Source of the DNA: an uncultured Gammaproteobacteria bacterium
Lineage (GTDB): Bacteria; Patescibacteriota; Patescibacteriia; Magasanikbacterales; GWA2-37-8
Direction: 5' to 3'
NCBI GenBank assembly: GCA_964535515.1
Contig: CAZHTA010000004.1
Location: forward strand, 27,888-68,377
Length of the DNA: 40,490 bases
Shown here: positions 1 to 40,490 of the stretch, one piece after another
Numbering within the stretch: position 1 is the first letter of the stretch
Layout of the letters: each line of letters begins with the position of its first letter
The notes under the pieces: model-generated
Databases searched by the model: none
Told to the model about the DNA's origin: nothing
The model's input: only the letters and a program-made list of their open reading frames with translations
Translations under genes and position numbers: made by a program

Positions 1-366
1 CCTAATCATACGATATACGAAGATGAGAATTATTTAGCTTTTCTTGACATCTTCCCGCATGCCTTAGGGCATACGTTGTTAATTCCAAAAGTACATCATG
101 ATAACTTTATGGAATTAACCGAAGTAGAAGCACAACAGTTGTCGGTAGCACTTAAGAAAACCATGGAACGTATTAAAGTTGTTTTAAATCCGGGTAGTTT
201 TAATGTGGGTTGGAATGATGGTCCGATTGCTGGTCAGACAATACCACATTTACACGTGCTTATTTTCCCGCGTTACGAGGGTGATGGTGGTGGGAGTGTT
301 CATTCAATGATTAAAAATCCTAGTACTGTCCCTGTGTCAGAGGTAGCAGAAAAATTTAGTAAATAA
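1..366 (+). CDS. HIT (histidine triad) family hydrolase, 5'-partial. The reading frame is open from base 1 and translates as ...IYEDENYLAFLDIFPHALGHTLLIPKVH upstream of the listed ORF.
   Basis: HxHxHxx motif (PHLHVLIFPR) and the conserved HIT N-terminal region encoded in frame from window position 1. The gene continues beyond the window edge. Confidence 0.75.
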   Translation, partial: PNHTIYEDENYLAFLDIFPHALGHTLLIPKVHHDNFMELTEVEAQQLSVALKKTMERIKVVLNPGSFNVGWNDGPIAGQTIPHLHVLIFPRYEGDGGGSVHSMIKNPSTVPVSEVAEKFSK

Positions 367-369
367 TCT

Positions 370-1581
370 ATGAAATATATTTTAAAATTTGTTTGGGTAA
401 TTTTGTTGGCGATTTTGTTTGTTCCAATTTTGGCGAAGGCACAAAGCACAACCTCTGTTGGTCCAAGGGTAGATAAAGTTGAGTTTTCTTTGTTTCATTC
501 GGAAACGTGTCCACATTGTAAAGCCGAGATTGCTTTTATTAATTACACTTTAAAACCAAAGTATCAAGATCGAGTAGATTTTAAGATGTATGAAGTTGGT
601 ATAGAGGAAAATGTGAAGATGTTGTTTGATTATGCTAAACGTTACAACGCAAATATTAGCGGTGTACCAGTGACTTTTATTGACGGTCAGGTTATACATG
701 GTTTTAGTAGTAATGAAACTACGGGCGATGATTTAATGGATGCGATTGAAAAGGCAATTAAAGTAAGACAAAAAGAAAAAGTAGCGGCTGATACAGCGAC
801 TAACAATGTTGCTACCCCAGCAGGAGCAAAAATTACTGTTCCGGGTTTGGGAGAAATTGACCCGCACACCTTTTCTTTGCCTATTTTAACAGTGGTGATT
901 GGCTTGCTCGATGGTTTTAACCCTTGTGCGATGTGGGCGTTGTTGTTTTTGATTACTTTGTTATTGGGGATGGAGAATCGTCGGCGCATGTTGCTTTTGG
1001 GTGGTTTGTTTATCCTCGCCTCAGGTGCGGTATATTTTTTCTTCATGGCAGCTTGGCTCAATTTTATCATGTTTATTGGTACAATACTTTTGATTAGAGT
1101 TTTGATTGGAGTGGTAGCAGTAGTCATGGGAGGAAAAAATTTGTATGATTTTTGGAAAAATCGTAAGGCGGAAGGTGTGGTGTGTGAAGTGAGCGGTAAA
1201 GAAGGTACGAAAAAAACTTTTGAAAAGATAAAAGATATTGTTTATCGCCAAAGTTTGTGGTGGTCAATTGCCGGAATTTTGATTTTGGGTTTTTCTGTTA
1301 ATTTAGTTGAGCTCGCTTGTTCAGCGGGTTTTCCAGCAATTTATACACAAATACTTTCGATGTCTGGTATTCCAGTGTGGCAGAAGTATTTTTATATGTT
1401 GGGGTACATTATTTTCTACATGCTTGACGATATGATTGTGTTTGCGATTGCGATGGTAACTTTGAAACAAAAAGTATTTGGTACTAAGTATGCGAAATAT
1501 ACCAATTTAGTAGCAGGAGCTTTAATATTGATTTTAGGCTTACTTTTGATCTTTAAGCCAGAATGGATAATGTTCTCATAA
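370..1581 (+). CDS. Fusion of a thioredoxin-like domain to a CcdA/DsbD-type thiol:disulfide interchange membrane protein
   Basis: N-terminal signal/TM segment followed by a CPHC redox motif (SETCPHCKAE). The C-terminal polytopic region carries the two DsbD/CcdA cysteines in NPC and ELACSAGFP contexts. Confidence 0.7.
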   Translation: MKYILKFVWVILLAILFVPILAKAQSTTSVGPRVDKVEFSLFHSETCPHCKAEIAFINYTLKPKYQDRVDFKMYEVGIEENVKMLFDYAKRYNANISGVPVTFIDGQVIHGFSSNETTGDDLMDAIEKAIKVRQKEKVAADTATNNVATPAGAKITVPGLGEIDPHTFSLPILTVVIGLLDGFNPCAMWALLFLITLLLGMENRRRMLLLGGLFILASGAVYFFFMAAWLNFIMFIGTILLIRVLIGVVAVVMGGKNLYDFWKNRKAEGVVCEVSGKEGTKKTFEKIKDIVYRQSLWWSIAGILILGFSVNLVELACSAGFPAIYTQILSMSGIPVWQKYFYMLGYIIFYMLDDMIVFAIAMVTLKQKVFGTKYAKYTNLVAGALILILGLLLIFKPEWIMFS

Positions 1582-1584
1582 TTT

Positions 1585-2145
1585 ATGCCAAAACGTTTAA
1601 AAAAACTTTCGGAAGAAACATTGGCGAGCAATCCTTATTGGGATTATAAGCATGATGTGTACGAATTACCTAATGGGGCATCGGGTGATTTCTATTACGG
1701 TGAAAACAACGGTAGCGCAATGATTGTCCCCATTTTGGATGATGGACGATTGGTATTGGTAATGCAACAGCGATATTTACGTGAGAAGCCAAGTGTCGAA
1801 TTTCCGTGCGGTGGATTGGAAAAAGGCGAGTCTCCGCAAGAGGGGGCGGCGCGTGAGTTGTTGGAAGAAACGGGTTTTCAATCGAGTAATTTTGTTAAAT
1901 CTGGAGCTTTTGATGCTTTGAATGGTATATTTAAAGATACAACTCATGCATTCGTGGCGGATGAATTAACTCAGCAGTCAGCCCAAAAGCAGGATGCTAC
2001 GGAAGATCTGGAGGTTATTTATCGTCGGGTGGAAGAATTAGAAGAAATGATTCGTCGGGGTGAAATTTGGGACGGACAAACTTTGGCAGTGTGGGCATTA
2101 AGTCGTGAGCAGGTATTAAAAAAGATTTATGAACGACAAGGTTAG
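1585..2145 (+). CDS. NUDIX hydrolase
   Basis: Nudix box GGLEKGESPQEGAARELLEETG (GX5EX7REUXEEXGU). Confidence 0.8.
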   Translation: MPKRLKKLSEETLASNPYWDYKHDVYELPNGASGDFYYGENNGSAMIVPILDDGRLVLVMQQRYLREKPSVEFPCGGLEKGESPQEGAARELLEETGFQSSNFVKSGAFDALNGIFKDTTHAFVADELTQQSAQKQDATEDLEVIYRRVEELEEMIRRGEIWDGQTLAVWALSREQVLKKIYERQG

Positions 2146-2947
2146 GATTGCTTGGTGGGGTAAGCATTTTGGTGAAGAGCCGCCCTTGGTTGGAAATGAA
2201 AACCAGGGTGCGGGTGGAATATTTTTTTCTGGGTGTCATTTGCATTGTGTTTTTTGTCAAAACCACCAAATTTCTCAGGAAAATTTTGGTTGTGATTATA
2301 CGATAGGGGAATTGGTTGAAATAATGCTGAAGTTACAAGATCAGGGTGCAGTGAATATTGACCTGGTAACGCCGACAATTTGGTGGCGACAAATCAAACA
2401 GGCAATTGTGTTAGCGAAGGAAAAAGGTTTGGTAATTCCAATTGTTTGGAATTCTAATGGTTATGAGGCAGTAAATATTTTGAAAGAAATTAAGGGGTTG
2501 GTTGATATCTATTTACCAGATTTTAAATATGGTGATAATGAGTTGGCGTGGAAATATTCAGGTGTAAAAAAATATTTAGAAGTAACAGTCAGTGCGATTA
2601 AAGAAATGTATGATCAGGTGGGGTTATTTAAAGAAGTTGATGGTATTGGAAAAAGTGGTTTAATCGTTCGTCACTTGGTACTACCAGGGGCAACAGACAA
2701 CAGCTATGTGGTGTTGGGGGAGTTAAGTAAGGTAGACAAACAAATACATATTGCCTTAATGAATCAATATACCCCGTTATATGGCGGTAAAGATCTTCCT
2801 GGGTTAAATCGGGCAGTGACTAGTGAAGAATTTAATTTAGTTTATGATCGATTGTTGGAATTAGGGTTTTCTAATGGTTGGGCACAGGACGAAGGCAGTC
2901 AGGGTGTGTTGGTACCAGATTTTAATAAAATAAATCCGTTTATTTGA
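2129..2947 (+). CDS. Radical SAM protein, PflX-like (COG1313-type)
   Basis: CX3CX2C cluster motif in GCHLHCVFCQN and an upstream HFGEEPPL motif typical of this family. The ATG overlaps the 3' end of the NUDIX gene by 17 nt. Confidence 0.6.
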   Translation: MNDKVRIAWWGKHFGEEPPLVGNENQGAGGIFFSGCHLHCVFCQNHQISQENFGCDYTIGELVEIMLKLQDQGAVNIDLVTPTIWWRQIKQAIVLAKEKGLVIPIVWNSNGYEAVNILKEIKGLVDIYLPDFKYGDNELAWKYSGVKKYLEVTVSAIKEMYDQVGLFKEVDGIGKSGLIVRHLVLPGATDNSYVVLGELSKVDKQIHIALMNQYTPLYGGKDLPGLNRAVTSEEFNLVYDRLLELGFSNGWAQDEGSQGVLVPDFNKINPFI

Positions 2948-2955
2948 TTGTTTGT

Positions 2956-3798
2956 ATGTTTAATACGTCAATGGTAATTAGTTTCTTGATTCCGTTGTTG
3001 CTGACATCTTTTATTGTTTACAAAATGATGCGACGGGAAGATCTTAAAAAAAATGATGAGAGCGAGATAGTGATTACGGAATATGATATTCCTAAAAAAT
3101 TAACTCCAGCGGAAGCGGGGGCAATTTTTGATTTTAAAGTTTCTGGCCGTGATATTACTGCTGAACTTATCCATTTAGCAATTAAAGGATATATTTCGAT
3201 TAGCAAAGTTAAGAATAGTGGTACCGAAGACTTTGTGTTAACTCTTTTGAAAGATCCTGAGTCGGGTGTTATTTCTTTTGAACGTGATCTTTTGAAACAT
3301 CTTTTTTTACCTTTAAAACAAGTTAATCTTTCGAGTTTCAAATACAATTTCTTTGCTGAAGCTAATGATATTAATTACAAAGTATGGGATAGTGTGGTTC
3401 AGAAAGGTTATGCCTATGCTCGTCCAATTGACTATTTTATTAAATATGGTGGTGCGGGGGCGCTAATGGGAGCGCTTGGTGTAATATTGTTGTTTAATGA
3501 TTATTTGTTTTTAGCGGGTGTATATATATTTTGTTCTTTAGTTGTTTTATCAGTTGTGGAATTTTTACAACCTTTAACTTCCAAGGGCTTGCAGATGAAG
3601 AAGTATTTAAAAGGTTTAAAGAAGTATTTGGAAGTTGCGGAAAGGCAGCGTCTGTTATTTTTTTCTAGTCCAAATTTAGAAAATTTTGAATTTGATCCTT
3701 TGGTTCCGTATGCGATTGTTTTGGGTGTTGTCCCGGAATGGGCCAGAGCGTTTGGTGAACTTTATCAGGTTGACGAGAAGAGAACAAAGCGACATTAG
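2956..3798 (+). CDS. DUF2207/YciQ-like membrane protein
   Basis: N-terminal TM, an LTPAEAGAIFD...RDITAELIHLAIKGYI region resembling DUF2207, and a C-terminal TM pair. The listed ORF starts at a TTG (2944); the first ATG is at 2956. Confidence 0.45.
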   Translation: MFNTSMVISFLIPLLLTSFIVYKMMRREDLKKNDESEIVITEYDIPKKLTPAEAGAIFDFKVSGRDITAELIHLAIKGYISISKVKNSGTEDFVLTLLKDPESGVISFERDLLKHLFLPLKQVNLSSFKYNFFAEANDINYKVWDSVVQKGYAYARPIDYFIKYGGAGALMGALGVILLFNDYLFLAGVYIFCSLVVLSVVEFLQPLTSKGLQMKKYLKGLKKYLEVAERQRLLFFSSPNLENFEFDPLVPYAIVLGVVPEWARAFGELYQVDEKRTKRH

Positions 3799-3823
3799 TT
3801 GGTAAATACTTTTATATATCTGT

Positions 3824-4384
3824 ATGTTTAATGAAAGTGAGGCTAAATATATTTTAGACTTGGCACGTCGCTCCATTGAGTTTTATTTTAAAAATCAAGA
3901 ATTGTTGGTAGTTAATGAGACGGAAGTACCGGTGGGTAGGTTAAAAGAAAAGTTAGCTTGTTTCGTTACTTTGACAATTGGAGGAGAGTTGCGTGGTTGT
4001 ATTGGTCGCACGGAAGCAACTCAATTTTTATATTTAGATGTTATTGAAAATGCGGCGTTAGCCGCGTTTAATGATCCACGTTTTGCGCCATTGTCTGAGG
4101 AGGAATTAGAAAAGGTTAAGATCGAAGTATCAGTTTTGTCAGTAGCGCAACCGGTAGATTTTACTAACACAGAGGAATTATTAAAAAAGTTACGTCCGGG
4201 CATTGATGGTGTTGTTATTAAACGTGGCAGCCAATGGGCGACATATTTGCCACAAGTTTGGGAGGAGTTACCTGTTAAAGAAAAGTTTTTGAATTCTCTT
4301 TGTGAGAAAGCCGGTCTTCCTTTAGATGATTGGCAAAAAGCGGGTATTGAAGTGTTGGTATATCAAGTTGAGGTGATTGAATAG
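3824..4384 (+). CDS. AMMECR1 domain protein
   Basis: Length about 186 aa and the conserved RGCIGR motif region of AMMECR1. Confidence 0.65.
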   Translation: MFNESEAKYILDLARRSIEFYFKNQELLVVNETEVPVGRLKEKLACFVTLTIGGELRGCIGRTEATQFLYLDVIENAALAAFNDPRFAPLSEEELEKVKIEVSVLSVAQPVDFTNTEELLKKLRPGIDGVVIKRGSQWATYLPQVWEELPVKEKFLNSLCEKAGLPLDDWQKAGIEVLVYQVEVIE

Positions 4385-4392
4385 TAAAAATA

Positions 4393-4401
4393 TGGTATAA
4401 T
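4393..4401 (+). promoter_or_regulatory. Extended -10 element TGgTATAAT located 7 nt upstream of the ATG at 4408. It is a candidate promoter for a leaderless transcript.
   Basis: Sequence tggtataat at 4393-4401, no SD, and an ATG immediately downstream. Confidence 0.3.
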
Positions 4402-4407
4402 GTTTTT

Positions 4408-6441
4408 ATGGAAGAAAATATCTTGGAAAATCAAGCCGCACCAGCGGTGATACCAACCGACGCCGATATAAACTATTTCGGGTTGGTTAACTATCGTAAT
4501 CAAAATCGTAAGTTTGGTATTAAGACTGATGATCGCCGTCGACATATGTATGTTGTCGGTAAAACCGGTATGGGGAAAACGACGATTTTGGAGAATATGG
4601 TGTTAAATGACATCTACGCCGGACACGGGGTTGGTTTGGTTGATCCGCACGGTGATTTTGCTGAAAAGATTATTGACTATATCCCAGCTAATCGTATCAA
4701 CGATGTCGTATATTTCAATCCCGCGGATATTGATTTCCCGATTGGTTTTAATATTTTAGAAACTGTAAAGGCGGAGCACAAACATTTGGTGGCTTCTGGT
4801 TTGATGGGGGTATTTAAAAAGATCTGGCCAGATGTGTGGAGTTCACGTATGGAATATATCTTGAACAACACCCTTTTGGCATTGTTAGATTATCCTGGTA
4901 CAACTTTGCTTGGTATTAATCGTTTATTAGCCGATGCTGACTATCGTAAGCGCGTCGTGCATAATTTGAAAGATCCAGTAGTAAAAGCTTTTTGGCAAAA
5001 TGAGTTTGCGGCTTACAATGATAAATATCGCCAAGAAGCGGTAGCGCCAATTCAAAACAAAATTGGTCAGTTTTTGTCTGCTTCGGTCATCCGTAATATC
5101 GTCGCTCAAGTAAAATCACGAATTAACATTCGTGAGATTATGGATAGTAAAAAGATTTTTATCATGAACTTGTCTAAAGGAAGAATTGGTGAGGATAACT
5201 CGCGTCTTTTGGGTGGTATGCTTATCACCAAGATTCAGTTGGCAGCCATGGAACGCGTAGACACTCCAGAGAAGGATCGTAAGGATTTCTTTTTGTACGT
5301 TGATGAGTTTCAGAACTTTGCTACTGAGAGTTTTGCCAACATTTTGTCAGAAGCACGTAAATATCGCTTGGATTTGACCATGGCTCATCAGTATATGGAG
5401 CAACTAGAAGAGGAAGTCTTGGCGGCTGTTATCGGTAACGTAGGGAGTATTATCACTTTTCGGGTTGGTTCTACTGATGCAGAGATTTTGGCTAAGGAGT
5501 TTATTCCAACTTTTATTGAAGAAGACTTGATTAATTTACCAAAGTTTCATATTTACCTTAAACTAATGATCGACGGCATTGCTTCGCGACCATTTTCAGC
5601 TTTGACTTTGCCACCGATTGCTCAGACTACCCATAGTGAAGAAAAAGTAATTAAGGTTTCGCGTGAACGTTATGCTGTACCACGTGAAAATATTGAAGAC
5701 AAGATCGCGCGTTGGAGTGGCATGGTGATTATTCCAGAAGATGAAGCGAGCGAATTAGAAGTAGACGAAGAAGAGGAAATGTTTGAGAAACAGGTAAAGA
5801 AAGAAGAAAAGAAAGTGGTGGAAAAGCCAAAAGAAGAAGTGAGATCTGAGTCTAAGCCTGAACCAGCTGTTGTGGTGGAGGATACCGTAAAGCCAGAAGT
5901 TGTACAGGATTTACCAAAGACAGAACCAGCGCGGAATGTTTCAGAACCAATCGTGCAACCGCAGCCAGTTGTTAGACCGGTACAGTCTAGTTCGGCACCT
6001 CAAGTGAATCGGACATCCAATAATATTTCAGGGGGCAATCGAAATGGTGGTCAGGGTAGTAGCCAGAATTTTCAGTCTTCTGGTAAAAAGAAAAAAAAGA
6101 AACACCATAGTAGTCCAGGTGGTGGCACCGCGGTTTCTTTGGTGGATACAAGTCAAAAAGGTATTTCTCTAAATAGTTTAAGTCAAGAAAGAAACGGGGG
6201 AGGACAACAACGTGATCAGCAACGTTCGCAACAGCAGAGCGTGCAGTCTCCGGTAAAGGCACAAGAAGAAAGGAGAGAGGTTCCTCAAGTTCCAGTTGTT
6301 CAAAAACCACTTGGACCAGAGACGATCGGCTTGTTGCCAAAGGAGCAACATCAGAATCCGCCGGTTGGAGTTAAATCTCAATCACCCCATCAGCCAGTAA
6401 CGATTTTGCCTGGTCAGGTTAACAAGGTAGAAGAGAATTAA
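4408..6441 (+). CDS. VirD4/TraG/TraD-like P-loop ATPase (type IV coupling-protein family) with a C-terminal tail of about 240 aa that is low-complexity and rich in E/K/P/Q/S
   Basis: Walker A GKTGMGKTT and Walker B FFLYVDEFQNF. An AHQYMEQL...FRVG region resembles the TraG/TraD C-terminal motif. The tail contains KKKKKKHH, encoded by an A8 run at 6091-6098. Confidence 0.55.
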   Translation: MEENILENQAAPAVIPTDADINYFGLVNYRNQNRKFGIKTDDRRRHMYVVGKTGMGKTTILENMVLNDIYAGHGVGLVDPHGDFAEKIIDYIPANRINDVVYFNPADIDFPIGFNILETVKAEHKHLVASGLMGVFKKIWPDVWSSRMEYILNNTLLALLDYPGTTLLGINRLLADADYRKRVVHNLKDPVVKAFWQNEFAAYNDKYRQEAVAPIQNKIGQFLSASVIRNIVAQVKSRINIREIMDSKKIFIMNLSKGRIGEDNSRLLGGMLITKIQLAAMERVDTPEKDRKDFFLYVDEFQNFATESFANILSEARKYRLDLTMAHQYMEQLEEEVLAAVIGNVGSIITFRVGSTDAEILAKEFIPTFIEEDLINLPKFHIYLKLMIDGIASRPFSALTLPPIAQTTHSEEKVIKVSRERYAVPRENIEDKIARWSGMVIIPEDEASELEVDEEEEMFEKQVKKEEKKVVEKPKEEVRSESKPEPAVVVEDTVKPEVVQDLPKTEPARNVSEPIVQPQPVVRPVQSSSAPQVNRTSNNISGGNRNGGQGSSQNFQSSGKKKKKKHHSSPGGGTAVSLVDTSQKGISLNSLSQERNGGGQQRDQQRSQQQSVQSPVKAQEERREVPQVPVVQKPLGPETIGLLPKEQHQNPPVGVKSQSPHQPVTILPGQVNKVEEN

Positions 6442-6452
6442 TATTTAAATTA

Positions 6453-6481
6453 CCCGCCCACAATTTAGGGGGCGGGTTTTT
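6453..6481 (+). terminator. Rho-independent terminator
   Basis: Stem cccgccc (6453-6459) pairs with gggcggg (6470-6476), followed by a T-tract. Confidence 0.6.
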
Positions 6482-6509
6482 GACTTTTTTGGCTAAAATT
6501 TGGTAAGAT
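6480..6509 (+). promoter_or_regulatory. Candidate sigma70-type promoter of the swivel-paralog operon: TTGACT, 18-nt spacer, then TGgTAAGAT (extended -10)
   Basis: ttgact at 6480-6485, tgg at 6501-6503 and taagat at 6504-6509. The ATG at 6519 lies only about 10 nt past the -10, so the mRNA would be near-leaderless. Confidence 0.35.
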
Positions 6510-6518
6510 ATACCCTAT

Positions 6519-7973
6519 ATGAAACAAGACTATATCCTCAAACAGCGCAAAAAGAACATGTATATTTTCCCTAATGTTTTTGTGATTGGGCGGGTTTTTA
6601 CGGGCAGTTTGAACAAAATATTGAATGGTAAGAATTTTGGAGAAACAATGTGTATTTACAAGGACGATATGATGTATTGGTATGCTTCGGATAGTATGGT
6701 AAAAGCGGCGGCGCAAGAATTTTTTAAGAAATTAAAAAAGAATTCAAATTTTGTTTCTTCGTCTATTCGTATTTTTTCTAAACGTAGTAATTTTTTTCTG
6801 TCTTGGGTAAAAAAAGTTAGTAAGAGGGATTTATCAAAAATGACCAACAAGGAGCTGGATGTTTTTTGGGATAAGTATTTAGAGCTCTATGAGTCTAGCT
6901 ATATCTATAGTGAAGCATTGGTAATTTGTTTTGAAGAATACCTTTCTGGTCTTTTGTCTTCGTATTTAAAGAAATTAGTAAAAAGTGATACTGAAGCATC
7001 TCGGGTTCAAAATGTTCTTGCTTCGCCTTTGGAAAAATCATTTGTGAAAAGAGAAGAAGATGATTTGTTGAATTTGGCGTTAAAGATTAAAAACGGCAAG
7101 GTGAAGGATGTAGAATTGGCGTTAGAAAAACACGTGGAGAAGTATCAATGGGTGCCGTTTGATTATGGTATGTATATTTGGGATAAAAAATATTTTAAAA
7201 AGATTTTGCAAGGGATGTTAAAAAATGCAGATTTAGAGAATCGGATTGTGGCTAGTAAGAAATATTTGAAGTATTTGTCTTTGGAACAGTTGCGTTTAGA
7301 AAAGGAATTAAAGATTGACAAGCAATACAAAAAATATTTTATGGCGATGCGCCAGACGGGGTATTTGTTAGATTACAAAAAGGAAATTTTTACCCAGATA
7401 CATTTTTATGCAGAGAAGGTATTGGCGGAGACAGGTAAACGTTTGGGTGTAAAAAGAGATCTGGTGCAATATTATTTGCCAGGAGAAATCAAGACTGCCT
7501 TAAAGGAAGGTAAAGTGGTTGGCAAGAAAATATTAGAAGCGAGACAAAAACATTGTTATGTTCGTTGGTTTGATAATAGTATCGAAGCAGTGATAGACAA
7601 GCCGGATAGTTTGTTGGCTAAATTTTTATTAAAAGAAGATCCGACTTCAGCTAAATTTGAGGGTATTATTGCTTCGGCGGGAAAATGTATTGGAAAGGTA
7701 AAGATTTTACATAGTGCGTTAGAAGTAGACAAGGTGAAATTGGGTGATATTTTAGTTGCACCAATGACTAGTCCAGATTATGTTCCGGCGATGCGTTTGG
7801 CTGGGGCAATTATTACTGATGAGGGCGGGGTGATGTGTCACGCGGCGATTGTGTCGCGTGAATTAGGTATCCCGTGTGTGGTTGGTACGAAAAATGCCAC
7901 AAAGTTTTTACATGACGGTGACGAAGTGGAAGTGGATGCTAATCATAATTCGGTGAGGATAATTCGCAGATAG
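6519..7973 (+). CDS. Swivel paralog A: divergent N-terminal module followed by a C-terminal PEP-utilizing-enzyme mobile (phosphohistidine) domain
   Basis: C-terminus DEGGVMCHAAIVSRELGIPCVVGT matches the PEP-utilizers His signature. The N-terminal half contains the family motif HVEKYQW. Confidence 0.7.
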   Translation: MKQDYILKQRKKNMYIFPNVFVIGRVFTGSLNKILNGKNFGETMCIYKDDMMYWYASDSMVKAAAQEFFKKLKKNSNFVSSSIRIFSKRSNFFLSWVKKVSKRDLSKMTNKELDVFWDKYLELYESSYIYSEALVICFEEYLSGLLSSYLKKLVKSDTEASRVQNVLASPLEKSFVKREEDDLLNLALKIKNGKVKDVELALEKHVEKYQWVPFDYGMYIWDKKYFKKILQGMLKNADLENRIVASKKYLKYLSLEQLRLEKELKIDKQYKKYFMAMRQTGYLLDYKKEIFTQIHFYAEKVLAETGKRLGVKRDLVQYYLPGEIKTALKEGKVVGKKILEARQKHCYVRWFDNSIEAVIDKPDSLLAKFLLKEDPTSAKFEGIIASAGKCIGKVKILHSALEVDKVKLGDILVAPMTSPDYVPAMRLAGAIITDEGGVMCHAAIVSRELGIPCVVGTKNATKFLHDGDEVEVDANHNSVRIIRR

Positions 7974-7974
7974 C

Positions 7975-9411
7975 ATGTTAAATAGCAGCGATTCAAAACA
8001 TATTCGTGAAACTAATTGGTATCGCCAAGGTGGGGCGATTAATTTGTTTTATTGTTTTAGTCCGTTTCAATCTATTCGCGAAACCATTGGTTATGATGGT
8101 TGTATTATGTATCAAGAGGATGCTGTTAATACTGCTTTTTTTGAACGAGACAGAGAGGATAAGTTAGCACTTAAATTTATCCGAGCAAGCGGGGAAGACA
8201 AATATTTGGTGGACAGATGGATAAGCGTTTGGCGTATACGCATATTAAAGTTAAATAAGTTTTTAGATAAAAGTTTTTCTAAACCATTGGAAACGTGGTC
8301 TGATGCGGAGTTGGTTAATTTTTTCCATCGTTATGATCATTTGGCTTTAAGTCATTGGAAGAAGGGTGTTTTGTGTGAATGGACTGACCCTAATGGCTGG
8401 AATATAGTAAAGACGGAGGCTTTAAAATATTGCCCTAATCTTAGTGATGAAGATATTAATCTGTTAACATCACCAGAAAAGTTAACTGTAGTGCAGAAAG
8501 AATTAGTTGATCGGTTGGTTTTAATGAAAAAACAAAAGCAGGGTTTAAGTATTGAGCGCGAGCTTAAGAAACATGTTAGTAAATATTTTTGGATTCGCAA
8601 TAATTGGGCGTTTGTTTATGATTTAAAAGAAAAAGATTTTCAAAAGGTTATTAACAAAGAAATGTTAAAGTTGGAGAAAGTTGAAAGACAAGTGAAAGAA
8701 ATTAATGAATATATACGTGAGATTAAGAAAAAGAAAAAGATTTTAATCAAGAAAAAATCAGTACCACGTAAAGTACAAAATGTTTTTTACTTTTTTACTC
8801 AATTAACCGATTGGCGCGATGAGAGGAAAAAATTTGCTGCTTGTTTGCCAAATCATTATTTATATAAAATATTGAAAGTATTGGCGAAGAGAAATAATAT
8901 TTCTGAGGAGTTGGTTGGTTTATTAATATGGTTTGAAATTAGTGGTTGGAAATTATCTGTAAAAACAATAGATAATTTAAAAAGACGAGGGCAGGGCTGG
9001 ATCTATTATTGTCGTAAAAATAAACAATGCCAACAAGTTTATGGTAGTGAGGCAAAAAAGATTTTTAATGATTTGGTTAAGGCGTTAGATAAAGGTGAAT
9101 TGCGAGGGTTAATAGCAAACAAGGGTGTTGTGATTGGTAAAGCGAAGATTGTGGAAGTACAAGCTGATTTTAGTAAAGTAAAAAAAGGGGATATTATTGT
9201 TGCTAACATGACGCGCCCAGATTATGTACCGATTATGAAATTGGCAGGTGGAATAATTACCAATGAGGGAGGGATTACTTGTCACGCGGCAATTGTTAGT
9301 CGTGAGTTAAATATTCCTTGTATAATTGGGACACAGGTGGCTACGGATGTTTTAAAAGACGGTGATGTTATAGAAGTTGATGCGGATAATGGTGTAATTA
9401 GAAAAAAATAA
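7975..9411 (+). CDS. Swivel paralog B: N-terminal module plus PEP-utilizer phosphohistidine domain
   Basis: NEGGITCHAAIVSRELNIPCIIGT and KHVSKYFW. Starts 1 nt after paralog A. Confidence 0.7.
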   Translation: MLNSSDSKHIRETNWYRQGGAINLFYCFSPFQSIRETIGYDGCIMYQEDAVNTAFFERDREDKLALKFIRASGEDKYLVDRWISVWRIRILKLNKFLDKSFSKPLETWSDAELVNFFHRYDHLALSHWKKGVLCEWTDPNGWNIVKTEALKYCPNLSDEDINLLTSPEKLTVVQKELVDRLVLMKKQKQGLSIERELKKHVSKYFWIRNNWAFVYDLKEKDFQKVINKEMLKLEKVERQVKEINEYIREIKKKKKILIKKKSVPRKVQNVFYFFTQLTDWRDERKKFAACLPNHYLYKILKVLAKRNNISEELVGLLIWFEISGWKLSVKTIDNLKRRGQGWIYYCRKNKQCQQVYGSEAKKIFNDLVKALDKGELRGLIANKGVVIGKAKIVEVQADFSKVKKGDIIVANMTRPDYVPIMKLAGGIITNEGGITCHAAIVSRELNIPCIIGTQVATDVLKDGDVIEVDADNGVIRKK

Positions 9412-9414
9412 TTT

Positions 9415-10890
9415 ATGCAAGATATTAATAGGTTGACTGAGAAAGATTGGTATTTTCAAGGGTTCAATGGTGTCCCAGCTCTTTTGTATGGTCCCGCTTG
9501 GTCTATGGCGCGTGATATGCCAAAATTTTTAGGTTTTGGCTATTCTGTTTGTGTTGAATATTTCACTAAGGATGTTTGTTATTATCTATATTCTTGGGAT
9601 GATTTATATAAAATTCATGATGAATTATTAAAACGTGTTAAACGCGACAAAAATTATTTGCGTTATTTATCAAAATCAGATGAATGTTTATGTAAAGAAG
9701 TGATTAAAGAATATAAAATTTTAGGTGGGAAAGATTGGTGCAGTGCTTCCATAAAAGAATTATTTTCGGGTTGGCGTAAAGCCAATGATTTATATGCGCA
9801 TCTTTTAGGGGTTTCGCATATTGTAGAAGGGTTTAGTTTAACCACAGAAGATCGAATTAGAGCTTTGATTAATGAAGTTTTTCCTAATGATTCCGGAGCT
9901 TTGTCGTTGCTCACTACTCCCAAGACGCATTCTTTTATGTCTATTGAGCACTATGAGTTATGTTTAATAGCTCATGGTGTTAAACGTATTAAATTGGGTA
10001 AGTGTACTGTTGAAAATATTTTGGTTAATAAGGTGATAAATAAAAAAATATGTCTTCATCAGGAGAAATATTATTGGAAATTAAATGGTTATACGTCGGC
10101 TAAGTTTCTAGACGACAAGTATTTTGCCAAAGAAATATGTGGTTTGTTAAACAAGAAAGTTAATTTTGAAAAATTTATTCATGATTTTGAAAATTTGTCC
10201 AAAAGATTAGATGGAAAAAAGAAACTTCTTAAAAAAGTGAAAAATCAAGAATTACTTGATTTATTAAAAATTTCTGATGCGTTGTTTGTGATCCACGATC
10301 GTCGTAAAGAGCATATGACGCAATCAATTACTTATTTGGAATTAATTTTAAGTGAGATTGCTAAGCGATTTAAAATACCTTTATCTGATTTGCACTATAT
10401 TCGTCCGTCAGAGTTAGAAAAGTTACCTAAGATTTGGTCGGAGTTAAAAAAGAGGAAAGAACATAGCATATACATTTTATATCCAGAAGGAGAGATGCCA
10501 GTATTAACTGGTTTAAAAGCAAAAAAATATTTTGAAAAAATTGAAAAGAATAAAAAATTAGATAAGATTTCGGAGATTAAAGGGAATGGTGCGTCGCCAG
10601 GAAAAGTAAGAGGCGTAGTTAAGGTGTGCCGCGGTGAAAAAGAATTAGGTAAAATGAAAGAAGGAGATATTCTCGTGGCGTGTATGACACAGCCTGAATT
10701 TTTACCGGCTTTGAGAAAAGCTAAGGCCGTCATTACTGATGAGGGTGGTTTGACTTGTCATGCTGCGATAGTGGCAAGGGAGTTAGGAATTCCTTGTGTG
10801 ATTGGAACAAAAGTAGCTACTAAAGTTTTAAAAGATGGTGATATGGTAGAAGTTGATGCGGATAATGGTATAATTAGGAGAATAAAATAG
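9415..10890 (+). CDS. Swivel paralog C: N-terminal module plus PEP-utilizer phosphohistidine domain
   Basis: DEGGLTCHAAIVARELGIPCVIGT and QEKYYW. Confidence 0.7.
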   Translation: MQDINRLTEKDWYFQGFNGVPALLYGPAWSMARDMPKFLGFGYSVCVEYFTKDVCYYLYSWDDLYKIHDELLKRVKRDKNYLRYLSKSDECLCKEVIKEYKILGGKDWCSASIKELFSGWRKANDLYAHLLGVSHIVEGFSLTTEDRIRALINEVFPNDSGALSLLTTPKTHSFMSIEHYELCLIAHGVKRIKLGKCTVENILVNKVINKKICLHQEKYYWKLNGYTSAKFLDDKYFAKEICGLLNKKVNFEKFIHDFENLSKRLDGKKKLLKKVKNQELLDLLKISDALFVIHDRRKEHMTQSITYLELILSEIAKRFKIPLSDLHYIRPSELEKLPKIWSELKKRKEHSIYILYPEGEMPVLTGLKAKKYFEKIEKNKKLDKISEIKGNGASPGKVRGVVKVCRGEKELGKMKEGDILVACMTQPEFLPALRKAKAVITDEGGLTCHAAIVARELGIPCVIGTKVATKVLKDGDMVEVDADNGIIRRIK

Positions 10891-10960
10891 TTCTTTAAAA
10901 CACAAGCACCCGACCGAAGTCGAGTGCGTTGTGCACGTTGTTGGGGCCTGCTCCAATGAG

Positions 10961-11452
10961 CTAGGCCAGTCGCGTCGCGGTACCGTCGCCGAGGTGGAGC
11001 TCGTACACGGCGCTGCTCGCAGCCTCGAGCTTGAGGCTCTCGAGCACCGGACGTCCGGCCACGAGGACGACGTCCGGGCTGCCCTCGGCGAGGATCAGCA
11101 TGCCGTACGTTTCCCGCAGGTGCATGAGCGTGGCTTCGCGGGACGGCATTCGGAACCGGTCCAACGTCGTCTGCGCGTTGCAGGCGAGCGCGATGTTCCA
11201 CCCTCCGTTGCCGTTGGGGACGCCCGAGCTGGGGTCACCCAGCATGGGATCGTACCACTCGATCTCCTGGAAGATGTCCAGCGCCTCGGCCGTGTCGATG
11301 TGACGCCGGGCGGTCCCGCAGAAGACTCGACGCTTGTCGGGGAGGGGCAGGTGCGGTACGAGCCGTTCGATCTCGCTTCTTCCTTTGCTCGTGAGACCGG
11401 GGTCCGCACCGGGACCCTTCGAACCGTGGGTGATCAATAGGACTCGCGCCAT
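10961..11452 (-). CDS. High-GC foreign ORF of 163 aa on the opposite strand, with a weak histidine-phosphatase-like pattern (THG in place of RHG). Function unknown.
   Basis: Open frame with very high GC3 across the whole island and a strong SD (GGAGAAcgagagATG), unlike native genes. Protein begins MARVLLITHGSKGPGADPGLTSKGRSEIERL and contains VFCGTARRHIDTAEAL. The listed 198-aa ORF starts at an upstream in-frame codon; the SD supports the MARV start. Confidence 0.4.
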   Translation of the reverse strand: MARVLLITHGSKGPGADPGLTSKGRSEIERLVPHLPLPDKRRVFCGTARRHIDTAEALDIFQEIEWYDPMLGDPSSGVPNGNGGWNIALACNAQTTLDRFRMPSREATLMHLRETYGMLILAEGSPDVVLVAGRPVLESLKLEAASSAVYELHLGDGTATRLA

Positions 11453-11605
11453 CTCTCGTTCTCCTATGGTTGTGCGACACGCTGTCGCTTGGTCCCAAAT
11501 AAACGTGCAGTTTGTTTCAGATAGTGCTCGGATTTGGTTAAATCCAGGCAAAATCATGGTACCAAACGTTTCAGTATAGTATATTTTCGCTGTTTTGTCA
11601 ATATT

Positions 11606-13087
11606 ATGTACAAATCACCTCAATTTAAATCAAATAAACTAGAACTTACGGTTAGTCGTCCGTATGTTCCTTTGTGTGCTAACTATTTTTTCCAAAGCTA
11701 CAGTAATCCAGAATATTTTAAGAAGTTTTATAAAATTAACTTTTTTACTCGTTTATTAGCAATTAATGCGGATTTTTATTATGGCCTAGAAGCAAAAGAT
11801 TTTGGCTATGTTCTTTTTGGACAAGCGGCAAAGTATGGTAGTCATAGTAAAATTAAAAAGAAAAATCTTAAGGGTATTTTGCACATTTTTGATCGGACCT
11901 ATAAATTTGGTGATTCGTTATTGGAATTTACTTTGCAAGTTAAGAAAACAGATTTTTCTGAATATTCAAAGAAGCAATTATTAGAGGTGTTTGGAAAATT
12001 TTCGAAAGATTATGTTGTTTTTTGTACTGCTTTATTGGGTATGAATATGCAGTATGTTGTCGAAGATGGTTTGCGTGAGTTTCTACGAAGTGATAAAAAC
12101 GCAGAAGAGGAGCTTGCGATTTTGACTTTTCCTGATAAACAAAATGTTCTTGTTCAAGAACTAATGGACTTATTGCGTTTACGAATTAAATTAGAAAAAG
12201 TTGGTGTTAAGAATTTGGAAAAATGTAAGACCAAGGAGCTTGGCTTACTAAAGAAGCATGTTGATAAGTACGGTTGGATCAATGCTCGTGGTGCCATTAA
12301 TGAAGGATGGACGGTAAAAGAGGTTTTTGATCGGGCGATGGCAGAAAAGAATTGTGCTAAACGTTTGGTTGAGATAGTTAAGAATCAAAAAGAGCATCAA
12401 AAACAAGTTCGAGATATATTTAAAACAAAAAAACCTAATGCGGAAATTAGGGATTTAATAAAAATCGCCAAAGAGCTGGTATATTTTCGCACCTACCGTA
12501 CAGATTATCTTAATTGGATGTTTTTTAATATTCGTCCTTTATTAAATGCGTTGGCAGGTAAGATGGGTATTAGTTTTGAGGATATTATATATTATCTACC
12601 AAAAGAAATCATGACTAAGAAAAAAGTGTCTGAAAAAGAGGTTGTTCGTCGCAAGGAAGGTTACGCGATATTGTTAGCTAAACCTTATGAGGTATTATTC
12701 TCCTCTGATCCTAAGAAAATATTGGAATGGAAAAAGAAACATACTGAGGTATTAGGTGGCAATGTTACGGAAGTTAAGGGTATGTCTGCATACAAAGGTA
12801 TTGTTCGTGGTAAGGCTGTGTTGGTATTGAAAAAGGCTGATATGGTAAAGGTTAAGTCGGGGGATGTTTTAATCACTTTTATGACTACGCCAGATATGGT
12901 ATCGGTTATGCAGAAAGCAATAGCGTTTGTTACTGATGAGGGTGGTATTACATGCCATGCGGCGATTGTAGCACGGGAGATGAAGAGACCGTGTGTAACA
13001 GGGACCAAAATTGCTACTAAGGTTTTTAAAGATGGCGATGAAGTAGAAGTGGATGCGAATACTGGTGTAGTGAAAATTATTAAATAA
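11606..13087 (+). CDS. Swivel paralog D: N-terminal module plus PEP-utilizer phosphohistidine domain
   Basis: DEGGITCHAAIVAREMKRPCVTGT and KHVDKYGW. The listed ORF starts at a TTG (11534) inside the island; the first ATG is at 11606 (MYKSPQFK). Confidence 0.65.
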   Translation: MYKSPQFKSNKLELTVSRPYVPLCANYFFQSYSNPEYFKKFYKINFFTRLLAINADFYYGLEAKDFGYVLFGQAAKYGSHSKIKKKNLKGILHIFDRTYKFGDSLLEFTLQVKKTDFSEYSKKQLLEVFGKFSKDYVVFCTALLGMNMQYVVEDGLREFLRSDKNAEEELAILTFPDKQNVLVQELMDLLRLRIKLEKVGVKNLEKCKTKELGLLKKHVDKYGWINARGAINEGWTVKEVFDRAMAEKNCAKRLVEIVKNQKEHQKQVRDIFKTKKPNAEIRDLIKIAKELVYFRTYRTDYLNWMFFNIRPLLNALAGKMGISFEDIIYYLPKEIMTKKKVSEKEVVRRKEGYAILLAKPYEVLFSSDPKKILEWKKKHTEVLGGNVTEVKGMSAYKGIVRGKAVLVLKKADMVKVKSGDVLITFMTTPDMVSVMQKAIAFVTDEGGITCHAAIVAREMKRPCVTGTKIATKVFKDGDEVEVDANTGVVKIIK

Positions 13088-13117
13088 TTTGTTTATATAT
13101 TTTTAACTTATAAAAAT

Positions 13118-14200
13118 ATGGAAAGAGGACCAAGTTTAAGGCCAGAGGATATGCTAGTTGGCAATGATGGGGTGGATCAGAAAGCGCGAGGTGTAATTGA
13201 ATCACGTGATAGCGCCGTAGCTCATAATATTGAGCGTGGGGAAGGCTTATCATCTTCGCGTGTTGTTTTGGAGTTTATGCGTCATGGTAAAAAAGAAAAA
13301 GCGCCAGGCAAAGATGATCGTGATATACGCATTGTTCCGGAAGCGCGTGTGGCAGCAACGGAAAAAGGTAAAAAATTAGGAGCGCAAGCTGAGGTGTCGG
13401 TTGTTTATGCTAGTCCGCGTAACCGTACTCAGGAATCTGCTGGCCGAGTTGCTTTGGGTAATCAATCAGAAATTACTGCGGATATGAGCTTAGAGGATAT
13501 TATGGTTAAAACAATGGAGCATAATGCTATTTTAATGCCTGATCAGTTAGAACGTTTGCGCGAGCTGTTGTCTCATCCAATGGAAGAATTAAATGCTGAA
13601 GAAAAGAAGGAGCTAAAACTTTTGTCGAGTAAAGGTAAAAAAATCATGGTTGATGAACGTTTGGATTTTACTGATGAAACAGAGGAGGGTCTAAAAGCTT
13701 TTATGGCTGGTCGTTATTTAGATCATGCTGTAAAGGATAGTGATCAGTTGGCAATTGCAAAGCATGATACTAAATTATCTACCTATACTCGTTCGGCTGG
13801 TAAGATCGCGGAGATTGTTTCTAAATATATTCAGGTGGGTAAAAATTTTAACAAAAGAGTAAGTGTTGATCCAGAGAAATATAAAAAATTCGGTAATCAA
13901 TTAGAAAGATATTTTGGTTCACACCAAGGTGTTGTAGAATGTTTTTTGTTGAAAGCAATCGAGAAAATAAAAGGTGTAAAAGAGCGTGATGAGATTTTGG
14001 CTTTGATGCCAGCAGGTTTTAAAGAGTTACAAGGTGTAAGGATTGGCATTGAGAACAATGGCAAAGGAGAACAGGTGATTGTTTTAGATGCCGAAGTTGA
14101 AGGAAGAAAGATTAATTTAGAATTAACCCCAGAGATTTTAATGGGTATGGTTAGTGATAGAGATGTGCTGGATGAACAATGTAAGAGTAGTGTGGAGTAA
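13118..14200 (+). CDS. Histidine phosphatase superfamily (PGAM/SixA-like, RHG motif) protein
   Basis: VLEFMRHGKKE (RHG), then VPEAR..A.EKGKKLG, VVYASPRNRTQESA (SP..R..Q.A) and a distal GSHQGVVE resembling the second catalytic His region. Confidence 0.55.
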   Translation: MERGPSLRPEDMLVGNDGVDQKARGVIESRDSAVAHNIERGEGLSSSRVVLEFMRHGKKEKAPGKDDRDIRIVPEARVAATEKGKKLGAQAEVSVVYASPRNRTQESAGRVALGNQSEITADMSLEDIMVKTMEHNAILMPDQLERLRELLSHPMEELNAEEKKELKLLSSKGKKIMVDERLDFTDETEEGLKAFMAGRYLDHAVKDSDQLAIAKHDTKLSTYTRSAGKIAEIVSKYIQVGKNFNKRVSVDPEKYKKFGNQLERYFGSHQGVVECFLLKAIEKIKGVKERDEILALMPAGFKELQGVRIGIENNGKGEQVIVLDAEVEGRKINLELTPEILMGMVSDRDVLDEQCKSSVE

Positions 14201-14210
14201 TATTGTTGTT

Positions 14211-15281
14211 ATGTCTATCGTTCCTGATAAATTTTTAAAAGGAGAGTGTTGGCTGAAAGATTGGGCGGGTCAGTGGGATCTTTTTATTTGTTTTTATTCA
14301 GGAGAAGATTATACCACCTTACTTAAAAAGTGGTTGGGTATTAATTTTGATAAATGTCTTTTTATTTATCACGATGGGTTTGTGGAGTGTTATTTAAATA
14401 AAAGATGTTTAGATATTTTGGGTAGAGAGATTAACGCGAGGGTTAAAGAGGATGTTTTGTGGATTGATAGGAATTGTAAAGATCTTAAAAAGAATACACA
14501 AATTTTCCTAAAATATTTTGCTGAGCATAAAAACGATTTGGTTGCGGAAGAGACATTGAAGAAGTTTTTGCAGTTGGTTAGCAATTGTTTTGCTGCGTAT
14601 ATTTCTAATAAATTAGCATTTGATTATTTGTCAGCAGATATATTAAAGAAAAAATGGAATGTGATGGAATCGGCACGTGTATACTCAGAATCGGTTTATA
14701 CGGCGTGTATAGAGTTTGTTCACAATTGGGGTAAACAAATGGCGAAAAAAGTTAAGATACCAAAGGATCTCTTTCTTTGTTGTTCGTTAAATGAAATTGA
14801 AACTTATTATCGATCGGGTAGATTACCAAGTGTTAGCGAGTTAAAGCGACGGTATTCGTTTAATGTGATACTTTCACAGAATGGTCAGAGTTTTTTATTG
14901 ACTGGCTCAGAGGCTAAGGCTGTTGAGAAAAAGATTATTAGTTCATTTGGCGACAGTAAAACCATTAAAGGCACCTGTGCCTATCCGGGGAAAGTAACGG
15001 GGCGGGTTAGAATTGTTTTTGATCCTAAAAAGATAAAAGATTTTAAAGATGGGGATATCTTGGTAACACCGATGACGCGACCGGAGTATCTTTCTCTAGT
15101 TAAAAAATCCGCTGGTTTTATTACTGATGCTGGCGGTATGCTTTCTCACGCCGCTATTACAGCGCGCGAGTTAAAGAAGCCGTGCGTGGTAGGTACCCAA
15201 GTGGCTACGCGTTTGTTAAAAAATGGAGATGAGGTGGAAGTGGATGCCAACAAAGGGATAGTTAATGTGATTAAAAGATAA
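14211..15281 (+). CDS. Swivel paralog E: shorter N-terminal module plus PEP-utilizer phosphohistidine domain
   Basis: DAGGMLSHAAITARELKKPCVVGT (Ser replaces the usual Cys before the His). First non-overlapping ATG is at 14211; the listed ORF begins at 14154. Confidence 0.6.
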   Translation: MSIVPDKFLKGECWLKDWAGQWDLFICFYSGEDYTTLLKKWLGINFDKCLFIYHDGFVECYLNKRCLDILGREINARVKEDVLWIDRNCKDLKKNTQIFLKYFAEHKNDLVAEETLKKFLQLVSNCFAAYISNKLAFDYLSADILKKKWNVMESARVYSESVYTACIEFVHNWGKQMAKKVKIPKDLFLCCSLNEIETYYRSGRLPSVSELKRRYSFNVILSQNGQSFLLTGSEAKAVEKKIISSFGDSKTIKGTCAYPGKVTGRVRIVFDPKKIKDFKDGDILVTPMTRPEYLSLVKKSAGFITDAGGMLSHAAITARELKKPCVVGTQVATRLLKNGDEVEVDANKGIVNVIKR

Positions 15282-15288
15282 TGATTTT

Positions 15289-16839
15289 ATGAAGGTGCTA
15301 AAAACTTTTCCTTTGGCTTTGACCAAAAAAACTGCTAGTCAGTTTAATAAGGCGTTTCATGCCAAGTTATTTACTTTGTTTGCTTCTTCGATGAGTGAAC
15401 TAATGCAGTTGGCTAAGGATTTTCCTGTGCATTATAAACATTGTTTGTGTTTTATTAAAGATGATTTAGGCCAGTGGTTTTTGGGCGCAGATAGCATCGA
15501 AAGAGTTAGGCGGTATATCATAAAAAAAGCTGATGAGGATTTTTCTCAGATAAATAAATATTATTTACGTTGGCAGAAAGACTGGGGTAAGTTTTTAATA
15601 TTAAACAGAAAATTAATTAGTTCAGATTTTAGTTCTTTGACTGACAAGCGGTTGTATAAAGTTTTTGATGAGTTTTATGATCTATATTTAAAAGTAGGTG
15701 GTGTGGCATATATTAGTGATGCCTTTATGTCCTCTGGGGAAAAAGATTGGCTGCAAGAGGTTATAAACCAAGAATTAAAACGCATTTATAAAGATATTGA
15801 AAAAGTAAAAAGGGTGGCGGCGGATTTGATTTCGCCAGTTCATCTTTCTTTTGTTTTGGAAGAAGAACTTGAATTATTAAAACTAGCTCCGGCGTTTATT
15901 AATCTTACTGGTAAATTGGTGGGTTTTAATAAGTTGTCCGCTAAACAACTAGCGCAGCTGGAACGTCATGCTGACAAATATTATTGGATGAATAATAACT
16001 ACTATAACGTAGAATTTTACGATGCATTTTCAGTATATACACATCTGGTCAATCTTTTAGATGGTTTGCAACAAGAAAAACGTAGCCTTAGTGATTTTTT
16101 GGCGGAGAGACAGCGCGAATTAAAGGAAAATAAAACGAGGCGTGAGGGGTTGATTAGTGATATTAAGCTACCAAAAAAGATTAAGAGCTTAATTCGGGTA
16201 GCTAATTTGTTTAGCAAGTGGAAAGACGTTCGGAAAAGTGGTGTGTATCGTGGCATGGCAATTTTTGATAAATTTTTGGGCGAGATAGCAATGCGTACTG
16301 GTTATACAAAAAAGGAAATTACTTTTTTAGTTTTTCCGGAGTTCAAGGATTTATTGTTAAATAGAAAAGATTTTCGGTTGGTTATAAAAGATCGTCAAAA
16401 GCAAATATTTTTTGTGGTGCGTCCGCACGACTATCTTTTGGTTAGCGGTCAAAAGGCGGATAAATATTTTGCTTGTTTGTCCGAAGGACTCAATGCTGAG
16501 ATGAAAGAATTCAAAGGAGCAGTGGCCTCCAAAGGAATCGCGCGCGGGGTGGTGCGGATGATAAGGAAAACAGAAGAGATGAAAGACTTTAAAAAAGGTG
16601 AAATTTTAGTTACCAACAATACTACACCAGAGTTTGTTCCAATCATGAAAAAGGCCGCAGCGATCATTACTGAACAAGGTGGTATAACCTCACATGCTGC
16701 TGTAGTTTCGCGTGAATTGCGTAAGCCGTGTATTATTGGTGTTAAAGGTATTACAACCATTTTAAAAACAGGGGTAGAGGTTGAAGTAGATGCTAATCAT
16801 GGTATAATTAAGATTATTAATAAAAGTTTAAAGAAATAA
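15289..16839 (+). CDS. Swivel paralog F: N-terminal module plus PEP-utilizer phosphohistidine domain
   Basis: EQGGITSHAAVVSRELRKPCIIGV and ERHADKYYW. Confidence 0.7.
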   Translation: MKVLKTFPLALTKKTASQFNKAFHAKLFTLFASSMSELMQLAKDFPVHYKHCLCFIKDDLGQWFLGADSIERVRRYIIKKADEDFSQINKYYLRWQKDWGKFLILNRKLISSDFSSLTDKRLYKVFDEFYDLYLKVGGVAYISDAFMSSGEKDWLQEVINQELKRIYKDIEKVKRVAADLISPVHLSFVLEEELELLKLAPAFINLTGKLVGFNKLSAKQLAQLERHADKYYWMNNNYYNVEFYDAFSVYTHLVNLLDGLQQEKRSLSDFLAERQRELKENKTRREGLISDIKLPKKIKSLIRVANLFSKWKDVRKSGVYRGMAIFDKFLGEIAMRTGYTKKEITFLVFPEFKDLLLNRKDFRLVIKDRQKQIFFVVRPHDYLLVSGQKADKYFACLSEGLNAEMKEFKGAVASKGIARGVVRMIRKTEEMKDFKKGEILVTNNTTPEFVPIMKKAAAIITEQGGITSHAAVVSRELRKPCIIGVKGITTILKTGVEVEVDANHGIIKIINKSLKK

Positions 16840-16840
16840 T

Positions 16841-17827
16841 ATGCCAAAAGTTTCTCATATTAAGTTTTTTAAGAATATCTCTAAAAGTGATGTTGATATT
16901 GCTGGTGGTAAGGGTGCGTCTTTAGGTGAGATGACACAAGCCAAGATTCCAGTACCAAATGGTTTTGTGGTTTTAGCCGCAGCCTTTGATCGTTTTTTAG
17001 AAGAGACACAATTAAAAGAGGAAATTGTGGCACGGCTAAAGGAAGTTAACCCAGAAGATACTAATTCGGTTGATCGTATTAGTGCGGTTATTCGTGATGC
17101 GATTCATGATCGGTCAATGCCTAAAGATTTGCAGAAAGAAATTTTAGGAGCATTTACTAAGTTAGATGCTAAATTTGTGGCTGTACGTTCATCGGCTACA
17201 GCAGAGGACTCATCTGTTGCTAGCTGGGCAGGGGAGCTGGAGAGTTATTTAAATACGAGTAAAAAAGATTTGATTGAACGGGTGCGTCGTTGTTGGTCGT
17301 CGTTGTTTACTCCGCGTGCTATTTTTTATCGTCATGAAAAAGGGTTAATTGACCATTATGTCTCAGTAGCGGTAGTAGTACAAAAAATGGTGCAGTCAGA
17401 AATTTCTGGCATTGCTTTTACTGTTCATCCAGTAACGGAAGATTATGACCAGATGATTATTGAAGCGGGGTATGGTTTGGGTGAAGCGATTGTCTCTGGA
17501 CAAATTACACCTGATAGCTATGTGATTAGCAAGGGTAGTATGGAGATTATGGATACTTATGTTAGTTCACAAGCTCGTCAGTTAATTCGTAAGAAATCTG
17601 CTAAGAGCAAAGGGGATGAAGAAAACACTTCAAATGAGTGGGTAAATTTAGGTAAAAAAGGTGAAAAACAAAAGGTCGACAACAAAACGGTCTTGGCCCT
17701 GGCCAAAGTATTTAAACGGATTGAGGACCATTACAAGTTTCCGTGTGATATCGAATGGGCTATGGAAAAGAAAAAAATATATATTACCCAAAGTCGTCCG
17801 ATTACTACTTTAAAGAAGAAAAAGTAG
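16841..17827 (+). CDS. Stand-alone PEP synthase / pyruvate phosphate dikinase N-terminal nucleotide-binding (ATP-grasp, PPDK_N-like) domain protein
   Basis: DVDIAGGKGASLGEM, VAVRSSATAEDSSVASWAGELESY, ISGIAFTVHPVT and ITQSRPIT are motifs of the PEP synthase/PPDK/rifampin-phosphotransferase ATP-binding domain. There is no swivel or PEP-binding domain in this ORF. It starts 1 nt after paralog F. Confidence 0.75.
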   Translation: MPKVSHIKFFKNISKSDVDIAGGKGASLGEMTQAKIPVPNGFVVLAAAFDRFLEETQLKEEIVARLKEVNPEDTNSVDRISAVIRDAIHDRSMPKDLQKEILGAFTKLDAKFVAVRSSATAEDSSVASWAGELESYLNTSKKDLIERVRRCWSSLFTPRAIFYRHEKGLIDHYVSVAVVVQKMVQSEISGIAFTVHPVTEDYDQMIIEAGYGLGEAIVSGQITPDSYVISKGSMEIMDTYVSSQARQLIRKKSAKSKGDEENTSNEWVNLGKKGEKQKVDNKTVLALAKVFKRIEDHYKFPCDIEWAMEKKKIYITQSRPITTLKKKK

Positions 17828-17852
17828 TTATGGGTATTTAACTTATTGAACT

Positions 17853-18974
17853 ATGAAAGGAAATAGCAGGTTAGTGATAATTAGTTTAGCGTTATTAGTG
17901 CTTGGTGTTTTAAGTCGTAGTGCTTACTTAATTATCTTTGGTATTATTGGTTTGTATATTACTTACAAAAAGAATCAGGCCAGTTATCCAACAGGAACGA
18001 ATTTCCTGGTGGTCATATTTTCTGACCTATTGGATGAATTAAAAAAGAAATATCCACAATTTAATTTGGATAAGTTTTTACATAATATAAAAGTCAACAA
18101 AGTCGATGATAATCAAAATGTTAATTTTAATCGTATGCCTTTGAATAATGCCGGTAGTGCCAAAAAAGTTTTGGGGATAATTTTTGGTGTTATTATCTTA
18201 GTAATTTTAGTTGCTAAGTTTGTTATTGTTATCCCTGCTGGATATGTTGGTGTTTACAACCTGTTTGGTAAAGTAAGTGATCGACCGTTGTATTCAGGTT
18301 TGAATTTTGTTAACCCACTTGGTTCGGTAGAAAAGATGGATGTCAGAATCCAGGATTACACCATGAGTATCGCTCCTAACGAAGGAGCAAAAACAGGGGA
18401 CGATTCGATTTATGCCCTCAGTAAAGAAGGTTTAAGTGTTTCGTTGGACATTACCGTTCTTTATCGTTTGTCTCAAGAAAAAGCACCAGTATTGTTTAAA
18501 GAGATTGGACAGAACTATAGTGAAATTGTTGTTCGTCCAGAAATTCGTAGTGCGATTCGTGAGATAGTGGCCACTTATGATGTAAAAGATATTTATTCAG
18601 AAAAACGAGCGGAAGCTAATCAAAAACTTGTTGATTTACTAAAGAGTAAAGTTGAGCCACGCGGGATAATTATTGAGGAAGTGTTGTTACGTAATGTTCA
18701 GTTGCCAAAAAATTTAGCGGACAGTATTGAGTTAAAATTACAGTCCGAACAAGAAGCTCAGCGTTATGATTTCTTGCTTGAGCAAGAAACAAAAGAAGCG
18801 GAGAGGAAAAGGATCGAAGCTGCTGGCCAGCGAGATTCACAGAAGATTATTAGCGAAGGTTTAACTCCGGCATACTTGCAGTATCTGTATATTACTAGCT
18901 TGAAAGACCGTCAGGGCACGATATATATCCCAACTAATCCAAGCAATGGTTTGCCATCTTTTAAAGGTCTTTAG
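17853..18974 (+). CDS. SPFH/band-7 (prohibitin/HflKC-like) membrane protein
   Basis: N-terminal TM segments plus an SPFH core (VIPAGYVGVYNLFGKV...LNFVNPLGSVEKMDVRIQ) and a coiled-coil C-terminus. Confidence 0.7.
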   Translation: MKGNSRLVIISLALLVLGVLSRSAYLIIFGIIGLYITYKKNQASYPTGTNFLVVIFSDLLDELKKKYPQFNLDKFLHNIKVNKVDDNQNVNFNRMPLNNAGSAKKVLGIIFGVIILVILVAKFVIVIPAGYVGVYNLFGKVSDRPLYSGLNFVNPLGSVEKMDVRIQDYTMSIAPNEGAKTGDDSIYALSKEGLSVSLDITVLYRLSQEKAPVLFKEIGQNYSEIVVRPEIRSAIREIVATYDVKDIYSEKRAEANQKLVDLLKSKVEPRGIIIEEVLLRNVQLPKNLADSIELKLQSEQEAQRYDFLLEQETKEAERKRIEAAGQRDSQKIISEGLTPAYLQYLYITSLKDRQGTIYIPTNPSNGLPSFKGL

Positions 18975-18980
18975 AACGCA

Positions 18981-19009
18981 TTGACAGAAACACGTTTTTG
19001 TGCTATAAT
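18981..19009 (+). promoter_or_regulatory. Near-consensus sigma70 promoter: TTGACA, 17-nt spacer, TGcTATAAT
   Basis: ttgaca at 18981-18986 and tataat at 19004-19009 with a TG extension. It precedes a leader of about 140 nt before the ATG at 19150. Confidence 0.6.
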
Positions 19010-19149
19010 GTCAACAATTAACTTGGGCAATGTAGTAAGGGCCTAAAAGCCAACAGGACGTTCCCAGTATTTCCAGGCTGGATTAAACCAGTCGGAGGTC
19101 GAATTTATCTATCTCAAACAACATTTTGGGAACAAAACAATCAAAATAT

Positions 19150-19479
19150 ATGGCTTTTGGTACTGACAGACAAATGTTTGATGTTGACTTGACCTGTGCT
19201 AAGTGCGGGTCTCACATCGCTCAGTTGCCTTTTCAACCATCTGGTGATCGACCGGTTTACTGTTCTGACTGCAACCGTGCTTTCCGCCAGAGTCGTCCTG
19301 ATGATCGTGGTAGCCGTGGTGGTAGTTTTGGTGGACGCTCAGATGGCCCTCGCCAGATGTACAGCGTTAACCTAAGCTGCGCTTCCTGCGGAACTGCGAT
19401 TACCCAACTACCGTTCCAGCCAACTGGTGATAAGCCAGTTTACTGCCGGGACTGTATGCAGGCTCGTCGTAATGGTTAA
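19150..19479 (+). CDS. Small tandem-duplicated zinc-ribbon protein: two CxxC-x17-CxxC units joined by an RGG-like linker
   Basis: Repeat 1 is DLTCAKCGSHIAQLPFQPSGDRPVYCSDC. Repeat 2 is NLSCASCGTAITQLPFQPTGDKPVYCRDC. The linker is RGSRGGSFGGRSDG. G+C is visibly higher than in neighbouring genes. The listed ORF starts at a TTG (19126); the first ATG is at 19150. Confidence 0.55.
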   Translation: MAFGTDRQMFDVDLTCAKCGSHIAQLPFQPSGDRPVYCSDCNRAFRQSRPDDRGSRGGSFGGRSDGPRQMYSVNLSCASCGTAITQLPFQPTGDKPVYCRDCMQARRNG

Positions 19480-19491
19480 AATGGAAATCAA

Positions 19492-19524
19492 ATCCTCTCG
19501 AGTAATATCGGGAGGATTTTTTTA
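19492..19524 (+). terminator. Rho-independent terminator
   Basis: Stem atcctctcg pairs with cgggaggat (one G-U pair) around an 8-nt loop, followed by T7. Confidence 0.55.
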
Positions 19525-19527
19525 ATC

Positions 19528-19555
19528 TTGAAAAAAACATTAAAGCTGGTATAAT
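19528..19555 (+). promoter_or_regulatory. Sigma70-type promoter: TTGAAA, 16-nt spacer, TGgTATAAT. The ATG at 19564 lies 8 nt past the -10, so the transcript would be leaderless.
   Basis: ttgaaa at 19528-19533 and tggtataat at 19547-19555. Confidence 0.45.
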
Positions 19556-19563
19556 ACTTCAAT

Positions 19564-20184
19564 ATGTATACTAAAAAAGAAAAAGAGCTTGTTTCCTATA
19601 CACGCAATAAAGTGCGTGAACTTTTTGCTAACTATCCAGCTCCAGCACATGGTTTTGACCATGTTGTTAGAGTTACAAATTGGGCCAAGTTAATTGCCAC
19701 TAAAGAAAAGGCAAATCCTTTTTTATCGGAAATGAGCGGTTGGTTGCATGATGTGGGTCGTACTTTAGAAACAGGTGCTAATTTGATGAGTGAGCATCAT
19801 GAATTGTCATATGAAATGTGTCAGAAATGGTTTAAAGAGGATGAAGTGTTACGTGGTGGTTTAACCAAACAACAGAAGTTAGTTATTCTTTATTCGGTTC
19901 GTTATCATTGGAACAACGCGGCAGAAAAATATCCAGAGGCTTGGGTTTTACGAGATGCGGATAAGATAGACGCTCTGGGGTTAGTTGGTATTAAGCGTTT
20001 GCAAAAATTTTGTGATGGCGACATGAAGAAAGTCGATTTTGGTCTTCGACTTTTTTACGATAACTTTTATTGGTTAAAAACCAAAGCTGCTAGAGATATT
20101 GTTAAGAAAAGAGGTTTAGAGAAAGAAACTAATCGTTTTTATCTCAATTTTTTGCGTAAGATGGTTAAACCAGTGGAATTGTAA
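19564..20184 (+). CDS. HD-domain phosphohydrolase
   Basis: HGFDHVVRV...WLHDVGR gives the H..H, HD and D motifs. Confidence 0.65.
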   Translation: MYTKKEKELVSYTRNKVRELFANYPAPAHGFDHVVRVTNWAKLIATKEKANPFLSEMSGWLHDVGRTLETGANLMSEHHELSYEMCQKWFKEDEVLRGGLTKQQKLVILYSVRYHWNNAAEKYPEAWVLRDADKIDALGLVGIKRLQKFCDGDMKKVDFGLRLFYDNFYWLKTKAARDIVKKRGLEKETNRFYLNFLRKMVKPVEL

Positions 20185-20189
20185 GTGAT

Positions 20190-21257
20190 ATGGTTTTAAA
20201 GAAAAAAGAGAAAATTTTAGTTGCCATGAGTGGCGGAGTTGATTCATCGGTTGTTGCTGCGCTGTTAGTTAAGGTGGGATATGATGTCACCGGCGCATAC
20301 ATGGTTAATTACGACGGTCAATTACCAGGCGGTGAATCTTGTTGGCATGGTGATTATCAGGATGCTTTGCGAGTGGCAGCTCATCTTGGTATTTCTTTAA
20401 TTCGTTTAGATTTTGTACCAGAGTACAAAAAGTCTGTTTTGGATTATCTTTTTAAAGAGTATTCTGCCGGACGTACACCTAATCCAGATGTGATGTGTAA
20501 CAAGTTTGTTAAGTTTGGTTTTTGGTTAAAGGCGATGGAAAAGTTGGGGTTTGATAAATTAGCGACTGGACATTATGCAAATTTGGTTAAGCGTGGTGGC
20601 GGGTTTAAATTGTTAGAAGCAAAAGATAAGAATAAGGATCAAACATATTTTCTTCATCAATTAAACCAAAAACAATTAAGCAAGGTTTTATTTCCAATTG
20701 GTGGGTACACTAAAGATGAGGTGAGAAAGCTGGCGAGGAAATTTAATTTGCCGACAGCCGAAAAGGAAGAGAGTATGGGAATTTGTTTTATTGGTGAAGT
20801 TTCAATGCGGGATTTTCTAAAAGGCAAGGTAAAAGCTAAGCCAGGGAAGATTGTTAATACCAGCGGTGAGATTATTGGCGAACATACTGGTTTGCCGTTC
20901 TATACTATTGGTGAACGGGGTTTAAATTTAGATAAAAGTGGTGGCCAGCCATATTTTGTAGTGGAAAAGAATGTAAAAAAGAATCAGTTGGTTGTTGGAT
21001 TTGAAGATGATCCGGCTTTGTTTAAAAAAGAGGTACTAATTAAAACATTGAATTGGGTTAGTGGACAAACACCTAAATTTCCGTTAAAATGCCAGATAAG
21101 GATGCGACATCGTCAGTCGCTAGTTAATTGTATTTTGAACAACAAGGGACGTGATATTTTAATTAATTTTAATAAACCAGAACGAGCAGTCACCCCCGGT
21201 CAGTTTGCAGTATTTTACAAGAATGGTGAATGTTTGGGTGGGGGAGCTGTTAAGTAG
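20190..21257 (+). CDS. mnmA: tRNA-specific 2-thiouridylase MnmA
   Basis: PP-loop VAMSGGVDSSV, overall length and the conserved C-terminal region. Confidence 0.8.
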   Translation: MVLKKKEKILVAMSGGVDSSVVAALLVKVGYDVTGAYMVNYDGQLPGGESCWHGDYQDALRVAAHLGISLIRLDFVPEYKKSVLDYLFKEYSAGRTPNPDVMCNKFVKFGFWLKAMEKLGFDKLATGHYANLVKRGGGFKLLEAKDKNKDQTYFLHQLNQKQLSKVLFPIGGYTKDEVRKLARKFNLPTAEKEESMGICFIGEVSMRDFLKGKVKAKPGKIVNTSGEIIGEHTGLPFYTIGERGLNLDKSGGQPYFVVEKNVKKNQLVVGFEDDPALFKKEVLIKTLNWVSGQTPKFPLKCQIRMRHRQSLVNCILNNKGRDILINFNKPERAVTPGQFAVFYKNGECLGGGAVK

Positions 21258-21260
21258 ATT

Positions 21261-21953
21261 ATGAAGATTGGTTTTAATACAAGCCAGATAGATGTTGTCT
21301 CTCTTGATCAAAAAATTAAATTATTTTTAGAGTTAGGATGCAATGCTATAGAATTTAGTATGGCCTATCTCGAGAGAGAAAAGCAATTGGCGGAAAACTG
21401 GGACAAAGTACCTTGGGATAAATTTGTTTATAAGTCATTGCACGCGCCAGTTCGAGATACTGCTTATAAAGATGATCAAGGTACTCATGATTTATTGGGC
21501 AGACTAGAAAAATTACAGGAGAAATATGGTTTTGATTTAATGGTTTTTCATCCGGATGTTGTAGAAGATTTTTCAATTTTTAAAAGGTACAACCTCCCGG
21601 TTGCTTTTGAAAATATGGATAATAGGAAAAAGACAGCAAGAGACGTGGAAAGTTTCAAAGGAATTTTTTCTTTAATTGATGCAGCGATGGTGTTAGATTT
21701 GAGTCATTGCTATGTTAATGATAATTCGATGAATTTGGCCAATGAATTTTATTTAAATTTTAAAGACAGGATTAAAGAAATCCACTTAAGTGGCCACAGC
21801 ACATTGCACGATCCGTTATACAAGACGAAACAAATAGAAATAATCAAAGCTATTCCAAATAAAGAGATTCCGATTATTATTGAAAGTCTGCAGGAGACCA
21901 TGGATGATGTTAAAAAGGAGTTTGCGTACGTTACAGATATTTTGAATAAATAA
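21261..21953 (+). CDS. Xylose-isomerase-like TIM-barrel protein (sugar phosphate isomerase/epimerase or AP-endonuclease-2 fold)
   Basis: Dispersed HAP, FEN, LDLSHC and HLSGHS motif pattern of the family. Weak assignment. Confidence 0.35.
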   Translation: MKIGFNTSQIDVVSLDQKIKLFLELGCNAIEFSMAYLEREKQLAENWDKVPWDKFVYKSLHAPVRDTAYKDDQGTHDLLGRLEKLQEKYGFDLMVFHPDVVEDFSIFKRYNLPVAFENMDNRKKTARDVESFKGIFSLIDAAMVLDLSHCYVNDNSMNLANEFYLNFKDRIKEIHLSGHSTLHDPLYKTKQIEIIKAIPNKEIPIIIESLQETMDDVKKEFAYVTDILNK

Positions 21954-21954
21954 T

Positions 21955-23808
21955 ATGATTACCTCAGTACAACTTCGTGAAAAATATTTAGAGTTTTTTA
22001 AAAGCAAAGGGCATGGAGTGATCCCCTCGGCTTCTTTGATTCCAGAAAATGATCCAACAGTATTGTTTACTACTGCAGGTATGCATCCATTGGTGCCGTA
22101 TTTACTTGGAGAAAAGCATCCTTCTGGTACACGGTTGGTTAATGTACAAAAATGTATTCGTACTCAAGATATTGATGAAGTAGGAGACAATCGTCATGAT
22201 ACTTTCTTTGAAATGATGGGAAATTGGTCTTTGGGTGATTATTTTAAAAAAGAAGCAATTGAGTGGAGTTTTGAATTTTTAACTAATAAAGAAACTGGTT
22301 TGGGGCTAGATATTAATAAGTTGGCGGTTTCAGTGTTTGCTGGGGATGATAATGCTCCACGTGATGAAGAATCAGCGGGTATTTGGAAATCACTGGGTAT
22401 GCCAGAGGAACGTATCGCCTATTTACCTAAAAGTAATAACTGGTGGGGACCAGCTGGTCAGACTGGTCCTTGTGGACCAGATACAGAAATGTTTTTTTGG
22501 AAAGGTGAAGGTGAATATCCACCGGCTGGTAGTAATCCTGGCACAGATGAAGATAACTGGTTGGAGATCTGGAATGATGTGTTTATGGAATATGAGAAAA
22601 CAAAAGAAGGCACATTTGTTCAACTTAAACAAAAGAACGTTGACACTGGTATGGGTTTAGAGCGTACATTAATGACGTTGAATGGTTTTGCTGATGTTTT
22701 TCAAATTGACACTTTTTGGCCGTTAATTCAAAAAATTCAAGATATTTCGGGGCATGAATATATTGAAAGTGTAGCGGTAACCAAGTCCATGCGTATTATT
22801 GCTGACCATATTCGTACGGCTACAATGATTACGGGGGATGACCATAGTATTGCTCCAAGTAATGTTGATCAGGGATATATTGTTCGCCGTATGATTCGTC
22901 GGGCAGTACGTCATGGGCGTAGTCTTGGTATTACTGAAAATTTTTGTTCTCAAATTGCTGGTGAGGTAATTAAAATATTTACAGAAGTTTATCCAGAAGT
23001 AGCACGTAACAAAGAATTCGTTTTAACGGAAATTGCTAAAGAAGAAAGTAAGTTTAGAAATACTATTGAGCAGGGTTTGAAAGAATTTGAAAAATTGATT
23101 AATGGTTTTAGAATTGCTTTTGAAAAAACTGGTCGTCAGATGGAAGAAATTTCTGGTAAGCAAGCTTTCAAGCTTTTTGATACCTATGGTTTTCCTTTGG
23201 AGATGACACAAGAACTTGCTTTAGAAAACAATTTAAAAGTTAATGTGGCAGAATTTGAAGAAGCATTTAAAGCGCACCAAAGTTTGTCGCGTGCGGGTGC
23301 TGAACAGAAATTTAAGGGTGGTTTGGCTGATACTTCTGAGATGTCCACAAAATATCATACAGCAACACATTTATTGCAAGCGGCATTGCGTACAGTGCTA
23401 GGAAATCATATTGGTCAAAAAGGGAGCAACATCACAGCTGAACGGTTACGTTTTGATTTTTCGCATCCCGAAAAAATGACTGATGAACAGAAAAAGCAGG
23501 TAGAAGATTTGGTAAATTATGCTATTCAACATAATTACGAAGTGACTTTTGAGGAAATGAGTTTGGAGGACGCGGAGAAGCGCAATGCCACCGGTTTGTT
23601 TGTTGATCGCTATGGCGCCAAAGTTAAGGTGTATTCAGTCGGTGATCCTTTAACTCCACCGGCAGCACATGAGAATTCACTTACGTTTAGTAAGGAAGTG
23701 TGCGGTGGTCCACACGTAGAACACACTGGTGTATTAGGAACTTTCAAGATTATTAAAGAAGAAGCGGTTTCATCGGGTGTGCGTCGTATTAAAGCAATTT
23801 TAGAATAA
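21955..23808 (+). CDS. alaS: Alanyl-tRNA synthetase, short form of 617 aa lacking the C-Ala domain
   Basis: N-terminus LREKYLEFFKSKGHGVIPSASLIPENDPTVLFTTAGM. Editing-domain motifs HTATHLLQAALR and CGGPHVEHTG are present. Confidence 0.8.
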   Translation: MITSVQLREKYLEFFKSKGHGVIPSASLIPENDPTVLFTTAGMHPLVPYLLGEKHPSGTRLVNVQKCIRTQDIDEVGDNRHDTFFEMMGNWSLGDYFKKEAIEWSFEFLTNKETGLGLDINKLAVSVFAGDDNAPRDEESAGIWKSLGMPEERIAYLPKSNNWWGPAGQTGPCGPDTEMFFWKGEGEYPPAGSNPGTDEDNWLEIWNDVFMEYEKTKEGTFVQLKQKNVDTGMGLERTLMTLNGFADVFQIDTFWPLIQKIQDISGHEYIESVAVTKSMRIIADHIRTATMITGDDHSIAPSNVDQGYIVRRMIRRAVRHGRSLGITENFCSQIAGEVIKIFTEVYPEVARNKEFVLTEIAKEESKFRNTIEQGLKEFEKLINGFRIAFEKTGRQMEEISGKQAFKLFDTYGFPLEMTQELALENNLKVNVAEFEEAFKAHQSLSRAGAEQKFKGGLADTSEMSTKYHTATHLLQAALRTVLGNHIGQKGSNITAERLRFDFSHPEKMTDEQKKQVEDLVNYAIQHNYEVTFEEMSLEDAEKRNATGLFVDRYGAKVKVYSVGDPLTPPAAHENSLTFSKEVCGGPHVEHTGVLGTFKIIKEEAVSSGVRRIKAILE

Positions 23809-23809
23809 A

Positions 23810-24277
23810 ATGGTAAAAAGATTTATTTGTTATCTTTGGAAAAAGAAGTTTCTACAATATTCTATTGTTGGAAGCTCTGCTTTTGTTTTAGATTTTGCTT
23901 CGTTGATTATTTTGAAAGAAGTTTTTAATTTTAATCCGATTGTGGCAGTAGCAGTGGATCAGATTATTACAATTAATTATGTTTTCTTTTTAAATAAGTA
24001 TTGGTCATTTAAATCTAACGGTCAAACAACTAAGCAGTTAGTTAAATTTTTAGTTTTGATGCTTTGGAATTATGTTTTCGCTGTTTTTTGGATGTGGTTG
24101 TTCACAAGTGTAGTTTCTTTTTCTATAGAAGTAAGTTTGTTTGGCAAAACACGTGATCTTTGGTATTTGGTAGTTAGACTAGCGAATATCCTTTTGGCCA
24201 TCAGTTGGAACTTTTTAATTTACAAATATTGGGTGTACAAGGCAGAAGTTTTGGAAAACAAAAATCCGACCGCATAA
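23810..24277 (+). CDS. GtrA-family small membrane protein
   Basis: Four predicted TM segments and a GtrA-like pattern (VGSSAFVLDFASL...NKYWSFKS). Confidence 0.55.
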   Translation: MVKRFICYLWKKKFLQYSIVGSSAFVLDFASLIILKEVFNFNPIVAVAVDQIITINYVFFLNKYWSFKSNGQTTKQLVKFLVLMLWNYVFAVFWMWLFTSVVSFSIEVSLFGKTRDLWYLVVRLANILLAISWNFLIYKYWVYKAEVLENKNPTA

Positions 24278-24394
24278 AACCTCCTGCTTTGTCTCCAAAT
24301 ATTTAGAGATAAAACAGTAGGGCGGTCGGATATGTATCCTTTGTCCCACTGCGCTCTGGATCGAACGATCCTGGGCGGGGGGGCACGGGCCTCT

Positions 24395-24616
24395 TCAGTC
24401 GTTGCGCTCGATCGGCTCGCCGTCGGACTCGGTGCGTACGCGATGGTGTGCGCCAGCCCAGGTGCGAAGAACGCCGCGACTGCCTTCGGTGCCACGAAGA
24501 TGTCGCACAGACGGCGGGGTCGAGACGTCTTTGGCTTTGGCCGCACGTTCGAGGATCTCTTCCCAGCAGTCCGCGCACGGAGCCGTTTCCGAACAGTCCG
24601 GATTGTTGCAAGGCAT
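24395..24616 (-). CDS. High-GC small Cys-rich ORF of 73 aa within a foreign-looking island. Function unknown.
   Basis: MPCNNPDCSETAPCADCWEE... has four Cys spaced C-x4-C-x6-C-x2-C. Elevated GC3, with AAAGGG upstream of the ATG. Several overlapping ORFs occupy the same island, so the frame choice is tentative. Confidence 0.25.
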   Translation of the reverse strand: MPCNNPDCSETAPCADCWEEILERAAKAKDVSTPPSVRHLRGTEGSRGVLRTWAGAHHRVRTESDGEPIERND

Positions 24617-24763
24617 TATGATGCCCTTTCAAAAGTTGAAGGATAAAACTATTAAACATTAAAAAAAGTGTTTAGTCAAGAACTGTGGGTTAATTAGAAA
24701 AATACTAAATTTATGCATATTTAAGCCAAAAAACGGCAAAAATAGTCGAATTTTGCCTAACTA

Positions 24764-24792
24764 TTGACAAAAAAAGGGTTTTATATTAAAAT
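24764..24792 (+). promoter_or_regulatory. Candidate promoter of the infA-rpmJ-rps cluster: TTGACA, 17-nt spacer, TAAAAT
   Basis: ttgaca at 24764-24769 and taaaat at 24787-24792. Confidence 0.4.
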
Positions 24793-24811
24793 ATTGAATG
24801 TAATTTTTTAC

Positions 24812-25030
24812 ATGGTTGGAAAACAAGATACAATCGAAATCAAGGGTGTAATTGAAGAGCTTTTGCCGGCTGGTACTTTCCGAGTAAAATTGGAAAGCGG
24901 CCAGACTATCATTGCTCATCTCTCTGGTAAAATGCGGATGAACAAAATCCGTTTGAGCCTAGGAGACACGGTCAAAATGGAAATGACCCCATACGATTTA
25001 ACCAAGGGGAGAATCACGTTTCGATTCTAA
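24812..25030 (+). CDS. infA: Translation initiation factor IF-1
   Basis: [42 protein letters not shown]...ITFRF. The listed ORF begins at a TTG inside the promoter; the ATG is at 24812. Confidence 0.85.
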
Positions 25031-25211
25031 GGACAAATTAAAATTCAACAAACTAATCAACCAGTGCGGTGTAGTTTGGCTCAGTAATCTGATTTCGATC
25101 AGACGAAAAGAGTCGGACGCGGATATCGCGGCAGTGGTTGGTGTTTTTGCATTATACACAATTTATTAAGCTATTTAATTAATATACACTTTAGTATTTA
25201 AGTAATCTACT

Positions 25212-25325
25212 ATGAAAGTGCAAGCGTCCGTAAAGAAAATTTGCATGAAGTGCAAAACCGTTCGTCGCAAAGGTCGGATATTCGTTATTTGTTCCAATCC
25301 TAAACATAAACAACGTCAGGGTTAA
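25212..25325 (+). CDS. rpmJ: 50S ribosomal protein L36
   Basis: Encodes [37 protein letters not shown], in the canonical infA-rpmJ-rpsM order. It is too short for the ORF track. Confidence 0.85.
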
Positions 25326-25339
25326 TTTTACATACATTT

Positions 25340-25723
25340 ATGCGTATCGCTAGTACAAACATTCCTAACGAGAAAAAAATCGGCATTTCCCTACGCTATA
25401 TTTTTGGCATAGGTCCTACTTTAGCTAAAAGTGTTTTAGCTCAAGCTGGTGTAGATCCAGAGAAAAGAACAAAGGATCTTACTGAGGCCGAACAAGACAA
25501 ACTACGAGCAATCGTAGAAAAAGGTCATAAAACCGAAGGTGACTTACGTCGCGAAATCATGTCCAACATTAAACGCTTGAAAGATATCAAGTGTTATCGC
25601 GGCATTCGCCATATGCGTCACTTACCGGTTCGTGGTCAACGCACCAAGACGAACTCTCGTACTGTGCGTGGCAACACCAGAAAGACCGCTGTTTCCGGAA
25701 AGAAACCGGTTTCTAAGACCTAA
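25340..25723 (+). CDS. rpsM: 30S ribosomal protein S13
   Basis: [33 protein letters not shown]. Confidence 0.9.
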
Positions 25724-25737
25724 TTTTTACTAATATT

Positions 25738-26199
25738 ATGACTGAAGAAGTAAAAAATTCTCCCGTCGTGGCTGCTGCTGAACCAGCTAAGGCCGAAGGG
25801 GAGAAAGGAAAAAAGGTAGCAAAGGCAAAAAAGAAGAAGACCGTTGCTCGTCAAGTGCCACGTGCTAATGCTTATATCCAAGCTACTTACAACAATACTA
25901 TCATTACCATGACTGATTTAAACGGCAACGTTTTAGGTTGGTCATCTTCTGGTAAAGTAGGTTTTAAAGGTCCAAAGAAAGCTACTCCTTATGCCGCTTC
26001 CTTGGTTGCCAAAGATTTGGCTGAGAAGATTATCGATTACGGCATCAAAGAAGTGAGTGCTTTTGTTAAAGGTATTGGCGGTGGTCGTGAAGGTGCGATT
26101 CGCGCTTTACACACCAACGGCTTTAATGTGGTATCAATTAACGATGTTACTCCGATCCCACATAATGGTTGCCGTCCTCCTAAACGCCGTCGCGTTTAA
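25738..26199 (+). CDS. rpsK: 30S ribosomal protein S11, with an N-terminal Lys/Ala-rich extension of about 20 aa
   Basis: [38 protein letters not shown]. Confidence 0.9.
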
Positions 26200-26220
26200 C
26201 AAGTAATTAATTCTTGAAAT

Positions 26221-26847
26221 ATGCCTAATTTAGATCGACAATGTTCTCAATGCCGTCGTGCCAAAGAAAAGCTTTTCTTAAAAGGGGACAAGTGTGCTGG
26301 ACCAAAATGTCCAATGCTAAAACGTCCTTATGCTCCTGGTCAACATGGACCAAACAAAAAAGGTGCTCGTAAGCTTTCTGATTACGGAAAACAGTTGAAA
26401 GAGAAACAAGAAGCAAAACGCAGCTATGGTTTACGCGAACGTCAGTTTGCTAACTATGTTGTTGAAGCTTCTGGTAAGACTGGTGATACCGGTAAATTCC
26501 TTTTACAATATTTAGAATCCCGTTTAGATAATGTGGTATACCGCATGGGCTTAGCCAAATCACGTGCACTTGCACGTCAGTTGACTAACCATGGTCATAT
26601 CACTGTAAACGGTAAAAAAGTTGATATTCCTTCTTATCGCGTCCGCGTTGGTGAGGTTATCGCCTTATCACCAAAGGCCATGAAAAAGAAGTCGTTTGAG
26701 AATATCAGCGAAATTTTGAGTAAAGTTGAAGCGCCAATTTGGTTAGGGCTTGAAGCCAAAACCGCTAGCGCTAAGATTTTAAACACACCTTCAGTTGAGA
26801 GTACACCATTCTCAGCGAAGATGATCATTGAGTTTTATTCTCGTTAA
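26221..26847 (+). CDS. rpsD: 30S ribosomal protein S4
   Basis: Zinc-ribbon N-terminus CSQCRRAKEKLFLKGDKCAGPKCP plus the S4 domain. Confidence 0.9.
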   Translation: MPNLDRQCSQCRRAKEKLFLKGDKCAGPKCPMLKRPYAPGQHGPNKKGARKLSDYGKQLKEKQEAKRSYGLRERQFANYVVEASGKTGDTGKFLLQYLESRLDNVVYRMGLAKSRALARQLTNHGHITVNGKKVDIPSYRVRVGEVIALSPKAMKKKSFENISEILSKVEAPIWLGLEAKTASAKILNTPSVESTPFSAKMIIEFYSR

Positions 26848-26863
26848 TTATTAATTCTATTTT

Positions 26864-27682
26864 ATGGAGAATTTCTTATTACCTTCCAAAATAGAATTCC
26901 AGCCGGGCACCAATCCAATGACTGGATCCTTAGTAGTTACACCATGTTATCATGGCTATGGCACTACTTTAGGCAACGCTTTGCGTCGGGTGCTTTTATC
27001 TTCTCTCCCAGGAGGGGCAGTGGAATCTTTTAAGGTCAAAGGGGCGCAACATGAATTCAGCACCGTTGAAGGTGTGCAAGAAGATGTTGTGGAGATAATC
27101 TTGAGTTTGAAGCAATTGGCGGTTAAGGTATTTTCTGAAGAGCCAGTGTTGTTAACATTGTCCAAAAAAGGTCCAGGTCCAGTTACTGCTGCTGACATTG
27201 CCAAAGATGCGCGCGTAGAAATCGCGAACAAAGATTTGGTGATTGCCAACTTAACTAGTAACAAGACTTTGGAAATGGAAATTATGGTAGCTAATGGTCG
27301 TGGCTATCGTCCGGTAGAAGAAAAAGATCGTAAAAACTATGATCTCGGTACAATCGTAGTGGATTCGGTCTACAGTCCAGTTAAAGATGTTGGTTACAAG
27401 GTTGAATATACTCGTGTTGGTGATATCACTGACTATGAAAAATTGATCGTCAACATCGAAACTGATGGTACTGTTTCTCCGGAAGAAGCCGTTAATCAGG
27501 CAACCAGAATTTTGATGGATCATTTTGCGGTAATCGCGGAGAGTGTTGCACACCCCGTTAAATCTGCCCCAGTAGTAGAAGAGGAAATTTCTGTTGAACC
27601 AGAAATACAAGAGGAAGTAAAGGAAGAAGGGGAAGTAGAGGCAGAAAAAACTACTAAGAAAAAAGCAACTAAGAAGAAATAA
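26864..27682 (+). CDS. rpoA: RNA polymerase alpha subunit, N-terminal domain only. A charged tail replaces the alpha-CTD.
   Basis: RpoA NTD motifs (TPCYHGYGTTLGNALRRVLLSSLPGGA), a length of 272 aa, and an EEV/KKK-rich C-terminus. Confidence 0.8.
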   Translation: MENFLLPSKIEFQPGTNPMTGSLVVTPCYHGYGTTLGNALRRVLLSSLPGGAVESFKVKGAQHEFSTVEGVQEDVVEIILSLKQLAVKVFSEEPVLLTLSKKGPGPVTAADIAKDARVEIANKDLVIANLTSNKTLEMEIMVANGRGYRPVEEKDRKNYDLGTIVVDSVYSPVKDVGYKVEYTRVGDITDYEKLIVNIETDGTVSPEEAVNQATRILMDHFAVIAESVAHPVKSAPVVEEEISVEPEIQEEVKEEGEVEAEKTTKKKATKKK

Positions 27683-27686
27683 TTTT

Positions 27687-28037
27687 ATGCGTCACCAATC
27701 GAATAAAGTCACATTGGATCGCAAAGCTGCACCACGTCGTGCTCTTTTAGCTAATTTAGTGGAGAGTTTGGTTCTATACGAAAAAATTACCACTACTTTA
27801 GCAAAAGCTAAAGCTTTACGTCCAAGAGCAGAAAAGTTGATTACTATTGCTAAAGGTAATACCTTGGCTTCACGTCGTCAAATTTTGAAAGTTCTGTATA
27901 CCAAAAATGCCGTTAAGAAATTAATGGAAGTTTTGGGCCCACGTTATGCTGAACGAAAAGGTGGTTATACCCGTATCATTAAGCTCGGCGTTCGTAAGGG
28001 CGACGGTGCGGAAGAGGCGGTTATTGAATTAGTATAA
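27687..28037 (+). CDS. rplQ: 50S ribosomal protein L17
   Basis: MRHQSNKVTLDRKAAPRRALLANLVESLV. Confidence 0.9.
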   Translation: MRHQSNKVTLDRKAAPRRALLANLVESLVLYEKITTTLAKAKALRPRAEKLITIAKGNTLASRRQILKVLYTKNAVKKLMEVLGPRYAERKGGYTRIIKLGVRKGDGAEEAVIELV

Positions 28038-28041
28038 TCCT

Positions 28042-28392
28042 ATGTCAAGACATAAATTTACTTTTGATGCTACTGGTTTAGCACCGGGGAGATTAGCCAC
28101 CAAGATCGCGATGATTTTGATGGGTAAACACAAACCAACCTATGCCCCATATTTAGATGAGGGTGATAAGGTGGAGATTGAGAATGTTTCCTTGTTACGT
28201 TTTACTGGTAAGAAGATTGATCAAAAACTTTATCGACATCACTCAAATCACCCAGGTGGTTTGAAAGAAATTCCAGCGAAGAAGATGTTGAAAGAGAAGC
28301 CACAAGATGTTATCAAATTGGCTGTGATCAAGATGTTGCCAAAGAACAAGTTGCGTACTTTACGCATGAAGAGATTGACTTTTAAAAAGTAA
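28042..28392 (+). CDS. rplM: 50S ribosomal protein L13
   Basis: Length 116 aa. Conserved core around HSNHPGGLKEIPAKKMLKEKPQ...KNKLR. Confidence 0.85.
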   Translation: MSRHKFTFDATGLAPGRLATKIAMILMGKHKPTYAPYLDEGDKVEIENVSLLRFTGKKIDQKLYRHHSNHPGGLKEIPAKKMLKEKPQDVIKLAVIKMLPKNKLRTLRMKRLTFKK

Positions 28393-28395
28393 CCT

Positions 28396-28803
28396 ATGAC
28401 TAAAGTTGCGAAAAAAACTGATGAGAATCGCGCTGTCGGTCGTCGCAAGCGCGCTTCCGCTCGGGTACGTATTACAAAAGGAGAAGGCAAGATTGTTGTG
28501 AATGGAAAAGATTTTAAAGTATATTTTCCACACTTTTCACAGCAAGATGCTGTCATGGCACCATTAGTCGCTTTGGCTAAAGAAAAAGATTTGGATGTTT
28601 CGGTCAAAGTAGTTGGTGGCGGCAAGAAGGGTCAGTCTGTGGCTGTAGGCCATGGTATTGCCCGGGCTTTAGTGGTTTGGAACGAAGAGTTCAAGAAAAC
28701 CCTAAAGACACTTGGTCTTCTTACTCGTGATTCACGTATTAAGGAAAGAAAGAAATTTGGTTTGAAGAAAGCTAGACGTGCACCACAGTGGTCAAAGCGT
28801 TAA
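28396..28803 (+). CDS. rpsI: 30S ribosomal protein S9
   Basis: GGGKKGQSVAVGHGIARAL and C-terminal KRAPQWSKR. Confidence 0.9.
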   Translation: MTKVAKKTDENRAVGRRKRASARVRITKGEGKIVVNGKDFKVYFPHFSQQDAVMAPLVALAKEKDLDVSVKVVGGGKKGQSVAVGHGIARALVVWNEEFKKTLKTLGLLTRDSRIKERKKFGLKKARRAPQWSKR

Positions 28804-28829
28804 GCTGTTATATATTTTCAAAAGAAAAT

Positions 28830-28853
28830 CCTCCGGAAACGGAGGCTTTTTTT
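28830..28853 (+). terminator. Rho-independent terminator with a GAAA tetraloop
   Basis: cctccg GAAA cggagg followed by T8. Confidence 0.65.
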
Positions 28854-28857
28854 ATCT

Positions 28858-28886
28858 TTGCTTTTTTTATCTTTTTGCGCTAAAAT
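28858..28886 (+). promoter_or_regulatory. Candidate promoter: TTGCTT, 17-nt spacer, TAAAAT
   Basis: ttgctt at 28858-28863 and taaaat at 28881-28886. It sits within a tandem duplication of ctttttttatcttt. Confidence 0.35.
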
Positions 28887-28897
28887 ACAGGGGAAAT

Positions 28898-29893
28898 ATG
28901 GAAATAAAAATTGCCAACAATAAAGCTGTTTGGGATGATTTTTTGCTTAAAAACAAAGCGGTTTTTACGCAGTCTTGGGATTGGGGTAGTGTTTTGTTGT
29001 CAGAGGGTAAAAAAGTTGAAAGATTGCTGGTTTTGGATGGGTCTGAAATAACGGCTGCTATTTTAATAGTGTATAATTTTTTCCCTTTTGGTATTAAATA
29101 TGTGGCTAGTGCTTGGGGGCCAGTGTTTGCTGAGGGTTTGGAATCTAAGAGCGGGGAGTGTTTAGATTGTTTAGGTAAATATTTTAAAGATAACGGTTGT
29201 GTGTTTGCTCGAATTGAACCAATGGTTTCTCTTGGTGTTAAAAGTGTTTACAAATTGAGGCCAGTTAAGGACGTTAGCCCAAGTCATACATTGATTTTAG
29301 ATCTTACTTCTAGCGAAGATCAAATTATGTTGGGAATTGAGAAAAAAACCCGTTATGAAATTCGTCAGGCACAGAAAAACAATTTAGAAGTTAGAGAACA
29401 AAAGGATGAAAATATTTTTTGGAGTTTGATGAAAAAAACGGCGAGTCATGATGGTTTTCGCACTCACCCAGAAGAACATTACAAAAAAATATTAGCCAGT
29501 GAAAATAGTGTGCAGTTAAATGCGTATTATCATGGCCAACCAATTGCTACAGCGATCTTTTGGGGTTGGGGTAATATGTTTACATATTTATTTGCGGCAA
29601 CGGATCGTAATTTTAGTAGTTTGTCTGCTGCTTATTTAATTCAGTGGGAAGCGATTAAATTAGCGAAGAGTCGTGAATTTGCGTTATATGATTTTTTTGG
29701 TGTAGCACCAAAGACGTCGGCAGTAGATGCGCCTTATGATTATGATCGCAAACATCGTTATGCTGGTTTTACTAAATTCAAAGTAGGCTTTGGTGGTCAG
29801 TACAAGAAATTTCAAGGTACCTATGATTTAGTGTTAGATTCAAGCAAATATTATTTTTATTTACTCTTACGTTTAATTAAGCGGATATTCTAG
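28898..29893 (+). CDS. FemAB-family (Fem/MurM-like peptidoglycan branch aminoacyltransferase) protein, paralog 1
   Basis: Shares a conserved C-terminus with the next gene (YDFFGVAPK...YDYD.KHRYAG.T.FK.GF.G). Length fits the family. The first ATG after the rpsI terminator is at 28898. Confidence 0.45.
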   Translation: MEIKIANNKAVWDDFLLKNKAVFTQSWDWGSVLLSEGKKVERLLVLDGSEITAAILIVYNFFPFGIKYVASAWGPVFAEGLESKSGECLDCLGKYFKDNGCVFARIEPMVSLGVKSVYKLRPVKDVSPSHTLILDLTSSEDQIMLGIEKKTRYEIRQAQKNNLEVREQKDENIFWSLMKKTASHDGFRTHPEEHYKKILASENSVQLNAYYHGQPIATAIFWGWGNMFTYLFAATDRNFSSLSAAYLIQWEAIKLAKSREFALYDFFGVAPKTSAVDAPYDYDRKHRYAGFTKFKVGFGGQYKKFQGTYDLVLDSSKYYFYLLLRLIKRIF

Positions 29894-29898
29894 TTGGT

Positions 29899-30897
29899 AT
29901 GCTAAAAGTGATTGATAACAAAAATGAGTGGGACAGATTGTTGACGTGTTTTGTTGCTTCTTTTTTACATTCGTGGGAATGGGGCTGTGTCTTGGTTGGT
30001 AGCGGACAAAAGATTGAGCGAATATTAATTGAGAATAACGGCGCAAGTTTGTTGGCTTTGTTAGTTTTTAAAAGTTTACCTTTTGATAAGAAATTTGTTT
30101 TTATTCCTACTGGTCCGTTAATGATTGGTGGTGGGGTTGAAAGTGAAAAGAATTGGCAAGAGTTAATTGCGTATGTAAAAGAAAAAGGAAATATATTTTT
30201 AAAGATTGAACCAAACAATACTGAATTGTTACCTAAGTTTGTTAAACGTTTATCTAAAACAGTTAAAGATGTTAATCCAATGGCAACAATGGTATTGGAT
30301 TTATCTAAGTCAATTGAGGAGATTTCCCAAGCGCTTCATCAAAAGACTAGGTACAATATTAACTTGGCGGAAAAGAAGGGTTTAGTTGTGAAGTGGGAAA
30401 AGAATTTTCCGATATTTTGGGAGTTGATGAAAAAAACCGGTAGTCGTGATGGTTTTGCGTTGCATCCAGGAAAAAATTATCAAGCAGCGATTAATAGTCC
30501 AGTTACGCGTCAGGTAACAATTTATTCGGGTAATATTCCAATAGCGACAGGGTGCTTTTGGATCTTTAAAGATACCTGTTATTATCTCTATGGCGCGTCT
30601 GACCATGATCACCGTCAATTAATGGCGCCATATTTAGTACAATGGGAAGCCATTAGAATGGCTAAAGGCTCAGGTTGTAAGTATTATGATTTTTTTGGTG
30701 TAGCACCGAAGATTAGCAGCAAGAGTGATGAGGAGTATGATTATGACCCAAAGCATCGTTATGCGGGTGTAACCCGCTTTAAATTGGGTTTTAATGGTGT
30801 TGTTAAGGAAACACCGGGTACGTTTGATTTGCCATTAAACCGGTTTTGGTATTGTGTATATTATTTATCACGTCGAATCCGCGGATTAAAAGTTTAG
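29899..30897 (+). CDS. FemAB-family protein, paralog 2
   Basis: Tandem paralog of the previous gene carrying the same C-terminal motif block. Confidence 0.45.
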   Translation: MLKVIDNKNEWDRLLTCFVASFLHSWEWGCVLVGSGQKIERILIENNGASLLALLVFKSLPFDKKFVFIPTGPLMIGGGVESEKNWQELIAYVKEKGNIFLKIEPNNTELLPKFVKRLSKTVKDVNPMATMVLDLSKSIEEISQALHQKTRYNINLAEKKGLVVKWEKNFPIFWELMKKTGSRDGFALHPGKNYQAAINSPVTRQVTIYSGNIPIATGCFWIFKDTCYYLYGASDHDHRQLMAPYLVQWEAIRMAKGSGCKYYDFFGVAPKISSKSDEEYDYDPKHRYAGVTRFKLGFNGVVKETPGTFDLPLNRFWYCVYYLSRRIRGLKV

Positions 30898-30899
30898 TT

Positions 30900-32351
30900 A
30901 TGTCTTACAGTGTTGCACAAAATGCTACTTTTTTAACAGTTGCCTCTATCTTTCAGCGGATCATTTCTTTTGGCTATTTTATTTTTATTGCCCGAACCAT
31001 TGGGGTAGAGAATACGGGGCAGTATTTTTTTGCGATCGCGTTTACTGCAGTGTTTACGGTAGTTGCTGATTTTGGTTTAAATTTGGCGTTGACACGCGAA
31101 GCAGCACGTAATGATAAAGATTTTGAAACTTATGCTAGCACAATTTTTTGGTCTAAAATTGTTTTTGGTATTTTGTCTTACGGGTTGGTTGTTTTATTTG
31201 CTAATTTACTAGGTTATCCAGTTGCTTTAAAACATCTAATATATTTATCGGGTGTAACAATGTTTTTAGATAATATTCATGCCATTTTTTATAGTTTATT
31301 TCGGGCGCGTAAGAATTTATTATTTGAAGGTATTGGTTTTATTGGTTCACAATTTTTAACTTTGGTGGTGGGTAGTGTGGCGCTATTAATGCACCTGCCG
31401 TTGTATTGGTTAATTTTGGCTTATACTATTCCTTCGGCGTGTAATGTTTTGTATGTTTCTATTGCTGCTCGATTAAAATTGGGGATAAGAATTCGTTGGC
31501 AGTGGGACAGTAAAATGGCTTGGTGGTTTTTAGGTATAGCTGTGCCATTCGCAATTGCTGGGATTATCAATCGGTTGTATTCATACAGTGATTCAATTTT
31601 GATGTCTAAATTACTCACTCACACTGAACTTGGTTTGTGGAGCGTTCCGTACAAGATTAATTTTGCTTTTCAGTTTATCCCTGCAGCCTTGACTGCTAGT
31701 ATTTATCCGGCCATGAGCACGTTGTTTATAACCGATCGCGAGCAGATTGGTGTTTTGTTTGTTAAGGCTTGGCGATATTTGCTGTTAGTAGTGTTGCCGA
31801 TTACTTTTGGGTTATGGGCGGTGGCTGAACCAGTAATTGTGAAGTTGTATGGCCAATCATATTTACCGTCAGTTCCAGTATTAAAAATATTATTAATTAG
31901 TCTGGTGTTAAGTTTCTTGAGTTTTGTTACTGGGGCTACCTTAAATGCAGTCAACAAACAAAAGGTGCAGACTATGTTGTTGGCGGCATCATTGTTAGTG
32001 AGTGTAACCATGAATTTAATTCTGTTGCCAATTTTTGGAATTTTGGGAGCGGCAATTACTGCTGGAGTTAGTAATATCATTTTAACTGGTGGGGGAGCGA
32101 TAATGGTAAGACGTAATGTTGTTATTCGTTGGCGAACGATTTTGGATTATTTGTGGCGTATTTTGTTGTCAGCTGGGATAATGGGGATAGTGGCATATTT
32201 ATTAATACAAAAGATTAGTTTTGTTATTGTGATTCCAGTGGCGGGTGTAATATATTTTGCCTTATTATTTTTAACACGAGCAGTAACAAAAGATTTATTG
32301 TTATCAGTAATTAGAAAAACAAAAATTGAAGATACAAATAATGTAGTATGA
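30900..32351 (+). CDS. Polysaccharide/lipid-linked oligosaccharide flippase (MOP/Wzx-MurJ-like)
   Basis: About 14 predicted TM helices and a Wzx-like N-terminus (FLTVASIFQRIISFGYFIFIAR). The ATG at 30900 lies just after the stop of the previous gene. Confidence 0.55.
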   Translation: MSYSVAQNATFLTVASIFQRIISFGYFIFIARTIGVENTGQYFFAIAFTAVFTVVADFGLNLALTREAARNDKDFETYASTIFWSKIVFGILSYGLVVLFANLLGYPVALKHLIYLSGVTMFLDNIHAIFYSLFRARKNLLFEGIGFIGSQFLTLVVGSVALLMHLPLYWLILAYTIPSACNVLYVSIAARLKLGIRIRWQWDSKMAWWFLGIAVPFAIAGIINRLYSYSDSILMSKLLTHTELGLWSVPYKINFAFQFIPAALTASIYPAMSTLFITDREQIGVLFVKAWRYLLLVVLPITFGLWAVAEPVIVKLYGQSYLPSVPVLKILLISLVLSFLSFVTGATLNAVNKQKVQTMLLAASLLVSVTMNLILLPIFGILGAAITAGVSNIILTGGGAIMVRRNVVIRWRTILDYLWRILLSAGIMGIVAYLLIQKISFVIVIPVAGVIYFALLFLTRAVTKDLLLSVIRKTKIEDTNNVV

Positions 32352-33460
32352 AAACTTTAATTATCACTCTTGAATATCCACCGCAGATTGGTGGAATCGC
32401 CTCGTATGTTTACAATTTTGTTAAGCACTATTCTTTAGGTGAAGTAATGGTGTATGCGCCGACTATGCCAGGTGGAACTGAGTTTGACATTAAGAATTCT
32501 TGGAAAACAATTCGCCTTAAGCCTTTTTGGGGTTTGCGTCCAAGGTGGTTTAAGTTGTTGTTGCAATTACGTAAGATTATTAAGCAAGAACAAATTAGCG
32601 AGTTGTTTGTTCACCATGTTTTACCCGTTGGTTATGTTGCATATTTGTTGAAGAAAAATTTAGGTATTTCTTATACAATATTTTTGCACGGTACTGATTT
32701 GGAAATGGCGACTAACAAACGTAGTAAAACAAAAAAGTTTGCTAAGATTTGTTTGAATGCGAATAGAGTGGTAGTGAATAGCGAATTTTTGAAAAACAAA
32801 TTATCGAATAAAGTGGAGGGTTTAAAAAATGTTGTGGTATTGTATCCGTGTCCAGGTGATCAATTTTTACAGCCTACTAATCAAGAAGAATTAGAAATAT
32901 TACGTTCTAAGTTAGCTTTAAATGGTAAGAAAGTTTTGTTGACCGTGGCACGTATGGCAGAAGGCAAGGGTTTTCCACATTTAATTCGTTTGTTGCCACA
33001 GATTTTGCAAAAGGTGCCAAATTTAGTTTGGTTAGTGATTGGCGATGGCCCGAAACGGCCAATGTTAGTAGATATGGTGCAGCAAAATAGTCTGCAAAAT
33101 GTTACGCGCTTTTTAGGGGTAGTGCCATATGAAGATTTGGCTAAATACTACAAGCTAGCTGATTTGTTTGTTTTGTTAACCCACAAAGATGAAAGTTCGG
33201 AAGAAGGATGGGGGACAGTATTTTTAGAAGCTGCCGCTAGCAGTCTCCCGGTAGTAGCGGGACGTGTGGGTGGAGTGGAAGAGGTAGTTGATAATTTACG
33301 TACGGGAATTTTAGTGGATGTGTATCAGGATATGAGTGTAGTATCGGGAGTGGCGGACTTATTGCGAGAAGAAAAATATGCGAAAGAGTTAGGAATGGCA
33401 GGGCACGAACGGGTGTTAGCTGAATTTACTTGGGAAAAACAGATTGATAAATTGAAGTAG
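32348..33460 (+). CDS. Glycosyltransferase family 4 (GT-B, group 1)
   Basis: EGWGTVFLEAAASSLPVVAGRVGGVEEVV, the E-x7-E region. Confidence 0.7.
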   Translation: MKTLIITLEYPPQIGGIASYVYNFVKHYSLGEVMVYAPTMPGGTEFDIKNSWKTIRLKPFWGLRPRWFKLLLQLRKIIKQEQISELFVHHVLPVGYVAYLLKKNLGISYTIFLHGTDLEMATNKRSKTKKFAKICLNANRVVVNSEFLKNKLSNKVEGLKNVVVLYPCPGDQFLQPTNQEELEILRSKLALNGKKVLLTVARMAEGKGFPHLIRLLPQILQKVPNLVWLVIGDGPKRPMLVDMVQQNSLQNVTRFLGVVPYEDLAKYYKLADLFVLLTHKDESSEEGWGTVFLEAAASSLPVVAGRVGGVEEVVDNLRTGILVDVYQDMSVVSGVADLLREEKYAKELGMAGHERVLAEFTWEKQIDKLK

Positions 33461-33468
33461 TTTGTTAT

Positions 33469-34830
33469 ATGGAACAGGTGAATATTAAAAGATACAAAGA
33501 TTCTTTTAAGTGGCAGTTTGGTGCTTATCCTTTTTTTACTTCGGTTTTTACTAAATGCGCTGATTTGAAAATTAAAAAGAAACATCATCTTTGTTTTAAT
33601 GAATATATTAGTAATTTTGAAAATGATTCAGTAACAGCGTTTATTCCATGGGAAGTTTTTGAAACACCTGGTAGGAAGATTATTAAAAAAATACTAGCAG
33701 GGGACAAGTATTATTATAACGAAATAAAAAGAACACATAGTGCAGTTAAAAAAGCTATTGCAGCATGTTTGTTGGCGCGGTCTAAAAATGTTAATGAATT
33801 GGGTAGGTGGTGGAGATTAACTCAGGATGCGCTATCGGATGTTAGTCGTGTATTATATTCATTTGATTTTACTTTTGATTTATTTTTAAATGAATTAAGA
33901 GCGAAGGATCAGGATTTGTTTGTGGTGTTGTTAGAGAATATAAAAACAAAAGAAAAATCTTTTCTTGAGGAAGCCTCGGCTAAGTTGTTAAAATTAAAAT
34001 CAGAAAGCAGTGATTTTAAAAAGGTCTATATTAAATTTGTTAAAGAGTTTGGGTGGTTTCAAAATAGTTATAGAGGAGTTTTTAAATTCGATGAGACTTG
34101 GTTGAAACAGTATTTAAAAAATATTTTGCAGCCAAATAAAAAGGACAAAGCAAAGGCGCCGGGCGTTGTTCCGTCTAAATACAAGTTATTAGTTAAGTTG
34201 GCGAAAGAAACGATAGTGTTTAGAGATGACAAGAAAAAATTATTACTAGTCGCAGCAGATGTGATGGATAGTTGGCTAAGGAGAGTTTGCAAAGAACACG
34301 GTTGGTCTTTTGAAGCAATGCGTTGGTTAACAGTAGATGAGATATTGGATGTAATAGAAAATGGTAATAAAAAGAATTTGGTGTTGGCAGAAAAATATTA
34401 CAAAGCCAAGCGACGCATTGGTGTTATGGTCAGTACAGGTTATTTAGATATTAGTAAAAAAGATTGGGACAAAATATATTTGTTGTACTTTACTTCTAAG
34501 AGTGGTTTGGTAAAAGGATTGGCAGCTAACAAAGGTGTCTATAGAGGAACGGTGCGAGTAATTTTAGATCCAGTGAAGGATGCAAAAAAGTTTTATCCAG
34601 GAGATGTTTTAGTCGCCTCGATGACTCGTCCGGAGTATATTAGTCTAATGAGTAAGGCGGGTGCTTTTGTGACTGATGAAGGTGGAATATCTTGTCATGC
34701 TGCTATTGTGGCTAGAGAAATGGGGAAGCCGTGTATTATTGGCACCAGAAATGCTACTAAGATGTTAAAGGATGGTGATTTTGTGGAGGTGGATGCTAAT
34801 ATTGGAATTATTAAAGTCGTTAAAAATTAA
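33469..34830 (+). CDS. Swivel paralog G: N-terminal module plus PEP-utilizer phosphohistidine domain
   Basis: DEGGISCHAAIVAREMGKPCIIGT. The N-terminal half shares the family pattern (VKEFGWFQNSY). Confidence 0.7.
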   Translation: MEQVNIKRYKDSFKWQFGAYPFFTSVFTKCADLKIKKKHHLCFNEYISNFENDSVTAFIPWEVFETPGRKIIKKILAGDKYYYNEIKRTHSAVKKAIAACLLARSKNVNELGRWWRLTQDALSDVSRVLYSFDFTFDLFLNELRAKDQDLFVVLLENIKTKEKSFLEEASAKLLKLKSESSDFKKVYIKFVKEFGWFQNSYRGVFKFDETWLKQYLKNILQPNKKDKAKAPGVVPSKYKLLVKLAKETIVFRDDKKKLLLVAADVMDSWLRRVCKEHGWSFEAMRWLTVDEILDVIENGNKKNLVLAEKYYKAKRRIGVMVSTGYLDISKKDWDKIYLLYFTSKSGLVKGLAANKGVYRGTVRVILDPVKDAKKFYPGDVLVASMTRPEYISLMSKAGAFVTDEGGISCHAAIVAREMGKPCIIGTRNATKMLKDGDFVEVDANIGIIKVVKN

Positions 34831-34843
34831 TTTACGATTGTAA

Positions 34844-35461
34844 ATGATTATGAATAAGTCTTTTATCTTTGATTGGTCTGGGACGCTAAGTGACAATTTC
34901 AACTGCTTTTGTAAAGTGTGTGATTTGATGTTTCCGGAATTAGGGCGAGAAAAAATTACTCCTGAAGAAATTAGGAAGGAGTTTACTTTACCGTATATGT
35001 CTTTTTGGAATAAATATTTTCCGGAATTATCCCAAGAAAAACAATGTGGAATGTATGTAAAATATATTCATCAGGTTGGTAATCCGAATCTTTATCCGGG
35101 TGTAAAAGAAGTAATTACAGCATTGCATGGCGGTGGTCATAAGATATTTATTGCAAGTTCCGATCCAGAATCAAAGATAACAGAAGAAATTGAAGCTTCA
35201 GGTTTAAAGGATTTTTTAAGTGGGTATTATTTTGAATTACAAGATAAGACTGAAAAGATTATGGAGCTGGTTAATAATACGCCTTTAGATATTAACAGTA
35301 CTTACTATATTGGTGATACTTTTGGTGATGTTGAGATGGGTAAAAAAGCGGGTGTTAAAACAGTTGGTATTTCTTGGGGGTTTCAGAGTCGTGAGGGTTT
35401 GGCTCTGAGTAAACCGGATTTTTTAATTGATGATATTTTAGAGATTAAAAATATTATATAA
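34844..35461 (+). CDS. HAD-superfamily phosphatase
   Basis: Motif I FIFDWSGTLSDN (DxxGT), motif IV YYIGDTFGDVEMGKKAG and a cap region. Confidence 0.7.
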   Translation: MIMNKSFIFDWSGTLSDNFNCFCKVCDLMFPELGREKITPEEIRKEFTLPYMSFWNKYFPELSQEKQCGMYVKYIHQVGNPNLYPGVKEVITALHGGGHKIFIASSDPESKITEEIEASGLKDFLSGYYFELQDKTEKIMELVNNTPLDINSTYYIGDTFGDVEMGKKAGVKTVGISWGFQSREGLALSKPDFLIDDILEIKNII

Positions 35462-35466
35462 ATTTT

Positions 35467-36561
35467 GTGCGTTCAGTATTGAATACAATTAAAAAATTTG
35501 ATTTAGAAGTGGCCACTAAAAGACCTCTACCTTTGTTTACCTTGAGTTGTATAGGGAAAACCTATGTGGATGTATTAAAAAAGAAATATTTTAAGTGTAA
35601 TTATGAGGCTGTAGCTGGTTGGGGTGATAAAAATGGTTTTGTATCTTTACTTAATGAAGAGGCGGTGGTGGATACAATGGCAAATAAGTTAAAAAAAGAA
35701 AAAGATATAAAAAAGAAGTTTGTGGTACCTCTACAAACCAATTTTGTAAAGTTTAAGAAAGAATTTAATGTATTGTTGTCTAATTTGGGAAGAAAGAATG
35801 CGTTGTTAAGTTTAAAACTTTTGTCTAAGTATTATATTGACTATCTCGTGATCTTAGGTAGCTTGAATTGTCTTTGGCGATATATTGGTGATAACGCCGT
35901 AACAAAGTGTAACAAAAAAGACATTGAATATTTTGCCAAAGCCAGGGGAAATGTTGCAGAAATATATCCGCAGATGGAAGGGGCTCTTTCTTTGTTGTGT
36001 AACAAAATTGGTGAGCAGCAAAAATTTGACGGCGATTTGTTGCGATATTTTACTCGCGCAGAGTTAGATAATTTTTTAGACAAAAAGGAATTGTTAAATT
36101 TGGAAAAGCAACAAAAGTTAAAGAAGAGGAAAGTTGGATATTTTTATATTTACACTAAAAATACTGAAGAAGTTGTAACTGAGGACAACGTTTTAATAAA
36201 AAAGATCAAACAGTTTGCACTTAAAAATAGCCAGCCCAAGTCAGGATTAAAAGGTACAGTTGTTTATCTAGGCAAGGTAGAAGCAAAGGTGTTTAATTTT
36301 GATCAAAATTTTAAGAAAGCACCTGCTGGTAAATTTATTTTGGTAACACACATGACTCATCCTAAAGATTTAACGTTGATTAAAAAATCACTAGGGATAA
36401 TTACTGATGAAGGGGGAGTGTTGTGTCATGCGGCGATTATGGCGCGTGAACTCAAGAAGCCGTGTATAATTGGTACAAAGGTGGCTACGCAATTATTAAA
36501 AACCGGTATGAGTGTTGAATTAGATTGTTACAAAGGAACTATTAAAATAATTAAAAAATAA
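35467..36561 (+). CDS. Swivel paralog H: N-terminal module plus PEP-utilizer phosphohistidine domain
   Basis: DEGGVLCHAAIMARELKKPCIIGT. GTG start at 35467. Confidence 0.65.
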   Translation: MRSVLNTIKKFDLEVATKRPLPLFTLSCIGKTYVDVLKKKYFKCNYEAVAGWGDKNGFVSLLNEEAVVDTMANKLKKEKDIKKKFVVPLQTNFVKFKKEFNVLLSNLGRKNALLSLKLLSKYYIDYLVILGSLNCLWRYIGDNAVTKCNKKDIEYFAKARGNVAEIYPQMEGALSLLCNKIGEQQKFDGDLLRYFTRAELDNFLDKKELLNLEKQQKLKKRKVGYFYIYTKNTEEVVTEDNVLIKKIKQFALKNSQPKSGLKGTVVYLGKVEAKVFNFDQNFKKAPAGKFILVTHMTHPKDLTLIKKSLGIITDEGGVLCHAAIMARELKKPCIIGTKVATQLLKTGMSVELDCYKGTIKIIKK

Positions 36562-36564
36562 AAT

Positions 36565-37422
36565 ATGCCAGATAAATATACTGCCGTTTGGGTTTCACAC
36601 TCTTCGATTAGTGATTGGTTGCATTGTCCGCAGGCATATTTTTTGCAAAATGTGTATCGTGATCCTAAGACCAATCATAAGATAAGAATAACACGCCCCA
36701 GTTTGTCTTTGGGTAGTGCGGTGCATGAAGTTTTAGAAGGAATTTCTTTGTTACCAAAAGAAACTCGTTTTAACGAATCACTTGTTTCTAAGCTTGAAGA
36801 TGCTTGGAAAAGAGTCAGTGGTAAAAGAGGTGGGTTTTTAGATTCAGAAAGTGAGTACCGGTATAAAATGCGTGGTCAGGAGATGCTGCGTCGAGTAATG
36901 AACCACAAAGATGTTTTAGCTGGTCCAGCGGTAAAAATCAAAGAAGATTTACCCCATTTTTGGTTGTCAGAAGAAGATAACATAATTTTGTGTGGTAAGA
37001 TTGACTGGTTGGAATATTTACCAGAGATTGACAGTGTGCATATTATCGATTTTAAGACGGGGAAAAGTGAAGAGGATCCAGATTCACTGCAGTTACCAAT
37101 ATATCATTTGTTGGTTCACAATTGTCAAAAACGTAAAGCCGTAAAAGCTAGTTATTGGTATGTAGAATCAAGTGATGGTTTAACAGAAAAAGTTTTGCCT
37201 GACTTAGAATCATCAAGAAAAAAAGTTTTGGCAATCGCTCGTGATATTAAAATGGCGCGACAATTGAAACGTTTTAAATGCCCAGAAGGGGAGAGTTGTA
37301 AATTTTGTCAGCCACTTTTGAATGTAACCAAAGGTTTGGGTGAATTAGTTGGGACGGACGATTACAAAAGTGACATATATATCTTGCCGGTGGCTGAGGA
37401 AAAGGAAAGTGTTATACTTTAA
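36565..37422 (+). CDS. PD-(D/E)XK nuclease with a probable Fe-S cluster (Cas4/AddB-nuclease-like)
   Basis: N-terminal Cys (LHCPQAY), GKIDWLEY, IIDFKTGK (D/ExK) and QLPIYHL (QxxxY). The C-terminus is CPEGESCKFC (C-x6-C-x2-C). Confidence 0.55.
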   Translation: MPDKYTAVWVSHSSISDWLHCPQAYFLQNVYRDPKTNHKIRITRPSLSLGSAVHEVLEGISLLPKETRFNESLVSKLEDAWKRVSGKRGGFLDSESEYRYKMRGQEMLRRVMNHKDVLAGPAVKIKEDLPHFWLSEEDNIILCGKIDWLEYLPEIDSVHIIDFKTGKSEEDPDSLQLPIYHLLVHNCQKRKAVKASYWYVESSDGLTEKVLPDLESSRKKVLAIARDIKMARQLKRFKCPEGESCKFCQPLLNVTKGLGELVGTDDYKSDIYILPVAEEKESVIL

Positions 37423-37429
37423 TCTTTTT

Positions 37430-38137
37430 ATGGATTTAATTTCTGTTATTATCCCAGTTTACAACCAAGCGCAAGTGTTGCGCCGATCTTTGGTTTCGCT
37501 TTTGCATCAAACATATCGACCGCTAGAAGTTATTGTAGTAAATGATGGTAGTACGGATAATTTTTCTACGGTGATGAATGAAATCTTAGCAGAAGAACAA
37601 TTTAAAGATTTAAAGATCAAAGTTATTAATCAGCCAAACCAGGGCGCTCCATCGGCACGCAATCACGGGTTTAGTGAATCACTTGGTCATTATATTATAT
37701 TTTGGGATGCTGATACTATCGCTAAGTCAGAAATGTTAACAATCATGCATCAAGTATTAACTGGTAATCCAACAGCCAGCTGGGTGTATTCGCAATTTTG
37801 TTTTGGTTGGAAGAAGATGCGTGGAGCAGCTTTTGATGTTGAGTTATTAAAAAAGAATAATTATATTGATGTTACGAGTTTAATTCGTCGTGATGCTTTT
37901 GTTCCGTTTGATGAAAAGCTAAAACGTTTTCAAGATTGGGATTTGTGGTTGTCTTTAACTGAGAAAGGTAAGAGCGGTGTTTTTATTCCTAAAGTGTTGT
38001 ACAAAAAAATAACTAACCCGGTTGGGATTAGCGCGTGGCTTCCAAGTTTCTTTTTTAAGTTACCTTGGAAAGTTGGCAAGGTAGAAAAATATGAGGCAGC
38101 TGCTCAGATTGTTAAGAAGAAACATGGTTTGGCTTAG
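37430..38137 (+). CDS. Glycosyltransferase family 2
   Basis: ISVIIPVYNQ...VNDGSTDN and FWDADT (DxD). The first ATG after the upstream stop is at 37430. Confidence 0.7.
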   Translation: MDLISVIIPVYNQAQVLRRSLVSLLHQTYRPLEVIVVNDGSTDNFSTVMNEILAEEQFKDLKIKVINQPNQGAPSARNHGFSESLGHYIIFWDADTIAKSEMLTIMHQVLTGNPTASWVYSQFCFGWKKMRGAAFDVELLKKNNYIDVTSLIRRDAFVPFDEKLKRFQDWDLWLSLTEKGKSGVFIPKVLYKKITNPVGISAWLPSFFFKLPWKVGKVEKYEAAAQIVKKKHGLA

Positions 38138-39500
38138 TTGCTGTGGCAGCAATAAGGGTAAGTAAAATTATTCCAAAGACATGGAAAAGTGCCGGCGAAG
38201 TAAGGGTGCTAATCATTAAGACGGAGATGGTTGTAAAAGCAAGAGTTTGATACTCTGCTTTTTTTATTATCTCCAAAATTAATGTGAACCACAATATTAA
38301 ACCAACCAAACCTAATTCTGCCCAGATTTCTAAATATCCCCAATCAAAATGTGGTGTGGTGATAGTTTGTTTAAATATGGGGCTGTAAGCAGAAACAGTA
38401 TCTCCCAAACCTTGGCCAATAACCGGGGTGGCCATAATCTTCTTTTTTATTTCCGGCAACAGCAACATGCGACTAAGAGAACTTTCTTCAATCGATGGAC
38501 TGGTAATACTTTGTAAGCGTAATCCAAATATTTCCCAACCTAGACTTTGTCCACGGCTAGCGATGAAATGAACAGCGGTGAATCCGATTATTAAGATCAA
38601 GACAAAAGTAGCACTACATTTTAACCAGGTCAGCCAGTATTCTTTTTTGAAGAGTAGTAATATACCAACAAAAAATGCTAAATAATATATTCGTGTTAAG
38701 TTTACAGCCAAAACTAAGATGGTTATGGCTGCTAAAGTCCAATTAAGTTTGGTGTTTTTCTTTTTTAATATCTCAAGCATCAGCCAGAGTAGTATTGGAA
38801 CAATTAGCAGGTGCTCATTTAAAACCAAACGAACAAAGTGAAAAGGTAAGGCAGTGATTTTTCCTCCCGCAACATCACGATACCAATGGTAGTAATTATC
38901 TTGTAAGGCAAAGAGGTTAAGAGAAAATCCACAGAAAGTAAAAAAGATAATAATAAAATTACCAACTAGAGCAGCAATTAAAATATTTTTTGTTGTATTT
39001 AAAAATTTTGAATCACGAGTAATAATTTCTTTGAGCGGAAAATAGTAACAAAAAAAGAAATAGGGGACAGTGTCGGCAATGATACTACTTAAAGCGTGCC
39101 CATTTTTAATACCAATGAGTGCTGAAATAACTGCCCAACCAATTAGTGTGAGAATGATAAAAAAAAGTTTGTCGCTAGTGATATCTTTAATTTTTTTATC
39201 TTGTATTTTTTTAACCAAAAAGATAATGAGGGAAAAAACTAGAAGAAGTGTGCGAAGTGATATGCTACCGACTCCTAGGTAACTACCAGATCCACCCAGT
39301 ATGATTTCAGCGGCAATAATATACCAACCACGTGAATCGTCGTTAATTAAAAGATAACTAACAGTTATTGCGATAATTCCTGATACAAAGATATTAATGA
39401 TGCTGGCACCTAAAAGTGGAGTATCAGGTGTAAAAACAAAAGAAAAGATTCTTAAGACAAAGAAGGCAATGAGAGATAGGCTAAAAATCTTTTTATCCAT
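38112..39500 (-). CDS. Polytopic membrane protein, O-antigen ligase/polymerase-like (Wzy_C-type)
   Basis: About 11 predicted TM segments, and an envelope-glycan locus context. Confidence 0.35.
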   Translation of the reverse strand: MDKKIFSLSLIAFFVLRIFSFVFTPDTPLLGASIINIFVSGIIAITVSYLLINDDSRGWYIIAAEIILGGSGSYLGVGSISLRTLLLVFSLIIFLVKKIQDKKIKDITSDKLFFIILTLIGWAVISALIGIKNGHALSSIIADTVPYFFFCYYFPLKEIITRDSKFLNTTKNILIAALVGNFIIIFFTFCGFSLNLFALQDNYYHWYRDVAGGKITALPFHFVRLVLNEHLLIVPILLWLMLEILKKKNTKLNWTLAAITILVLAVNLTRIYYLAFFVGILLLFKKEYWLTWLKCSATFVLILIIGFTAVHFIASRGQSLGWEIFGLRLQSITSPSIEESSLSRMLLLPEIKKKIMATPVIGQGLGDTVSAYSPIFKQTITTPHFDWGYLEIWAELGLVGLILWFTLILEIIKKAEYQTLAFTTISVLMISTLTSPALFHVFGIILLTLIAATATKPNHVSS

Positions 39501-39502
39501 AG

Positions 39503-40255
39503 TTAAACCATTTTAACGTCAGCTAAGTTATGAATACCGTTTATCCAAGACAAGGCCGGCATAGTATTTTTACCTTCGGGTTGTAAGGTGATAATTTCTA
39601 ATGATCCAACTTTACACCCGATTAGTACTTTACTTTTTTCTAATACTATTTTCCCAGTTGGCATTTCAGTGTCAGTTGGTAGTACTTCTAAGAGTTTGAT
39701 TCGCTTGTCTTGAAAAGTGGTCCATAGCCCTGGCCAGACTTCTAAACCACGACCAAGATTGTAAATTTCAGTAGCAGTTTTGTTCCAATCGATGTGTCCG
39801 CTTTCTTTGGTAAACATGGTACAAAAAGTTGCTTGGGACTCATCCTGGATTTGGGGTTTAATTGTACCTGCCAAATAGTTTGGGATAGTCTCTGTAAGCC
39901 CTAAAATTGCCGTTTTAAGCAGTTTTCCAGCCAAAGTAGTGTAAGTGTCAGTTGGATCGATTTTTACTATGCCAGAATGTAAAATTGGTCCATGATCCAT
40001 CTTTTCGTCCATAAGCATAATCGAGACGCCGGTTTCAGTTTCGCCATTAATTAAAACTGACTGAATAGGGGAGGCACCACGATATTTTGGTAAAAGTGAG
40101 GGGTGGACATTGATTGACCCAAATTTAGGTGCTTCAACAATCCGTTTCGGGATAATGAGTCCATATTCGCAGACAATATTTAACTCAATATTTTCCGGGA
40201 AGATGTATTCTTTTAATTTTAGAAATGGATATGGGTTTTTAAACAATTGCGACAT
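39503..40255 (-). CDS. fmt: Methionyl-tRNA formyltransferase-like protein that lacks the N-terminal 50-60 residues present in canonical Fmt
   Basis: INVHPSLLPKYRGASPIQ contains the N and H catalytic residues. An Fmt C-terminal-domain-like region is present (LEVWPGLW). An in-frame stop lies 2 codons upstream of the ATG. Confidence 0.55.
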   Translation of the reverse strand: MSQLFKNPYPFLKLKEYIFPENIELNIVCEYGLIIPKRIVEAPKFGSINVHPSLLPKYRGASPIQSVLINGETETGVSIMLMDEKMDHGPILHSGIVKIDPTDTYTTLAGKLLKTAILGLTETIPNYLAGTIKPQIQDESQATFCTMFTKESGHIDWNKTATEIYNLGRGLEVWPGLWTTFQDKRIKLLEVLPTDTEMPTGKIVLEKSKVLIGCKVGSLEIITLQPEGKNTMPALSWINGIHNLADVKMV

Positions 40256-40345
40256 ATATTAATGATATAAATTTTTGGGATAAGTTTAAGTATTTGATAA
40301 GAAAAAATACTTAAACAAGATAAACAAATGTCATATAACTTATAA

Positions 40346-40490
40346 ATGTCAATCAACATAGAATCATCGCTTGCGGCAAAATTAACAAATACGAGTTCAA
40401 TTAACGACGTATTTAGTGTGGACCATCGTGTTTATGAGCAACGTGTACGCACAACATACGGCCTTAAACTGAGACTGAAGTCAGATGACA
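40346..40490 (+). CDS. Possible 5' end of an unidentified gene running off the window edge
   Basis: ATG at 40346, open to the window end (MSINIESSLAAKLTNTSSINDVFSVDHRVYEQRVRTTYGLKLRLKSDD...), with rising GC. No family recognised. Confidence 0.15.
   Translation, partial: MSINIESSLAAKLTNTSSINDVFSVDHRVYEQRVRTTYGLKLRLKSDD

Follow-up and report, generated by a model that had tools for sequence, protein, structure and literature searches.

A window of 40,490 nucleotides from Candidatus Magasanikbacteria (CPR), the whole stretch of DNA analyzed here, encodes eight swivel-His proteins but a single ATP-grasp gene (tblastn; Table 1). We consider this locus to be probably a multi-branched split dikinase of the rifampin phosphotransferase (RPH) or HpeHI type (probability about 0.6). 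What is observed is the domain content, the homology and the conservation of catalytic residues and of gene neighborhood, and from these we infer charging in trans, sharing of the ATP-grasp subunit, the chemistry and the role of Y. By homology with RPH, PpsAB and HpeHI, protein G would be the ATP-binding component and, once loaded, would present ATP to the swivel domain at the C-terminus of a partner. The invariant histidine of the partner is expected to attack the beta-phosphate, yielding AMP and a pyrophosphoryl-histidine, from which the gamma-phosphate would then leave as Pi. The phosphohistidine domain could swing back to its own N-terminal module, where a bound acceptor would receive the phosphate on a hydroxyl group, at a phosphotransfer site putatively built from the conserved residues H...W, D-x-R-K, E and R. 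Since one ATP-grasp protein faces eight carriers, a ratio which recurs in relatives, we propose that it charges several carriers one after another, each being specific for a different acceptor. Candidate acceptors are xenobiotics or scavenged metabolites that phosphorylation would trap in the cell.

Table 1. Features of the swivel-His array and its neighbors (positions within the window)
Feature	Position	Strand	Description	Motifs and sites
Paralog A	6519..7973	+	484 aa; long-form N-module, then C-terminal swivel-His; N-module HMM and swivel HMM matches; PF00391 E 1.2e-26, residues 409-476	His441 in GGVMCHA; D285-Y-K-K at hallmark site
Paralog B	7975..9411	+	478 aa; PF00391 E 7.6e-26	His437 in GGITCHA; D282-E-R-K
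Paralog C	9415..10890	+	491 aa; PF00391 E 4e-28	His449 in GGLTCHA
Cassette X	10906..11601	-	gene 10961-11452	promoter-like 11601-11573; terminator-like hairpin 10927-10906
Paralog D	11606..13087	+	493 aa from ATG 11606; ORF opens TTG 11534; PF00391 E 1.4e-23	
Y	13118..14200	+	His_Phos_1-fold enzyme, 360 aa; PF00300 E 8.4e-6	
Paralog E	14211..15281	+	short form, 356 aa from ATG 14211; ORF opens GTG 14154; PF00391 E 3.3e-25	
Paralog F	15289..16839	+	516 aa; PF00391 E 5.2e-26	His469 in GGITSHA; D313-V-R-K
G	16841..17827	+	stand-alone ATP-grasp (PPDK_N), 328 aa; PF01326 E 1.1e-95	
Paralog H	33469..34830	+	453 aa; found by tblastn; PF00391 E 4.8e-25	GGISCHA; D253-D-K-K
HAD-family hydrolase	34844..35461	+	205 aa, between H and I; HAD_2 E 5.7e-21; NCBIfam HAD-IA	
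Paralog I	35467..36561	+	short form, 364 aa, GTG start; PF00391 E 9.6e-23	GGVLCHA

Genes A-F (6519-16839) run in the same direction and each ends in a swivel-His domain (PF00391, E 1e-23 to 4e-28). This agrees with the first-pass annotation, which had described six such genes lacking an ATP-grasp domain and a TIM barrel; the Pfam search found no domain besides PF00391 in A-F, and the PEP/pyruvate TIM barrel (PF02896) is missing from the window as a whole. Eight paralogs had been claimed, and PF00391 matches the C-termini of all eight, although H and I, which complete this number, lie beyond the interval 6480-17827 given for the array. The ORFs of all eight are intact, the catalytic residues of their swivel domains do not vary, and the GG-x-x-x-H-A-A motif, including the histidine, is invariant by alignment and motif scan. 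The most likely starts of D and E are ATG 11606 and ATG 14211. Spacers of 1-10 nt had been reported for the array apart from its two interruptions; the measured spacers are A-B 1 nt, B-C 3, E-F 7, F-G 1, D-Y 30 and, if E begins at ATG 14211, Y-E 10. Because nearly the whole window consists of close-packed genes on the same strand, spacing is a weak sign of the operon proposed earlier, and gene adjacency kept in other genomes argues for it more strongly. Cassette X on the minus strand carries a promoter-like and a terminator-like site of its own and is predicted to divide the array, which would then comprise two or more transcription units.

The ORF 1 nt downstream of F had been described as ATP-grasp only, and PF01326, aligned over model positions 2-315 of 328, is indeed its sole Pfam match; neither a swivel domain nor a PEP/pyruvate TIM barrel was found in G by Pfam. 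[quoted passage not shown] The VAVRSSATAED, DIEW and QSRP motifs are retained, R116 occupies the position of RPH R117, and S135 replaces RPH T136 (RPH residues from PMC4844700). The 80 closest metagenomic relatives are encoded by stop-to-stop ORFs of 312-377 aa, except for a few which are split or cut by contig ends, and a swivel fusion occurs in one of the 80. We rejected the possibility that G is a fragment of a longer gene, as its relatives are of similar size and almost never carry a fused swivel domain.

No Pfam family matches the N-terminal modules, which most resemble the rifampin-binding domain of RPH. A Foldseek search with the N-module alone returned RPH as the only global match (TM 0.44-0.50, probability 1.00, E 0.011-0.024), while non-RPH matches had TM values of 0.18 or lower. 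Positions 278-490 of the family profile align with RPH 650-866, so that D295 and K298 fall on the essential E667 and K670 (H294-D295-R296-R297-K298 of paralog C against RPH R666-E667-Y-P-K670), whereas PEP synthases align with this profile only from about position 371. Residues D295, R297, K298, H215, W221, E333 and R347 are each conserved in 85-98% of 108 family representatives, drawn from a library with clustering at 50% identity. The NCBIfam PigC model covers residues 235-488 of paralog C and reaches deeper into the N-module than the RPH and PEP synthase models; PpsA-like NCBIfam models match the family only via the swivel domain. Both the structure comparison and the profile alignment thus favor the domain order suggested at first, namely an RPH-like architecture in which the His domain lies C-terminal to the substrate module, unlike that of PEP synthase.

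Identities among the paralogs are 20-32% for N-terminal modules and 41-60% for swivel domains, and this far greater divergence of the N-modules appears to be new. Paralog C (AF2 model with pLDDT 91) is the only one with close orthologs in every grasp-bearing relative, its N-module sharing 44-69% identity with those of Magasanikbacteria relatives and 29-40% with those in DPANN loci, which points to C as the conserved core member and partner. Orthologs of the paralog B N-module occur in loci L005 and L007 at about 40% identity. We propose that A, B, F and H, which are full-length, represent lineage-specific enzymes. A motif scan showed that the hallmark D-x-[RK]-K motif is missing from D, E and I, three of the eight. 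Paralog D keeps the swivel histidine (GGITCHA) and has T-Y-R-T at the hallmark site, an apparently degenerate motif. Paralog E has an intact swivel histidine (GGMLSHA) and an N-module without HMM positions ~139-296; it clusters with I in a recurrent short subfamily, which is found in many genomes and accounts for 29 of the 41 short ORFs in sampled loci. Given the missing motif in D, E and I and the placement of E and I in the short subfamily, it is unlikely that all eight paralogs are kinases of equal standing. The short forms probably have another mode of action and may serve a different protein as phosphocarriers.

Swivel genes directly adjoin a stand-alone grasp gene in both CPR and DPANN loci, and the one-to-many layout recurs in these bacteria and archaea with 0-8 swivel genes per grasp gene (swivel copy number among relatives ranges from 1 to 11). 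Among 26 well-flanked loci with a G homolog, at least one swivel gene is present in 20, at least two in 17, and none nearby in six. Two grasp genes were found in one of 80 G-homolog loci, and most multi-gene arrays have exactly one. The arrays come from independent assemblies, and long multi-copy predicted products such as P0030 contain several swivel domains with one PPDK_N. No grasp gene was found near the arrays L003 (11 genes) and L013 (4 genes); with these arrays and the six swivel-less grasp loci, adjacency is not obligatory. In CPR and DPANN this one-to-many layout appears to be new.

Two genes within the array had been taken for interruptions, yet Y and X are more than that. The catalytic residues of Y (R55-H56-G57, R103, E106 and H269) are present and invariant in 15 aligned members, and its homologs, which form 49 clusters, lie inside swivel/grasp clusters in four of four sampled contexts and for 12 of 12 Y genes in the loci examined. 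Judging from these residues and contexts, Y is a catalytically intact, dedicated partner of the swivel array and belongs to the system. With its phosphatase/mutase fold, it may work on phosphorylated products or discharge the phosphohistidine. The gene of cassette X encodes a weakly His_Phos_1-like protein of 163 aa (E 0.005) with an 'ITHG' motif; the promoter-like site is an 11/12 match and the hairpin is the best terminator in the region. The GC content of the cassette is 67% versus 37% for the window (GC1/GC2/GC3 of 0.67/0.49/0.85), no Rfam match was found, and its homologs in L067 and L086 are also on the minus strand with raised GC. Cassette X is self-contained, with foreign (high-GC) codon usage. 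Both findings, the Y partner and this cassette, appear to be new. Paralogs H and I are surrounded by a cell-envelope gene cluster (glycosyltransferase, FemAB, flippase and O-antigen-ligase). HAD-like genes like the one between them recur with the swivel family in L003, L005 and L091, and a swivel-HAD fusion (P0116) was detected.

One alternative, which we regard as unlikely, is that the carriers are G-independent transphosphorylases which pass phosphate from phosphorylated small molecules to unphosphorylated ones or use another donor, acting with the His_Phos_1 and HAD enzymes, and that only C with G is a true dikinase. HpeH alone moves phosphate from 4-phosphoacetophenone to acetovanillone, and the grasp-less L003 and L013, the close orthology of C alone in all grasp-bearing relatives and the phosphatase/mutase-fold genes interleaved with the arrays would all fit. 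However, the net reaction would still require energy input, multi-gene arrays mostly keep exactly one grasp gene, PPDK_N is included in the multi-copy products, and the swivel identity is as expected for docking onto a common partner. Somewhat less probable again is the same charging without a stable phosphate ester, the paralogs being ATP-dependent ligases or activating enzymes of envelope or metabolite biosynthesis; in the manner of PigC, HapC and RedH, which are RPH-like ligases, they would phosphorylate an oxygen and so prepare it for substitution or condensation. The deep reach of the PigC model and the envelope cluster around H and I speak for this, as does HapC, which has been described as a related enzyme of prodiginine biosynthesis (PMC13534948). 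Yet the PigC score is 85 bits against a cut-off of 1300, genes for a second substrate are not consistently linked, and dedicated phosphatase-fold partners better suit phosphorylated products.

We see still less reason to expect a phosphorelay or protein kinase system, with protein-binding N-modules as in PTS enzyme I, targets regulated by His or Ser/Thr phosphorylation, and Y as the matching phosphoprotein phosphatase, like SixA. The conserved D-x-R-K site corresponds to the small-molecule phosphotransfer site of RPH, genes for HPr-like or other targets are not linked, and characterized proteins of the same architecture all act on small molecules (PMC12167813). That the extra copies are functionless, as decaying duplicates or assembly artefacts, is largely refuted. 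Although E and I are shortened, D lacks the hallmark motif and copy number varies among relatives, the ORFs and swivel residues are intact, the short forms make up a conserved subfamily found in many genomes, N-modules differing by ~70-80% keep the hallmark residues, and arrays recur across assemblies.

The split dikinase that we favor has close precedents. PpsAB, CreHI and HpeHI are characterized dikinases of two separate components, and the H581Q substitution in HpeH abolishes activity (PMC12167813); as they already have exactly this split, the principle is not new. As here, HpeHI (Rhodococcus), CreHI (Corynebacterium) and PpsAB (Thauera phenylphosphate synthase) have a separate ATP-grasp subunit, a partner whose swivel His lies C-terminal to its substrate module, adjacent genes and a GG-x-x-x-H motif, and the likely reaction is also ATP to AMP and Pi via phosphohistidine. 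They pair one H-type with one I-type protein, whereas up to eight carriers are found here and 11 in a relative. The N-module here has ~380 aa versus roughly 500 in HpeH/PpsA (about 120-250 residues shorter) and shows no detectable sequence likeness to PpsA-like models outside the swivel domain. Two residues before the histidine there is usually Thr here and Met in those systems, whose hosts are degraders of aromatic compounds rather than CPR and DPANN; the dedicated His_Phos_1 partner here is a further difference.

RPH (PDB 5FBS/5FBT/5HV1) has the same order of substrate module and C-terminal His domain, is the sole PDB structure globally similar to the N-module, and its ATP-grasp domain is homologous to G, but it is one polypeptide of 865 residues, whereas the ATP-grasp is encoded separately here. 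Sequence alignment with RPH is limited to the last ~110 N-module residues, and this likeness does not mark rifamycins as substrates. The prodiginine ligases PigC, HapC and RedH contain the same three modules, unlike here in single polypeptides of ~880 aa, and their pathway is absent at this locus. PEP synthase (8a8e) is closest in sequence to G (E 1e-71) and to the paralog C swivel domain (E 5e-30), and PEP synthase and PPDK share the Thr two residues before the histidine with most family members; PEP synthase has a central swivel and three modules in one chain, while here the swivel is C-terminal, the modules are split and there is no TIM barrel. PTS enzyme I and HPr offer a likeness in that one charging step feeds several specificities via a phosphohistidine carrier. 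The PTS uses PEP as donor with HPr and EII, whereas the system described here has no HPr/EII components, would use ATP via the ATP-grasp protein, and has each carrier fused to its own substrate module.

Each of six tandem genes (A-F) had been proposed in the first-pass annotation to end in a swivel-His domain, and Pfam searches bear this out. PF00391 was found at the C-terminus of all six proteins (E 1.4e-23 to 4e-28), with no second Pfam domain in any of them. The same annotation spoke of eight swivel proteins; this number is explained by two further paralogs, H and I, which lie elsewhere in the window and were recovered by tblastn with the swivel domain. All eight C-termini match PF00391 (E 1e-22 to 4e-28), and the phospho-carrier His is invariant among these proteins, which we call carriers, together with its GG-x-x-x-H-A-A context. 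The longer T/S-x-x-G-G-x-x-x-H context is also present, with an invariant His and a conserved GG. The suggestion that the paralogs lack both an ATP-grasp domain and a PEP/pyruvate TIM barrel holds as well, with PF00391 the sole Pfam domain of A-F and the TIM barrel model PF02896 not found in the 30 window ORFs scanned.

The gene that follows F, here called G, had been read as the nucleotide-binding part of such enzymes alone. Its only Pfam content is PF01326 (PPDK_N; E 1.1e-95, model positions 2-315 of 328), and it has no swivel domain. [quoted passage not shown] The alpha-phosphate-binding Arg of RPH, R117 (PMC4844700), is kept in G as R116, and the position of RPH T136 is occupied by Ser. 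The possibility that G is a fragment of a longer gene was checked in 80 metagenomic loci centred on G homologs of 59-89% identity. The grasp ORF measures 312-377 aa in these loci, save for a few split or cut cases, and a grasp-swivel fusion occurs in one of the 80. Judging from these lengths and the end-to-end match to HpeI, G is a complete stand-alone protein and no fragment. Across the 40-kb window, tblastn found the ATP-grasp domain once.

Features of the swivel array and its surroundings (window coordinates)
Feature	Position	Strand	Remark
TrwB/VirD4-like ATPase	4408-6441		directly upstream of array
Carrier A	6519-7973	+	
Carrier B	7975-9411	+	
Carrier C	9415-10890	+	
GC-rich block		 	643 bp, between C and D
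X cassette	10906-11601		between C and D
X gene	10961-11452	-	163 aa
Carrier D	ORF opens 11534; end 13087	+	likely start ATG 11606
Y	13118-14200	+	His_Phos_1
Carrier E	ORF opens 14154; end 15281	+	likely start ATG 14211
Carrier F	15289-16839	+	
G (ATP-grasp)	16841-17827	+	1 nt after F
SPFH/Band-7 membrane protein	17853-18974		after G
Sigma-70-type promoter match	18981-19009		TTGACA, 17 nt, TATAAT, upstream TG
Second GC-rich island	24301-24601		
Cell-envelope cluster	28778-39500		contains H, I and a HAD hydrolase
Carrier H	33469-34830	+	from tblastn, whole window
Carrier I	35467-36561	+	from tblastn, whole window

The carriers range from 356 to 516 aa. Within the window their swivel domains are 41-60% identical and their N-terminal modules 20-32%. 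By comparison with relatives, C is the conserved core member: its N-module shares 44-69% identity with counterparts in Magasanikbacteria and 29-40% with those in DPANN loci. Orthologs of B are about 40% identical, and the best identity in the sampled loci for A, D, E, F and H is about 28%. A D-x-[RK]-K motif occurs in A, B, C, F and H, and the same site in D reads T-Y-R-T. E and I are members of a short subfamily (350-390 aa) that occurs repeatedly and lacks N-module HMM positions ~139-296; 29 of 41 short ORFs of the sampled loci cluster with E. Because of the altered motif in D and the short form of E and I, the eight carriers are unlikely to be equivalent enzymes. A reading of the extra copies as decaying duplicates was rejected.

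The N-modules match no Pfam family, and their profile gave no match to PDB sequences. C was modelled by AF2 with good confidence (pLDDT 91), and two RPH entries were the sole global Foldseek matches of the N-module (TM 0.44-0.50, prob 1.00, E 0.011-0.024), all remaining matches having TM of 0.18 or less. Positions 278-490 of the family profile align with RPH 650-866; with PEP synthases the alignment begins only near position 371. In the RPH alignment H294-D295-R296-R297-K298 of the family falls on R666-E667-Y-P-K670 of RPH, where Arg666 and Glu667 are required for the second phosphotransfer and Lys670 lies within the same hydrogen-bond network (PMC4844700). Among 108 representatives taken from a library clustered at 50% identity, D295 (93%), R297 (85%), K298 (96%), H215 (91%), W221 (96%), E333 (94%) and R347 (98%) are conserved, and the rest of the module is highly variable. 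We conclude that the carriers are probably RPH-type proteins, a substrate domain followed by the swivel His, the fold evidence alone being moderate. At an E cut-off of 1e-3 the N-module family, a substrate domain without a Pfam model or a characterised member, comprises 4,420 clusters (50% identity); at 1e-10 it comprises 2,847.

A ratio of one grasp to several carriers, which had been suggested for survey in related genomes, recurs in part. Four relatives have one carrier and one grasp each (L001, L010, L011, L012). Another has four carriers, one grasp and then a further carrier (L005), and L009 combines one grasp and a Y homolog with four or more carriers. Five DPANN loci (L014, L016-L019) have one or two carriers with a grasp. 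In the 26 G-centred loci that extend 5 kb or more upstream and 3 kb or more downstream, we found no carrier in 6 loci, one in 3, two in 5, three in 2, four in 4, five in 3, six in 2 and eight in 1. Two grasp genes were present in only 1 of the 80 G-centred loci. Multi-carrier loci are thus recurrent, but 6 of the 26 loci have no carrier, and the eleven tandem carriers of L003 (GW2011_GWC2_37_14) have no grasp within 3.7 kb. Our literature search for such arrays in CPR and DPANN found no description of them.

C-type carriers and stand-alone grasps were also seen in DPANN archaeal MAGs (L013-L019; Woesearchaeota, Nanoarchaeia), with 29-40% identity to the bacterial C. This suggests that CPR bacteria and DPANN archaea have the system in common. 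The labels of L012 (Gammaproteobacteria) and L013 (Methanosarcinales) may be binning errors. Some predicted products are long: P0030 joins four swivel domains and one PPDK_N, and P0032 and P0033 also join several carriers, P0033 with a PTA_PTB domain in addition. Both fusion and read-through gene calls could produce such products. L105 encodes a 1230-aa PPDK_N plus swivel protein (8895-12587) beside a Y homolog, and a Fic-domain gene lies within the array of L102 (11933-12991).

Two genes, X and Y, interrupt the array in the window. Y matches PF00300 (E 8.4e-6) and resembles branch 1 histidine phosphatases in having RHG with the nucleophilic His, a second Arg and a distal His. An alignment of 15 family members shows no change at the corresponding residues R55, H56, R103, E106 and H269. 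The family forms 49 clusters, and the few with source names come from Patescibacteria-group bacteria. Y homologs lie within carrier arrays in 4 of 4 sampled contexts, as do 12 of 12 Y genes in the sampled loci. Y is not a random insertion, and the interruptions are part of the picture. Relative to its homologs, the Y of the window is extended at the N-terminus and carries an additional insertion of about 30 aa. About half of the 12 Y genes adjoin a short-form carrier, as Y adjoins E, a trend that by rough arithmetic does not clearly exceed chance. HAD-like genes are another repeated feature: one lies between H and I in the window, others occur in L003, L005 and L091, and P0116 is a predicted carrier-HAD fusion. 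The cluster that holds H, I and the HAD hydrolase encodes two FemAB proteins, a polysaccharide flippase, GT4 and GT2 proteins, a PD-(D/E)XK nuclease and a Wzy_C O-antigen ligase; this setting is a possible clue to the acceptors of H and I.

The product of X is weakly His_Phos_1-like. Its codon-position GC of 0.67/0.49/0.85, beside neighbours with GC3 of ~0.26-0.32 in a genome whose gene GC3 is about 0.3, identifies X as a real protein-coding gene with high-GC codon usage. An RNA gene as the source of the GC-rich block was dropped after Rfam at E up to 1 gave nothing credible there. X forms a self-contained cassette with a promoter-like site (11/12 match) and a terminator-like hairpin, the best of the region, and it divides the array into two or more transcription units. 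No X homologs were found in a 5.8-billion-protein index, a plasmid collection or a phage collection. Searching the ORFs of sampled related loci yielded two beside grasp genes, L067 11002-11505 (minus) and L086 582-1088 (minus), both GC-elevated. Two minus-strand ORFs within the L005 array (16622-17140 and 18599-19141) have GC3 of 0.82 and 0.91, and one of them carries an RHG motif (His_Phos_1 E 2e-4). Further GC-rich islands lie in or beside arrays at L003 18901-20101, L029 7501-8301, L034 6601-7201 and 8401-9301, and L067 7401-7901. Such islands recur at swivel arrays of several unrelated assemblies, and the codon usage of their genes looks foreign. The second island of the window has overlapping ORFs on both strands within a stretch of about 1 kb without a long plus-strand ORF; Rfam at E up to 1 gave no credible match in it.

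The window has a GC content of about 37%, nearly all of its genes are on the plus strand, and its proteins have their nearest named relatives in Candidatus Magasanikbacteria (CPR/Patescibacteria). Close gene spacing is typical of the whole window and not special to the array. A tRNA scan of the window found none, and Rfam at gathering thresholds gave nothing credible across it. A, C, F, G, X and Y match no PADLOC defence-system model, the matches being limited to the upstream ATPase and the SPFH protein. The ATPase is TrwB/VirD4/HerA-like, ends in about 240 aa of low complexity with many Gln, Pro, Ser and Lys residues, and matches the PADLOC model mad8 (E 1e-15). It immediately precedes the array in L037 and in every Magasanikbacteria relative. 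As a system component it was rejected, since it is conserved only in Magasanikbacteria synteny and absent from DPANN loci. A perfect sigma-70-type promoter match stands just after the SPFH gene and before a treble-clef zinc-finger gene, which suggests that the transcription unit with D-G and the SPFH gene ends near it.

We favour the reading of this locus as a branched HpeHI/RPH-type dikinase, with a probability of about 0.6. G would transfer the beta-phosphate of ATP to the swivel His in each of several carriers, and every full-length carrier would then use its D-x-R-K site to phosphorylate an acceptor of its own. Processing the products, or resetting the carriers, would fall to Y and perhaps also to the HAD enzyme. 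One alternative is that the carriers transfer phosphate independently of G, which we consider improbable. We give even less credence to activation chemistry of the PigC type, and a protein phosphorelay seems the most remote of these explanations.

If the locus is a branched dikinase, its acceptors are of particular interest. The authors of the HpeHI study proposed that such dikinases may trap substrates inside the cell and so make their scavenging possible (PMC12167813). By analogy, scavenging of this kind would suit host-dependent CPR cells. Rapid paralog turnover would also fit detoxification, and the position of H and I in a cell-envelope cluster hints at envelope precursors as acceptors. 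We tentatively put forward a broader and somewhat doubtful proposal for CPR and DPANN, organisms in which most biosynthetic pathways are missing. One grasp might feed fast-evolving, copy-variable carriers with differing pockets, with which His_Phos_1 or HAD proteins and short forms cooperate. Such a network would be an ATP-driven counterpart of the PTS that traps and salvages host metabolites or neutralises toxins of hosts or competitors.

A large part of microbial diversity consists of CPR and DPANN organisms, whose metabolism is minimal and which depend on hosts. To our knowledge, metabolite capture and processing in them is largely unknown. If one grasp truly serves many carriers, the two-component dikinase class would broaden from aromatic catabolism into a general multi-substrate phosphorylation platform, and the arrays would offer biocatalysis natural specificity variants on a common scaffold. 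Annotation would change as well. Public records use names such as 'phosphoenolpyruvate synthase/pyruvate phosphate dikinase' for these proteins, and the genes would be neither gluconeogenic PEP synthases nor necessarily resistance genes. A resistome survey has reported rph calls in CPR (PMC8651080), and genes of the N-module type may lie behind some 'rifampin phosphotransferase' calls in such surveys. Further leads are offered by the small cassettes of high-GC codon usage and by the dedicated His_Phos_1 partner of the arrays.

PpsAB, CreHI and HpeHI are established two-component dikinases in which the grasp subunit is split from a substrate-plus-swivel subunit (PMC12167813). The mechanism proposed in the first-pass annotation is thus standard for this class and its principle is not new; the observation of PF00391 carriers beside a stand-alone PF01326 protein is confirmed, and its interpretation is supported in part. 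In HpeHI, HpeI is the grasp subunit and HpeH is modelled as a RIF-BD-like domain plus swivel; H581Q in HpeH abolishes activity, and the HpeH/HpeI complex is only transient (PMC12167813). The window shares with these systems a grasp that forms a protein of its own and lacks swivel and substrate domains, partners with a C-terminal swivel and catalytic His (all eight carriers) and adjacent component genes, an arrangement seen at F-G and again in loci from CPR and DPANN. Members of the PpsA/HpeH clade have ~600-640 aa and about 45% mutual identity. Since the carriers are shorter and NCBIfam PRK08296-type (PpsA-like) models match them through the swivel part only, far below cut-offs, they are not members of this clade. 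PEP synthase and PPDK have a central swivel and a C-terminal TIM barrel, whereas the swivel here is C-terminal and PF02896 is absent from the 30 window ORFs scanned. The RPH models NF041857 and NF000283 score 62.8 and 45.1 bits with C, and 273.3 and 196.2 with G, against cut-offs of 999 and 1700. RPH itself is one polypeptide of ATP-grasp, RIF-binding and C-terminal His domains, whereas here the grasp and the carriers are encoded by separate genes.

Follow-up and report, generated by a model that had tools for sequence, protein, structure and literature searches.

In two-component small-molecule dikinases, as set out in the sections of PMC12167813 on which we draw, a stand-alone ATP-grasp protein is paired with a separate protein that combines substrate binding with the histidine swivel. 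The gene array considered here lies in a window of 40,490 nucleotides (the whole stretch that was analysed; positions 27,888 to 68,377 of contig CAZHTA010000004.1) from a member of the Magasanikbacterales, and it shares its ATP-grasp and swivel components with these systems (HpeHI, CreHI and PpsAB) and with the fused rifampin phosphotransferase. Arrays of the window type differ from HpeHI, CreHI and PpsAB, however, in that a single ATP-grasp protein goes together with six to eight diverged swivel proteins and two proteins of phosphatase fold, whereas the same sections of PMC12167813 report no phosphatase partner for two-component dikinases. They look like a multi-headed version of such dikinases. 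Our interest is in one of the two phosphatase-fold genes, which sits on the strand opposite to the array as a GC-rich island and whose product has its nearest known counterpart in SixA, the phosphohistidine phosphatase of E. coli (PDB 1ujb/1ujc).

Swivel paralogs A-C each comprise a variable N-domain of ~400 aa and a PEP-utilizers phosphohistidine domain; swivel domain matches range from E = 1e-23 to 1e-28, and the phospho-His motif TCHAAIVARE is invariant. PPDK_N matches the N-domains of PEP synthase and rifampin phosphotransferase, the swivel domain matches the same two enzymes in sequence, and the model of paralog C (pLDDT just 75) aligns with rifampin phosphotransferase over 197 residues and beyond the swivel itself. 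The stand-alone PPDK_N protein is presumed to be the phosphoryl donor to all of the swivel domains. The second phosphatase-fold protein, an RHG histidine phosphatase whose gene has a GC3 of 0.29, also has homologues in the arrays of loci L001, L007 and L024. PADLOC returned no defence-family match for the island protein, paralog C, the PPDK_N protein or the RHG phosphatase. A VirD4/TrwB-like coupling ATPase adjoins the array both here and in two related Magasanikbacteria.

A preliminary description of this DNA had placed an abrupt compositional break between paralogs C (9415-10890) and D, and both the break and its position are borne out, the former by sliding-window G+C and the latter by the gene map. 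In 200-nt windows the G+C content is 0.63-0.68 over 10900-11499 and 0.26-0.47 in the flanks on both sides, and it is 0.655 for 10900-11470 as against 0.370 for the remainder of the window. The island gene itself (G+C 0.67) lies at z = 7.8 relative to a background with a mean of 0.37, an sd of 0.038 and a maximum of 0.53, and none of the 780 background windows of the same size is as GC-rich. The edges, at ~10900 and ~11490, are sharp (~20-30 nt), and the island has the appearance of an inserted block with native sequence on either side. The observation that all six frames are open stands insofar as ORFs of 81-198 aa occur in every frame, but only two of these cover the entire island. The minus-strand ORF (11452-10961), already singled out for its very high GC3 in combination with a Shine-Dalgarno motif, is the coding frame and has GC1/GC2/GC3 values of 0.67/0.49/0.85, in the order that is typical of a real gene, whereas the in-phase plus-strand frame across the island shows the non-coding pattern 0.49/0.68/0.85. 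The antisense ORF 10931-11440 was rejected as coding because its GC1 lies below its GC2.

The signals around this gene (Table 1) make the island one complete, autonomous minus-strand transcription unit, with a promoter, a leader of ~110 nt, a Shine-Dalgarno (SD) sequence, an ORF of 163 codons and a hairpin terminator. The terminator consists of a 9-bp stem with a UUCG loop (10927-10906) followed by a U-rich tail, and its hairpin folds at -30.5 kcal/mol (z = -4.0); the equivalent hairpin is present in locus L014, and a hairpin with a T-run is found in 21 of 24 homologues. GGAG- or AGGAGG-type motifs likewise precede the start by a few nucleotides in most homologues. As had been stated in the preliminary description, native genes of the window lack such a motif: GGAG, GAGG or AGGA occurs upstream of just 2 of the 39 other genes, and the ribosomal-protein genes have no SD-like motif at all. 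In this the native genes resemble those of other SD-poor lineages, such as the many Parcubacteria in which the anti-SD motif is absent (PMC9297842) or the Bacteroidetes, on whose ribosomes it is sequestered (PMC7797042).

Table 1. Features of the island and of the surrounding array (positions are those of the window).
Feature	Position	Strand	Remark
Swivel paralogs A, B, C	6519..10890	+	convergent with island gene
Intrinsic terminator of island gene	10896..10927	-	terminator scan; faces 3' end of swivel paralog C
Compositional island	10900..11490	none	~65% G+C, genome 37%
CDS, SixA-like histidine-phosphatase-fold protein ('THG' family), 163 aa	10961..11452	-	stop codon 10961-10963
Predicted Shine-Dalgarno GGAG	11461..11464	-	8 nt upstream of ATG
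Perfect 6+6 palindrome GCGACAcgcTGTCGC	11474..11488	none	5' leader; not significant alone
Inverted repeat GGATTTggttAAATCC	11530..11545	none	5' leader; not significant alone
Predicted sigma-70-type promoter TTGACA-17-TATACT, 11/12 matches	11573..11601	-	serves island gene; back to back with paralog D start
Swivel paralog D	11606..13087	+	divergent from island gene
Native-composition RHG histidine phosphatase (His_Phos_1), 360 aa	13118..14200	+	E = 8.4e-6
Swivel paralogs E, F	14154..16839	+	phosphohistidine swivel proteins
Stand-alone ATP-grasp (PPDK_N)	16841..17827	+	E = 1e-95

The island protein has the alpha/beta fold of the histidine phosphatase superfamily (branch 1, Pfam PF00300) and is 22% identical to SixA. 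Against the PF00300 model it scores 17.0 bits, under the gathering threshold of 21.7, and just 5 of 43 family members match that model at all at E <= 0.01; no NCBIfam family matched the island protein at E <= 10. Exact-sequence look-ups of the 163-aa and 198-aa versions of the ORF product and of paralog C gave no match, and a word-seeded homology search with the island protein alone found no relatives. An exhaustive search turned up 70 representatives of the family and a profile search 33, of which none has a Pfam domain, and the nearest relatives among ~15 billion proteins are no more than 41% identical (best 40-41%). The named members belong to the Doudnabacteria and Paceibacterota, every relative with a readable source or context is from AT-rich Patescibacteria, and the copies are just ~30% identical to one another. 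Across a 43-sequence alignment H9, P18, G24, G46, R50 and G72 are invariant and K12, G133 and R134 nearly so. In the SixA-like pattern with THG in place of RHG that had been noticed from the sequence, the invariant H9 aligns with SixA His8, the nucleophilic His of RHG, and R50 with SixA Arg55, the second core Arg. The Arg of RHG is Thr in the island protein, in all 22 alignment rows listed and in the family consensus; this column falls outside those that are at least 90% conserved. Judged from motif pattern alone, a strand-plus-loop motif, VAGRP, sits at the place of SixA ISHLP, and the second core His (SixA His108) appears from the sequence to be replaced by R134 of the GRP motif. The island protein belongs to a previously unannotated branch of the histidine-phosphatase fold that is restricted to Patescibacteria; it is set apart from SixA by the Thr of THG and apparently by the second core position, by the lack of NCBIfam or Pfam membership, by this restriction and by its residence in a GC-rich, opposite-strand cassette.

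We found 26 distinct copies of the family in independent assemblies. A composition-blind scan with a degenerate DNA pattern made by hand from the family returned 25 loci, 23 of which hold true members. Wherever the neighbours are recognisable (19 of 19 distinct loci, counting as array neighbours the swivel phosphohistidine-carrier paralogs and/or a stand-alone PPDK_N ATP-grasp), the gene lies beside or inside an array and on the opposite strand; at least 19 assemblies, from NCBI, JGI, ENA and Logan, carry the family in this context. Locus L014 reproduces the convergent junction of swivel gene and terminator seen in the window. The two closest relatives have no orthologous C-D junction, one lacking the array and the other having unrelated paralogs. 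Because the gene recurs in the kinase clusters of many AT-rich Patescibacteria, always on the opposite strand and GC-rich, a misassembly is most improbable as the source of the island, and so is an isolated import.

The excess in G+C is as regular as the location. At every locus the gene exceeds its flanks (which range from 0.31 to 0.45 over the loci) by +0.08 to +0.30, with a mean of +0.17; in 18 of 19 loci no other window of gene size is as rich in G+C, and just 2 of 3150 background windows match it. The rise extends to every codon position in each of 16 loci, averaging +0.15, +0.10 and +0.25 for GC1, GC2 and GC3, and GC3 ranges among the copies from 0.31 to 0.85, the three most extreme copies (0.84-0.85) being mutually just 32-40% identical. 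Two copies located outside arrays have a near-native GC3, so the GC-richness is not intrinsic to the protein. Translational optimisation as the cause is rejected by the codon table, in which the island gene favours CTC, CCC, ACG, GTC and AGC, the reverse of the preferences of ribosomal-protein genes. The native mRNAs of the family fold better than their synonymous shuffles (mean z = -2.0; -0.66 in the genes next to them; p = 0.0014 by Mann-Whitney test), a modest excess obtained with 16 genes and 40 shuffles each. We infer that the high G+C is a trait of the gene family in its array setting and not a sign of recent import, and that it is kept up, possibly by selection on the mRNA. Genomic islets, that is, acquired genes of atypical composition, have in common with the island gene a sharp break in G+C and codon usage, their own promoter, SD and terminator, and a patchy presence, but here the anomaly recurs in ~30%-identical homologues across several CPR lineages at the same location and on the same strand, and no compositionally matching donor is known. 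That such distant copies should all be strongly GC-rich at synonymous sites is not predicted by the equation of atypical composition with recent transfer; compositional detectors of horizontal transfer and tools for cleaning metagenome-assembled genomes would flag the gene, and possibly discard it, as contamination. It is also a natural system in which to ask what holds the composition of one bacterial gene apart from that of its genome.

The explanation that we favour, and that is probably though by no means assuredly right, is that the island encodes a putative phosphohistidine phosphatase or phospho-acceptor that resets the swivel domains, as an autonomous cassette whose GC-richness is maintained. 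The ATP-grasp protein would charge the swivel histidine of every paralog, and the SixA-like protein would accept the phosphoryl group on its own His9 and then release it, thereby resetting or braking the array. A promoter of its own, on the strand opposite to the array, would allow its level to be set independently of the array. High G+C might be retained against an AT-biased background through selection on the mRNA, whether for stable structure, resistance to decay or slow decoding, and an SD would be required because translation of a GC-rich mRNA could not be initiated in the AT-rich, SD-free manner of native genes. What makes the family attractive is that a CPR-specific, unannotated branch of this fold, whose catalytic motif is altered (THG...R...GRP), is genetically tied to phosphohistidine swivel proteins, so that the island protein is a testable candidate phosphohistidine phosphatase for dikinase intermediates. 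The arrays themselves, large and fast-changing sets of one ATP-grasp and many swivel proteins in Patescibacteria, are of wider interest, as their substrates could concern antibiotics, host metabolites or competition.

It is a smaller but real possibility that the same gene has another role and that its product serves as acceptor or sink for phosphoryl groups, or binds the swivel domains without catalytic activity, two of four core residues being apparently changed. Because the RHG Arg is Thr and the second core His apparently Arg, the protein is perhaps a phospho-acceptor, a binder or a pseudo-enzyme; THG stands in place of RHG across the family, GRP appears to lie where the second His is expected, and all members fall short of the Pfam and NCBIfam cut-offs. 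On the other hand, the nucleophilic His never varies, nor does one core Arg, the missing charges could be supplied by the near-invariant K12 and R134, and the conserved pocket residues argue for chemistry over mere binding. Other readings concern how the gene came to be GC-rich. There is next to no chance that the island is an assembly chimera or mis-join, as had been suggested on the strength of the abrupt compositional change: the gene and its signals are intact, native sequence continues on either side, and the same gene, opposite in strand and GC-enriched, occurs in the same type of cluster in at least 19 independent assemblies. The companion suggestion of a xenologous insertion, with one recent import out of a GC-rich donor, an actinobacterium for example, is very improbable and largely refuted. 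The codons of the gene (CTC, CCC, ACG, GCC and GAC), its SD and its GC3 of 0.85 do resemble those of a genome of 65-70% G+C, and the gene is absent from close relatives of the window organism, including one that is 93% identical in AlaRS, but no Actinobacteria-like match was found, the best match anywhere, at 40-41% identity, and all context-resolved relatives are in AT-rich Patescibacteria, other CPR lineages have members of the family in the same cluster and on the same strand, and the junction in L014 is built alike.

A rival to be taken seriously is that genomes exchange the cassette, and the version in which a promoter-to-terminator unit from an unsampled, GC-richer reservoir is repeatedly exchanged and replaced at one and the same functional site, its copies standing at differing stages of AT decay, is unlikely but deserves attention. 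When L012 is compared with L032, four flanking genes are 83-86% identical at the amino acid level and the THG protein just 48%, synonymous sites are saturated, and divergence sets in ~165 nt upstream of the start and ends ~19 nt beyond the stop, so that the breakpoints coincide with the edges of the cassette; L021 and L011 share 91% identity in the flank and 82% in the gene. In L036 family copies lie beside an insertion sequence with an rve integrase and a ParE toxin, and the spread in GC3, the possession of consensus expression signals and the patchy presence among close Magasanikbacteria all fit such exchange. Against it, none of the 26 distinct copies, those from the composition-blind scan included, is in a high-GC context (all flanks <= 0.45 G+C), tblastn against plasmids and phages gave no matches, viral contigs matched neither an exact 45-mer of the island nor the family motif, and in the window no direct repeats bracket the island and no mobility gene (integrase or transposase) lies close to it; moreover, a cassette circulating only among AT-rich genomes should itself turn AT-rich. 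Distinctly less likely is a local GC-biased mutation or gene conversion that acts on this one transcription unit, for instance through repair of head-on conflicts between transcription and replication or through frequent recombination. It would suit the position of the island gene as the sole minus-strand gene in ~38 kb of nearly all co-oriented genes with strongly positive GC skew, the elevation of all three codon positions beyond synonymous sites alone, and the faster evolution of the gene relative to its flanks in several pairs (dN/dS ~0.6 in the closest pair). However, biased conversion is reported to shift GC3 in bacteria only slightly next to the +0.25 to +0.54 here, neither of the window's two further minus-strand genes is rich in G+C, and no GC-biased spectrum is known to us for head-on conflicts. 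That head-on genes evolve faster has been reported (PMC5585990) and disputed (PMC8510543), and GC-biased conversion has been proposed for bacteria (PMC4450053). It is also conceivable, if quite improbable, that the cassette is kept in a foreign 'dialect' of GC-rich codons, consensus sigma-70 promoter, strong SD and strong terminator, all of them foreign to the native genes of its host genomes, be it for another translational regime, for a GC-rich host after DNA transfer, or as the product of a milder, gene-specific mechanism that drives G+C. By analogy with Agrobacterium T-DNA, the host-transfer version might have a SixA-like enzyme strip phosphohistidine from signalling or PTS proteins of the host; as to the last version, no gene-specific GC-driving mechanism of mutation or conversion has, to our knowledge, been described in bacteria.

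To return to the cassette as an autonomous unit, some readings at the level of its RNA can be set aside. The two inverted repeats pointed out in the leader are both present, each one base away from where the preliminary description had put it. Either an RNA hairpin or an operator is conceivable for the palindrome GCGACAcgcTGTCGC; as regulatory sites both it and GGATTTggttAAATCC were rejected, for although each is a hairpin in the predicted fold, the leader is no more stable than its shuffles (z = -1.2) and 6+6 palindromes occur about as often as expected by chance. Rfam has no RNA family that matches the island or any other part of the window, and a structured or dual-function RNA was rejected accordingly. 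An excludon-like or antisense read-through arrangement loses ground through the strong hairpin terminators at the end of most copies; the antisense strand also shows no significant excess of structure (p = 0.12). By eye, several of the homologues' terminators look bidirectional, with an A-run before and a T-run after the hairpin, and would be common to the convergent gene.

The compositional break reported in the preliminary description between paralogs C and D, two of the genes carrying a PEP-utilizers phosphohistidine (swivel) domain, is borne out by sliding-window analysis: in 200-nt windows G+C is 0.63-0.68 at 10900-11499 as against 0.26-0.47 on the flanks before and after, with the transition at the borders completed within 20-30 nt, and the rest of the 40.5-kb window never exceeds 0.47 in 500-nt windows. 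Overall, G+C is 0.655 for the island (10900-11470) and 0.370 for the remaining window, and the island gene lies 7.8 sd above the mean, with none of 780 other gene-length windows as high. Its minus-strand frame, the one originally chosen as coding, is the only one of the six with the GC3 > GC1 > GC2 coding pattern (0.85/0.67/0.49); the in-phase plus-strand frame was rejected, having GC2 > GC1. The window's second GC peak (0.50; GC2 0.55) corresponds to zf_Tbcl_2, a gene for a treble-clef zinc finger, whose G+C seems to reflect the amino-acid content of its product and which is also kept, next to PPDK_N and MnmA, in three loci from other assemblies (L002, L041 and L044).

A Shine-Dalgarno (SD) sequence, GGAG, stands 8 nt 5' of the island gene's ATG, and the distinction from native genes drawn in the preliminary description holds, as an SD-like motif precedes just 2 of the 39 other genes in the window (37 are without one) and none of the ribosomal-protein genes. 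The two inverted repeats described there do exist, but each lies one base away from the coordinates quoted, and neither is significant on its own. The unit ends in its terminator 33 nt past the stop codon. As the unit is convergent with paralog C and divergent from paralog D, whose start it backs onto, the island is a self-contained monocistronic gene that interrupts the array to leave two transcription blocks. It is not flanked by direct repeats, and no Rfam family was matched in the island or elsewhere in the window. Of the 40 genes tabulated, taken from 58 mechanically called ORFs (100 aa or longer), 37 lie on the plus strand, where GC skew is strongly positive.

Features of the island gene and its surroundings (window positions)
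Feature	Position	Strand	Description
Island promoter	11601-11573	minus	TTGACA-17-TATACT, near-consensus
Island leader	between promoter and SD	minus	~110 nt, holds both palindromes
Island ORF	11452-10961	minus	163 codons
Island terminator	10927-10896	minus	9-bp GC-rich hairpin, UUCG loop, U-rich tail; fold z = -4.0
Six tandem swivel genes	6519-16839		~375-516 aa each; variable N-terminal part, C-terminal PEP-utilizers domain
RHG histidine phosphatase	13118-14200	sense within array	native AT-rich composition
PPDK_N	16841-17827		single stand-alone ATP-grasp
Further swivel genes	33469-34830; 35467-36561
VirD4/TrwB-like coupling ATPase	4408-6441		adjoins array
zf_Tbcl_2 gene	19126-19479

The encoded protein almost certainly has a SixA-like fold. 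Pfam His_Phos_1 (PF00300), the family to which the preliminary description had pointed, does match it, but at E = 0.005 and under the cut-off; NCBIfam models gave no match, and PDB sequence searches returned histidine phosphatases at E values of at least 0.02. No homologue emerged from a word-seeded search of 5.8 billion clusters, and phmmer, run exhaustively against 1.84 billion representatives, yielded 70 proteins at E <= 1e-3, the top one at E = 3e-15 and 40% identity; among the matches listed, most are 141-210 aa long and many align end to end. The family signature is THGxK ... PG.T..G ... CGTGxRH ... GxPxS ... GRP ... SAAVY, with H9, P18, G24, G46, R50 and G72 invariant. THG is thus a feature of the whole family and not a mutation of the island gene, and the initial reading of the product as SixA-like with THG was right. 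His_Phos_1 is matched, weakly, by just 5 of 43 family members, and none carries a precomputed Pfam domain among the profile matches listed. The THG proteins are a new branch of a known fold with an altered motif. Many members in the family alignment share a C-terminal tail, ...G(D/E)xGAGxxE(V/L), which the window protein does not have and which could be a docking peptide.

The named profile matches come from Doudnabacteria and Paceibacterota; in three of these genomes the homologue, on the opposite strand, is flanked either by PEP-utilizers genes on both sides or by one such gene and PPDK_N, and each time it forms a GC island (0.56-0.65 vs 0.38-0.42). To remove bias in finding homologues, metagenomes were scanned with a degenerate DNA pattern that matches VTHGxKx4[ND]Px[ML]T whatever codons are used; of the resulting 25 loci, 23 have true family members, and together with look-ups of best matches these gave 26 distinct copies. 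All 19 copies with recognisable neighbours lie beside or inside swivel or PPDK_N genes on the opposite strand (probability ~4e-6 under random orientation), five are on contigs too short for neighbours to be seen, and two lie in other contexts. Most copies have a strong upstream SD, and 21 of 24 a hairpin terminator. In L014, a locus from an independent sample, the junction is that of the window (swivel 3' end, AAAACACAAGC, GC hairpin, GC-rich gene) despite a protein merely 32% identical. Of the two exceptions, L036 (37-3111) has two tandem THG-family paralogs adjoining an rve-type integrase IS-like gene and a ParE toxin, and L039 a copy that is flanked by ftsZ and nrdR and co-oriented with the genes around it. 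GC3 at both loci is close to the native level (0.31 and 0.37), and these two cases suggest, as a hint, that GC-richness tracks the opposite-strand setting in the array and not the protein. The second L036 paralog reads ITYC, the THG motif having been lost.

In every case the THG gene exceeds its flanks in G+C (+0.08 to +0.30, mean +0.17), the flanks all being AT-rich (0.31-0.45). It ranks first in G+C among the gene-sized windows of 18 of the 19 loci, a level reached by only 2 of 3150 background windows. The excess affects all codon positions in 16 of 16 loci (GC1 +0.15, GC2 +0.10, GC3 +0.25), in correspondence with which the proteins are enriched in Gly, Pro and, slightly, Ala and Arg, and contain less Lys, Asn, Phe, Tyr and Ile. 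Neither origin first proposed for the island is supported by these relatives. Since the same architecture recurs in many independent assemblies, an assembly chimera is ruled out for practical purposes, and a recent one-time import from a high-GC donor finds no support, the closest relative being 40-41% identical and residing in AT-rich Patescibacteria DNA; the family had no matches in phages or plasmids. Nor, on general grounds of molecular evolution, would an old import that is still ameliorating suffice: the three most extreme copies (window, L014 and L006; GC3 0.84-0.85) are only 32-40% identical to each other, and synonymous sites reach equilibrium long before proteins have diverged by 60-70%. 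The island gene is very probably a real member of a recurrent family and not a chimera or a one-off xenolog.

What keeps these genes GC-rich is harder to say. Translational optimisation was rejected, as the window's ribosomal-protein genes favour GCT, CGT, CCA, GTT, ACT, TCT and TTA and the island gene uses GCC/GCG, CCC, GTC, ACG, AGC and CTC, the last making up 57% of its Leu codons vs 2-4% in native genes. There is some support for selection on the mRNA: THG mRNAs fold more stably than synonymous-codon permutations (mean z -2.0, negative in 16 of 16 genes), with a mean of -0.66 for neighbouring gene segments (n=16; one-sided Mann-Whitney p = 0.0014), and in absolute terms are ~2x as stable per nucleotide as their neighbours; the antisense strand of THG genes has no significant excess folding. 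A structured, GC-rich mRNA would also account for the need for an SD where other genes initiate without one. The anti-SD is even absent from many Parcubacteria (PMC9297842). Maintenance by selection at the mRNA level is a tentative proposal, a little short of an even chance. There are real signals of cassette exchange: between L012 and L032, which are syntenic with flanks ~84% identical, four flanking genes retain 83-86% protein identity and the THG proteins only 48%, with synonymous sites saturated and the high-divergence block (2006-2730 vs 6245-7088) bounded by promoter region and terminator; L021 and L011 show the same tendency, the THG gene having diverged more than its flanks. As the cause of the GC-richness, exchange from an unsampled, GC-richer pool is nevertheless unlikely, and a GC-biased process of mutation or conversion acting locally is more unlikely still. 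dN/dS is ~0.6 in the closest THG pair and 0.18 in another. The terminator just past the L012/L032 cassette is conserved.

The window belongs to Candidatus Magasanikbacteria (Patescibacteria/CPR): its AlaRS is 93%, 88% and ~80% identical to those of metagenome genomes and 73-78% to named Magasanikbacteria, and the best genomic matches of paralog C are Magasanikbacteria MAGs. The phospho-His motif is invariant across the six tandem swivel genes, and both the ATP-grasp and the swivel have sequence matches in PEP synthase and rifampin phosphotransferase. A model of paralog C (pLDDT 75, moderate confidence) aligns with rifampin phosphotransferase over 197 residues, past the swivel. The architecture is that of HpeHI, CreHI and PpsAB, in which the ATP-grasp subunit transfers a phosphoryl group to the swivel His of the subunit that binds the substrate (PMC12167813). 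The window array has one ATP-grasp and many substrate subunits, and resembles a 'one charger, many heads' form of two-component small-molecule dikinases. Swivel arrays of this kind elaborate a known enzyme type in a new way. The two swivel genes outside the 6519-17827 region bring the total to eight. The RHG gene, the array's second histidine-phosphatase-fold gene, has the canonical motif, runs at its 3' end 47 nt into paralog E as predicted from a GTG start, and has homologues in the L001, L007 and L024 arrays.

The explanation we favour is that the island gene is a genuine, autonomous and recurrent accessory part of Patescibacteria multi-swivel dikinase arrays, whose divergent SixA-like product would accept and then hydrolyse the phosphoryl group of swivel phosphohistidines and so act as a reset or brake on the array, its GC-richness being actively kept, most likely via selection on the mRNA. 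We lean slightly towards the swivel phospho-His as its substrate. A literature search found neither the THG family, nor a phosphatase partner of such dikinases, nor conserved GC-rich CPR genes, and to our knowledge the persistent compositional anomaly has no described counterpart.

The array is an accessory, fast-changing region. The relative with the 93%-identical AlaRS has a VirD4-like gene and PPDK_N, without swivel genes and without a THG gene; in that with the 88%-identical AlaRS, PPDK_N is 82% identical and the swivel paralogs just 27-35%, and the part of the region covered contains no THG gene. In a related Magasanikbacteria MAG (L001, 3084-3689), the second and third swivel genes are separated, at the equivalent of the C-D position, by an unrelated 201-aa plus-strand gene without a Pfam match. 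Hypervariability between close relatives is seen on comparing L041 (1-7000) and L044 (1-7300) with window 4408-17827. A VirD4/TrwB-like ATPase lies beside the array or PPDK_N in three Magasanikbacteria (the window, L002 3385-5943 and L041 2944-4806), and also matches the PADLOC model mad8 (E = 1e-15).

What the first reader, a model, noticed from the sequence alone, without database searches (positions are those of the whole stretch)
13118..14200. Histidine-phosphatase-fold (RHG) gene embedded between the swivel paralogs
The only non-paralog gene inside the operon, between D and E, carries the RHG...SP..R..Q.A pattern of the phosphoglycerate-mutase/SixA histidine phosphatase superfamily (EFMRHGKKE, VVYASPRNRTQESA, distal GSHQG). 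It has long family-atypical insertions and a coiled, charged C-terminal half. Established: SixA-type enzymes remove phosphate from phospho-His carriers (HPt, NPr). Inference: it could reset or discharge the phospho-His swivel domains, or act on the phosphorylated product. That would make the operon a complete phosphorylation/dephosphorylation module.
Basis: partly seen in the sequence, partly recalled or inferred. Interest (0 to 1): 0.6.

Follow-up and report, generated by a model that had tools for sequence, protein, structure and literature searches.

The report
Dikinase-linked histidine phosphatase of CPR bacteria
The gene is a real, catalytically intact but very divergent histidine-phosphatase-fold enzyme that in ultra-small (CPR/Patescibacteria) bacteria almost always sits beside genes of a split ATP-dependent phosphate-transfer (dikinase) system; it most likely removes the phosphate that system puts on a small molecule, and a reset of the phospho-histidine carrier itself is not excluded.

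Summary

Of 37 non-redundant family genes with enough flank, 34 have a swivel or ATP-grasp gene within 150 nt and 37 within 2 kb. Seventeen abut a short (about 355 aa) swivel paralog, as here. The operon is a split rifampin-phosphotransferase/PpsAB/HpeHI-type dikinase with many acceptor subunits.

Fusions of the phosphatase to M20 and FGase amidohydrolases point to a metabolite (product) phosphatase (about 0.45). So do a HAD phosphatase in the same slot of a second locus in this window, and the HpeHI-HpeD precedent. The gene-cluster association appears undescribed.

The parts
13118..14200 (+). Histidine-phosphatase-fold gene (360 aa), the subject of the finding
13118..13252 (+). N-terminal extension of about 45 aa, predicted disordered. 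Shared only with close relative P0005; most family members start about 20 aa before strand 1
   Evidence: pLDDT <50 for residues 1-8 and 11-41; alignment A1
13280..13288 (+). R55-H56-G57: predicted nucleophile His and first phosphate-pocket Arg, at the end of strand 1
   Evidence: R 187/189 and H 188/189. G is variable (G 102, D 34, S 30, A 16)
13412..13441 (+). SPRNRTQESA (residues 99-108): the canonical SPxxRAxQTA-type motif with the second pocket Arg, R103
   Evidence: R103 188/189, E106 158/189; aligned to branch-1 structures in the PDB profile search
13454..13897 (+). Helical cap (about residues 113-260), interrupted by core strand 176-178 (KKIMVDERLDF). Carries family-invariant polar residues K175, S208, D209 and D217
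13493..13582 (+).
   Evidence: Gap analysis of alignment A1; pLDDT 69-80
13901..13930 (+). LERYFGSHQG (residues 262-271): core strand ending in the second catalytic His, H269. R264 is a family-specific invariant
   Evidence: H269 184/189, R264 187/189; strand 261-268
14211..15281 (+). Short swivel paralog E (356 aa from ATG 14211; the ORF opens at GTG 14154 and overlaps the phosphatase stop). Truncated RPH-like substrate domain plus phospho-His swivel domain; the most frequent immediate neighbour of the phosphatase
6519..13087 (+). Long swivel paralogs A (6519-7973), B (7975-9411), C (9415-10890) and D (11534-13087). N-terminal domain of about 400 aa plus a C-terminal swivel domain with the catalytic His retained
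   Evidence: PF00391 E 1e-23 to 4e-28; the His is invariant in alignment A2; the profile matches RPH 5fbs/5hv1 beyond the swivel domain
15289..16839 (+). Long swivel paralog F
   Evidence: PF00391
16841..17827 (+). Stand-alone ATP-grasp (PPDK_N) subunit; presumed common phosphoryl donor for all swivel proteins
   Evidence: PF01326 E 1.1e-95; matches the N-termini of PEP synthase, RPH and PigC
4408..6441 (+). TrwB/VirD4/HerA-like P-loop ATPase upstream of the array. A recurrent neighbour; its role is unknown
   Evidence: PF10412 and PF01935; homologues lie next to HisPhos/swivel clusters in L001, L008, L009, L013, L017 and L018
33469..36561 (+). Second, analogous locus: swivel protein (33469-34830), HAD_2 phosphatase (34844-35461), short swivel protein (35467-36561). 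A non-homologous phosphatase sits in the same slot
   Evidence: Pfam; the short paralog's best match is the HisPhos-adjacent short paralog of L017

Best explanation
The gene encodes an active histidine-phosphatase-superfamily enzyme of a Patescibacteria-restricted subfamily. It combines branch-1 catalytic motifs with a large, acid-phosphatase-like helical cap. It is a dedicated accessory of a split, RPH/PpsAB/HpeHI-type dikinase.

Proposed mechanism:
1. The stand-alone ATP-grasp protein (16841-17827) charges the catalytic His of the swivel proteins from ATP.
2. Each swivel protein passes the phosphate to a hydroxyl of a small molecule bound in its own N-terminal domain.
3. The phosphatase uses His56 as nucleophile in the R55/R103/H269 pocket to hydrolyse the resulting phosphomonoester, either directly or after another enzyme has processed it. 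Its preferred source is probably the product of the adjacent short swivel paralog.

Phosphate would thus serve as a transient handle, as in the Hpe and Cre pathways.

Shown: the fold, conservation of the catalytic residues, and genomic coupling.
Inferred: enzymatic activity, the nature of the substrate, and the direction of flux.
For: - Fold and catalytic set.
- Coupling: 34 of 37 non-redundant loci have a swivel or PPDK_N gene within 150 nt, 31 of them on the same strand, often overlapping.
- Minimal operon: PPDK_N -> HisPhos-FGase -> swivel in L024/L025.
- The dikinase is RPH-like and split. HpeHI, CreHI and PpsAB are characterised split homologues acting on small phenolic molecules (PMC12167813).
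- Metabolite direction:
  (i) Two independent fusions of this phosphatase to small-molecule amidohydrolases: Peptidase_M20 in P0187 and N-formylglutamate amidohydrolase in P0205, the latter seen on 5 contigs. M20 genes are also embedded in swivel array L021.
  (ii) A HAD_2 phosphatase occupies the same swivel-phosphatase-short-swivel slot in the window's second locus, and a HAD gene lies next to HisPhos in L006.
  (iii) The Hpe cluster encodes a HAD phosphatase, HpeD, that dephosphorylates the processed kinase product (PMC9618137).
Against: - The window's operon contains no obvious enzyme that would process a phosphorylated intermediate. Kinase plus product phosphatase alone would be a futile cycle.
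- One phosphatase serves up to six or more paralogs with divergent substrate domains. This is more economical if it acts on the shared swivel domain.
- Very tight, often overlapping gene junctions are also what a protein-protein partnership would give.
- No substrate is identified.
- The general acid was not identified.
- Fusion partners and HAD phosphatases are circumstantial. At least one HAD enzyme (LHPP, from my own knowledge) acts on phospho-His.
Confidence: 0.45

Rival explanations
1. Phospho-His (or adjacent phospho-Thr/Ser) protein phosphatase. The enzyme discharges the phosphorylated swivel domains, resetting or throttling the dikinase or phosphorelay. It resembles SixA acting on NPr, HPt domains and the catalytic phospho-His of Ndk.
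For: - Universal, often overlapping adjacency to swivel genes.
- One phosphatase per array of many paralogs whose only strongly shared part is the swivel domain.
- L013 fuses the ATP-grasp and four swivel modules into one 1875-aa protein with the phosphatase gene immediately after it.
- A Fic protein modifier is embedded in arrays L001 and L008.
- SixA precedents include discharge of a catalytic phospho-His intermediate (PMC7948535, PMC6282199, PMC12934123).
- A PPDK-derived regulatory His kinase exists (VadK, PMC13400623).
Against: - Fusions to M20 and FGase metabolite amidohydrolases are hard to rationalise for a protein phosphatase.
- Most swivel arrays and most short-swivel genes (more than 1100 relatives, including DPANN archaea) lack this phosphatase.
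- Phospho-His hydrolysis would waste ATP without an evident signal.
Confidence: 0.3
2. Phosphoryl-transfer component rather than hydrolase. His56 accepts phosphate from the short swivel paralog (a His-to-His relay) and passes it to an acceptor bound under the cap. Alternatively, the protein acts as a mutase that moves the phosphate on the kinase product, as dPGM-type members of the superfamily do.
For: - The superfamily works through a covalent phospho-His enzyme and includes true mutases (established knowledge).
- There is specific pairing with a swivel paralog whose substrate domain is truncated: about 250 aa against about 400 aa.
- The gene order ATP-grasp -> HisPhos -> swivel in L024 looks like a three-subunit enzyme.
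Against: - There is no direct evidence.
- About half of the loci pair the phosphatase with long paralogs only.
- Split homologues HpeHI and PpsAB need no third catalytic subunit (PMC12167813).
Confidence: 0.1
3. An ordinary metabolic phosphatase whose real pathway is elsewhere, for example flavin metabolism (an ARPP or FMN-type phosphatase). Under this view the swivel adjacency reflects conserved synteny rather than shared function.
For: - Flavokinase, riboflavin synthase, lumazine synthase or FAD-synthetase-like genes lie next to or inside the cluster in L003, L005, L019, L040 and L056.
- Nitroreductase (a flavoprotein) lies between HisPhos and swivel genes in L054 and L060.
Against: - Flavin genes are absent near the window's gene and from most loci.
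- The swivel/ATP-grasp association is essentially universal across distant lineages and gene orders.
- A fusion partner lies inside a three-gene dikinase operon.
Confidence: 0.07

Closest known systems
SixA phosphohistidine phosphatase (E. coli; histidine phosphatase superfamily branch 1)
   Different: SixA is about 160 aa and capless. This protein is 360 aa (the family is about 300 aa), with a helical cap of about 150 aa and an extra C-terminal beta-meander. No SixA sequence model was matched. The fusion partners are metabolite amidohydrolases.
HpeD (NagD-like HAD phosphatase) of the HpeHI two-component dikinase pathway; the CreHI pathway is analogous
   Same: A phosphatase encoded in the same cluster as a split ATP-grasp plus substrate/swivel dikinase. 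It removes the phosphate the kinase installed, so phosphate acts as a transient handle (PMC9618137, PMC12167813). The window's second locus even uses a HAD phosphatase.
   Different: The fold is different (HAD against histidine phosphatase). The Hpe cluster also encodes the enzyme that acts between the kinase and phosphatase steps (a carboxylase); no such enzyme is visible in this operon. Here there are six acceptor subunits rather than one.
Branch-2 histidine acid phosphatases (prostatic acid phosphatase, phytases, MINPP, PPIP5K phosphatase domain)
   Different: No PF00328 hit. The sequence motifs are branch 1. There is no HD motif after the second His (HQG). No RHGxRxP proline.
Small-molecule branch-1 phosphatases (CobC alpha-ribazole phosphatase, PhoE, RosC, the riboflavin-pathway HFP)
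   Different: Scores are far below any equivalog cut-off (22.9 against 162.9 bits). Those enzymes are about 200 aa with a small cap. Sequence similarity is confined to the first roughly 85 residues of the domain.
Glucan water dikinase with SEX4/LSF2 phosphatases (plant starch)
   Same: A swivel-His dikinase and a dedicated phosphatase form a phosphorylate/dephosphorylate cycle on one substrate (own knowledge; GWD mechanism in PMC13553574).
   Different: The phosphatases there are dual-specificity (Cys) enzymes, and the substrate is a polymer. There is no evidence here for a glycan substrate, apart from the envelope-glycan context of the window's second locus.

Membership tests
Histidine phosphatase superfamily, branch 1 (Pfam PF00300) | RHG motif at the end of strand 1, supplying the nucleophilic His and the first pocket Arg | tested here: met
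   R55-H56-G57. R 187/189 and H 188/189 across family representatives; aligned to RHG of PDB branch-1 enzymes
Histidine phosphatase superfamily, branch 1 (Pfam PF00300) | Second pocket Arg in the SPxxRAxQTA-type helix start | tested here: met
   S99-P-R-N-R103-T-Q-E-S-A108; R103 188/189
Histidine phosphatase superfamily, branch 1 (Pfam PF00300) | Second conserved His directly after a core beta-strand | tested here: met
   H269 follows strand 261-268 in the model; 184/189.
Histidine phosphatase superfamily, branch 1 (Pfam PF00300) | Score above the curated Pfam threshold | tested here: met
   26.0 bits against 21.7, E 8.4e-6, but covering only residues 53-136 = profile positions 3-88 of 194
Histidine phosphatase superfamily, branch 1 (Pfam PF00300) | Alpha/beta phosphoglycerate-mutase-like fold | tested here: met
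Histidine phosphatase superfamily, branch 1 (Pfam PF00300) | General acid (Glu after the RLxE loop in branch 1) | tested here: inconclusive
   The DERLDF loop has F184 where PhoE-type enzymes have Glu (my reading). Candidate acids D209 (185/189), D217 (170/189) and E274 (178/189) are conserved, but no coordinates were available to place them
Histidine phosphatase superfamily, branch 1 (Pfam PF00300) | Phosphomonoesterase or mutase activity through a phospho-His enzyme | not testable with these tools
   Needs an enzyme assay with H56 and H269 mutants
SixA phosphohistidine phosphatase family | Minimal, capless domain of about 160 aa | tested here: not met
SixA phosphohistidine phosphatase family | Match to a SixA sequence model | tested here: not met
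   An NCBIfam scan at E<=10 returned only cobC (22.9 bits), PRK07238 and a DUF721 model
SixA phosphohistidine phosphatase family | Dephosphorylates phospho-His proteins | not testable with these tools
   Needs a 32P-labelled swivel protein assay
Histidine acid phosphatases, branch 2 (Pfam PF00328) | RHGxRxP and HD sequence motifs; PF00328 match | tested here: not met
   The motifs are RHGKKE (K59 at the R position, no Pro) and H269-Q-G. No PF00328 hit at E<=0.1
Histidine acid phosphatases, branch 2 (Pfam PF00328) | Large alpha-domain capping the active site | tested here: met
Two-component (split) RPH/PpsAB/CreHI/HpeHI-type dikinase (the operon the gene belongs to) | Separate ATP-grasp subunit, plus a subunit with an RPH-like substrate domain and a C-terminal swivel domain retaining the catalytic His | tested here: met
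Two-component (split) RPH/PpsAB/CreHI/HpeHI-type dikinase (the operon the gene belongs to) | ATP + substrate + H2O -> phospho-substrate + AMP + Pi | not testable with these tools
   The substrate is unknown; needs biochemistry

The most novel reading that the evidence does not exclude
The swivel array is a PTS-like phosphoryl network charged by a single ATP-grasp subunit. Under this reading the capped phosphatase is its built-in phospho-His partner, acting either as a discharge valve for the shared swivel domains or as a terminal His-to-His acceptor that hands phosphate to a ligand under its cap. That would be the first phospho-His-directed enzyme built on an acid-phosphatase-like capped scaffold. 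It would also add a new three-component logic (ATP-grasp / swivel carrier / histidine-phosphatase-fold protein) that is widespread in CPR bacteria.
Probability: 0.2. Interest if true: 0.75.

Novelty: new variant of a known kind. Interest (0 to 1): 0.55.

Why it matters
CPR/Patescibacteria and DPANN genomes are tiny, yet they spend many genes on arrays of phospho-His swivel proteins: six or more here and at least eleven in L021. The substrates of these proteins are unknown.

This phosphatase family is the most consistent non-paralog partner of those arrays. Its fusions (M20, FGase), its neighbours (flavin genes, nitroreductase) and its substitutes (HAD) are the first handles on what the arrays phosphorylate.

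A three-protein reconstitution is now directly testable: ATP-grasp 16841-17827, short swivel 14211-15281 and phosphatase 13118-14200. It would show whether a histidine-phosphatase-fold enzyme acts on a metabolite or on a catalytic phospho-His.

The family also blurs the branch-1/branch-2 division of the superfamily, combining branch-1 motifs with a branch-2-like cap.

Tried and rejected
- **SixA membership:** rejected on size, cap and absence of a model hit.
- **Pseudo-enzyme:** rejected because the catalytic tetrad is kept in at least 97% of 189 representatives.
- **Known defence system:** PADLOC gave nothing for the phosphatase, the swivel proteins or the ATP-grasp. It gave only generic P-loop hits for the TrwB-like ATPase.
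- **Mobile element or plasmid context:** rejected. The window carries ribosomal proteins, RpoA, AlaRS and MnmA.
- **PDB by sequence with the single protein:** only noise.
- **afdb50 fold library:** unavailable.
- **Source record of P0001:** not on record. Cluster look-up gave no names.
- **The two HAD phosphatases (window 34844-35461 and L006):** not specifically related, so HAD recruitment was independent.
- **C-terminal tails of other long family members** (P0182, P0262, P0266, P0288, P0296, P0300): unrelated to each other and not swivel domains.
- **GC island ORF:** no homologue in the protein database, plasmids or phages. No RNA family or tRNA. No flanking repeats.
- **Literature:** four full-text searches found no paper describing this phosphatase-dikinase association.
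- **Model coordinates:** not exposed to scripts. Pocket geometry and the general acid could therefore not be examined.

Full report
**1. The observation**

An ORF runs from ATG 13118 to TAA 14198-14200 on the + strand and encodes 360 aa. It lies between swivel paralog D (11534-13087) and paralog E. E's ORF opens at 14154, but its likely start is ATG 14211, 10 nt after the phosphatase stop. The quoted motifs are at residues 52-60 (EFMRHGKKE), 95-108 (VVYASPRNRTQESA) and 267-271 (GSHQG).

Pfam PF00300 (His_Phos_1) is passed with 26.0 bits against a cut-off of 21.7 (E 8.4e-6). However, only residues 53-136 match, against the first 88 of 194 profile positions. NCBIfam gives only a weak alpha-ribazole phosphatase hit, 22.9 bits against a 162.9 cut-off. 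Sequence searches of the PDB, with the single protein or with a family profile, reach only the first ~70 residues of the domain in branch-1 enzymes.

**2. The family and its catalytic residues**

A word-indexed search found 49 relatives, mostly 290-315 aa. The few that are named come from Patescibacteria. An exhaustive HMM search of 1.84 billion cluster representatives found 473 clusters at E<=1e-3, 353 at <=1e-10 and 235 at <=1e-30. Genome-collection loci come from Magasanikbacteria, Doudnabacteria, Kuenenbacteria, Portnoybacteria, Paceibacterota and bins labelled Saccharibacteria.

In a 27-sequence alignment the invariant positions include R55, H56, R103, E106, R264 and H269. Across 189 near-full-length representatives the counts are:

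| Residue | Conserved (of 189) |
|---|---|
| R55 | 187 |
| H56 | 188 |
| R103 | 188 |
| H269 | 184 |
| R264 | 187 |
| S208 | 188 |
| D209 | 185 |
| E274 | 178 |

The G of RHG is variable: G 102, D 34, S 30, A 16. This is therefore an enzyme family, not a decayed domain.

The window's protein carries an N-terminal extension (most of it absent from all but one of the 26 aligned homologues; shared with P0005) and a private 30-aa insert at residues 126-155.

**3. Structure**

The best matches are branch-2 enzymes, which was unexpected:

The 'atypical insertions' therefore form a helical cap of roughly 150 aa (about residues 113-260, interrupted by core strand 176-178) that resembles the alpha-domain of acid phosphatases. 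The sequence motifs remain branch 1: there is no PF00328 hit, no HD motif and no RHGxRxP proline.

The C-terminal half is not a coiled tail. It has pLDDT >90 and contains cap helices, the H269 strand, two helices, a three-strand meander and a terminal helix.

**4. Genomic coupling**

I fetched 65 loci through exact-protein look-ups and pattern scans. I then scored their ORFs with HMMs built from this window: the phosphatase, the swivel C-domain, the short-paralog N-domain and PPDK_N.

After collapsing phosphatases that are >=90% identical, 37 genes have at least 1.5 kb of flank on one side. The results for these 37 are:
- 34 have a swivel or PPDK_N gene within 150 nt, and 31 of those are on the same strand.
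- The other three have one within 305-1856 nt.
- 17 of 37 abut a short swivel gene (<=385 aa) and 5 abut a PPDK_N gene.

The N-domain of the window's short paralog E finds its best matches in the phosphatase-adjacent short paralogs of L015, L019, L005 and L012. One of three randomly chosen contexts of short-paralog homologues (L020) turned out to have an unannotated family member directly upstream. That member has an RHD motif and scores E 3e-83 against the family HMM.

Informative architectures:
- **L024/L025:** a three-gene unit of PPDK_N, phosphatase-FGase fusion and swivel.
- **L013:** one 1875-aa protein comprising PPDK_N plus four swivel modules, followed immediately by the phosphatase gene.
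- **L005:** two phosphatase copies flanking a short swivel gene.

**5. What the operon is**

All six paralogs in the window keep the catalytic His (GGxxC/SHAA). Their profile matches Listeria rifampin phosphotransferase (5fbs, 5hv1) over profile positions 262-500, which extends well beyond the swivel domain.

This is the architecture of the characterised two-component dikinases HpeHI, CreHI and PpsAB. In those systems a separate ATP-grasp subunit charges a substrate-binding/swivel subunit, which then phosphorylates a small phenolic molecule (PMC12167813). The difference here is that one ATP-grasp gene accompanies many acceptor genes. The short-paralog family is large (more than 1100 relatives) and extends into DPANN archaea. 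Most arrays, such as L021 with at least 11 swivel genes, lack the phosphatase.

**6. What the phosphatase most likely does**

Four lines of evidence favour a metabolite or product phosphatase:
- **(a) Fusions.** Two independent fusions join this phosphatase to small-molecule amidohydrolases: Peptidase_M20 in P0187 and N-formylglutamate amidohydrolase in P0205, the latter on five contigs. M20 genes are also embedded in array L021.
- **(b) A substitute phosphatase.** In the window's own second locus, a HAD_2 phosphatase (34844-35461) sits between a swivel gene (33469-34830) and a short swivel gene (35467-36561). That short gene's closest relative is the phosphatase-adjacent short paralog of L017. 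L006 has HAD and histidine phosphatase genes side by side.
- **(c) A precedent.** The Hpe pathway encodes a HAD phosphatase, HpeD, that removes the kinase-installed phosphate after the intermediate has been carboxylated (PMC9618137).
- **(d) The cap.** The capped, acid-phosphatase-like architecture has conserved polar cap residues.

Three points count against this reading. No processing enzyme is visible in this operon. One phosphatase serves many divergent paralogs. The very tight gene junctions would equally suit a protein partner.

It is strengthened by evidence that SixA discharges NPr and even the catalytic phospho-His of Ndk (PMC7948535, PMC6282199, PMC12934123), and by Fic genes in arrays L001 and L008.

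My estimates are:

| Reading | Estimate |
|---|---|
| Product/metabolite phosphatase | ~0.45 |
| Phospho-His (or neighbouring phospho-Thr) phosphatase | ~0.30 |
| Relay or mutase role | ~0.10 |
| Unrelated metabolic phosphatase, e.g. flavin pathway | ~0.07 |

The general statement that this is an active histidine phosphatase functionally tied to the dikinase is about 0.9.

**7. Novelty**

Superfamily membership is already recognised by automated annotation ('histidine phosphatase family protein'). Several things appear undescribed in four full-text searches:
- the subfamily itself, with its branch-1 motifs and branch-2-like cap;
- its near-obligate linkage to split dikinase genes;
- its preferential pairing with the short swivel paralog;
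- its fusion partners.

I rate it a new variant of a known kind, with interest 0.55.

**8. Limits**

All functional statements are inferred. The structures are predictions. Contigs are short and lineages are not fully independent, so the counts overstate the number of independent events.

Noticed in passing
window 10905-11480 (minus-strand ORF 11452->10961): A 65.6% GC island lies in a ~36% GC operon, exactly filling the gap between swivel paralogs C and D. Its 163-aa minus-strand ORF (MARVLLITHGSKG...) has codon-position GC of 0.67/0.49/0.85, typical of a real high-GC gene. It has a sub-threshold PF00300 hit (E 0.0049) with THG in place of RHG and no second His. No homologue was found anywhere, and there are no flanking repeats. 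It is either an assembly chimera or a very recent foreign insertion.
   Followed up: partly
window 33469-36561: A second dikinase-type locus reads swivel protein, HAD_2 phosphatase, short swivel protein. It is embedded in a cell-envelope glycan cluster: two FemAB genes, a flippase, GT4, GT2 and Wzy_C at 28778-39500. A non-homologous phosphatase occupies the slot the histidine phosphatase has in the first locus.
   Followed up: partly
L013 4288-9915: A single 1875-aa protein fuses the ATP-grasp domain with four consecutive substrate-domain/swivel modules (four PF00391 stretches). The phosphatase gene follows immediately at 9947-10888.
   Followed up: partly
L021 1-17062; L022 3135-5224: Swivel-gene arrays can be very long: at least 11 PF00391 genes in 17 kb, interrupted by two Peptidase_M20 genes and an OTCase-like gene. 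Close homologues of the short paralog also occur in DPANN archaea (Nanoarchaeota, Micrarchaeota). Most of these arrays lack the histidine phosphatase.
   Followed up: partly
P0187 (L023 373-2643); P0205 (L024 2156-4045): Natural fusions join the phosphatase to Peptidase_M20 (756 aa) and to N-formylglutamate amidohydrolase (629 aa). The latter lies between a PPDK_N gene and a swivel gene, with a Peptidase_C39 gene upstream.
   Followed up: yes
L056 6994-8536; L003 7667-9564; L005 1-669; L040 4810-6011; L019 12529-12924: Flavin genes (flavokinase, riboflavin synthase, lumazine synthase, FAD-synthetase-like) lie beside the phosphatase/swivel clusters in five loci. In L056 they lie inside the cluster, between the phosphatase and PPDK_N. 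A nitroreductase lies between the phosphatase and swivel genes in L054 and L060. There are no such genes near the window's locus.
   Followed up: partly
window 4408-6441; L001 7841-9904; L008 5008-6945; L013 13754-16489; L017 12957-15530; L018 3644-6352: A TrwB/VirD4/HerA-like P-loop ATPase recurs next to phosphatase/swivel clusters in several lineages. Its connection to the dikinase system, if any, is unknown.
   Followed up: no
L001 13933-14991 (also L008): A Fic-domain protein is embedded between swivel genes of the Magasanikbacteria arrays.
   Followed up: no
L005 8000-8896 and 10001-10936; L003 4279-4905 (minus): L005 has two copies of the phosphatase family flanking one short swivel gene. 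L003 has an additional 208-aa His_Phos_1 protein (21.8 bits) on the opposite strand, next to the family member.
   Followed up: no
L020 5496-12362: A minimal pair (phosphatase with RHD instead of RHG, plus a short swivel gene) sits between a pyruvate kinase gene and a full-length three-domain PEP synthase/PPDK gene. There is no stand-alone ATP-grasp gene within 8 kb.
   Followed up: no
window 17853-18974: An SPFH/Band-7 membrane protein gene lies immediately after the ATP-grasp gene, on the same strand. It was not seen in the other loci examined.
   Followed up: no

What the first reader, a model, noticed from the sequence alone, without database searches (positions are those of the whole stretch)
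24310..24640. Second short high-GC island with a Cys-rich mini-ORF upstream of the infA-ribosomal cluster
Between the GtrA-like gene and the infA promoter lies a second stretch of roughly 300 bp at about two-thirds G+C. It contains five mutually overlapping ORFs. The most gene-like is a 73-aa minus-strand ORF (MPCNNPDCSETAPCADCWEE..., four Cys spaced C-x4-C-x6-C-x2-C) with AAAGGG upstream of its ATG. The two islands share the same compositional signature and lie about 13 kb apart, suggesting a common foreign source. The product could be a zinc-ribbon regulator, an antitoxin-like protein or a peptide precursor, but that is speculative.
Basis: seen in the sequence. Interest (0 to 1): 0.55.

Follow-up and report, generated by a model that had tools for sequence, protein, structure and literature searches.

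The report
GC-rich hypervariable small-gene cassette
A 280-bp stretch of 66% G+C in a 37% G+C genome of an uncultured ultra-small bacterium is a real, unannotated, self-contained mini-gene for a 73-residue cysteine-rich protein that sits at the same spot in two related genomes but with an almost completely different interior.

Summary
Window 24320-24601 is 65.6% G+C against a background of 36.9 +/- 4.2%, and it lies between gtrA and the infA promoter.

It is not an assembly artefact. Two independent assemblies of related Magasanikbacteria (L109, L111) carry a GC-rich island at exactly this site. Nine other relatives have a short AT-rich spacer of 85-230 bp instead.

The island is the body of an autonomous minus-strand unit. 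The unit has a TTGACT-17-TTTAAT promoter, GAAAGGG, the 73-aa ORF, a 3' hairpin and a long intrinsic terminator that overlaps the last gtrA codons.

The minus frame is the only frame that is both open in all three genomes and shows substitutions biased to third codon positions. The protein has four Cys at the N-terminus (C-x4-C-x5-C-x2-C, not x6) and an acidic tail.

The ends of the unit are conserved. The core is unalignable, at 45-50% identity against 91% for the flanks, which exceeds the four-fold-site divergence of 0.16.

I found no homologue, Pfam, PHROG, PADLOC, PDB or Rfam match and no donor.

My best reading is a moron-like accessory gene cassette whose alleles are swapped by recombination, and whose product probably binds a metal. 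A common recent foreign donor shared with island 1 is not supported, although island 1 has the same architecture.

The parts
24320..24601 (.). GC-rich segment at 65.6% G+C. It covers the 3' UTR and most of the ORF.
   Evidence: ML boundaries; 6.3 SD above background.
24395..24616 (-). 73-aa ORF: MPCNNPDCSETAPCADCWEE...IERND. Cys at residues 3, 8, 14 and 17; pI 5.6; GRAVY -0.94.
   Evidence: It is homologous to the L109 75-aa ORF (BLASTP 1e-15). 21 of 36 substitutions in the alignable blocks fall at codon position 3 (p = 0.002). It is the only frame that is open in all three genomes and also has a purifying-selection pattern.
24624..24630 (-). Shine-Dalgarno-like GAAAGGG, 7 nt before the ATG.
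   Evidence: Read. The equivalents are GAAAGG in L109 and AAGAGGG in L111.
24651..24679 (-). Putative sigma-70 promoter TTGACT (24679-24674), 17-nt spacer, TTTAAT (24656-24651).
   Evidence: Read. Both hexamers and the spacing are identical in L109 and L111 and are absent from the empty sites. The strict scan did not list it because the -10 hexamer has T at position 2. This is a prediction only.
24358..24371 (-). Small 3'-UTR hairpin GGATCG-AA-CGATCC, flanked by CGCC/GGCG pairing. It is conserved in all three genomes.
   Evidence: pairs 55-80 and 61-74 are kept in 3 of 3 sequences.
24373..24389 (.). G-run GGGCGGGGGGGCACGGG on the + strand (C-run in the transcript), directly 3' of the stop codon.
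   Evidence: L109 and L111 are G-rich at the same place. Its function is unknown.
24254..24331 (-). Intrinsic terminator of the minus-strand unit. A long hairpin (24331-24264; outer stem AUCCGACCGCCC / GCGGUCGGAU) is followed by UUUUUGUUUU (24263-24254). It overlaps the last 8 codons of gtrA (ENKNPTA*).
   Evidence: about 30 pairs are kept in 3 of 3 sequences. The T-run is read.
24264..24697 (-). The whole inserted module (about 434 bp, +/- 10 bp at each end), measured against the empty sites of relatives.
   Evidence: Alignments with L110, L112 and L005.
23810..24277 (+). gtrA, the left neighbour. Its C-terminal extension ...LENKNPTA is found only in the island-bearing genomes.
24764..25030 (+). 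The infA promoter (24764-24792) and infA (24812-25030), the right neighbour. infA is 100% identical at the protein level in L109.

Best explanation
The island is the transcribed body of a small, self-contained accessory gene cassette on the minus strand, laid out as promoter, SD, 73-aa ORF, 3'-UTR hairpin and intrinsic terminator. It is lodged between gtrA and infA in a narrow group of Magasanikbacteria (CPR/Patescibacteria).

Shown:
- It is an insertion relative to nine related genomes.
- It is present at the same site in three independent assemblies.
- Its regulatory ends are conserved, while its GC-rich core differs far more than neutral sites of the flanking genes.
- The minus-strand frame is the only frame that is both open in all three genomes and evolving with a coding periodicity.

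Inferred:
- The unit is transcribed from its own promoter, convergently with gtrA.
- It makes a soluble, acidic protein of about 75 residues. The N-terminal cluster of four to five cysteines, helped by histidines, binds a metal ion (Zn, or an Fe-S cluster) and forms the only folded element. The rest is a disordered, fast-changing tail.
- The extreme core divergence comes from replacement of old alleles by homologous recombination through the conserved ends and flanks, not from in-place mutation. This is the pattern of strain-variable genes under diversifying or frequency-dependent selection, for example in phage or host interaction.

The ultimate origin of the GC-rich coding DNA is unknown. 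It behaves like a phage 'moron' but sits in a housekeeping region of a cellular chromosome.
For: Insertion:
- The gtrA-infA spacer is 534 bp here.
- It is 85-230 bp and AT-rich in L002-L005, L023, L110, L112, L113 and L114-119.

Independent presence:
- L109 and L111 both carry an island at the same site.

Conserved ends, variable core:
- In 100-bp windows the island core is 45-50% identical, against a mean of 91% (SD 7.7) over 10.8 kb.
- Against shuffled sequence, the cores score z = 2.6, 0.3 and 2.2. The 3' UTR and promoter ends score z = 8-20.
- Four-fold-site divergence between the window and L109 is only 0.16 (0.33 on the left flank, 0-0.14 on the right).

Coding:
- In the alignable blocks there are 13 synonymous and 13 non-synonymous codon changes, and 21 of 36 substitutions are at position 3 (p = 0.002).
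- All four Cys, the Trp and an HLRxTEG block are kept, with 7 synonymous changes in 13 codons.
- Minus frame 0 is open in all three genomes. The + frame that shares its third positions has stops in L109 and L111. The other open + frame has 3 synonymous against 23 non-synonymous changes.
- The three products share length (73-81 aa), pI (5.5-5.9) and 13 acidic residues. All their Cys lie in the first 30 residues (permutation p = 0.02, 0.01, 0.006).

Regulatory signals:
- The terminator hairpin plus U-run is conserved.
- The promoter hexamers are conserved in the three island-bearing genomes.

Same architecture elsewhere:
- Island 1 and an unrelated CPR contig, L083.
Against: - There is no transcript, peptide or metal-binding evidence. 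The promoter and SD are consensus-level predictions, and the promoter failed the strict scan.
- The synonymous/non-synonymous count alone does not separate the minus frame from one + frame (12/12).
- The L111 product is not significantly similar to the other two (E = 0.1 and 7). Homology of all three ORFs therefore rests on position, frame and composition.
- GC3 is only 0.68-0.78, not the >0.85 typical of genes from high-GC bacteria.
- The AlphaFold single-sequence model is weak (pLDDT 59).
- No homologue was found anywhere. That result is itself weak evidence, because a relative as distant as L109 (51 bits) would score only about E = 0.01 in the 1.84 G-protein library.
- Allelic replacement is inferred from two pairwise comparisons, not from population data.
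Confidence: 0.5

Rival explanations
1. The unit is a gene for a GC-rich structured non-coding RNA transcribed from the minus strand, and the ORF is incidental.
For: - High G+C in an AT-rich genome is a classic signature of structured RNA genes (my own knowledge).
- The 3' part (hairpin plus terminator) is better conserved than the ORF core.
- MFE z-scores of the minus strand are -3.7 in L109 and -2.1 in L111.
- The L111 ORF has no significant protein similarity to the others.
Against: - The window's own minus strand folds no better than shuffles (z = -0.9).
- There is no Rfam match, even at E <= 10.
- Substitutions show a three-base periodicity (p = 0.002).
- The frame, the start codon and the N-terminal Cys cluster are kept in all three genomes.
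- The core is not alignable, so no covariation supports any fold.
Confidence: 0.15
2. This is the first reader's view: a recent import of foreign DNA from a high-GC donor, the same donor as island 1, that has not yet been ameliorated.
For: - Both islands are about 65% G+C in a 37% genome.
- The island 1 ORF has GC3 = 0.85 and a weak histidine-phosphatase signature.
- Both islands are autonomous units.
- The distribution among relatives is patchy.
Against: - The island is at the same site in L109 and in L111, whose native genes differ from the window at 16% and 46% of four-fold sites. It is therefore not recent in this genome.
- No donor or homologue was found for either island.
- The two islands share no sequence.
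- The promoter and the terminator loop are AT-rich, like native DNA.
Confidence: 0.12
3. The core is diversified in place by a targeted mutagenic process, either a diversity-generating retroelement or structure-induced hypermutation.
For: - The core divergence exceeds the neutral proxy.
- A GC-only run followed by a hairpin lies just 3' of the variable part. This resembles a DGR IMH plus hairpin (resemblance from my own knowledge).
Against: - There is no template-repeat copy and no reverse-transcriptase-like ORF in the 40-kb window.
- The alleles differ by indels and at all bases, not only at adenine-templated sites.
- Synonymous sites inside the conserved HLRxTEG block are nearly saturated (7 of 9 identical residues use different codons). 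That points to old alleles rather than new mutations.
Confidence: 0.05
4. The island is an assembly or binning chimera: high-GC reads wrongly joined into a CPR contig.
For: Sharp compositional edges and the lack of any homologue are what a chimera could look like.
Against: - Three independent assemblies from different data sets carry an island at the same site, with conserved junction sequences.
- Both junctions fall between intact genes.
- The insert carries matching promoter and terminator signals.
Confidence: 0.02

Closest known systems
Phage 'morons': autonomous accessory transcription units (definition in PMC3594210)
   Same: - It is a single small ORF inserted between two genes that are adjacent in related genomes.
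- It has its own promoter and factor-independent terminator.
- Its G+C is clearly different from that of its neighbours.
- Its distribution is patchy.
   Different: It sits in a cellular chromosome between gtrA and the infA/ribosomal-protein cluster, not in a phage or prophage. There are no phage genes nearby and no PHROG match. Its core is hypervariable between close relatives.
Hypervariable allelic loci with conserved flanks, such as pherotype or immunity loci like agr or comC/comQX (my own knowledge)
   Same: Allele divergence is far above the genome background, the ends are conserved, and the N-terminal part of the product is conserved while the rest varies.
   Different: There is no adjacent receptor, processing or toxin gene. 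The product has no signal or leader features. Here the variable gene also has a foreign base composition.
Small Cys4 zinc-binding proteins (zinc ribbons and knuckles; for example the native treble-clef protein PF23477 at 19126-19479)
   Same: It is a short protein with four clustered cysteines, including one CxxC, followed by a helix.
   Different: The spacing is C-x4-C-x5-C-x2-C, so there is no pair of CxxC knuckles. No Pfam, NCBIfam or PDB match was found. The spacing is not kept in L111.
Lineage-specific orphan (ORFan) genes in genomic islets of Patescibacteria (HGT survey PMC12455944)
   Same: It is a compositionally atypical accessory gene of unknown function in a streamlined CPR genome.
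   Different: At about 430 bp and one gene, it is below the size that island predictors report. Gene callers missed it (L109) or called the wrong strand (L111), so it is absent from protein databases.

Membership tests
Phage moron | Inserted between two genes that are adjacent in related genomes | tested here: met
   gtrA and infA are 85-230 bp apart in nine relatives and 534 bp apart here.
Phage moron | Own promoter and own factor-independent terminator | tested here: met
   A conserved TTGACT-17-TTTAAT promoter and a conserved hairpin plus U-run. This is sequence-level prediction only; no transcript data exist.
Phage moron | [quoted passage not shown] | tested here: met
   65.6% against 36.9%.
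Phage moron | Located in a phage or prophage genome | tested here: not met
   The neighbours are alaS, gtrA, infA, rpmJ, rpsM and so on. There are no PHROG hits and no match in viral contigs.
Zinc ribbon / Zn-finger protein | Two CxxC (or CxxH) knuckles and a match to a Zn-ribbon profile | tested here: not met
   There is only one CxxC, and the pattern is C-x4-C-x5-C-x2-C. Pfam, NCBIfam and PDB give no match.
Zinc ribbon / Zn-finger protein | Binds a metal ion through the Cys cluster | not testable with these tools
   This needs purified protein. The AlphaFold model is low-confidence (pLDDT 59).
RiPP precursor peptide | Adjacent modifying-enzyme or transporter genes, and a Cys/Ser/Thr-rich C-terminal core | tested here: not met
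   The neighbours are housekeeping genes. All Cys are N-terminal.
Toxin-antitoxin module (antitoxin) | A co-transcribed partner gene | tested here: not met
   It is a single ORF between its own promoter and terminator. PADLOC and Pfam give no hits.
DGR variable region | A template repeat and a reverse transcriptase nearby, with differences confined to adenine-templated sites | tested here: not met
   The window holds no second copy and no RT-like ORF. The alleles differ by indels and at all bases. The rest of the genome was not available.
Known RNA families (Rfam 15) | A score at or above a family's gathering threshold | tested here: not met
   There are no matches at gathering score. Only chance hairpin hits to miRNA models appear at E >= 0.18.
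Integron gene cassette | An attC site 3' of the ORF and an integron integrase or a cassette array | not tested
   No attC model was available. The 3' hairpin shows no recognisable GTTRRRY core by eye. It is a single unit, not an array.

The most novel reading that the evidence does not exclude
CPR/Patescibacteria genomes may carry a so-far undescribed class of GC-rich micro-cassettes. Each would be a conserved AT-rich 'frame' (sigma-70 promoter plus intrinsic terminator, on the strand opposite to the surrounding genes) around a 0.3-0.7 kb GC-rich orphan ORF. The interior would be exchanged or re-captured from outside DNA, for example from a high-GC host of the episymbiont or from its mobile elements. 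Gene callers trained on the AT-rich genome would systematically miss these units.

Three of the three islands I examined fit this layout: island 2, island 1 and L083. Island 2 shows the conserved frame and variable core directly.
Probability: 0.12. Interest if true: 0.75.

Novelty: new variant of a known kind. Interest (0 to 1): 0.45.

Why it matters
If the reading is right, this is a real gene that current pipelines do not see. It was not called in the Logan contig and was called on the wrong strand in the JGI contig, so it is absent from protein databases.

It shows that even the most conserved housekeeping neighbourhood of a streamlined CPR genome, directly upstream of infA and the ribosomal-protein genes, tolerates a strain-variable, compositionally foreign accessory gene.

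Allele divergence far above the genomic background marks the locus as a candidate for genes involved in conflict or partner recognition. These are the least understood aspects of CPR biology.

The persistent 66-70% G+C in three diverged 37% G+C genomes also needs an explanation. The options are selection at the RNA level, repeated import, or biased repair.

It remains a single small orphan gene without functional data, so its present value is as a lead.

Tried and rejected
Searches that found nothing:
- Rfam at gathering score and at E <= 10, and ARAGORN: nothing.
- Pfam, NCBIfam, PHROGs, PADLOC and PDB profiles for the ORFs of all three genomes and for every overlapping ORF: nothing.
- Word-indexed search of 5.8 G proteins and full HMMER search of 1.84 G representatives: no homologue.
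- blastn and tblastn against plasmids and phages: nothing, or E >= 3.
- The metagenome-contig scan with the ORF peptides: nothing.
- Conserved-end DNA patterns and the two-sequence profile in viral contigs: nothing.
- A three-sequence HMM against six-frame translations of all 1.7 Mb of fetched loci: no further member.

Leads rejected:
- One viral contig (L081) shares 'ERAAKAKDVS' with the C-terminus of a 197-aa ORF that reads like a phage small terminase (my reading, not tested). The match is a 10-residue Ala/Lys-rich stretch found only through that exact word, and I treated it as chance.
- Target-site duplication: GATAAAAC at 24308 and 24642 lies inside the module. The GAAAA-rich junctions are too AT-rich to be meaningful.
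- A DGR: no template repeat or RT in the window.
- The + strand ORFs, including the one JGI called in L111, fail the frame-conservation and substitution tests.
- Island 1 as a diverged paralogue of the native His_Phos_1 gene: no significant similarity.

Dead ends:
- Single-sequence AlphaFold models of both island ORFs were too poor (pLDDT 59 and 50) to justify fold searches.
- Exact look-ups of gtrA, rpsM, rpmJ and the zinc-finger protein did not find the source contig.
- A literature search found no description of such islands. The 'hypervariation' reported in a Gracilibacterium is a tandem-repeat gene, which is a different phenomenon.

Full report
**1. The observation**

The window is an AT-rich genome at 37.4% G+C. 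Nearly all genes are on the + strand, and the G-over-C skew is strong.

AlaRS, GtrA and the gene order alaS-gtrA-infA-rpmJ-rpsM place it among Magasanikbacteria (CPR/Patescibacteria). The best AlaRS identity to species representatives is 69-78%.

The island is real.
- 40-bp windows jump from 35-40% to 57-72% G+C at 24320 and fall back after about 24600.
- Maximum-likelihood boundaries are 24320-24601 at 65.6% G+C. That is 6.3 SD above the 300-bp background.

The island lies between gtrA (23810-24277; PF04138) and the infA promoter (24764-24792).

Six ORFs of 57-118 aa overlap inside it. That is expected for 66% G+C DNA and means nothing by itself.

The 73-aa minus ORF (24395-24616) and the AAAGGG before its ATG are as described. 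The cysteine spacing is C-x4-C-x5-C-x2-C, not x6.

**2. It is an insertion, and it is not an artefact**

In nine related genomes the gtrA-infA spacer is short and AT-rich with no island:
- L002, L003, L004, L005 and L023: 110-230 bp
- L110: 87 bp
- L112: about 100 bp
- L113: 85 bp
- L114-119: 100 bp

An exact-sequence look-up of infA found a Logan assembly of SRR16110226 (L109). It is 91% identical to the window over 10.8 kb and has a 531-bp spacer with a GC-rich island at the same place.

A JGI metagenome contig (L111; GtrA 77% identical, AlaRS 87%) has a 588-bp spacer with a 68-72% G+C island, again at the same place.

Three independent assemblies exclude a chimera.

Measured against the empty sites, the inserted module is about 24264-24697. 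It includes the last codons of gtrA. The C-terminal ...LENKNPTA is shared only by the three island-bearing genomes.

AlaRS identities among the window, L111, L112 and L114 range from 83% to 90%, with no clear nesting. The presence of the island is therefore patchy: either it was lost several times, or it spread laterally between lineages.

In another relative (L001) the same spacer holds a 1271-aa ORF. The site accepts insertions.

**3. Anatomy**

Read on the minus strand, the module is a complete transcription unit.
- Promoter: TTGACT (24679-24674), a 17-nt spacer and TTTAAT (24656-24651). Both hexamers and the spacing are identical in L109 and L111. The strict scanner skipped it only because the second base of the -10 hexamer is T.
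- GAAAGGG sits 7 nt before the ATG.
- The ORF follows.
- A C-rich run comes next.
- A small conserved hairpin follows (GGAUCGUUCGAUCC).
- A hairpin of about 68 nt with the outer stem AUCCGACCGCCC/GCGGUCGGAU is followed by UUUUUGUUUU. About 30 of its pairs are kept in all three sequences.

The promoter and the terminator loop are AT-rich. Only the ORF and the proximal 3' UTR are GC-rich.

**4. Which strand, and is it coding?**

Folding energy gives no clear answer. The minus-strand z-scores are -0.9 (window), -3.7 (L109) and -2.1 (L111). The + strand is about -1.3 in all three.

No Rfam family matches.

The window and L109 products are homologous (BLASTP E = 1e-15, 44% identity).

In the two ungapped blocks (codons 1-24 and the PS..HLRxTEGxR block):
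- 21 of 36 nucleotide differences are at codon position 3 (binomial p = 0.002).
- There are 13 synonymous and 13 non-synonymous codon changes.
- All four Cys, the Trp and the prolines are kept.

One + strand frame shares the same third positions and scores similarly (12/12). I anchored the frames on the homologous GAC-TGY (Asp-Cys) codons to separate the candidates:
- That + frame is broken by stops in L109 and L111.
- The other + frame is open everywhere but has 3 synonymous against 23 non-synonymous changes. It is a shadow ORF.
- Only the minus frame is open in all three genomes, at 73, 75 and 81 codons. It starts at the same place behind a purine-rich element.

The L111 product is not significantly similar in sequence to the other two (E = 0.1 and 7). 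It does share the following with them:
- length
- pI (5.5-5.9)
- 13 acidic residues
- hydrophilicity
- all of its Cys (five) within the first 30 residues (p = 0.006)

I conclude that the unit is most probably protein-coding on the minus strand. An RNA-level role cannot be excluded.

**5. Hypervariable core**

Over the 10.8 kb shared with L109, 100-bp identity averages 0.91 (SD 0.077). The only windows below 0.8 are those across the island and the adjoining promoter region (seven windows spanning 24324-24710), plus one marginal window at 0.79 elsewhere (32458-32557). The minimum, in the island core, is 0.45.

Needleman-Wunsch scores of the cores against shuffles:
- window-L109: z = 2.6
- window-L111: z = 0.3
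- L109-L111: z = 2.2

The 3' UTR/terminator and promoter ends give z = 8-20.

Four-fold degenerate sites of ten flanking genes differ at 0.16 between the window and L109. The left flank is at 0.32-0.33 and the right flank at 0-0.14, so there is a step in divergence at the island.

A core that is near-random at all codon positions cannot be produced by relaxed constraint at that neutral distance.

Inside the conserved HLRxTEG block, 7 of 9 identical residues use different codons. This indicates old alleles rather than new mutations.

The most economical explanation is replacement of the core by recombination with divergent alleles, using the conserved ends and flanks. A DGR is unlikely. There is no template copy or RT in the window, and the alleles differ by indels and at all bases.

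**6. Origin of the G+C**

No donor could be identified.
- There is no protein homologue in 5.8 G or 1.84 G sequence sets.
- There is no DNA or protein match in plasmids, phages, viral contigs or JGI metagenome contigs.
- The single viral hit (L081) is a 10-residue Ala/Lys-rich coincidence at the C-terminus of a 197-aa ORF that reads like a small terminase (my reading, not tested).

These negatives are weak for a fast-evolving 73-residue protein. The L109 allele itself would reach only about E = 0.01 in the large library.

Gene callers missed the gene on CPR contigs. Nothing was called in L109, and a + strand ORF was called in L111.

The island keeps 66-70% G+C and GC3 of 0.68-0.78 in three genomes whose native GC3 is 0.27-0.47 and whose four-fold sites differ by up to 46%. 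So it is not a recent import into this genome. Either high-GC alleles are repeatedly brought in, or composition is selected.

**7. Island 1 and the 'common source'**

Island 1 (about 10905-11500, 65% G+C) carries a 163-aa minus ORF.
- GC by codon position is 0.67/0.49/0.85.
- It has a weak histidine-phosphatase signature (Pfam E = 0.005, below the cut-off; 34% identity over 74 aa to a Rhodobacteraceae plasmid gene, E = 0.06).
- It has its own TTGACA-17-TATACT promoter (11601-11573).
- It has its own intrinsic terminator (10927-10906).

It has no detectable homologue and no similarity to island 2.

The two islands therefore share an architecture and a composition, not a demonstrable donor.

A GC-rich island in an unrelated CPR contig (L083, 3301-4000) has the same layout: a minus-strand promoter, a 216-aa orphan ORF and a terminator between + strand housekeeping genes. 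It has no Pfam, Rfam or tRNA match.

**8. Comparison with known systems**

The unit meets three of the four defining features of a phage moron: insertion between genes that are otherwise adjacent, its own promoter and terminator, and deviant G+C (PMC3594210). It fails the fourth, because it is not in a phage.

The following were tested and not met (see the membership table):
- zinc ribbon
- RiPP precursor
- antitoxin
- DGR target
- known RNA families

The divergence pattern resembles hypervariable allelic loci such as pherotype or immunity loci, but there is no partner gene.

**9. Verdict**

The finding is a real, unannotated, moron-like small-gene cassette with conserved regulatory ends and a hypervariable GC-rich core. 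It encodes a Cys-rich acidic protein of about 75 residues with no known relatives.

The choice of ORF is supported. The proposed origin (a common recent foreign donor) and the specific functional guesses are not.

- Confidence in the cassette and coding interpretation: about 0.5-0.6.
- Confidence in metal binding: about 0.35-0.4.
- Confidence in a conflict-related role: about 0.2.
- Interest: 0.45.

Noticed in passing
window 10905-11500 (ORF 10961-11452 minus; promoter 11601-11573; terminator 10927-10906): Island 1 is also an autonomous minus-strand unit with a GC-rich orphan ORF (GC3 = 0.85). The ORF has a weak histidine-phosphatase signature but reads THG where the catalytic RHG is expected. 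It sits among four PEP-utiliser paralogues and near a native His_Phos_1 gene (13118-14200), to which it is not significantly similar.
   Followed up: partly
L083 3301-4000; L087 8201-9800; L085 1451-1950: Other CPR contigs carry short islands 20-35 points above their genomic G+C. The islands in L083 and L087 hold orphan ORFs with no Pfam match, and those two loci have no Rfam or tRNA match. The L083 island has the same layout of opposite-strand promoter, ORF and terminator. The L085 island is less clear.
   Followed up: partly
L001 12478-16293: In a related MAG the same gtrA-infA spacer holds a 1271-aa + strand ORF with no Pfam domain. This suggests the spacer is an insertion hot spot.
   Followed up: partly
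window 22516-24277 versus 24711-28803 (compared with L109): There is a step in divergence at the island. Four-fold sites differ at 0.32-0.33 in alaS and gtrA on the left, but at 0-0.14 in infA through rpsI on the right. The infA region, including its promoter, is 97-99% identical. This could be a recombination boundary or codon-usage constraint in highly expressed genes.
   Followed up: no
window 19126-19479: A native gene for a duplicated treble-clef zinc finger (PF23477, E 7e-29) reaches 52.7% G+C. This is the highest native 300-bp value in the window, so elevated G+C alone is not proof of foreign origin here.
   Followed up: no
window 24373-24389: GGGCGGGGGGGCACGGG has four G3 tracts and so matches a G-quadruplex-type motif on the + strand. 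It lies directly 3' of the ORF stop. L109 and L111 are G-rich at the same place, although the motif is not strictly kept.
   Followed up: no
L005 6480-6535: The closest island-free GTDB relative has a 52-nt GC-rich hairpin (TTGTCATCCCGA...TCGGGATGACAA) in the same spacer. It shares short words (CCACTGCG, GCGGTCGG) with the left end of the island. This may be chance or a remnant.
   Followed up: no
L111 3184-3477: The JGI annotation calls a 97-aa + strand ORF inside the island. By frame conservation and substitution pattern this is most likely a shadow ORF of the minus-strand gene.
   Followed up: yes

Follow-up and report, generated by a model that had tools for sequence, protein, structure and literature searches.

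Paralogues G and H, two outlying members of an eight-gene phosphate-carrier family, and their probable place in a split RPH-like dikinase

The DNA analyzed here, a stretch of 40,490 nucleotides hereafter called the window, encodes eight swivel-domain proteins, paralogues A to H. Six of them form a main array together with an ATP-grasp gene, and G and H lie apart from it, among envelope genes and on either side of a gene of the HAD superfamily. This arrangement raises the question of whether G and H work with the HAD protein on envelope glycans, or whether they belong to the system encoded by the main array.

Domain content, fold and ancestry of G and H

An earlier note on this DNA had read G and H as swivel paralogues, and the Pfam search confirmed this reading: against a gathering cut-off of 23.1 bits, PF00391 scores 87.4 bits in G (E 4.8e-25, residues 377–445) and 80.0 bits in H (E 9.6e-23, residues 290–357). 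PF01326 is absent from both proteins in Pfam. A motif search located T-x-x-G-G-x-x-x-H in the swivel domains of all eight paralogues; the motif reported for HpeH is T/S-x-x-G-G-x-x-x-H (PMC12167813). The predicted phosphocarrier histidines, H410 of G and H321 of H, are invariant across alignments of 66 and 39 orthologues, respectively. Both are real genes, with approximately 60 full-length orthologues for G and 35 for H. The features of the window are listed in Table 1.

Table 1. Coordinates of the genes and predicted phosphocarrier histidine codons considered in this study, counted from the first nucleotide of the window
Feature	Position	Strand	Description
Paralogue A	6519..7973	+	484 aa; PF00391 E 1.2e-26; His441 motif; main array
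Paralogue B	7975..9411	+	478 aa; PF00391 E 7.6e-26; main array
Paralogue C	9415..10890	+	491 aa; PF00391 E 4e-28; main array
Paralogue D	11534..13087	+	517 aa; PF00391 E 1.4e-23; main array
Histidine-phosphatase-superfamily protein	13118..14200	+	360 aa; His_Phos_1 E 8.4e-06; inside main array
Paralogue E, short form	14154..15281	+	375 aa; PF00391 E 3.3e-25; main array
Paralogue F	15289..16839	+	516 aa; PF00391 E 5.2e-26; directly upstream of the ATP-grasp gene
Stand-alone ATP-grasp subunit (PPDK_N, HpeI/PpsB-like)	16841..17827	+	328 aa; PF01326 E 1.1e-95; closes main array
Paralogue G	33469..34830	+	453 aa; RPH rifampin-binding-like N-module, ~aa 1–345 (predicted model), and C-terminal swivel phosphohistidine domain, aa 377–445
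His410 codon, predicted phosphocarrier His of G	34696..34698	+	T402-D-E-G-G-I-S-C-H410 (TDEGGISCH), motif search
HAD-fold hydrolase	34844..35461	+	205 aa; HAD_2 E 5.7e-21, 75.9 bits against a cut-off of 23.8; atypical motif I
Paralogue H	35467..36561	+	364 aa; short RPH-like N-module, ~aa 1–255 (predicted model), and swivel, aa 290–357
His321 codon, predicted phosphocarrier His of H	36427..36429	+	T-D-E-G-G-V-L-C-H (TDEGGVLCH), motif search
PD-(D/E)XK/Cas4-like nuclease	36565..37422	+	PF12705 E 5e-22; between H and GT2

The N-terminal modules of the window paralogues are 21–28% identical to one another. Those of G and H reach 160–600 and 60–230 bits, respectively, against their orthologues elsewhere, compared with 41 bits or less against any paralogue of the window, and the two share no significant similarity (20 bits). 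A recent duplication of G and H from A–F or from each other was considered and ruled out on this low mutual score and on the orthologues that each has elsewhere. Sequence comparison places G and H in old, separate orthogroups that lie inside the main array in most lineages. They are genuine but outlying members of an eight-gene phosphate-carrier family.

The fold of the N-modules was assessed on predicted models, in which an RPH-like substrate module is docked to the swivel in both G and H. The AF2 model of H has a pLDDT of 91.2, and its top six Foldseek matches are all RPH, over 267–350 columns. Among solved structures, RPH alone could be aligned with G and H past the swivel and over the substrate module as well, at 15–19% identity, which strongly supports the analogy with RPH drawn in the earlier note. 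In profile and NCBIfam searches, the matches of G, A, F and H likewise reach into RPH/PRK06241 models, continuing for 65–250 residues upstream of the swivel. Both swivel-bearing subunits are thus predicted to carry an N-terminal module with the rifampin-binding fold of RPH. These modules measure about 345 aa in G and 255 aa in H, compared with 428 in RPH, and given this smaller size their substrate pockets may differ greatly from that of RPH. The RPH equivalog model NF041857 (NCBIfam) scored 64 bits for G and 42 bits for H, nowhere near its cut-off of 999.

A candidate phosphate-transfer motif in G, R252-D253-x-x-K256, is near-invariant or invariant across orthologues and may, judging from the sequences, correspond to R666-E667-x-x-K670 of RPH. 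When the rifampin-binding domain of RPH was compared with a fused CPR protein by sequence alignment, with a view to mapping Arg666, Glu667 and Lys670, only the ATP-grasp and swivel domains aligned. Alignment found similar motifs in A, B, C and F and none in D, E or H; their lack in these three is a counterpoint to the dikinase reading set out below.

The HAD gene and the envelope genes around G and H

Upstream of G lie two FemAB genes, a Polysacc_synt flippase gene and a GT4 gene, and downstream of H come a GT2 gene and then, on the minus strand, Wzy_C and formyltransferase genes. The FemAB, flippase, GT4, GT2 and O-antigen-ligase-like neighbours named in the earlier note were all recovered; the fmt-like gene, which had been counted with them, carries both Fmt domains, adjoins a peptide deformylase gene in one relative and was rejected as a glycan gene, being an ordinary Met-tRNA formyltransferase. 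The Cas4-like nuclease behind H had been missed. It matches Cas4-type models in PADLOC and occupies the equivalent place after G in three relatives (L001, L002 and L085); in this clade the H/G pair has this gene behind it, but nothing points to its membership of the system. At E 1e-3 or better, G, H, the HAD protein, the ATP-grasp subunit, the histidine-phosphatase-superfamily protein and A matched no defence-system model of PADLOC. Rfam and tRNA scans of the window returned nothing, and a promoter and terminator scan of 28.0–38.5 kb gave counts no higher than those of shuffled sequences, from which no operon boundaries can be drawn.

The HAD-superfamily gene is indeed the sole separator of G and H. 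Its description as a phosphatase with DxxGT and GDxxxD motifs holds for the fold and for motifs II–IV, in which S105, K135 and G157-D158...D162 are invariant in 21 homologues, but motif I is atypical. The canonical D-x-D-x-[TV], whose second Asp serves as general acid/base, is replaced by F-D-W-S-G-T-L (D10-W-S12-G-T), and Ser12 in place of the second Asp is nearly invariant in the same homologues. Among NCBIfam models, the protein scores as HAD-IA/PpaX-like, at 61 bits against a cut-off of 218. Its orthologues (54–61% identical) were seen in three contexts unrelated to one another, each free of swivel genes for 6 kb around, and the family HMM matched none of 78 array loci. The HAD gene is conserved widely in CPR/DPANN and is inserted beside G and H in only some members of the clade. 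Because its orthologues occur in contexts without swivel genes and the gene is missing at the locus of the closest relative, it probably does not serve G and H as a dedicated partner.

The G-HAD-H triplet, whose conservation the earlier note had proposed to check, was not observed in any other contig examined. In the closest relative, whose G protein is 81% identical, the order is GT4-H-G and the HAD gene is missing; in the one after it (77%), the order is GT4-HAD-H-G. A genome scan with the full-length G alignment, working from swivel-derived patterns, returned all kinds of paralogue and was useful for surveying arrays and not for the context of G; an N-module-only alignment was scanned against metagenome contigs instead. 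In about 11 of the 15 informative contexts, the G orthologue stands next to swivel or PPDK_N genes, with glycan genes absent, and G and H orthologues of distant lineages lie mostly within tandem swivel arrays by PPDK_N.

These results bear directly on the proposal that G, the HAD protein and H form a functional unit of an envelope-glycan locus, in which G and H phosphorylate sugar or lipid-linked intermediates and the HAD protein trims or regulates them. Several observations are consistent with it: the genes from FemAB to GT2 are tightly packed on the same strand, with gaps of 3–13 bp between GT4, G, HAD, H and the following gene; an H+G pair lies between GT4 and PD-(D/E)XK/GT2 in L001, L002 and L085; and the HAD gene is directly upstream of H in the window and in L001. 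Additionally, a single distant G orthologue (L097) has an unknown gene behind it and Wzy_C after that, one HAD orthologue sits between BacA/YceG and PMT_2/GT2, and the Hpe pathway, in which dephosphorylation comes after a dikinase step, offers a precedent (PMC12167813). However, since almost the entire window is one plus-strand run, the co-direction of these genes carries little weight, and the shared synteny is limited to close relatives (64% identity or more). Set against the rearranged or missing triplet and the swivel-rich contexts of most G orthologues, we consider such a unit unlikely. Because the triplet is unconserved, HAD orthologues occur without swivel genes and distant G and H orthologues lie in arrays, the glycan context is no evidence for envelope substrates, and neither the HAD gene nor the glycan neighbours offer a basis for assigning what G and H act on. 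The earlier note had staked its proposal on PF00391 support and on recurrence of the neighbourhood in at least one relative; both were found, yet the functional unit is still not upheld, and the envelope-glycan context is confined to one shallow clade. The placement of G and H among envelope genes and beside the HAD gene is a local accident confined to a single small lineage and no conserved unit.

Swivel arrays in other genomes and a putative split dikinase

Swivel arrays proved to be widespread in CPR bacteria and DPANN archaea, with up to 11 swivel proteins in other loci, and no description of swivel or dikinase expansions in CPR/DPANN was found in the literature searched. Judged by the homologues of its proteins, the window itself probably comes from a member of the Patescibacteria. 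PPDK_N was visible in the sequence examined at 24 of the 40 loci with three or more swivel genes. A G orthologue lies directly upstream of PPDK_N in L102 and within PPDK_N-containing arrays in L005, L109, L116 and L117, and H orthologues lie upstream of, or in arrays with, PPDK_N in L005 and L089. In the complete Falkowbacteria genome CP066698, a lone G orthologue (L003) stands approximately 187 kb from a PPDK_N array (L039), a precedent for a G orthologue dispersed from such an array. Furthermore, in the natural fusion P0086 (772 aa), an ATP-grasp domain 53% identical to that of the window precedes a G-like protein of full length (31% identical over residues 9–452), and fusions of PPDK_N to H-like modules were also found.

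The genome that encodes G and H also encodes a separate HpeI/PpsB-like ATP-grasp subunit, which matches HpeI (9GOJ) over its full length (E 7e-49) and also matches RPH's ATP-grasp domain. Judged by its sequence, it is the sole candidate within the window for charging the swivel histidines of A–H from ATP. Housekeeping genes separate G and H from its gene, at distances of 15.6–17.6 kb; the start of G is 15.6 kb beyond it, in agreement with the 16 kb or so previously noted. This separation weighs against charging of G and H by that subunit. A place beside the ATP-grasp gene, not seen for G and H, is seen for paralogue F and for orthologues in L102, L005, L117 and L089.

Phosphohydrolase genes are enriched inside swivel arrays. 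Among 84 array-embedded ORFs of other genomes, 7 are His_Phos_1, 5 HAD and 4 HD, compared with at most 2 of each among 148 control ORFs. Orthologues of the window's His_Phos_1 protein occur in or beside arrays in L008, L011, L028, L031, L036, L039, L064, L102 and L104, and the histidine-phosphatase-superfamily protein recurs as a component of arrays outside the window. The HD protein of the window (19564–20184) and the HAD protein showed no similarity to the HD-like and HAD-like families embedded in arrays elsewhere. The earlier remark that phosphatases stand next to swivel paralogues describes a general recurrence; the HAD protein of this locus is not associated with arrays elsewhere. The embedded phosphatases could mean that the phosphate does not end up on a stable product, a further counterpoint to reading the system as a dikinase.

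What was observed of these proteins, from the domains and motifs that they carry and their fold to their orthology, gene contexts and natural fusions, is brought together in the reading that we favour, by analogy with RPH, PpsAB and HpeHI: G, H, the six other paralogues and the one separate ATP-grasp subunit probably constitute a split RPH-like small-molecule dikinase. The ATP-grasp subunit would bind ATP and transfer the beta-phosphate to the swivel histidine, with release of AMP and Pi. The swivel domain would then swing onto its own RPH rifampin-binding-like N-module, where the phosphate would pass to a hydroxyl of a bound small molecule. Charging would occur in trans, most likely from one ATP-binding partner common to all eight proteins, and each paralogue would have a substrate of its own. 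In this lineage, G and H would have moved as a pair into the run of envelope genes.

The same chemistry might be directed at xenobiotics or antibiotics from hosts or neighbours, the paralogues forming a detoxification or resistance battery comparable to RPH for rifamycins. RPH is the closest structural relative, its family has been described as a wide family of small-molecule dikinases of which some act on antibiotics (PMC12167813), and many paralogues with such diverged N-modules would fit a diversified recognition repertoire in episymbionts. Nevertheless, each paralogue has conserved CPR/DPANN orthologues with invariant residues, a pattern closer to fixed metabolic specificities than to quickly evolving resistance genes, the RPH equivalog model is not matched, and no resistance or efflux genes are adjacent, and this use also appears unlikely.

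A rather improbable elaboration would be a CPR/DPANN platform of "one charger, many carriers," in which up to about a dozen swivel proteins, some of them polyproteins of 5–8 modules, are charged by one ATP-grasp subunit, G and H were recruited for an envelope glycan or lipid-linked precursor, and the HAD protein with Ser at +2 resets phosphohistidine through its P–N bond instead of dephosphorylating a product. It is very improbable that the system is a phosphohistidine relay or regulatory device, in which the charge state of the swivel proteins serves as a signal or is passed to proteins and the embedded phosphatases, the PGAM-like His_Phos_1 protein and the HAD protein with its Ser at +2, reset phosphohistidine instead of working on products. 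In the HAD protein the Asp+2 position is Ser, and the same holds for LHPP, a member of the HAD superfamily that hydrolyses P–N bonds; PGAM5, of the histidine-phosphatase superfamily, dephosphorylates phosphohistidine on NME2; and the enrichment of phosphohydrolases within arrays would suit such resetting. However, in the models G and H keep a complete RPH-like substrate module docked against the swivel, which speaks for small-molecule substrates, the HAD gene is not array-associated elsewhere, and no target proteins are evident. Extremely improbable, finally, is that G and H are decaying remnants of PEP synthase or pyruvate phosphate dikinase genes, or fragments of these enzymes at work in central carbon metabolism: their best NCBIfam and PDB sequence matches are PEP synthases, and homologues are named "phosphoenolpyruvate synthase/pyruvate phosphate dikinase" in some sources, but the matches span only the swivel of about 100 residues (76–119 bits against cut-offs of 598–740; PEP_synth, 110 bits for G and 71 for H against 740), the proteins end at the swivel without a PEP/pyruvate-binding domain, and N-modules that are conserved, confidently folded and RPH-like argue against remnants.

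Implications and comparison with known dikinases

CPR and DPANN genomes are tiny, yet they hold 5–11 copies of this type of swivel protein, which is likely to be central to the handling of scavenged small molecules. Annotation routinely mislabels such proteins as PEP synthase or PPDK, and metabolic reconstructions of these organisms are distorted as a result. Reading them as parts of a split RPH/HpeHI-type dikinase suggests a concrete assay, in which candidate metabolites are combined with ATP, the ATP-grasp subunit and a swivel protein.

PEP synthase and pyruvate phosphate dikinase share with the present system a homologous swivel (31–55% identity over about 100 residues) and a homologous ATP-grasp domain. 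Their TIM-barrel PEP/pyruvate domain is absent here, and an unrelated, RPH-like module provides the second substrate site. The HAD protein and LHPP are both of the HAD fold with Ser for Asp at +2 after the nucleophile, a feature described as a peculiarity of LHPP (phospholysine/phosphohistidine/pyrophosphate phosphatase); LHPP belongs to the NagD clade with a C2 cap, whereas the HAD protein scores as HAD-IA/PpaX-like, and the likeness is one of superfamily level.

RPH (PDB 5HV1, 5FBS/T/U; PMC4844700) works by a ping-pong mechanism through a swivel phosphohistidine, presumably as do G and H. Its three domains, ATP-grasp, rifampin-binding and swivel, form one polypeptide, whereas the ATP-grasp domain is absent from G and H, although fused RPH-like forms of G exist elsewhere, as in P0086. 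Its rifampin-binding domain is 80–170 residues longer than the N-modules of G and H.

Each of the two-component small-molecule dikinases HpeHI, CreHI and PpsAB (phenylphosphate synthase) (PMC12167813) is likewise split into an ATP-grasp subunit (HpeI, PpsB) and an RPH-like substrate module with a C-terminal swivel bearing the same histidine motif, and HpeI matches the ATP-grasp subunit of the window end to end. In the Hpe pathway, a dephosphorylation step follows the kinase (PMC12167813). HpeH is longer (approximately 640 aa) than G and H and has no detectable sequence similarity to them in the substrate module; the components of such pairs lie side by side, whereas G and H are 16 kb from the ATP-grasp gene. 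The HpeHI-type enzymes serve aromatic catabolism, a context not seen here, where the hosts have genomes of the CPR/DPANN episymbiont type. Their subunits pair one to one, whereas one ATP-grasp gene here stands with eight swivel proteins, and with up to 11 in other CPR/DPANN loci. The two-component dikinase subfamily would thereby be extended from the one-to-one pairs of aromatic catabolism to a one-to-many arrangement.

Layout of the G/H locus

Two outlying swivel paralogues, G and H, had been proposed to bracket a HAD gene among glycan-type genes, and Pfam matches bear this out: both carry the PF00391 phosphohistidine domain, two FemAB genes, a Polysacc_synt flippase and a GT4 lie 5' of G, and GT2, followed by Wzy_C and a formyltransferase on the minus strand, lies 3' of H. 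A motif search found T-x-x-G-G-x-x-x-H in 8/8 paralogues (A–H). The window has a low GC content (about 36%), and almost every gene lies on the plus strand.

Features of the G/H locus, the main array and the rest of the window
Feature	Position	Strand	Match or remark
G	33469-34830	+	PF00391, E 4.8e-25 (Pfam)
HAD protein between G and H	34844-35461	+	HAD_2, E 5.7e-21 (Pfam)
H	35467-36561	+	PF00391, E 9.6e-23 (Pfam)
PD-(D/E)XK/Cas4-like nuclease gene between H and GT2	36565-37422	+	missing from the earlier note
Met-tRNA formyltransferase ORF	39503-40255	-	Formyl_trans_N
Main array A-F	6519-16839	+	includes His_Phos_1 gene 13118-14200
Stand-alone PPDK_N ATP-grasp gene closing the main array	16841-17827	+	E 1e-95
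HD-domain protein	19564-20184		PF01966, E 5e-12
GC-rich island between paralogues C and D	10900-11500		65-68% GC
ORF in this island	~11453 to 10961	-	His_Phos_1, weak, E 0.005
Second GC-rich island	24300-24650		62-66% GC
ORF in second island	24303-24659	-	118 aa

The nuclease gene also directly follows the H/G pair in three related loci (L001, L002 and L085), and neither CRISPR nor further cas genes were seen in its vicinity. The formyltransferase ORF lacks approximately the first 70 profile positions, spans 250 aa compared with 303 aa in a relative and has in-frame stops upstream; it may be truncated, frameshifted or affected by a sequencing error. The HD-domain protein is encoded 1.7 kb 3' of the ATP-grasp gene, is preceded by an SPFH gene and belongs to a different family from the HD-like proteins inside arrays elsewhere, to which it showed no similarity. 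The 600-bp island between C and D, set against a genome average of ~36% GC, contains an ORF that begins MARVLLITHGSKG, with a Shine-Dalgarno-like AGGAGA ahead of its start and a still weaker PhoE phosphatase match (E 0.3); the island may have been acquired recently from a high-GC organism, or may be an artefact of chimeric assembly. The second island lies between a GtrA-like gene and ribosomal-protein genes, and Rfam and tRNA scans of it gave no match.

The G-HAD-H neighbourhood in relatives

Conservation of this neighbourhood was found in part, in close relatives only. The window order is GT4-G-HAD-H-nuclease-GT2; L085 (G 81% and H 64% identical) has flippase-GT4-H-G-nuclease without the HAD gene, L001 (G 77% identical) has GT4-HAD-H-G-nuclease-GT2-Wzy_C(-)-fmt(-), and L002, whose G protein is the same as that of L001 by exact-sequence look-up, has H-G-nuclease-GT2. 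None of the three retains the exact triplet order. Outside this clade, exact look-ups and a metagenome scan with an alignment of the N-module only yielded ~15 informative G contexts; other swivel genes or PPDK_N adjoin G in ~11 of them, and an H-like gene again adjoins G in the L113 lineage. The order in contig L097 is adh_short-G-unknown-Wzy_C, and parts of a diversity-generating retroelement (bAvd and reverse transcriptase, L097:1726-3123) lie ~5 kb upstream of this orthologue. In a Falkowbacteria-type clade (L003, L096, L098, L106, L107 and L108), G is solitary, and the gene directly 5' of it, 1–3 bp away, is always that of a class I (Trp/Tyr) tRNA synthetase.

Orthologues of the HAD protein (54–61% identical) were found in three unrelated settings, none of which has a swivel gene inside the 6 kb searched. 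The family HMM matched only on the L001 contig (= L099): it had no match in the 78 array loci or in the remaining loci with G orthologues that the metagenome scan supplied. Because gene orders differ among relatives and HAD orthologues lie away from swivel genes, the arrangement of the triplet is a local one. On the simplest reading, two old orthogroups, G and H, moved as a pair into a run of envelope genes, the HAD gene being a variable insertion. Both are genuine, if outlying, members of the swivel family, and their association with the HAD and glycan genes is incidental; the functional partnership suggested earlier is not upheld.

Judged by its motifs, even the label "HAD phosphatase" is uncertain, owing to a Ser at Asp+2, as in LHPP. 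Motif I reads F-D-W-S-G-T-L, this Ser is nearly invariant among 21 homologues, and motifs II–IV are intact. According to a review, Ser at Asp+2 distinguishes LHPP, a hydrolase of P–N bonds and pyrophosphate within the HAD superfamily. The homologues P0241–P0355 share D-W-S-G-T, with Ser in place of the Asp+2 general acid/base; another HAD family inside arrays ("IKAIFFDxGxV"; L008, L027, L034, L039 and L040) also lacks Asp+2. Resetting of phospho-His by the window protein is conceivable, and gene context offers it no support.

Swivel arrays and phosphatases in other genomes

A genome scan with our own annotation revealed tandem arrays of 3–11 swivel genes, usually with one PPDK_N, in CPR bacteria (Magasanik-, Falkow-, Nealson-, Woese-, Moranii-, Pacei- and Saccharibacteria) and DPANN archaea (Woese-, Nano-, Pace-, Micr- and Undinarchaeota). 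Searches of the literature turned up no account of such arrays. Among 84 array-embedded ORFs, Pfam identified 7 His_Phos_1, 5 HAD and 4 HD members, compared with at most 2 of each among 148 ORFs of the same loci taken as controls (conservative Fisher test, p ~3e-4, genome kinship ignored). The earlier impression that phosphatases accompany swivel paralogues thus reflects a real general pattern, but one carried by families other than the window's HAD, chiefly the His_Phos_1 type, which is also present in the window's main array.

Four contigs, from DPANN or unclassified archaeal MAGs and one unassigned metagenome, contain uninterrupted frames of 2700–3550 aa, each opening with PPDK_N (L054:2-10651, L084:3113-12019, L071:2174-10315 and L115:2-9766). 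With 8, 6 and 5 swivel domains in L054, L084 and L071, respectively, these appear to be whole arrays fused into polyproteins. Five loci (L017, L028, L032, L048 and L073) have riboflavin-pathway genes (lumazine synthase RibH, Lum_binding) within or next to their arrays, and PTA_PTB, hexapeptide transferases, methyltransferases and Polbeta/HEPN pairs recur inside arrays.

G and H as probable substrate subunits of a dikinase

The eight paralogues have diverged very far in their N-terminal modules (21–28% identity, or none detectable). In sequence searches with G and H, models such as PEP synthase, RPH and PigC match the last ~100 residues, far under cut-offs; for A, F, H and the G profile, RPH/PRK06241 matches reach 65–250 residues upstream of the swivel. 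The H model (39 orthologues) has a pLDDT of 91.2, and its top six structure matches are RPH. The same pattern was reported for HpeH, the swivel/substrate subunit that forms a two-component dikinase with the ATP-grasp subunit HpeI (PDB 9GOJ), as in CreHI and PpsAB (PMC12167813). The window's ATP-grasp protein aligns with HpeI over its full length (E 7e-49). G and H thus fit the part of HpeH/PpsA in such a pair. Neither is RPH proper, since the ATP-grasp sits on a separate chain, nor a PEP synthase, since a PEP-binding domain is absent.

G conserves R252-D253-x-x-K256, which as a motif recalls RPH R666-E667-x-x-K670 and may correspond to it; H lacks this motif. Searched against 1.84 billion cluster representatives, the G N-module profile retrieved only 238 proteins at E<=1e-3, 33 of which reach <=1e-30; G forms a small, specific orthogroup inside a very diverged superfamily.

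Several arrangements link these proteins to the ATP-grasp subunit. P0086 (772 aa) is a natural fusion of an ATP-grasp 53% identical to that of the window with a full-length G-like protein, and PPDK_N fusions to H-like modules were also found. A G orthologue lies directly upstream of PPDK_N in L102, and arrays containing PPDK_N include orthologues of G (L005, L109, L116 and L117) and H (L005 and L089). The window's dispersed arrangement is not unique, since a solitary G orthologue in the complete Falkowbacteria genome CP066698 lies ~187 kb from an array with PPDK_N.

The best supported model, which we consider probable, is a three-step dikinase. Its architecture, fold, motifs, orthology and fusions were observed directly in the analysis, and the substrates, the chemistry and the charging in trans are inferences. 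The ATP-grasp subunit would phosphorylate the swivel His from ATP, acting in trans; the swivel would then swing back to its own RPH-like module, where a bound small molecule would receive the phosphate. Eight paralogues would thereby provide eight specificities. Two-component RPH-like dikinases are an already known type; compared with these, the present system is new in its one-to-many arrangement, minimal modules, dispersed members and CPR/DPANN distribution.
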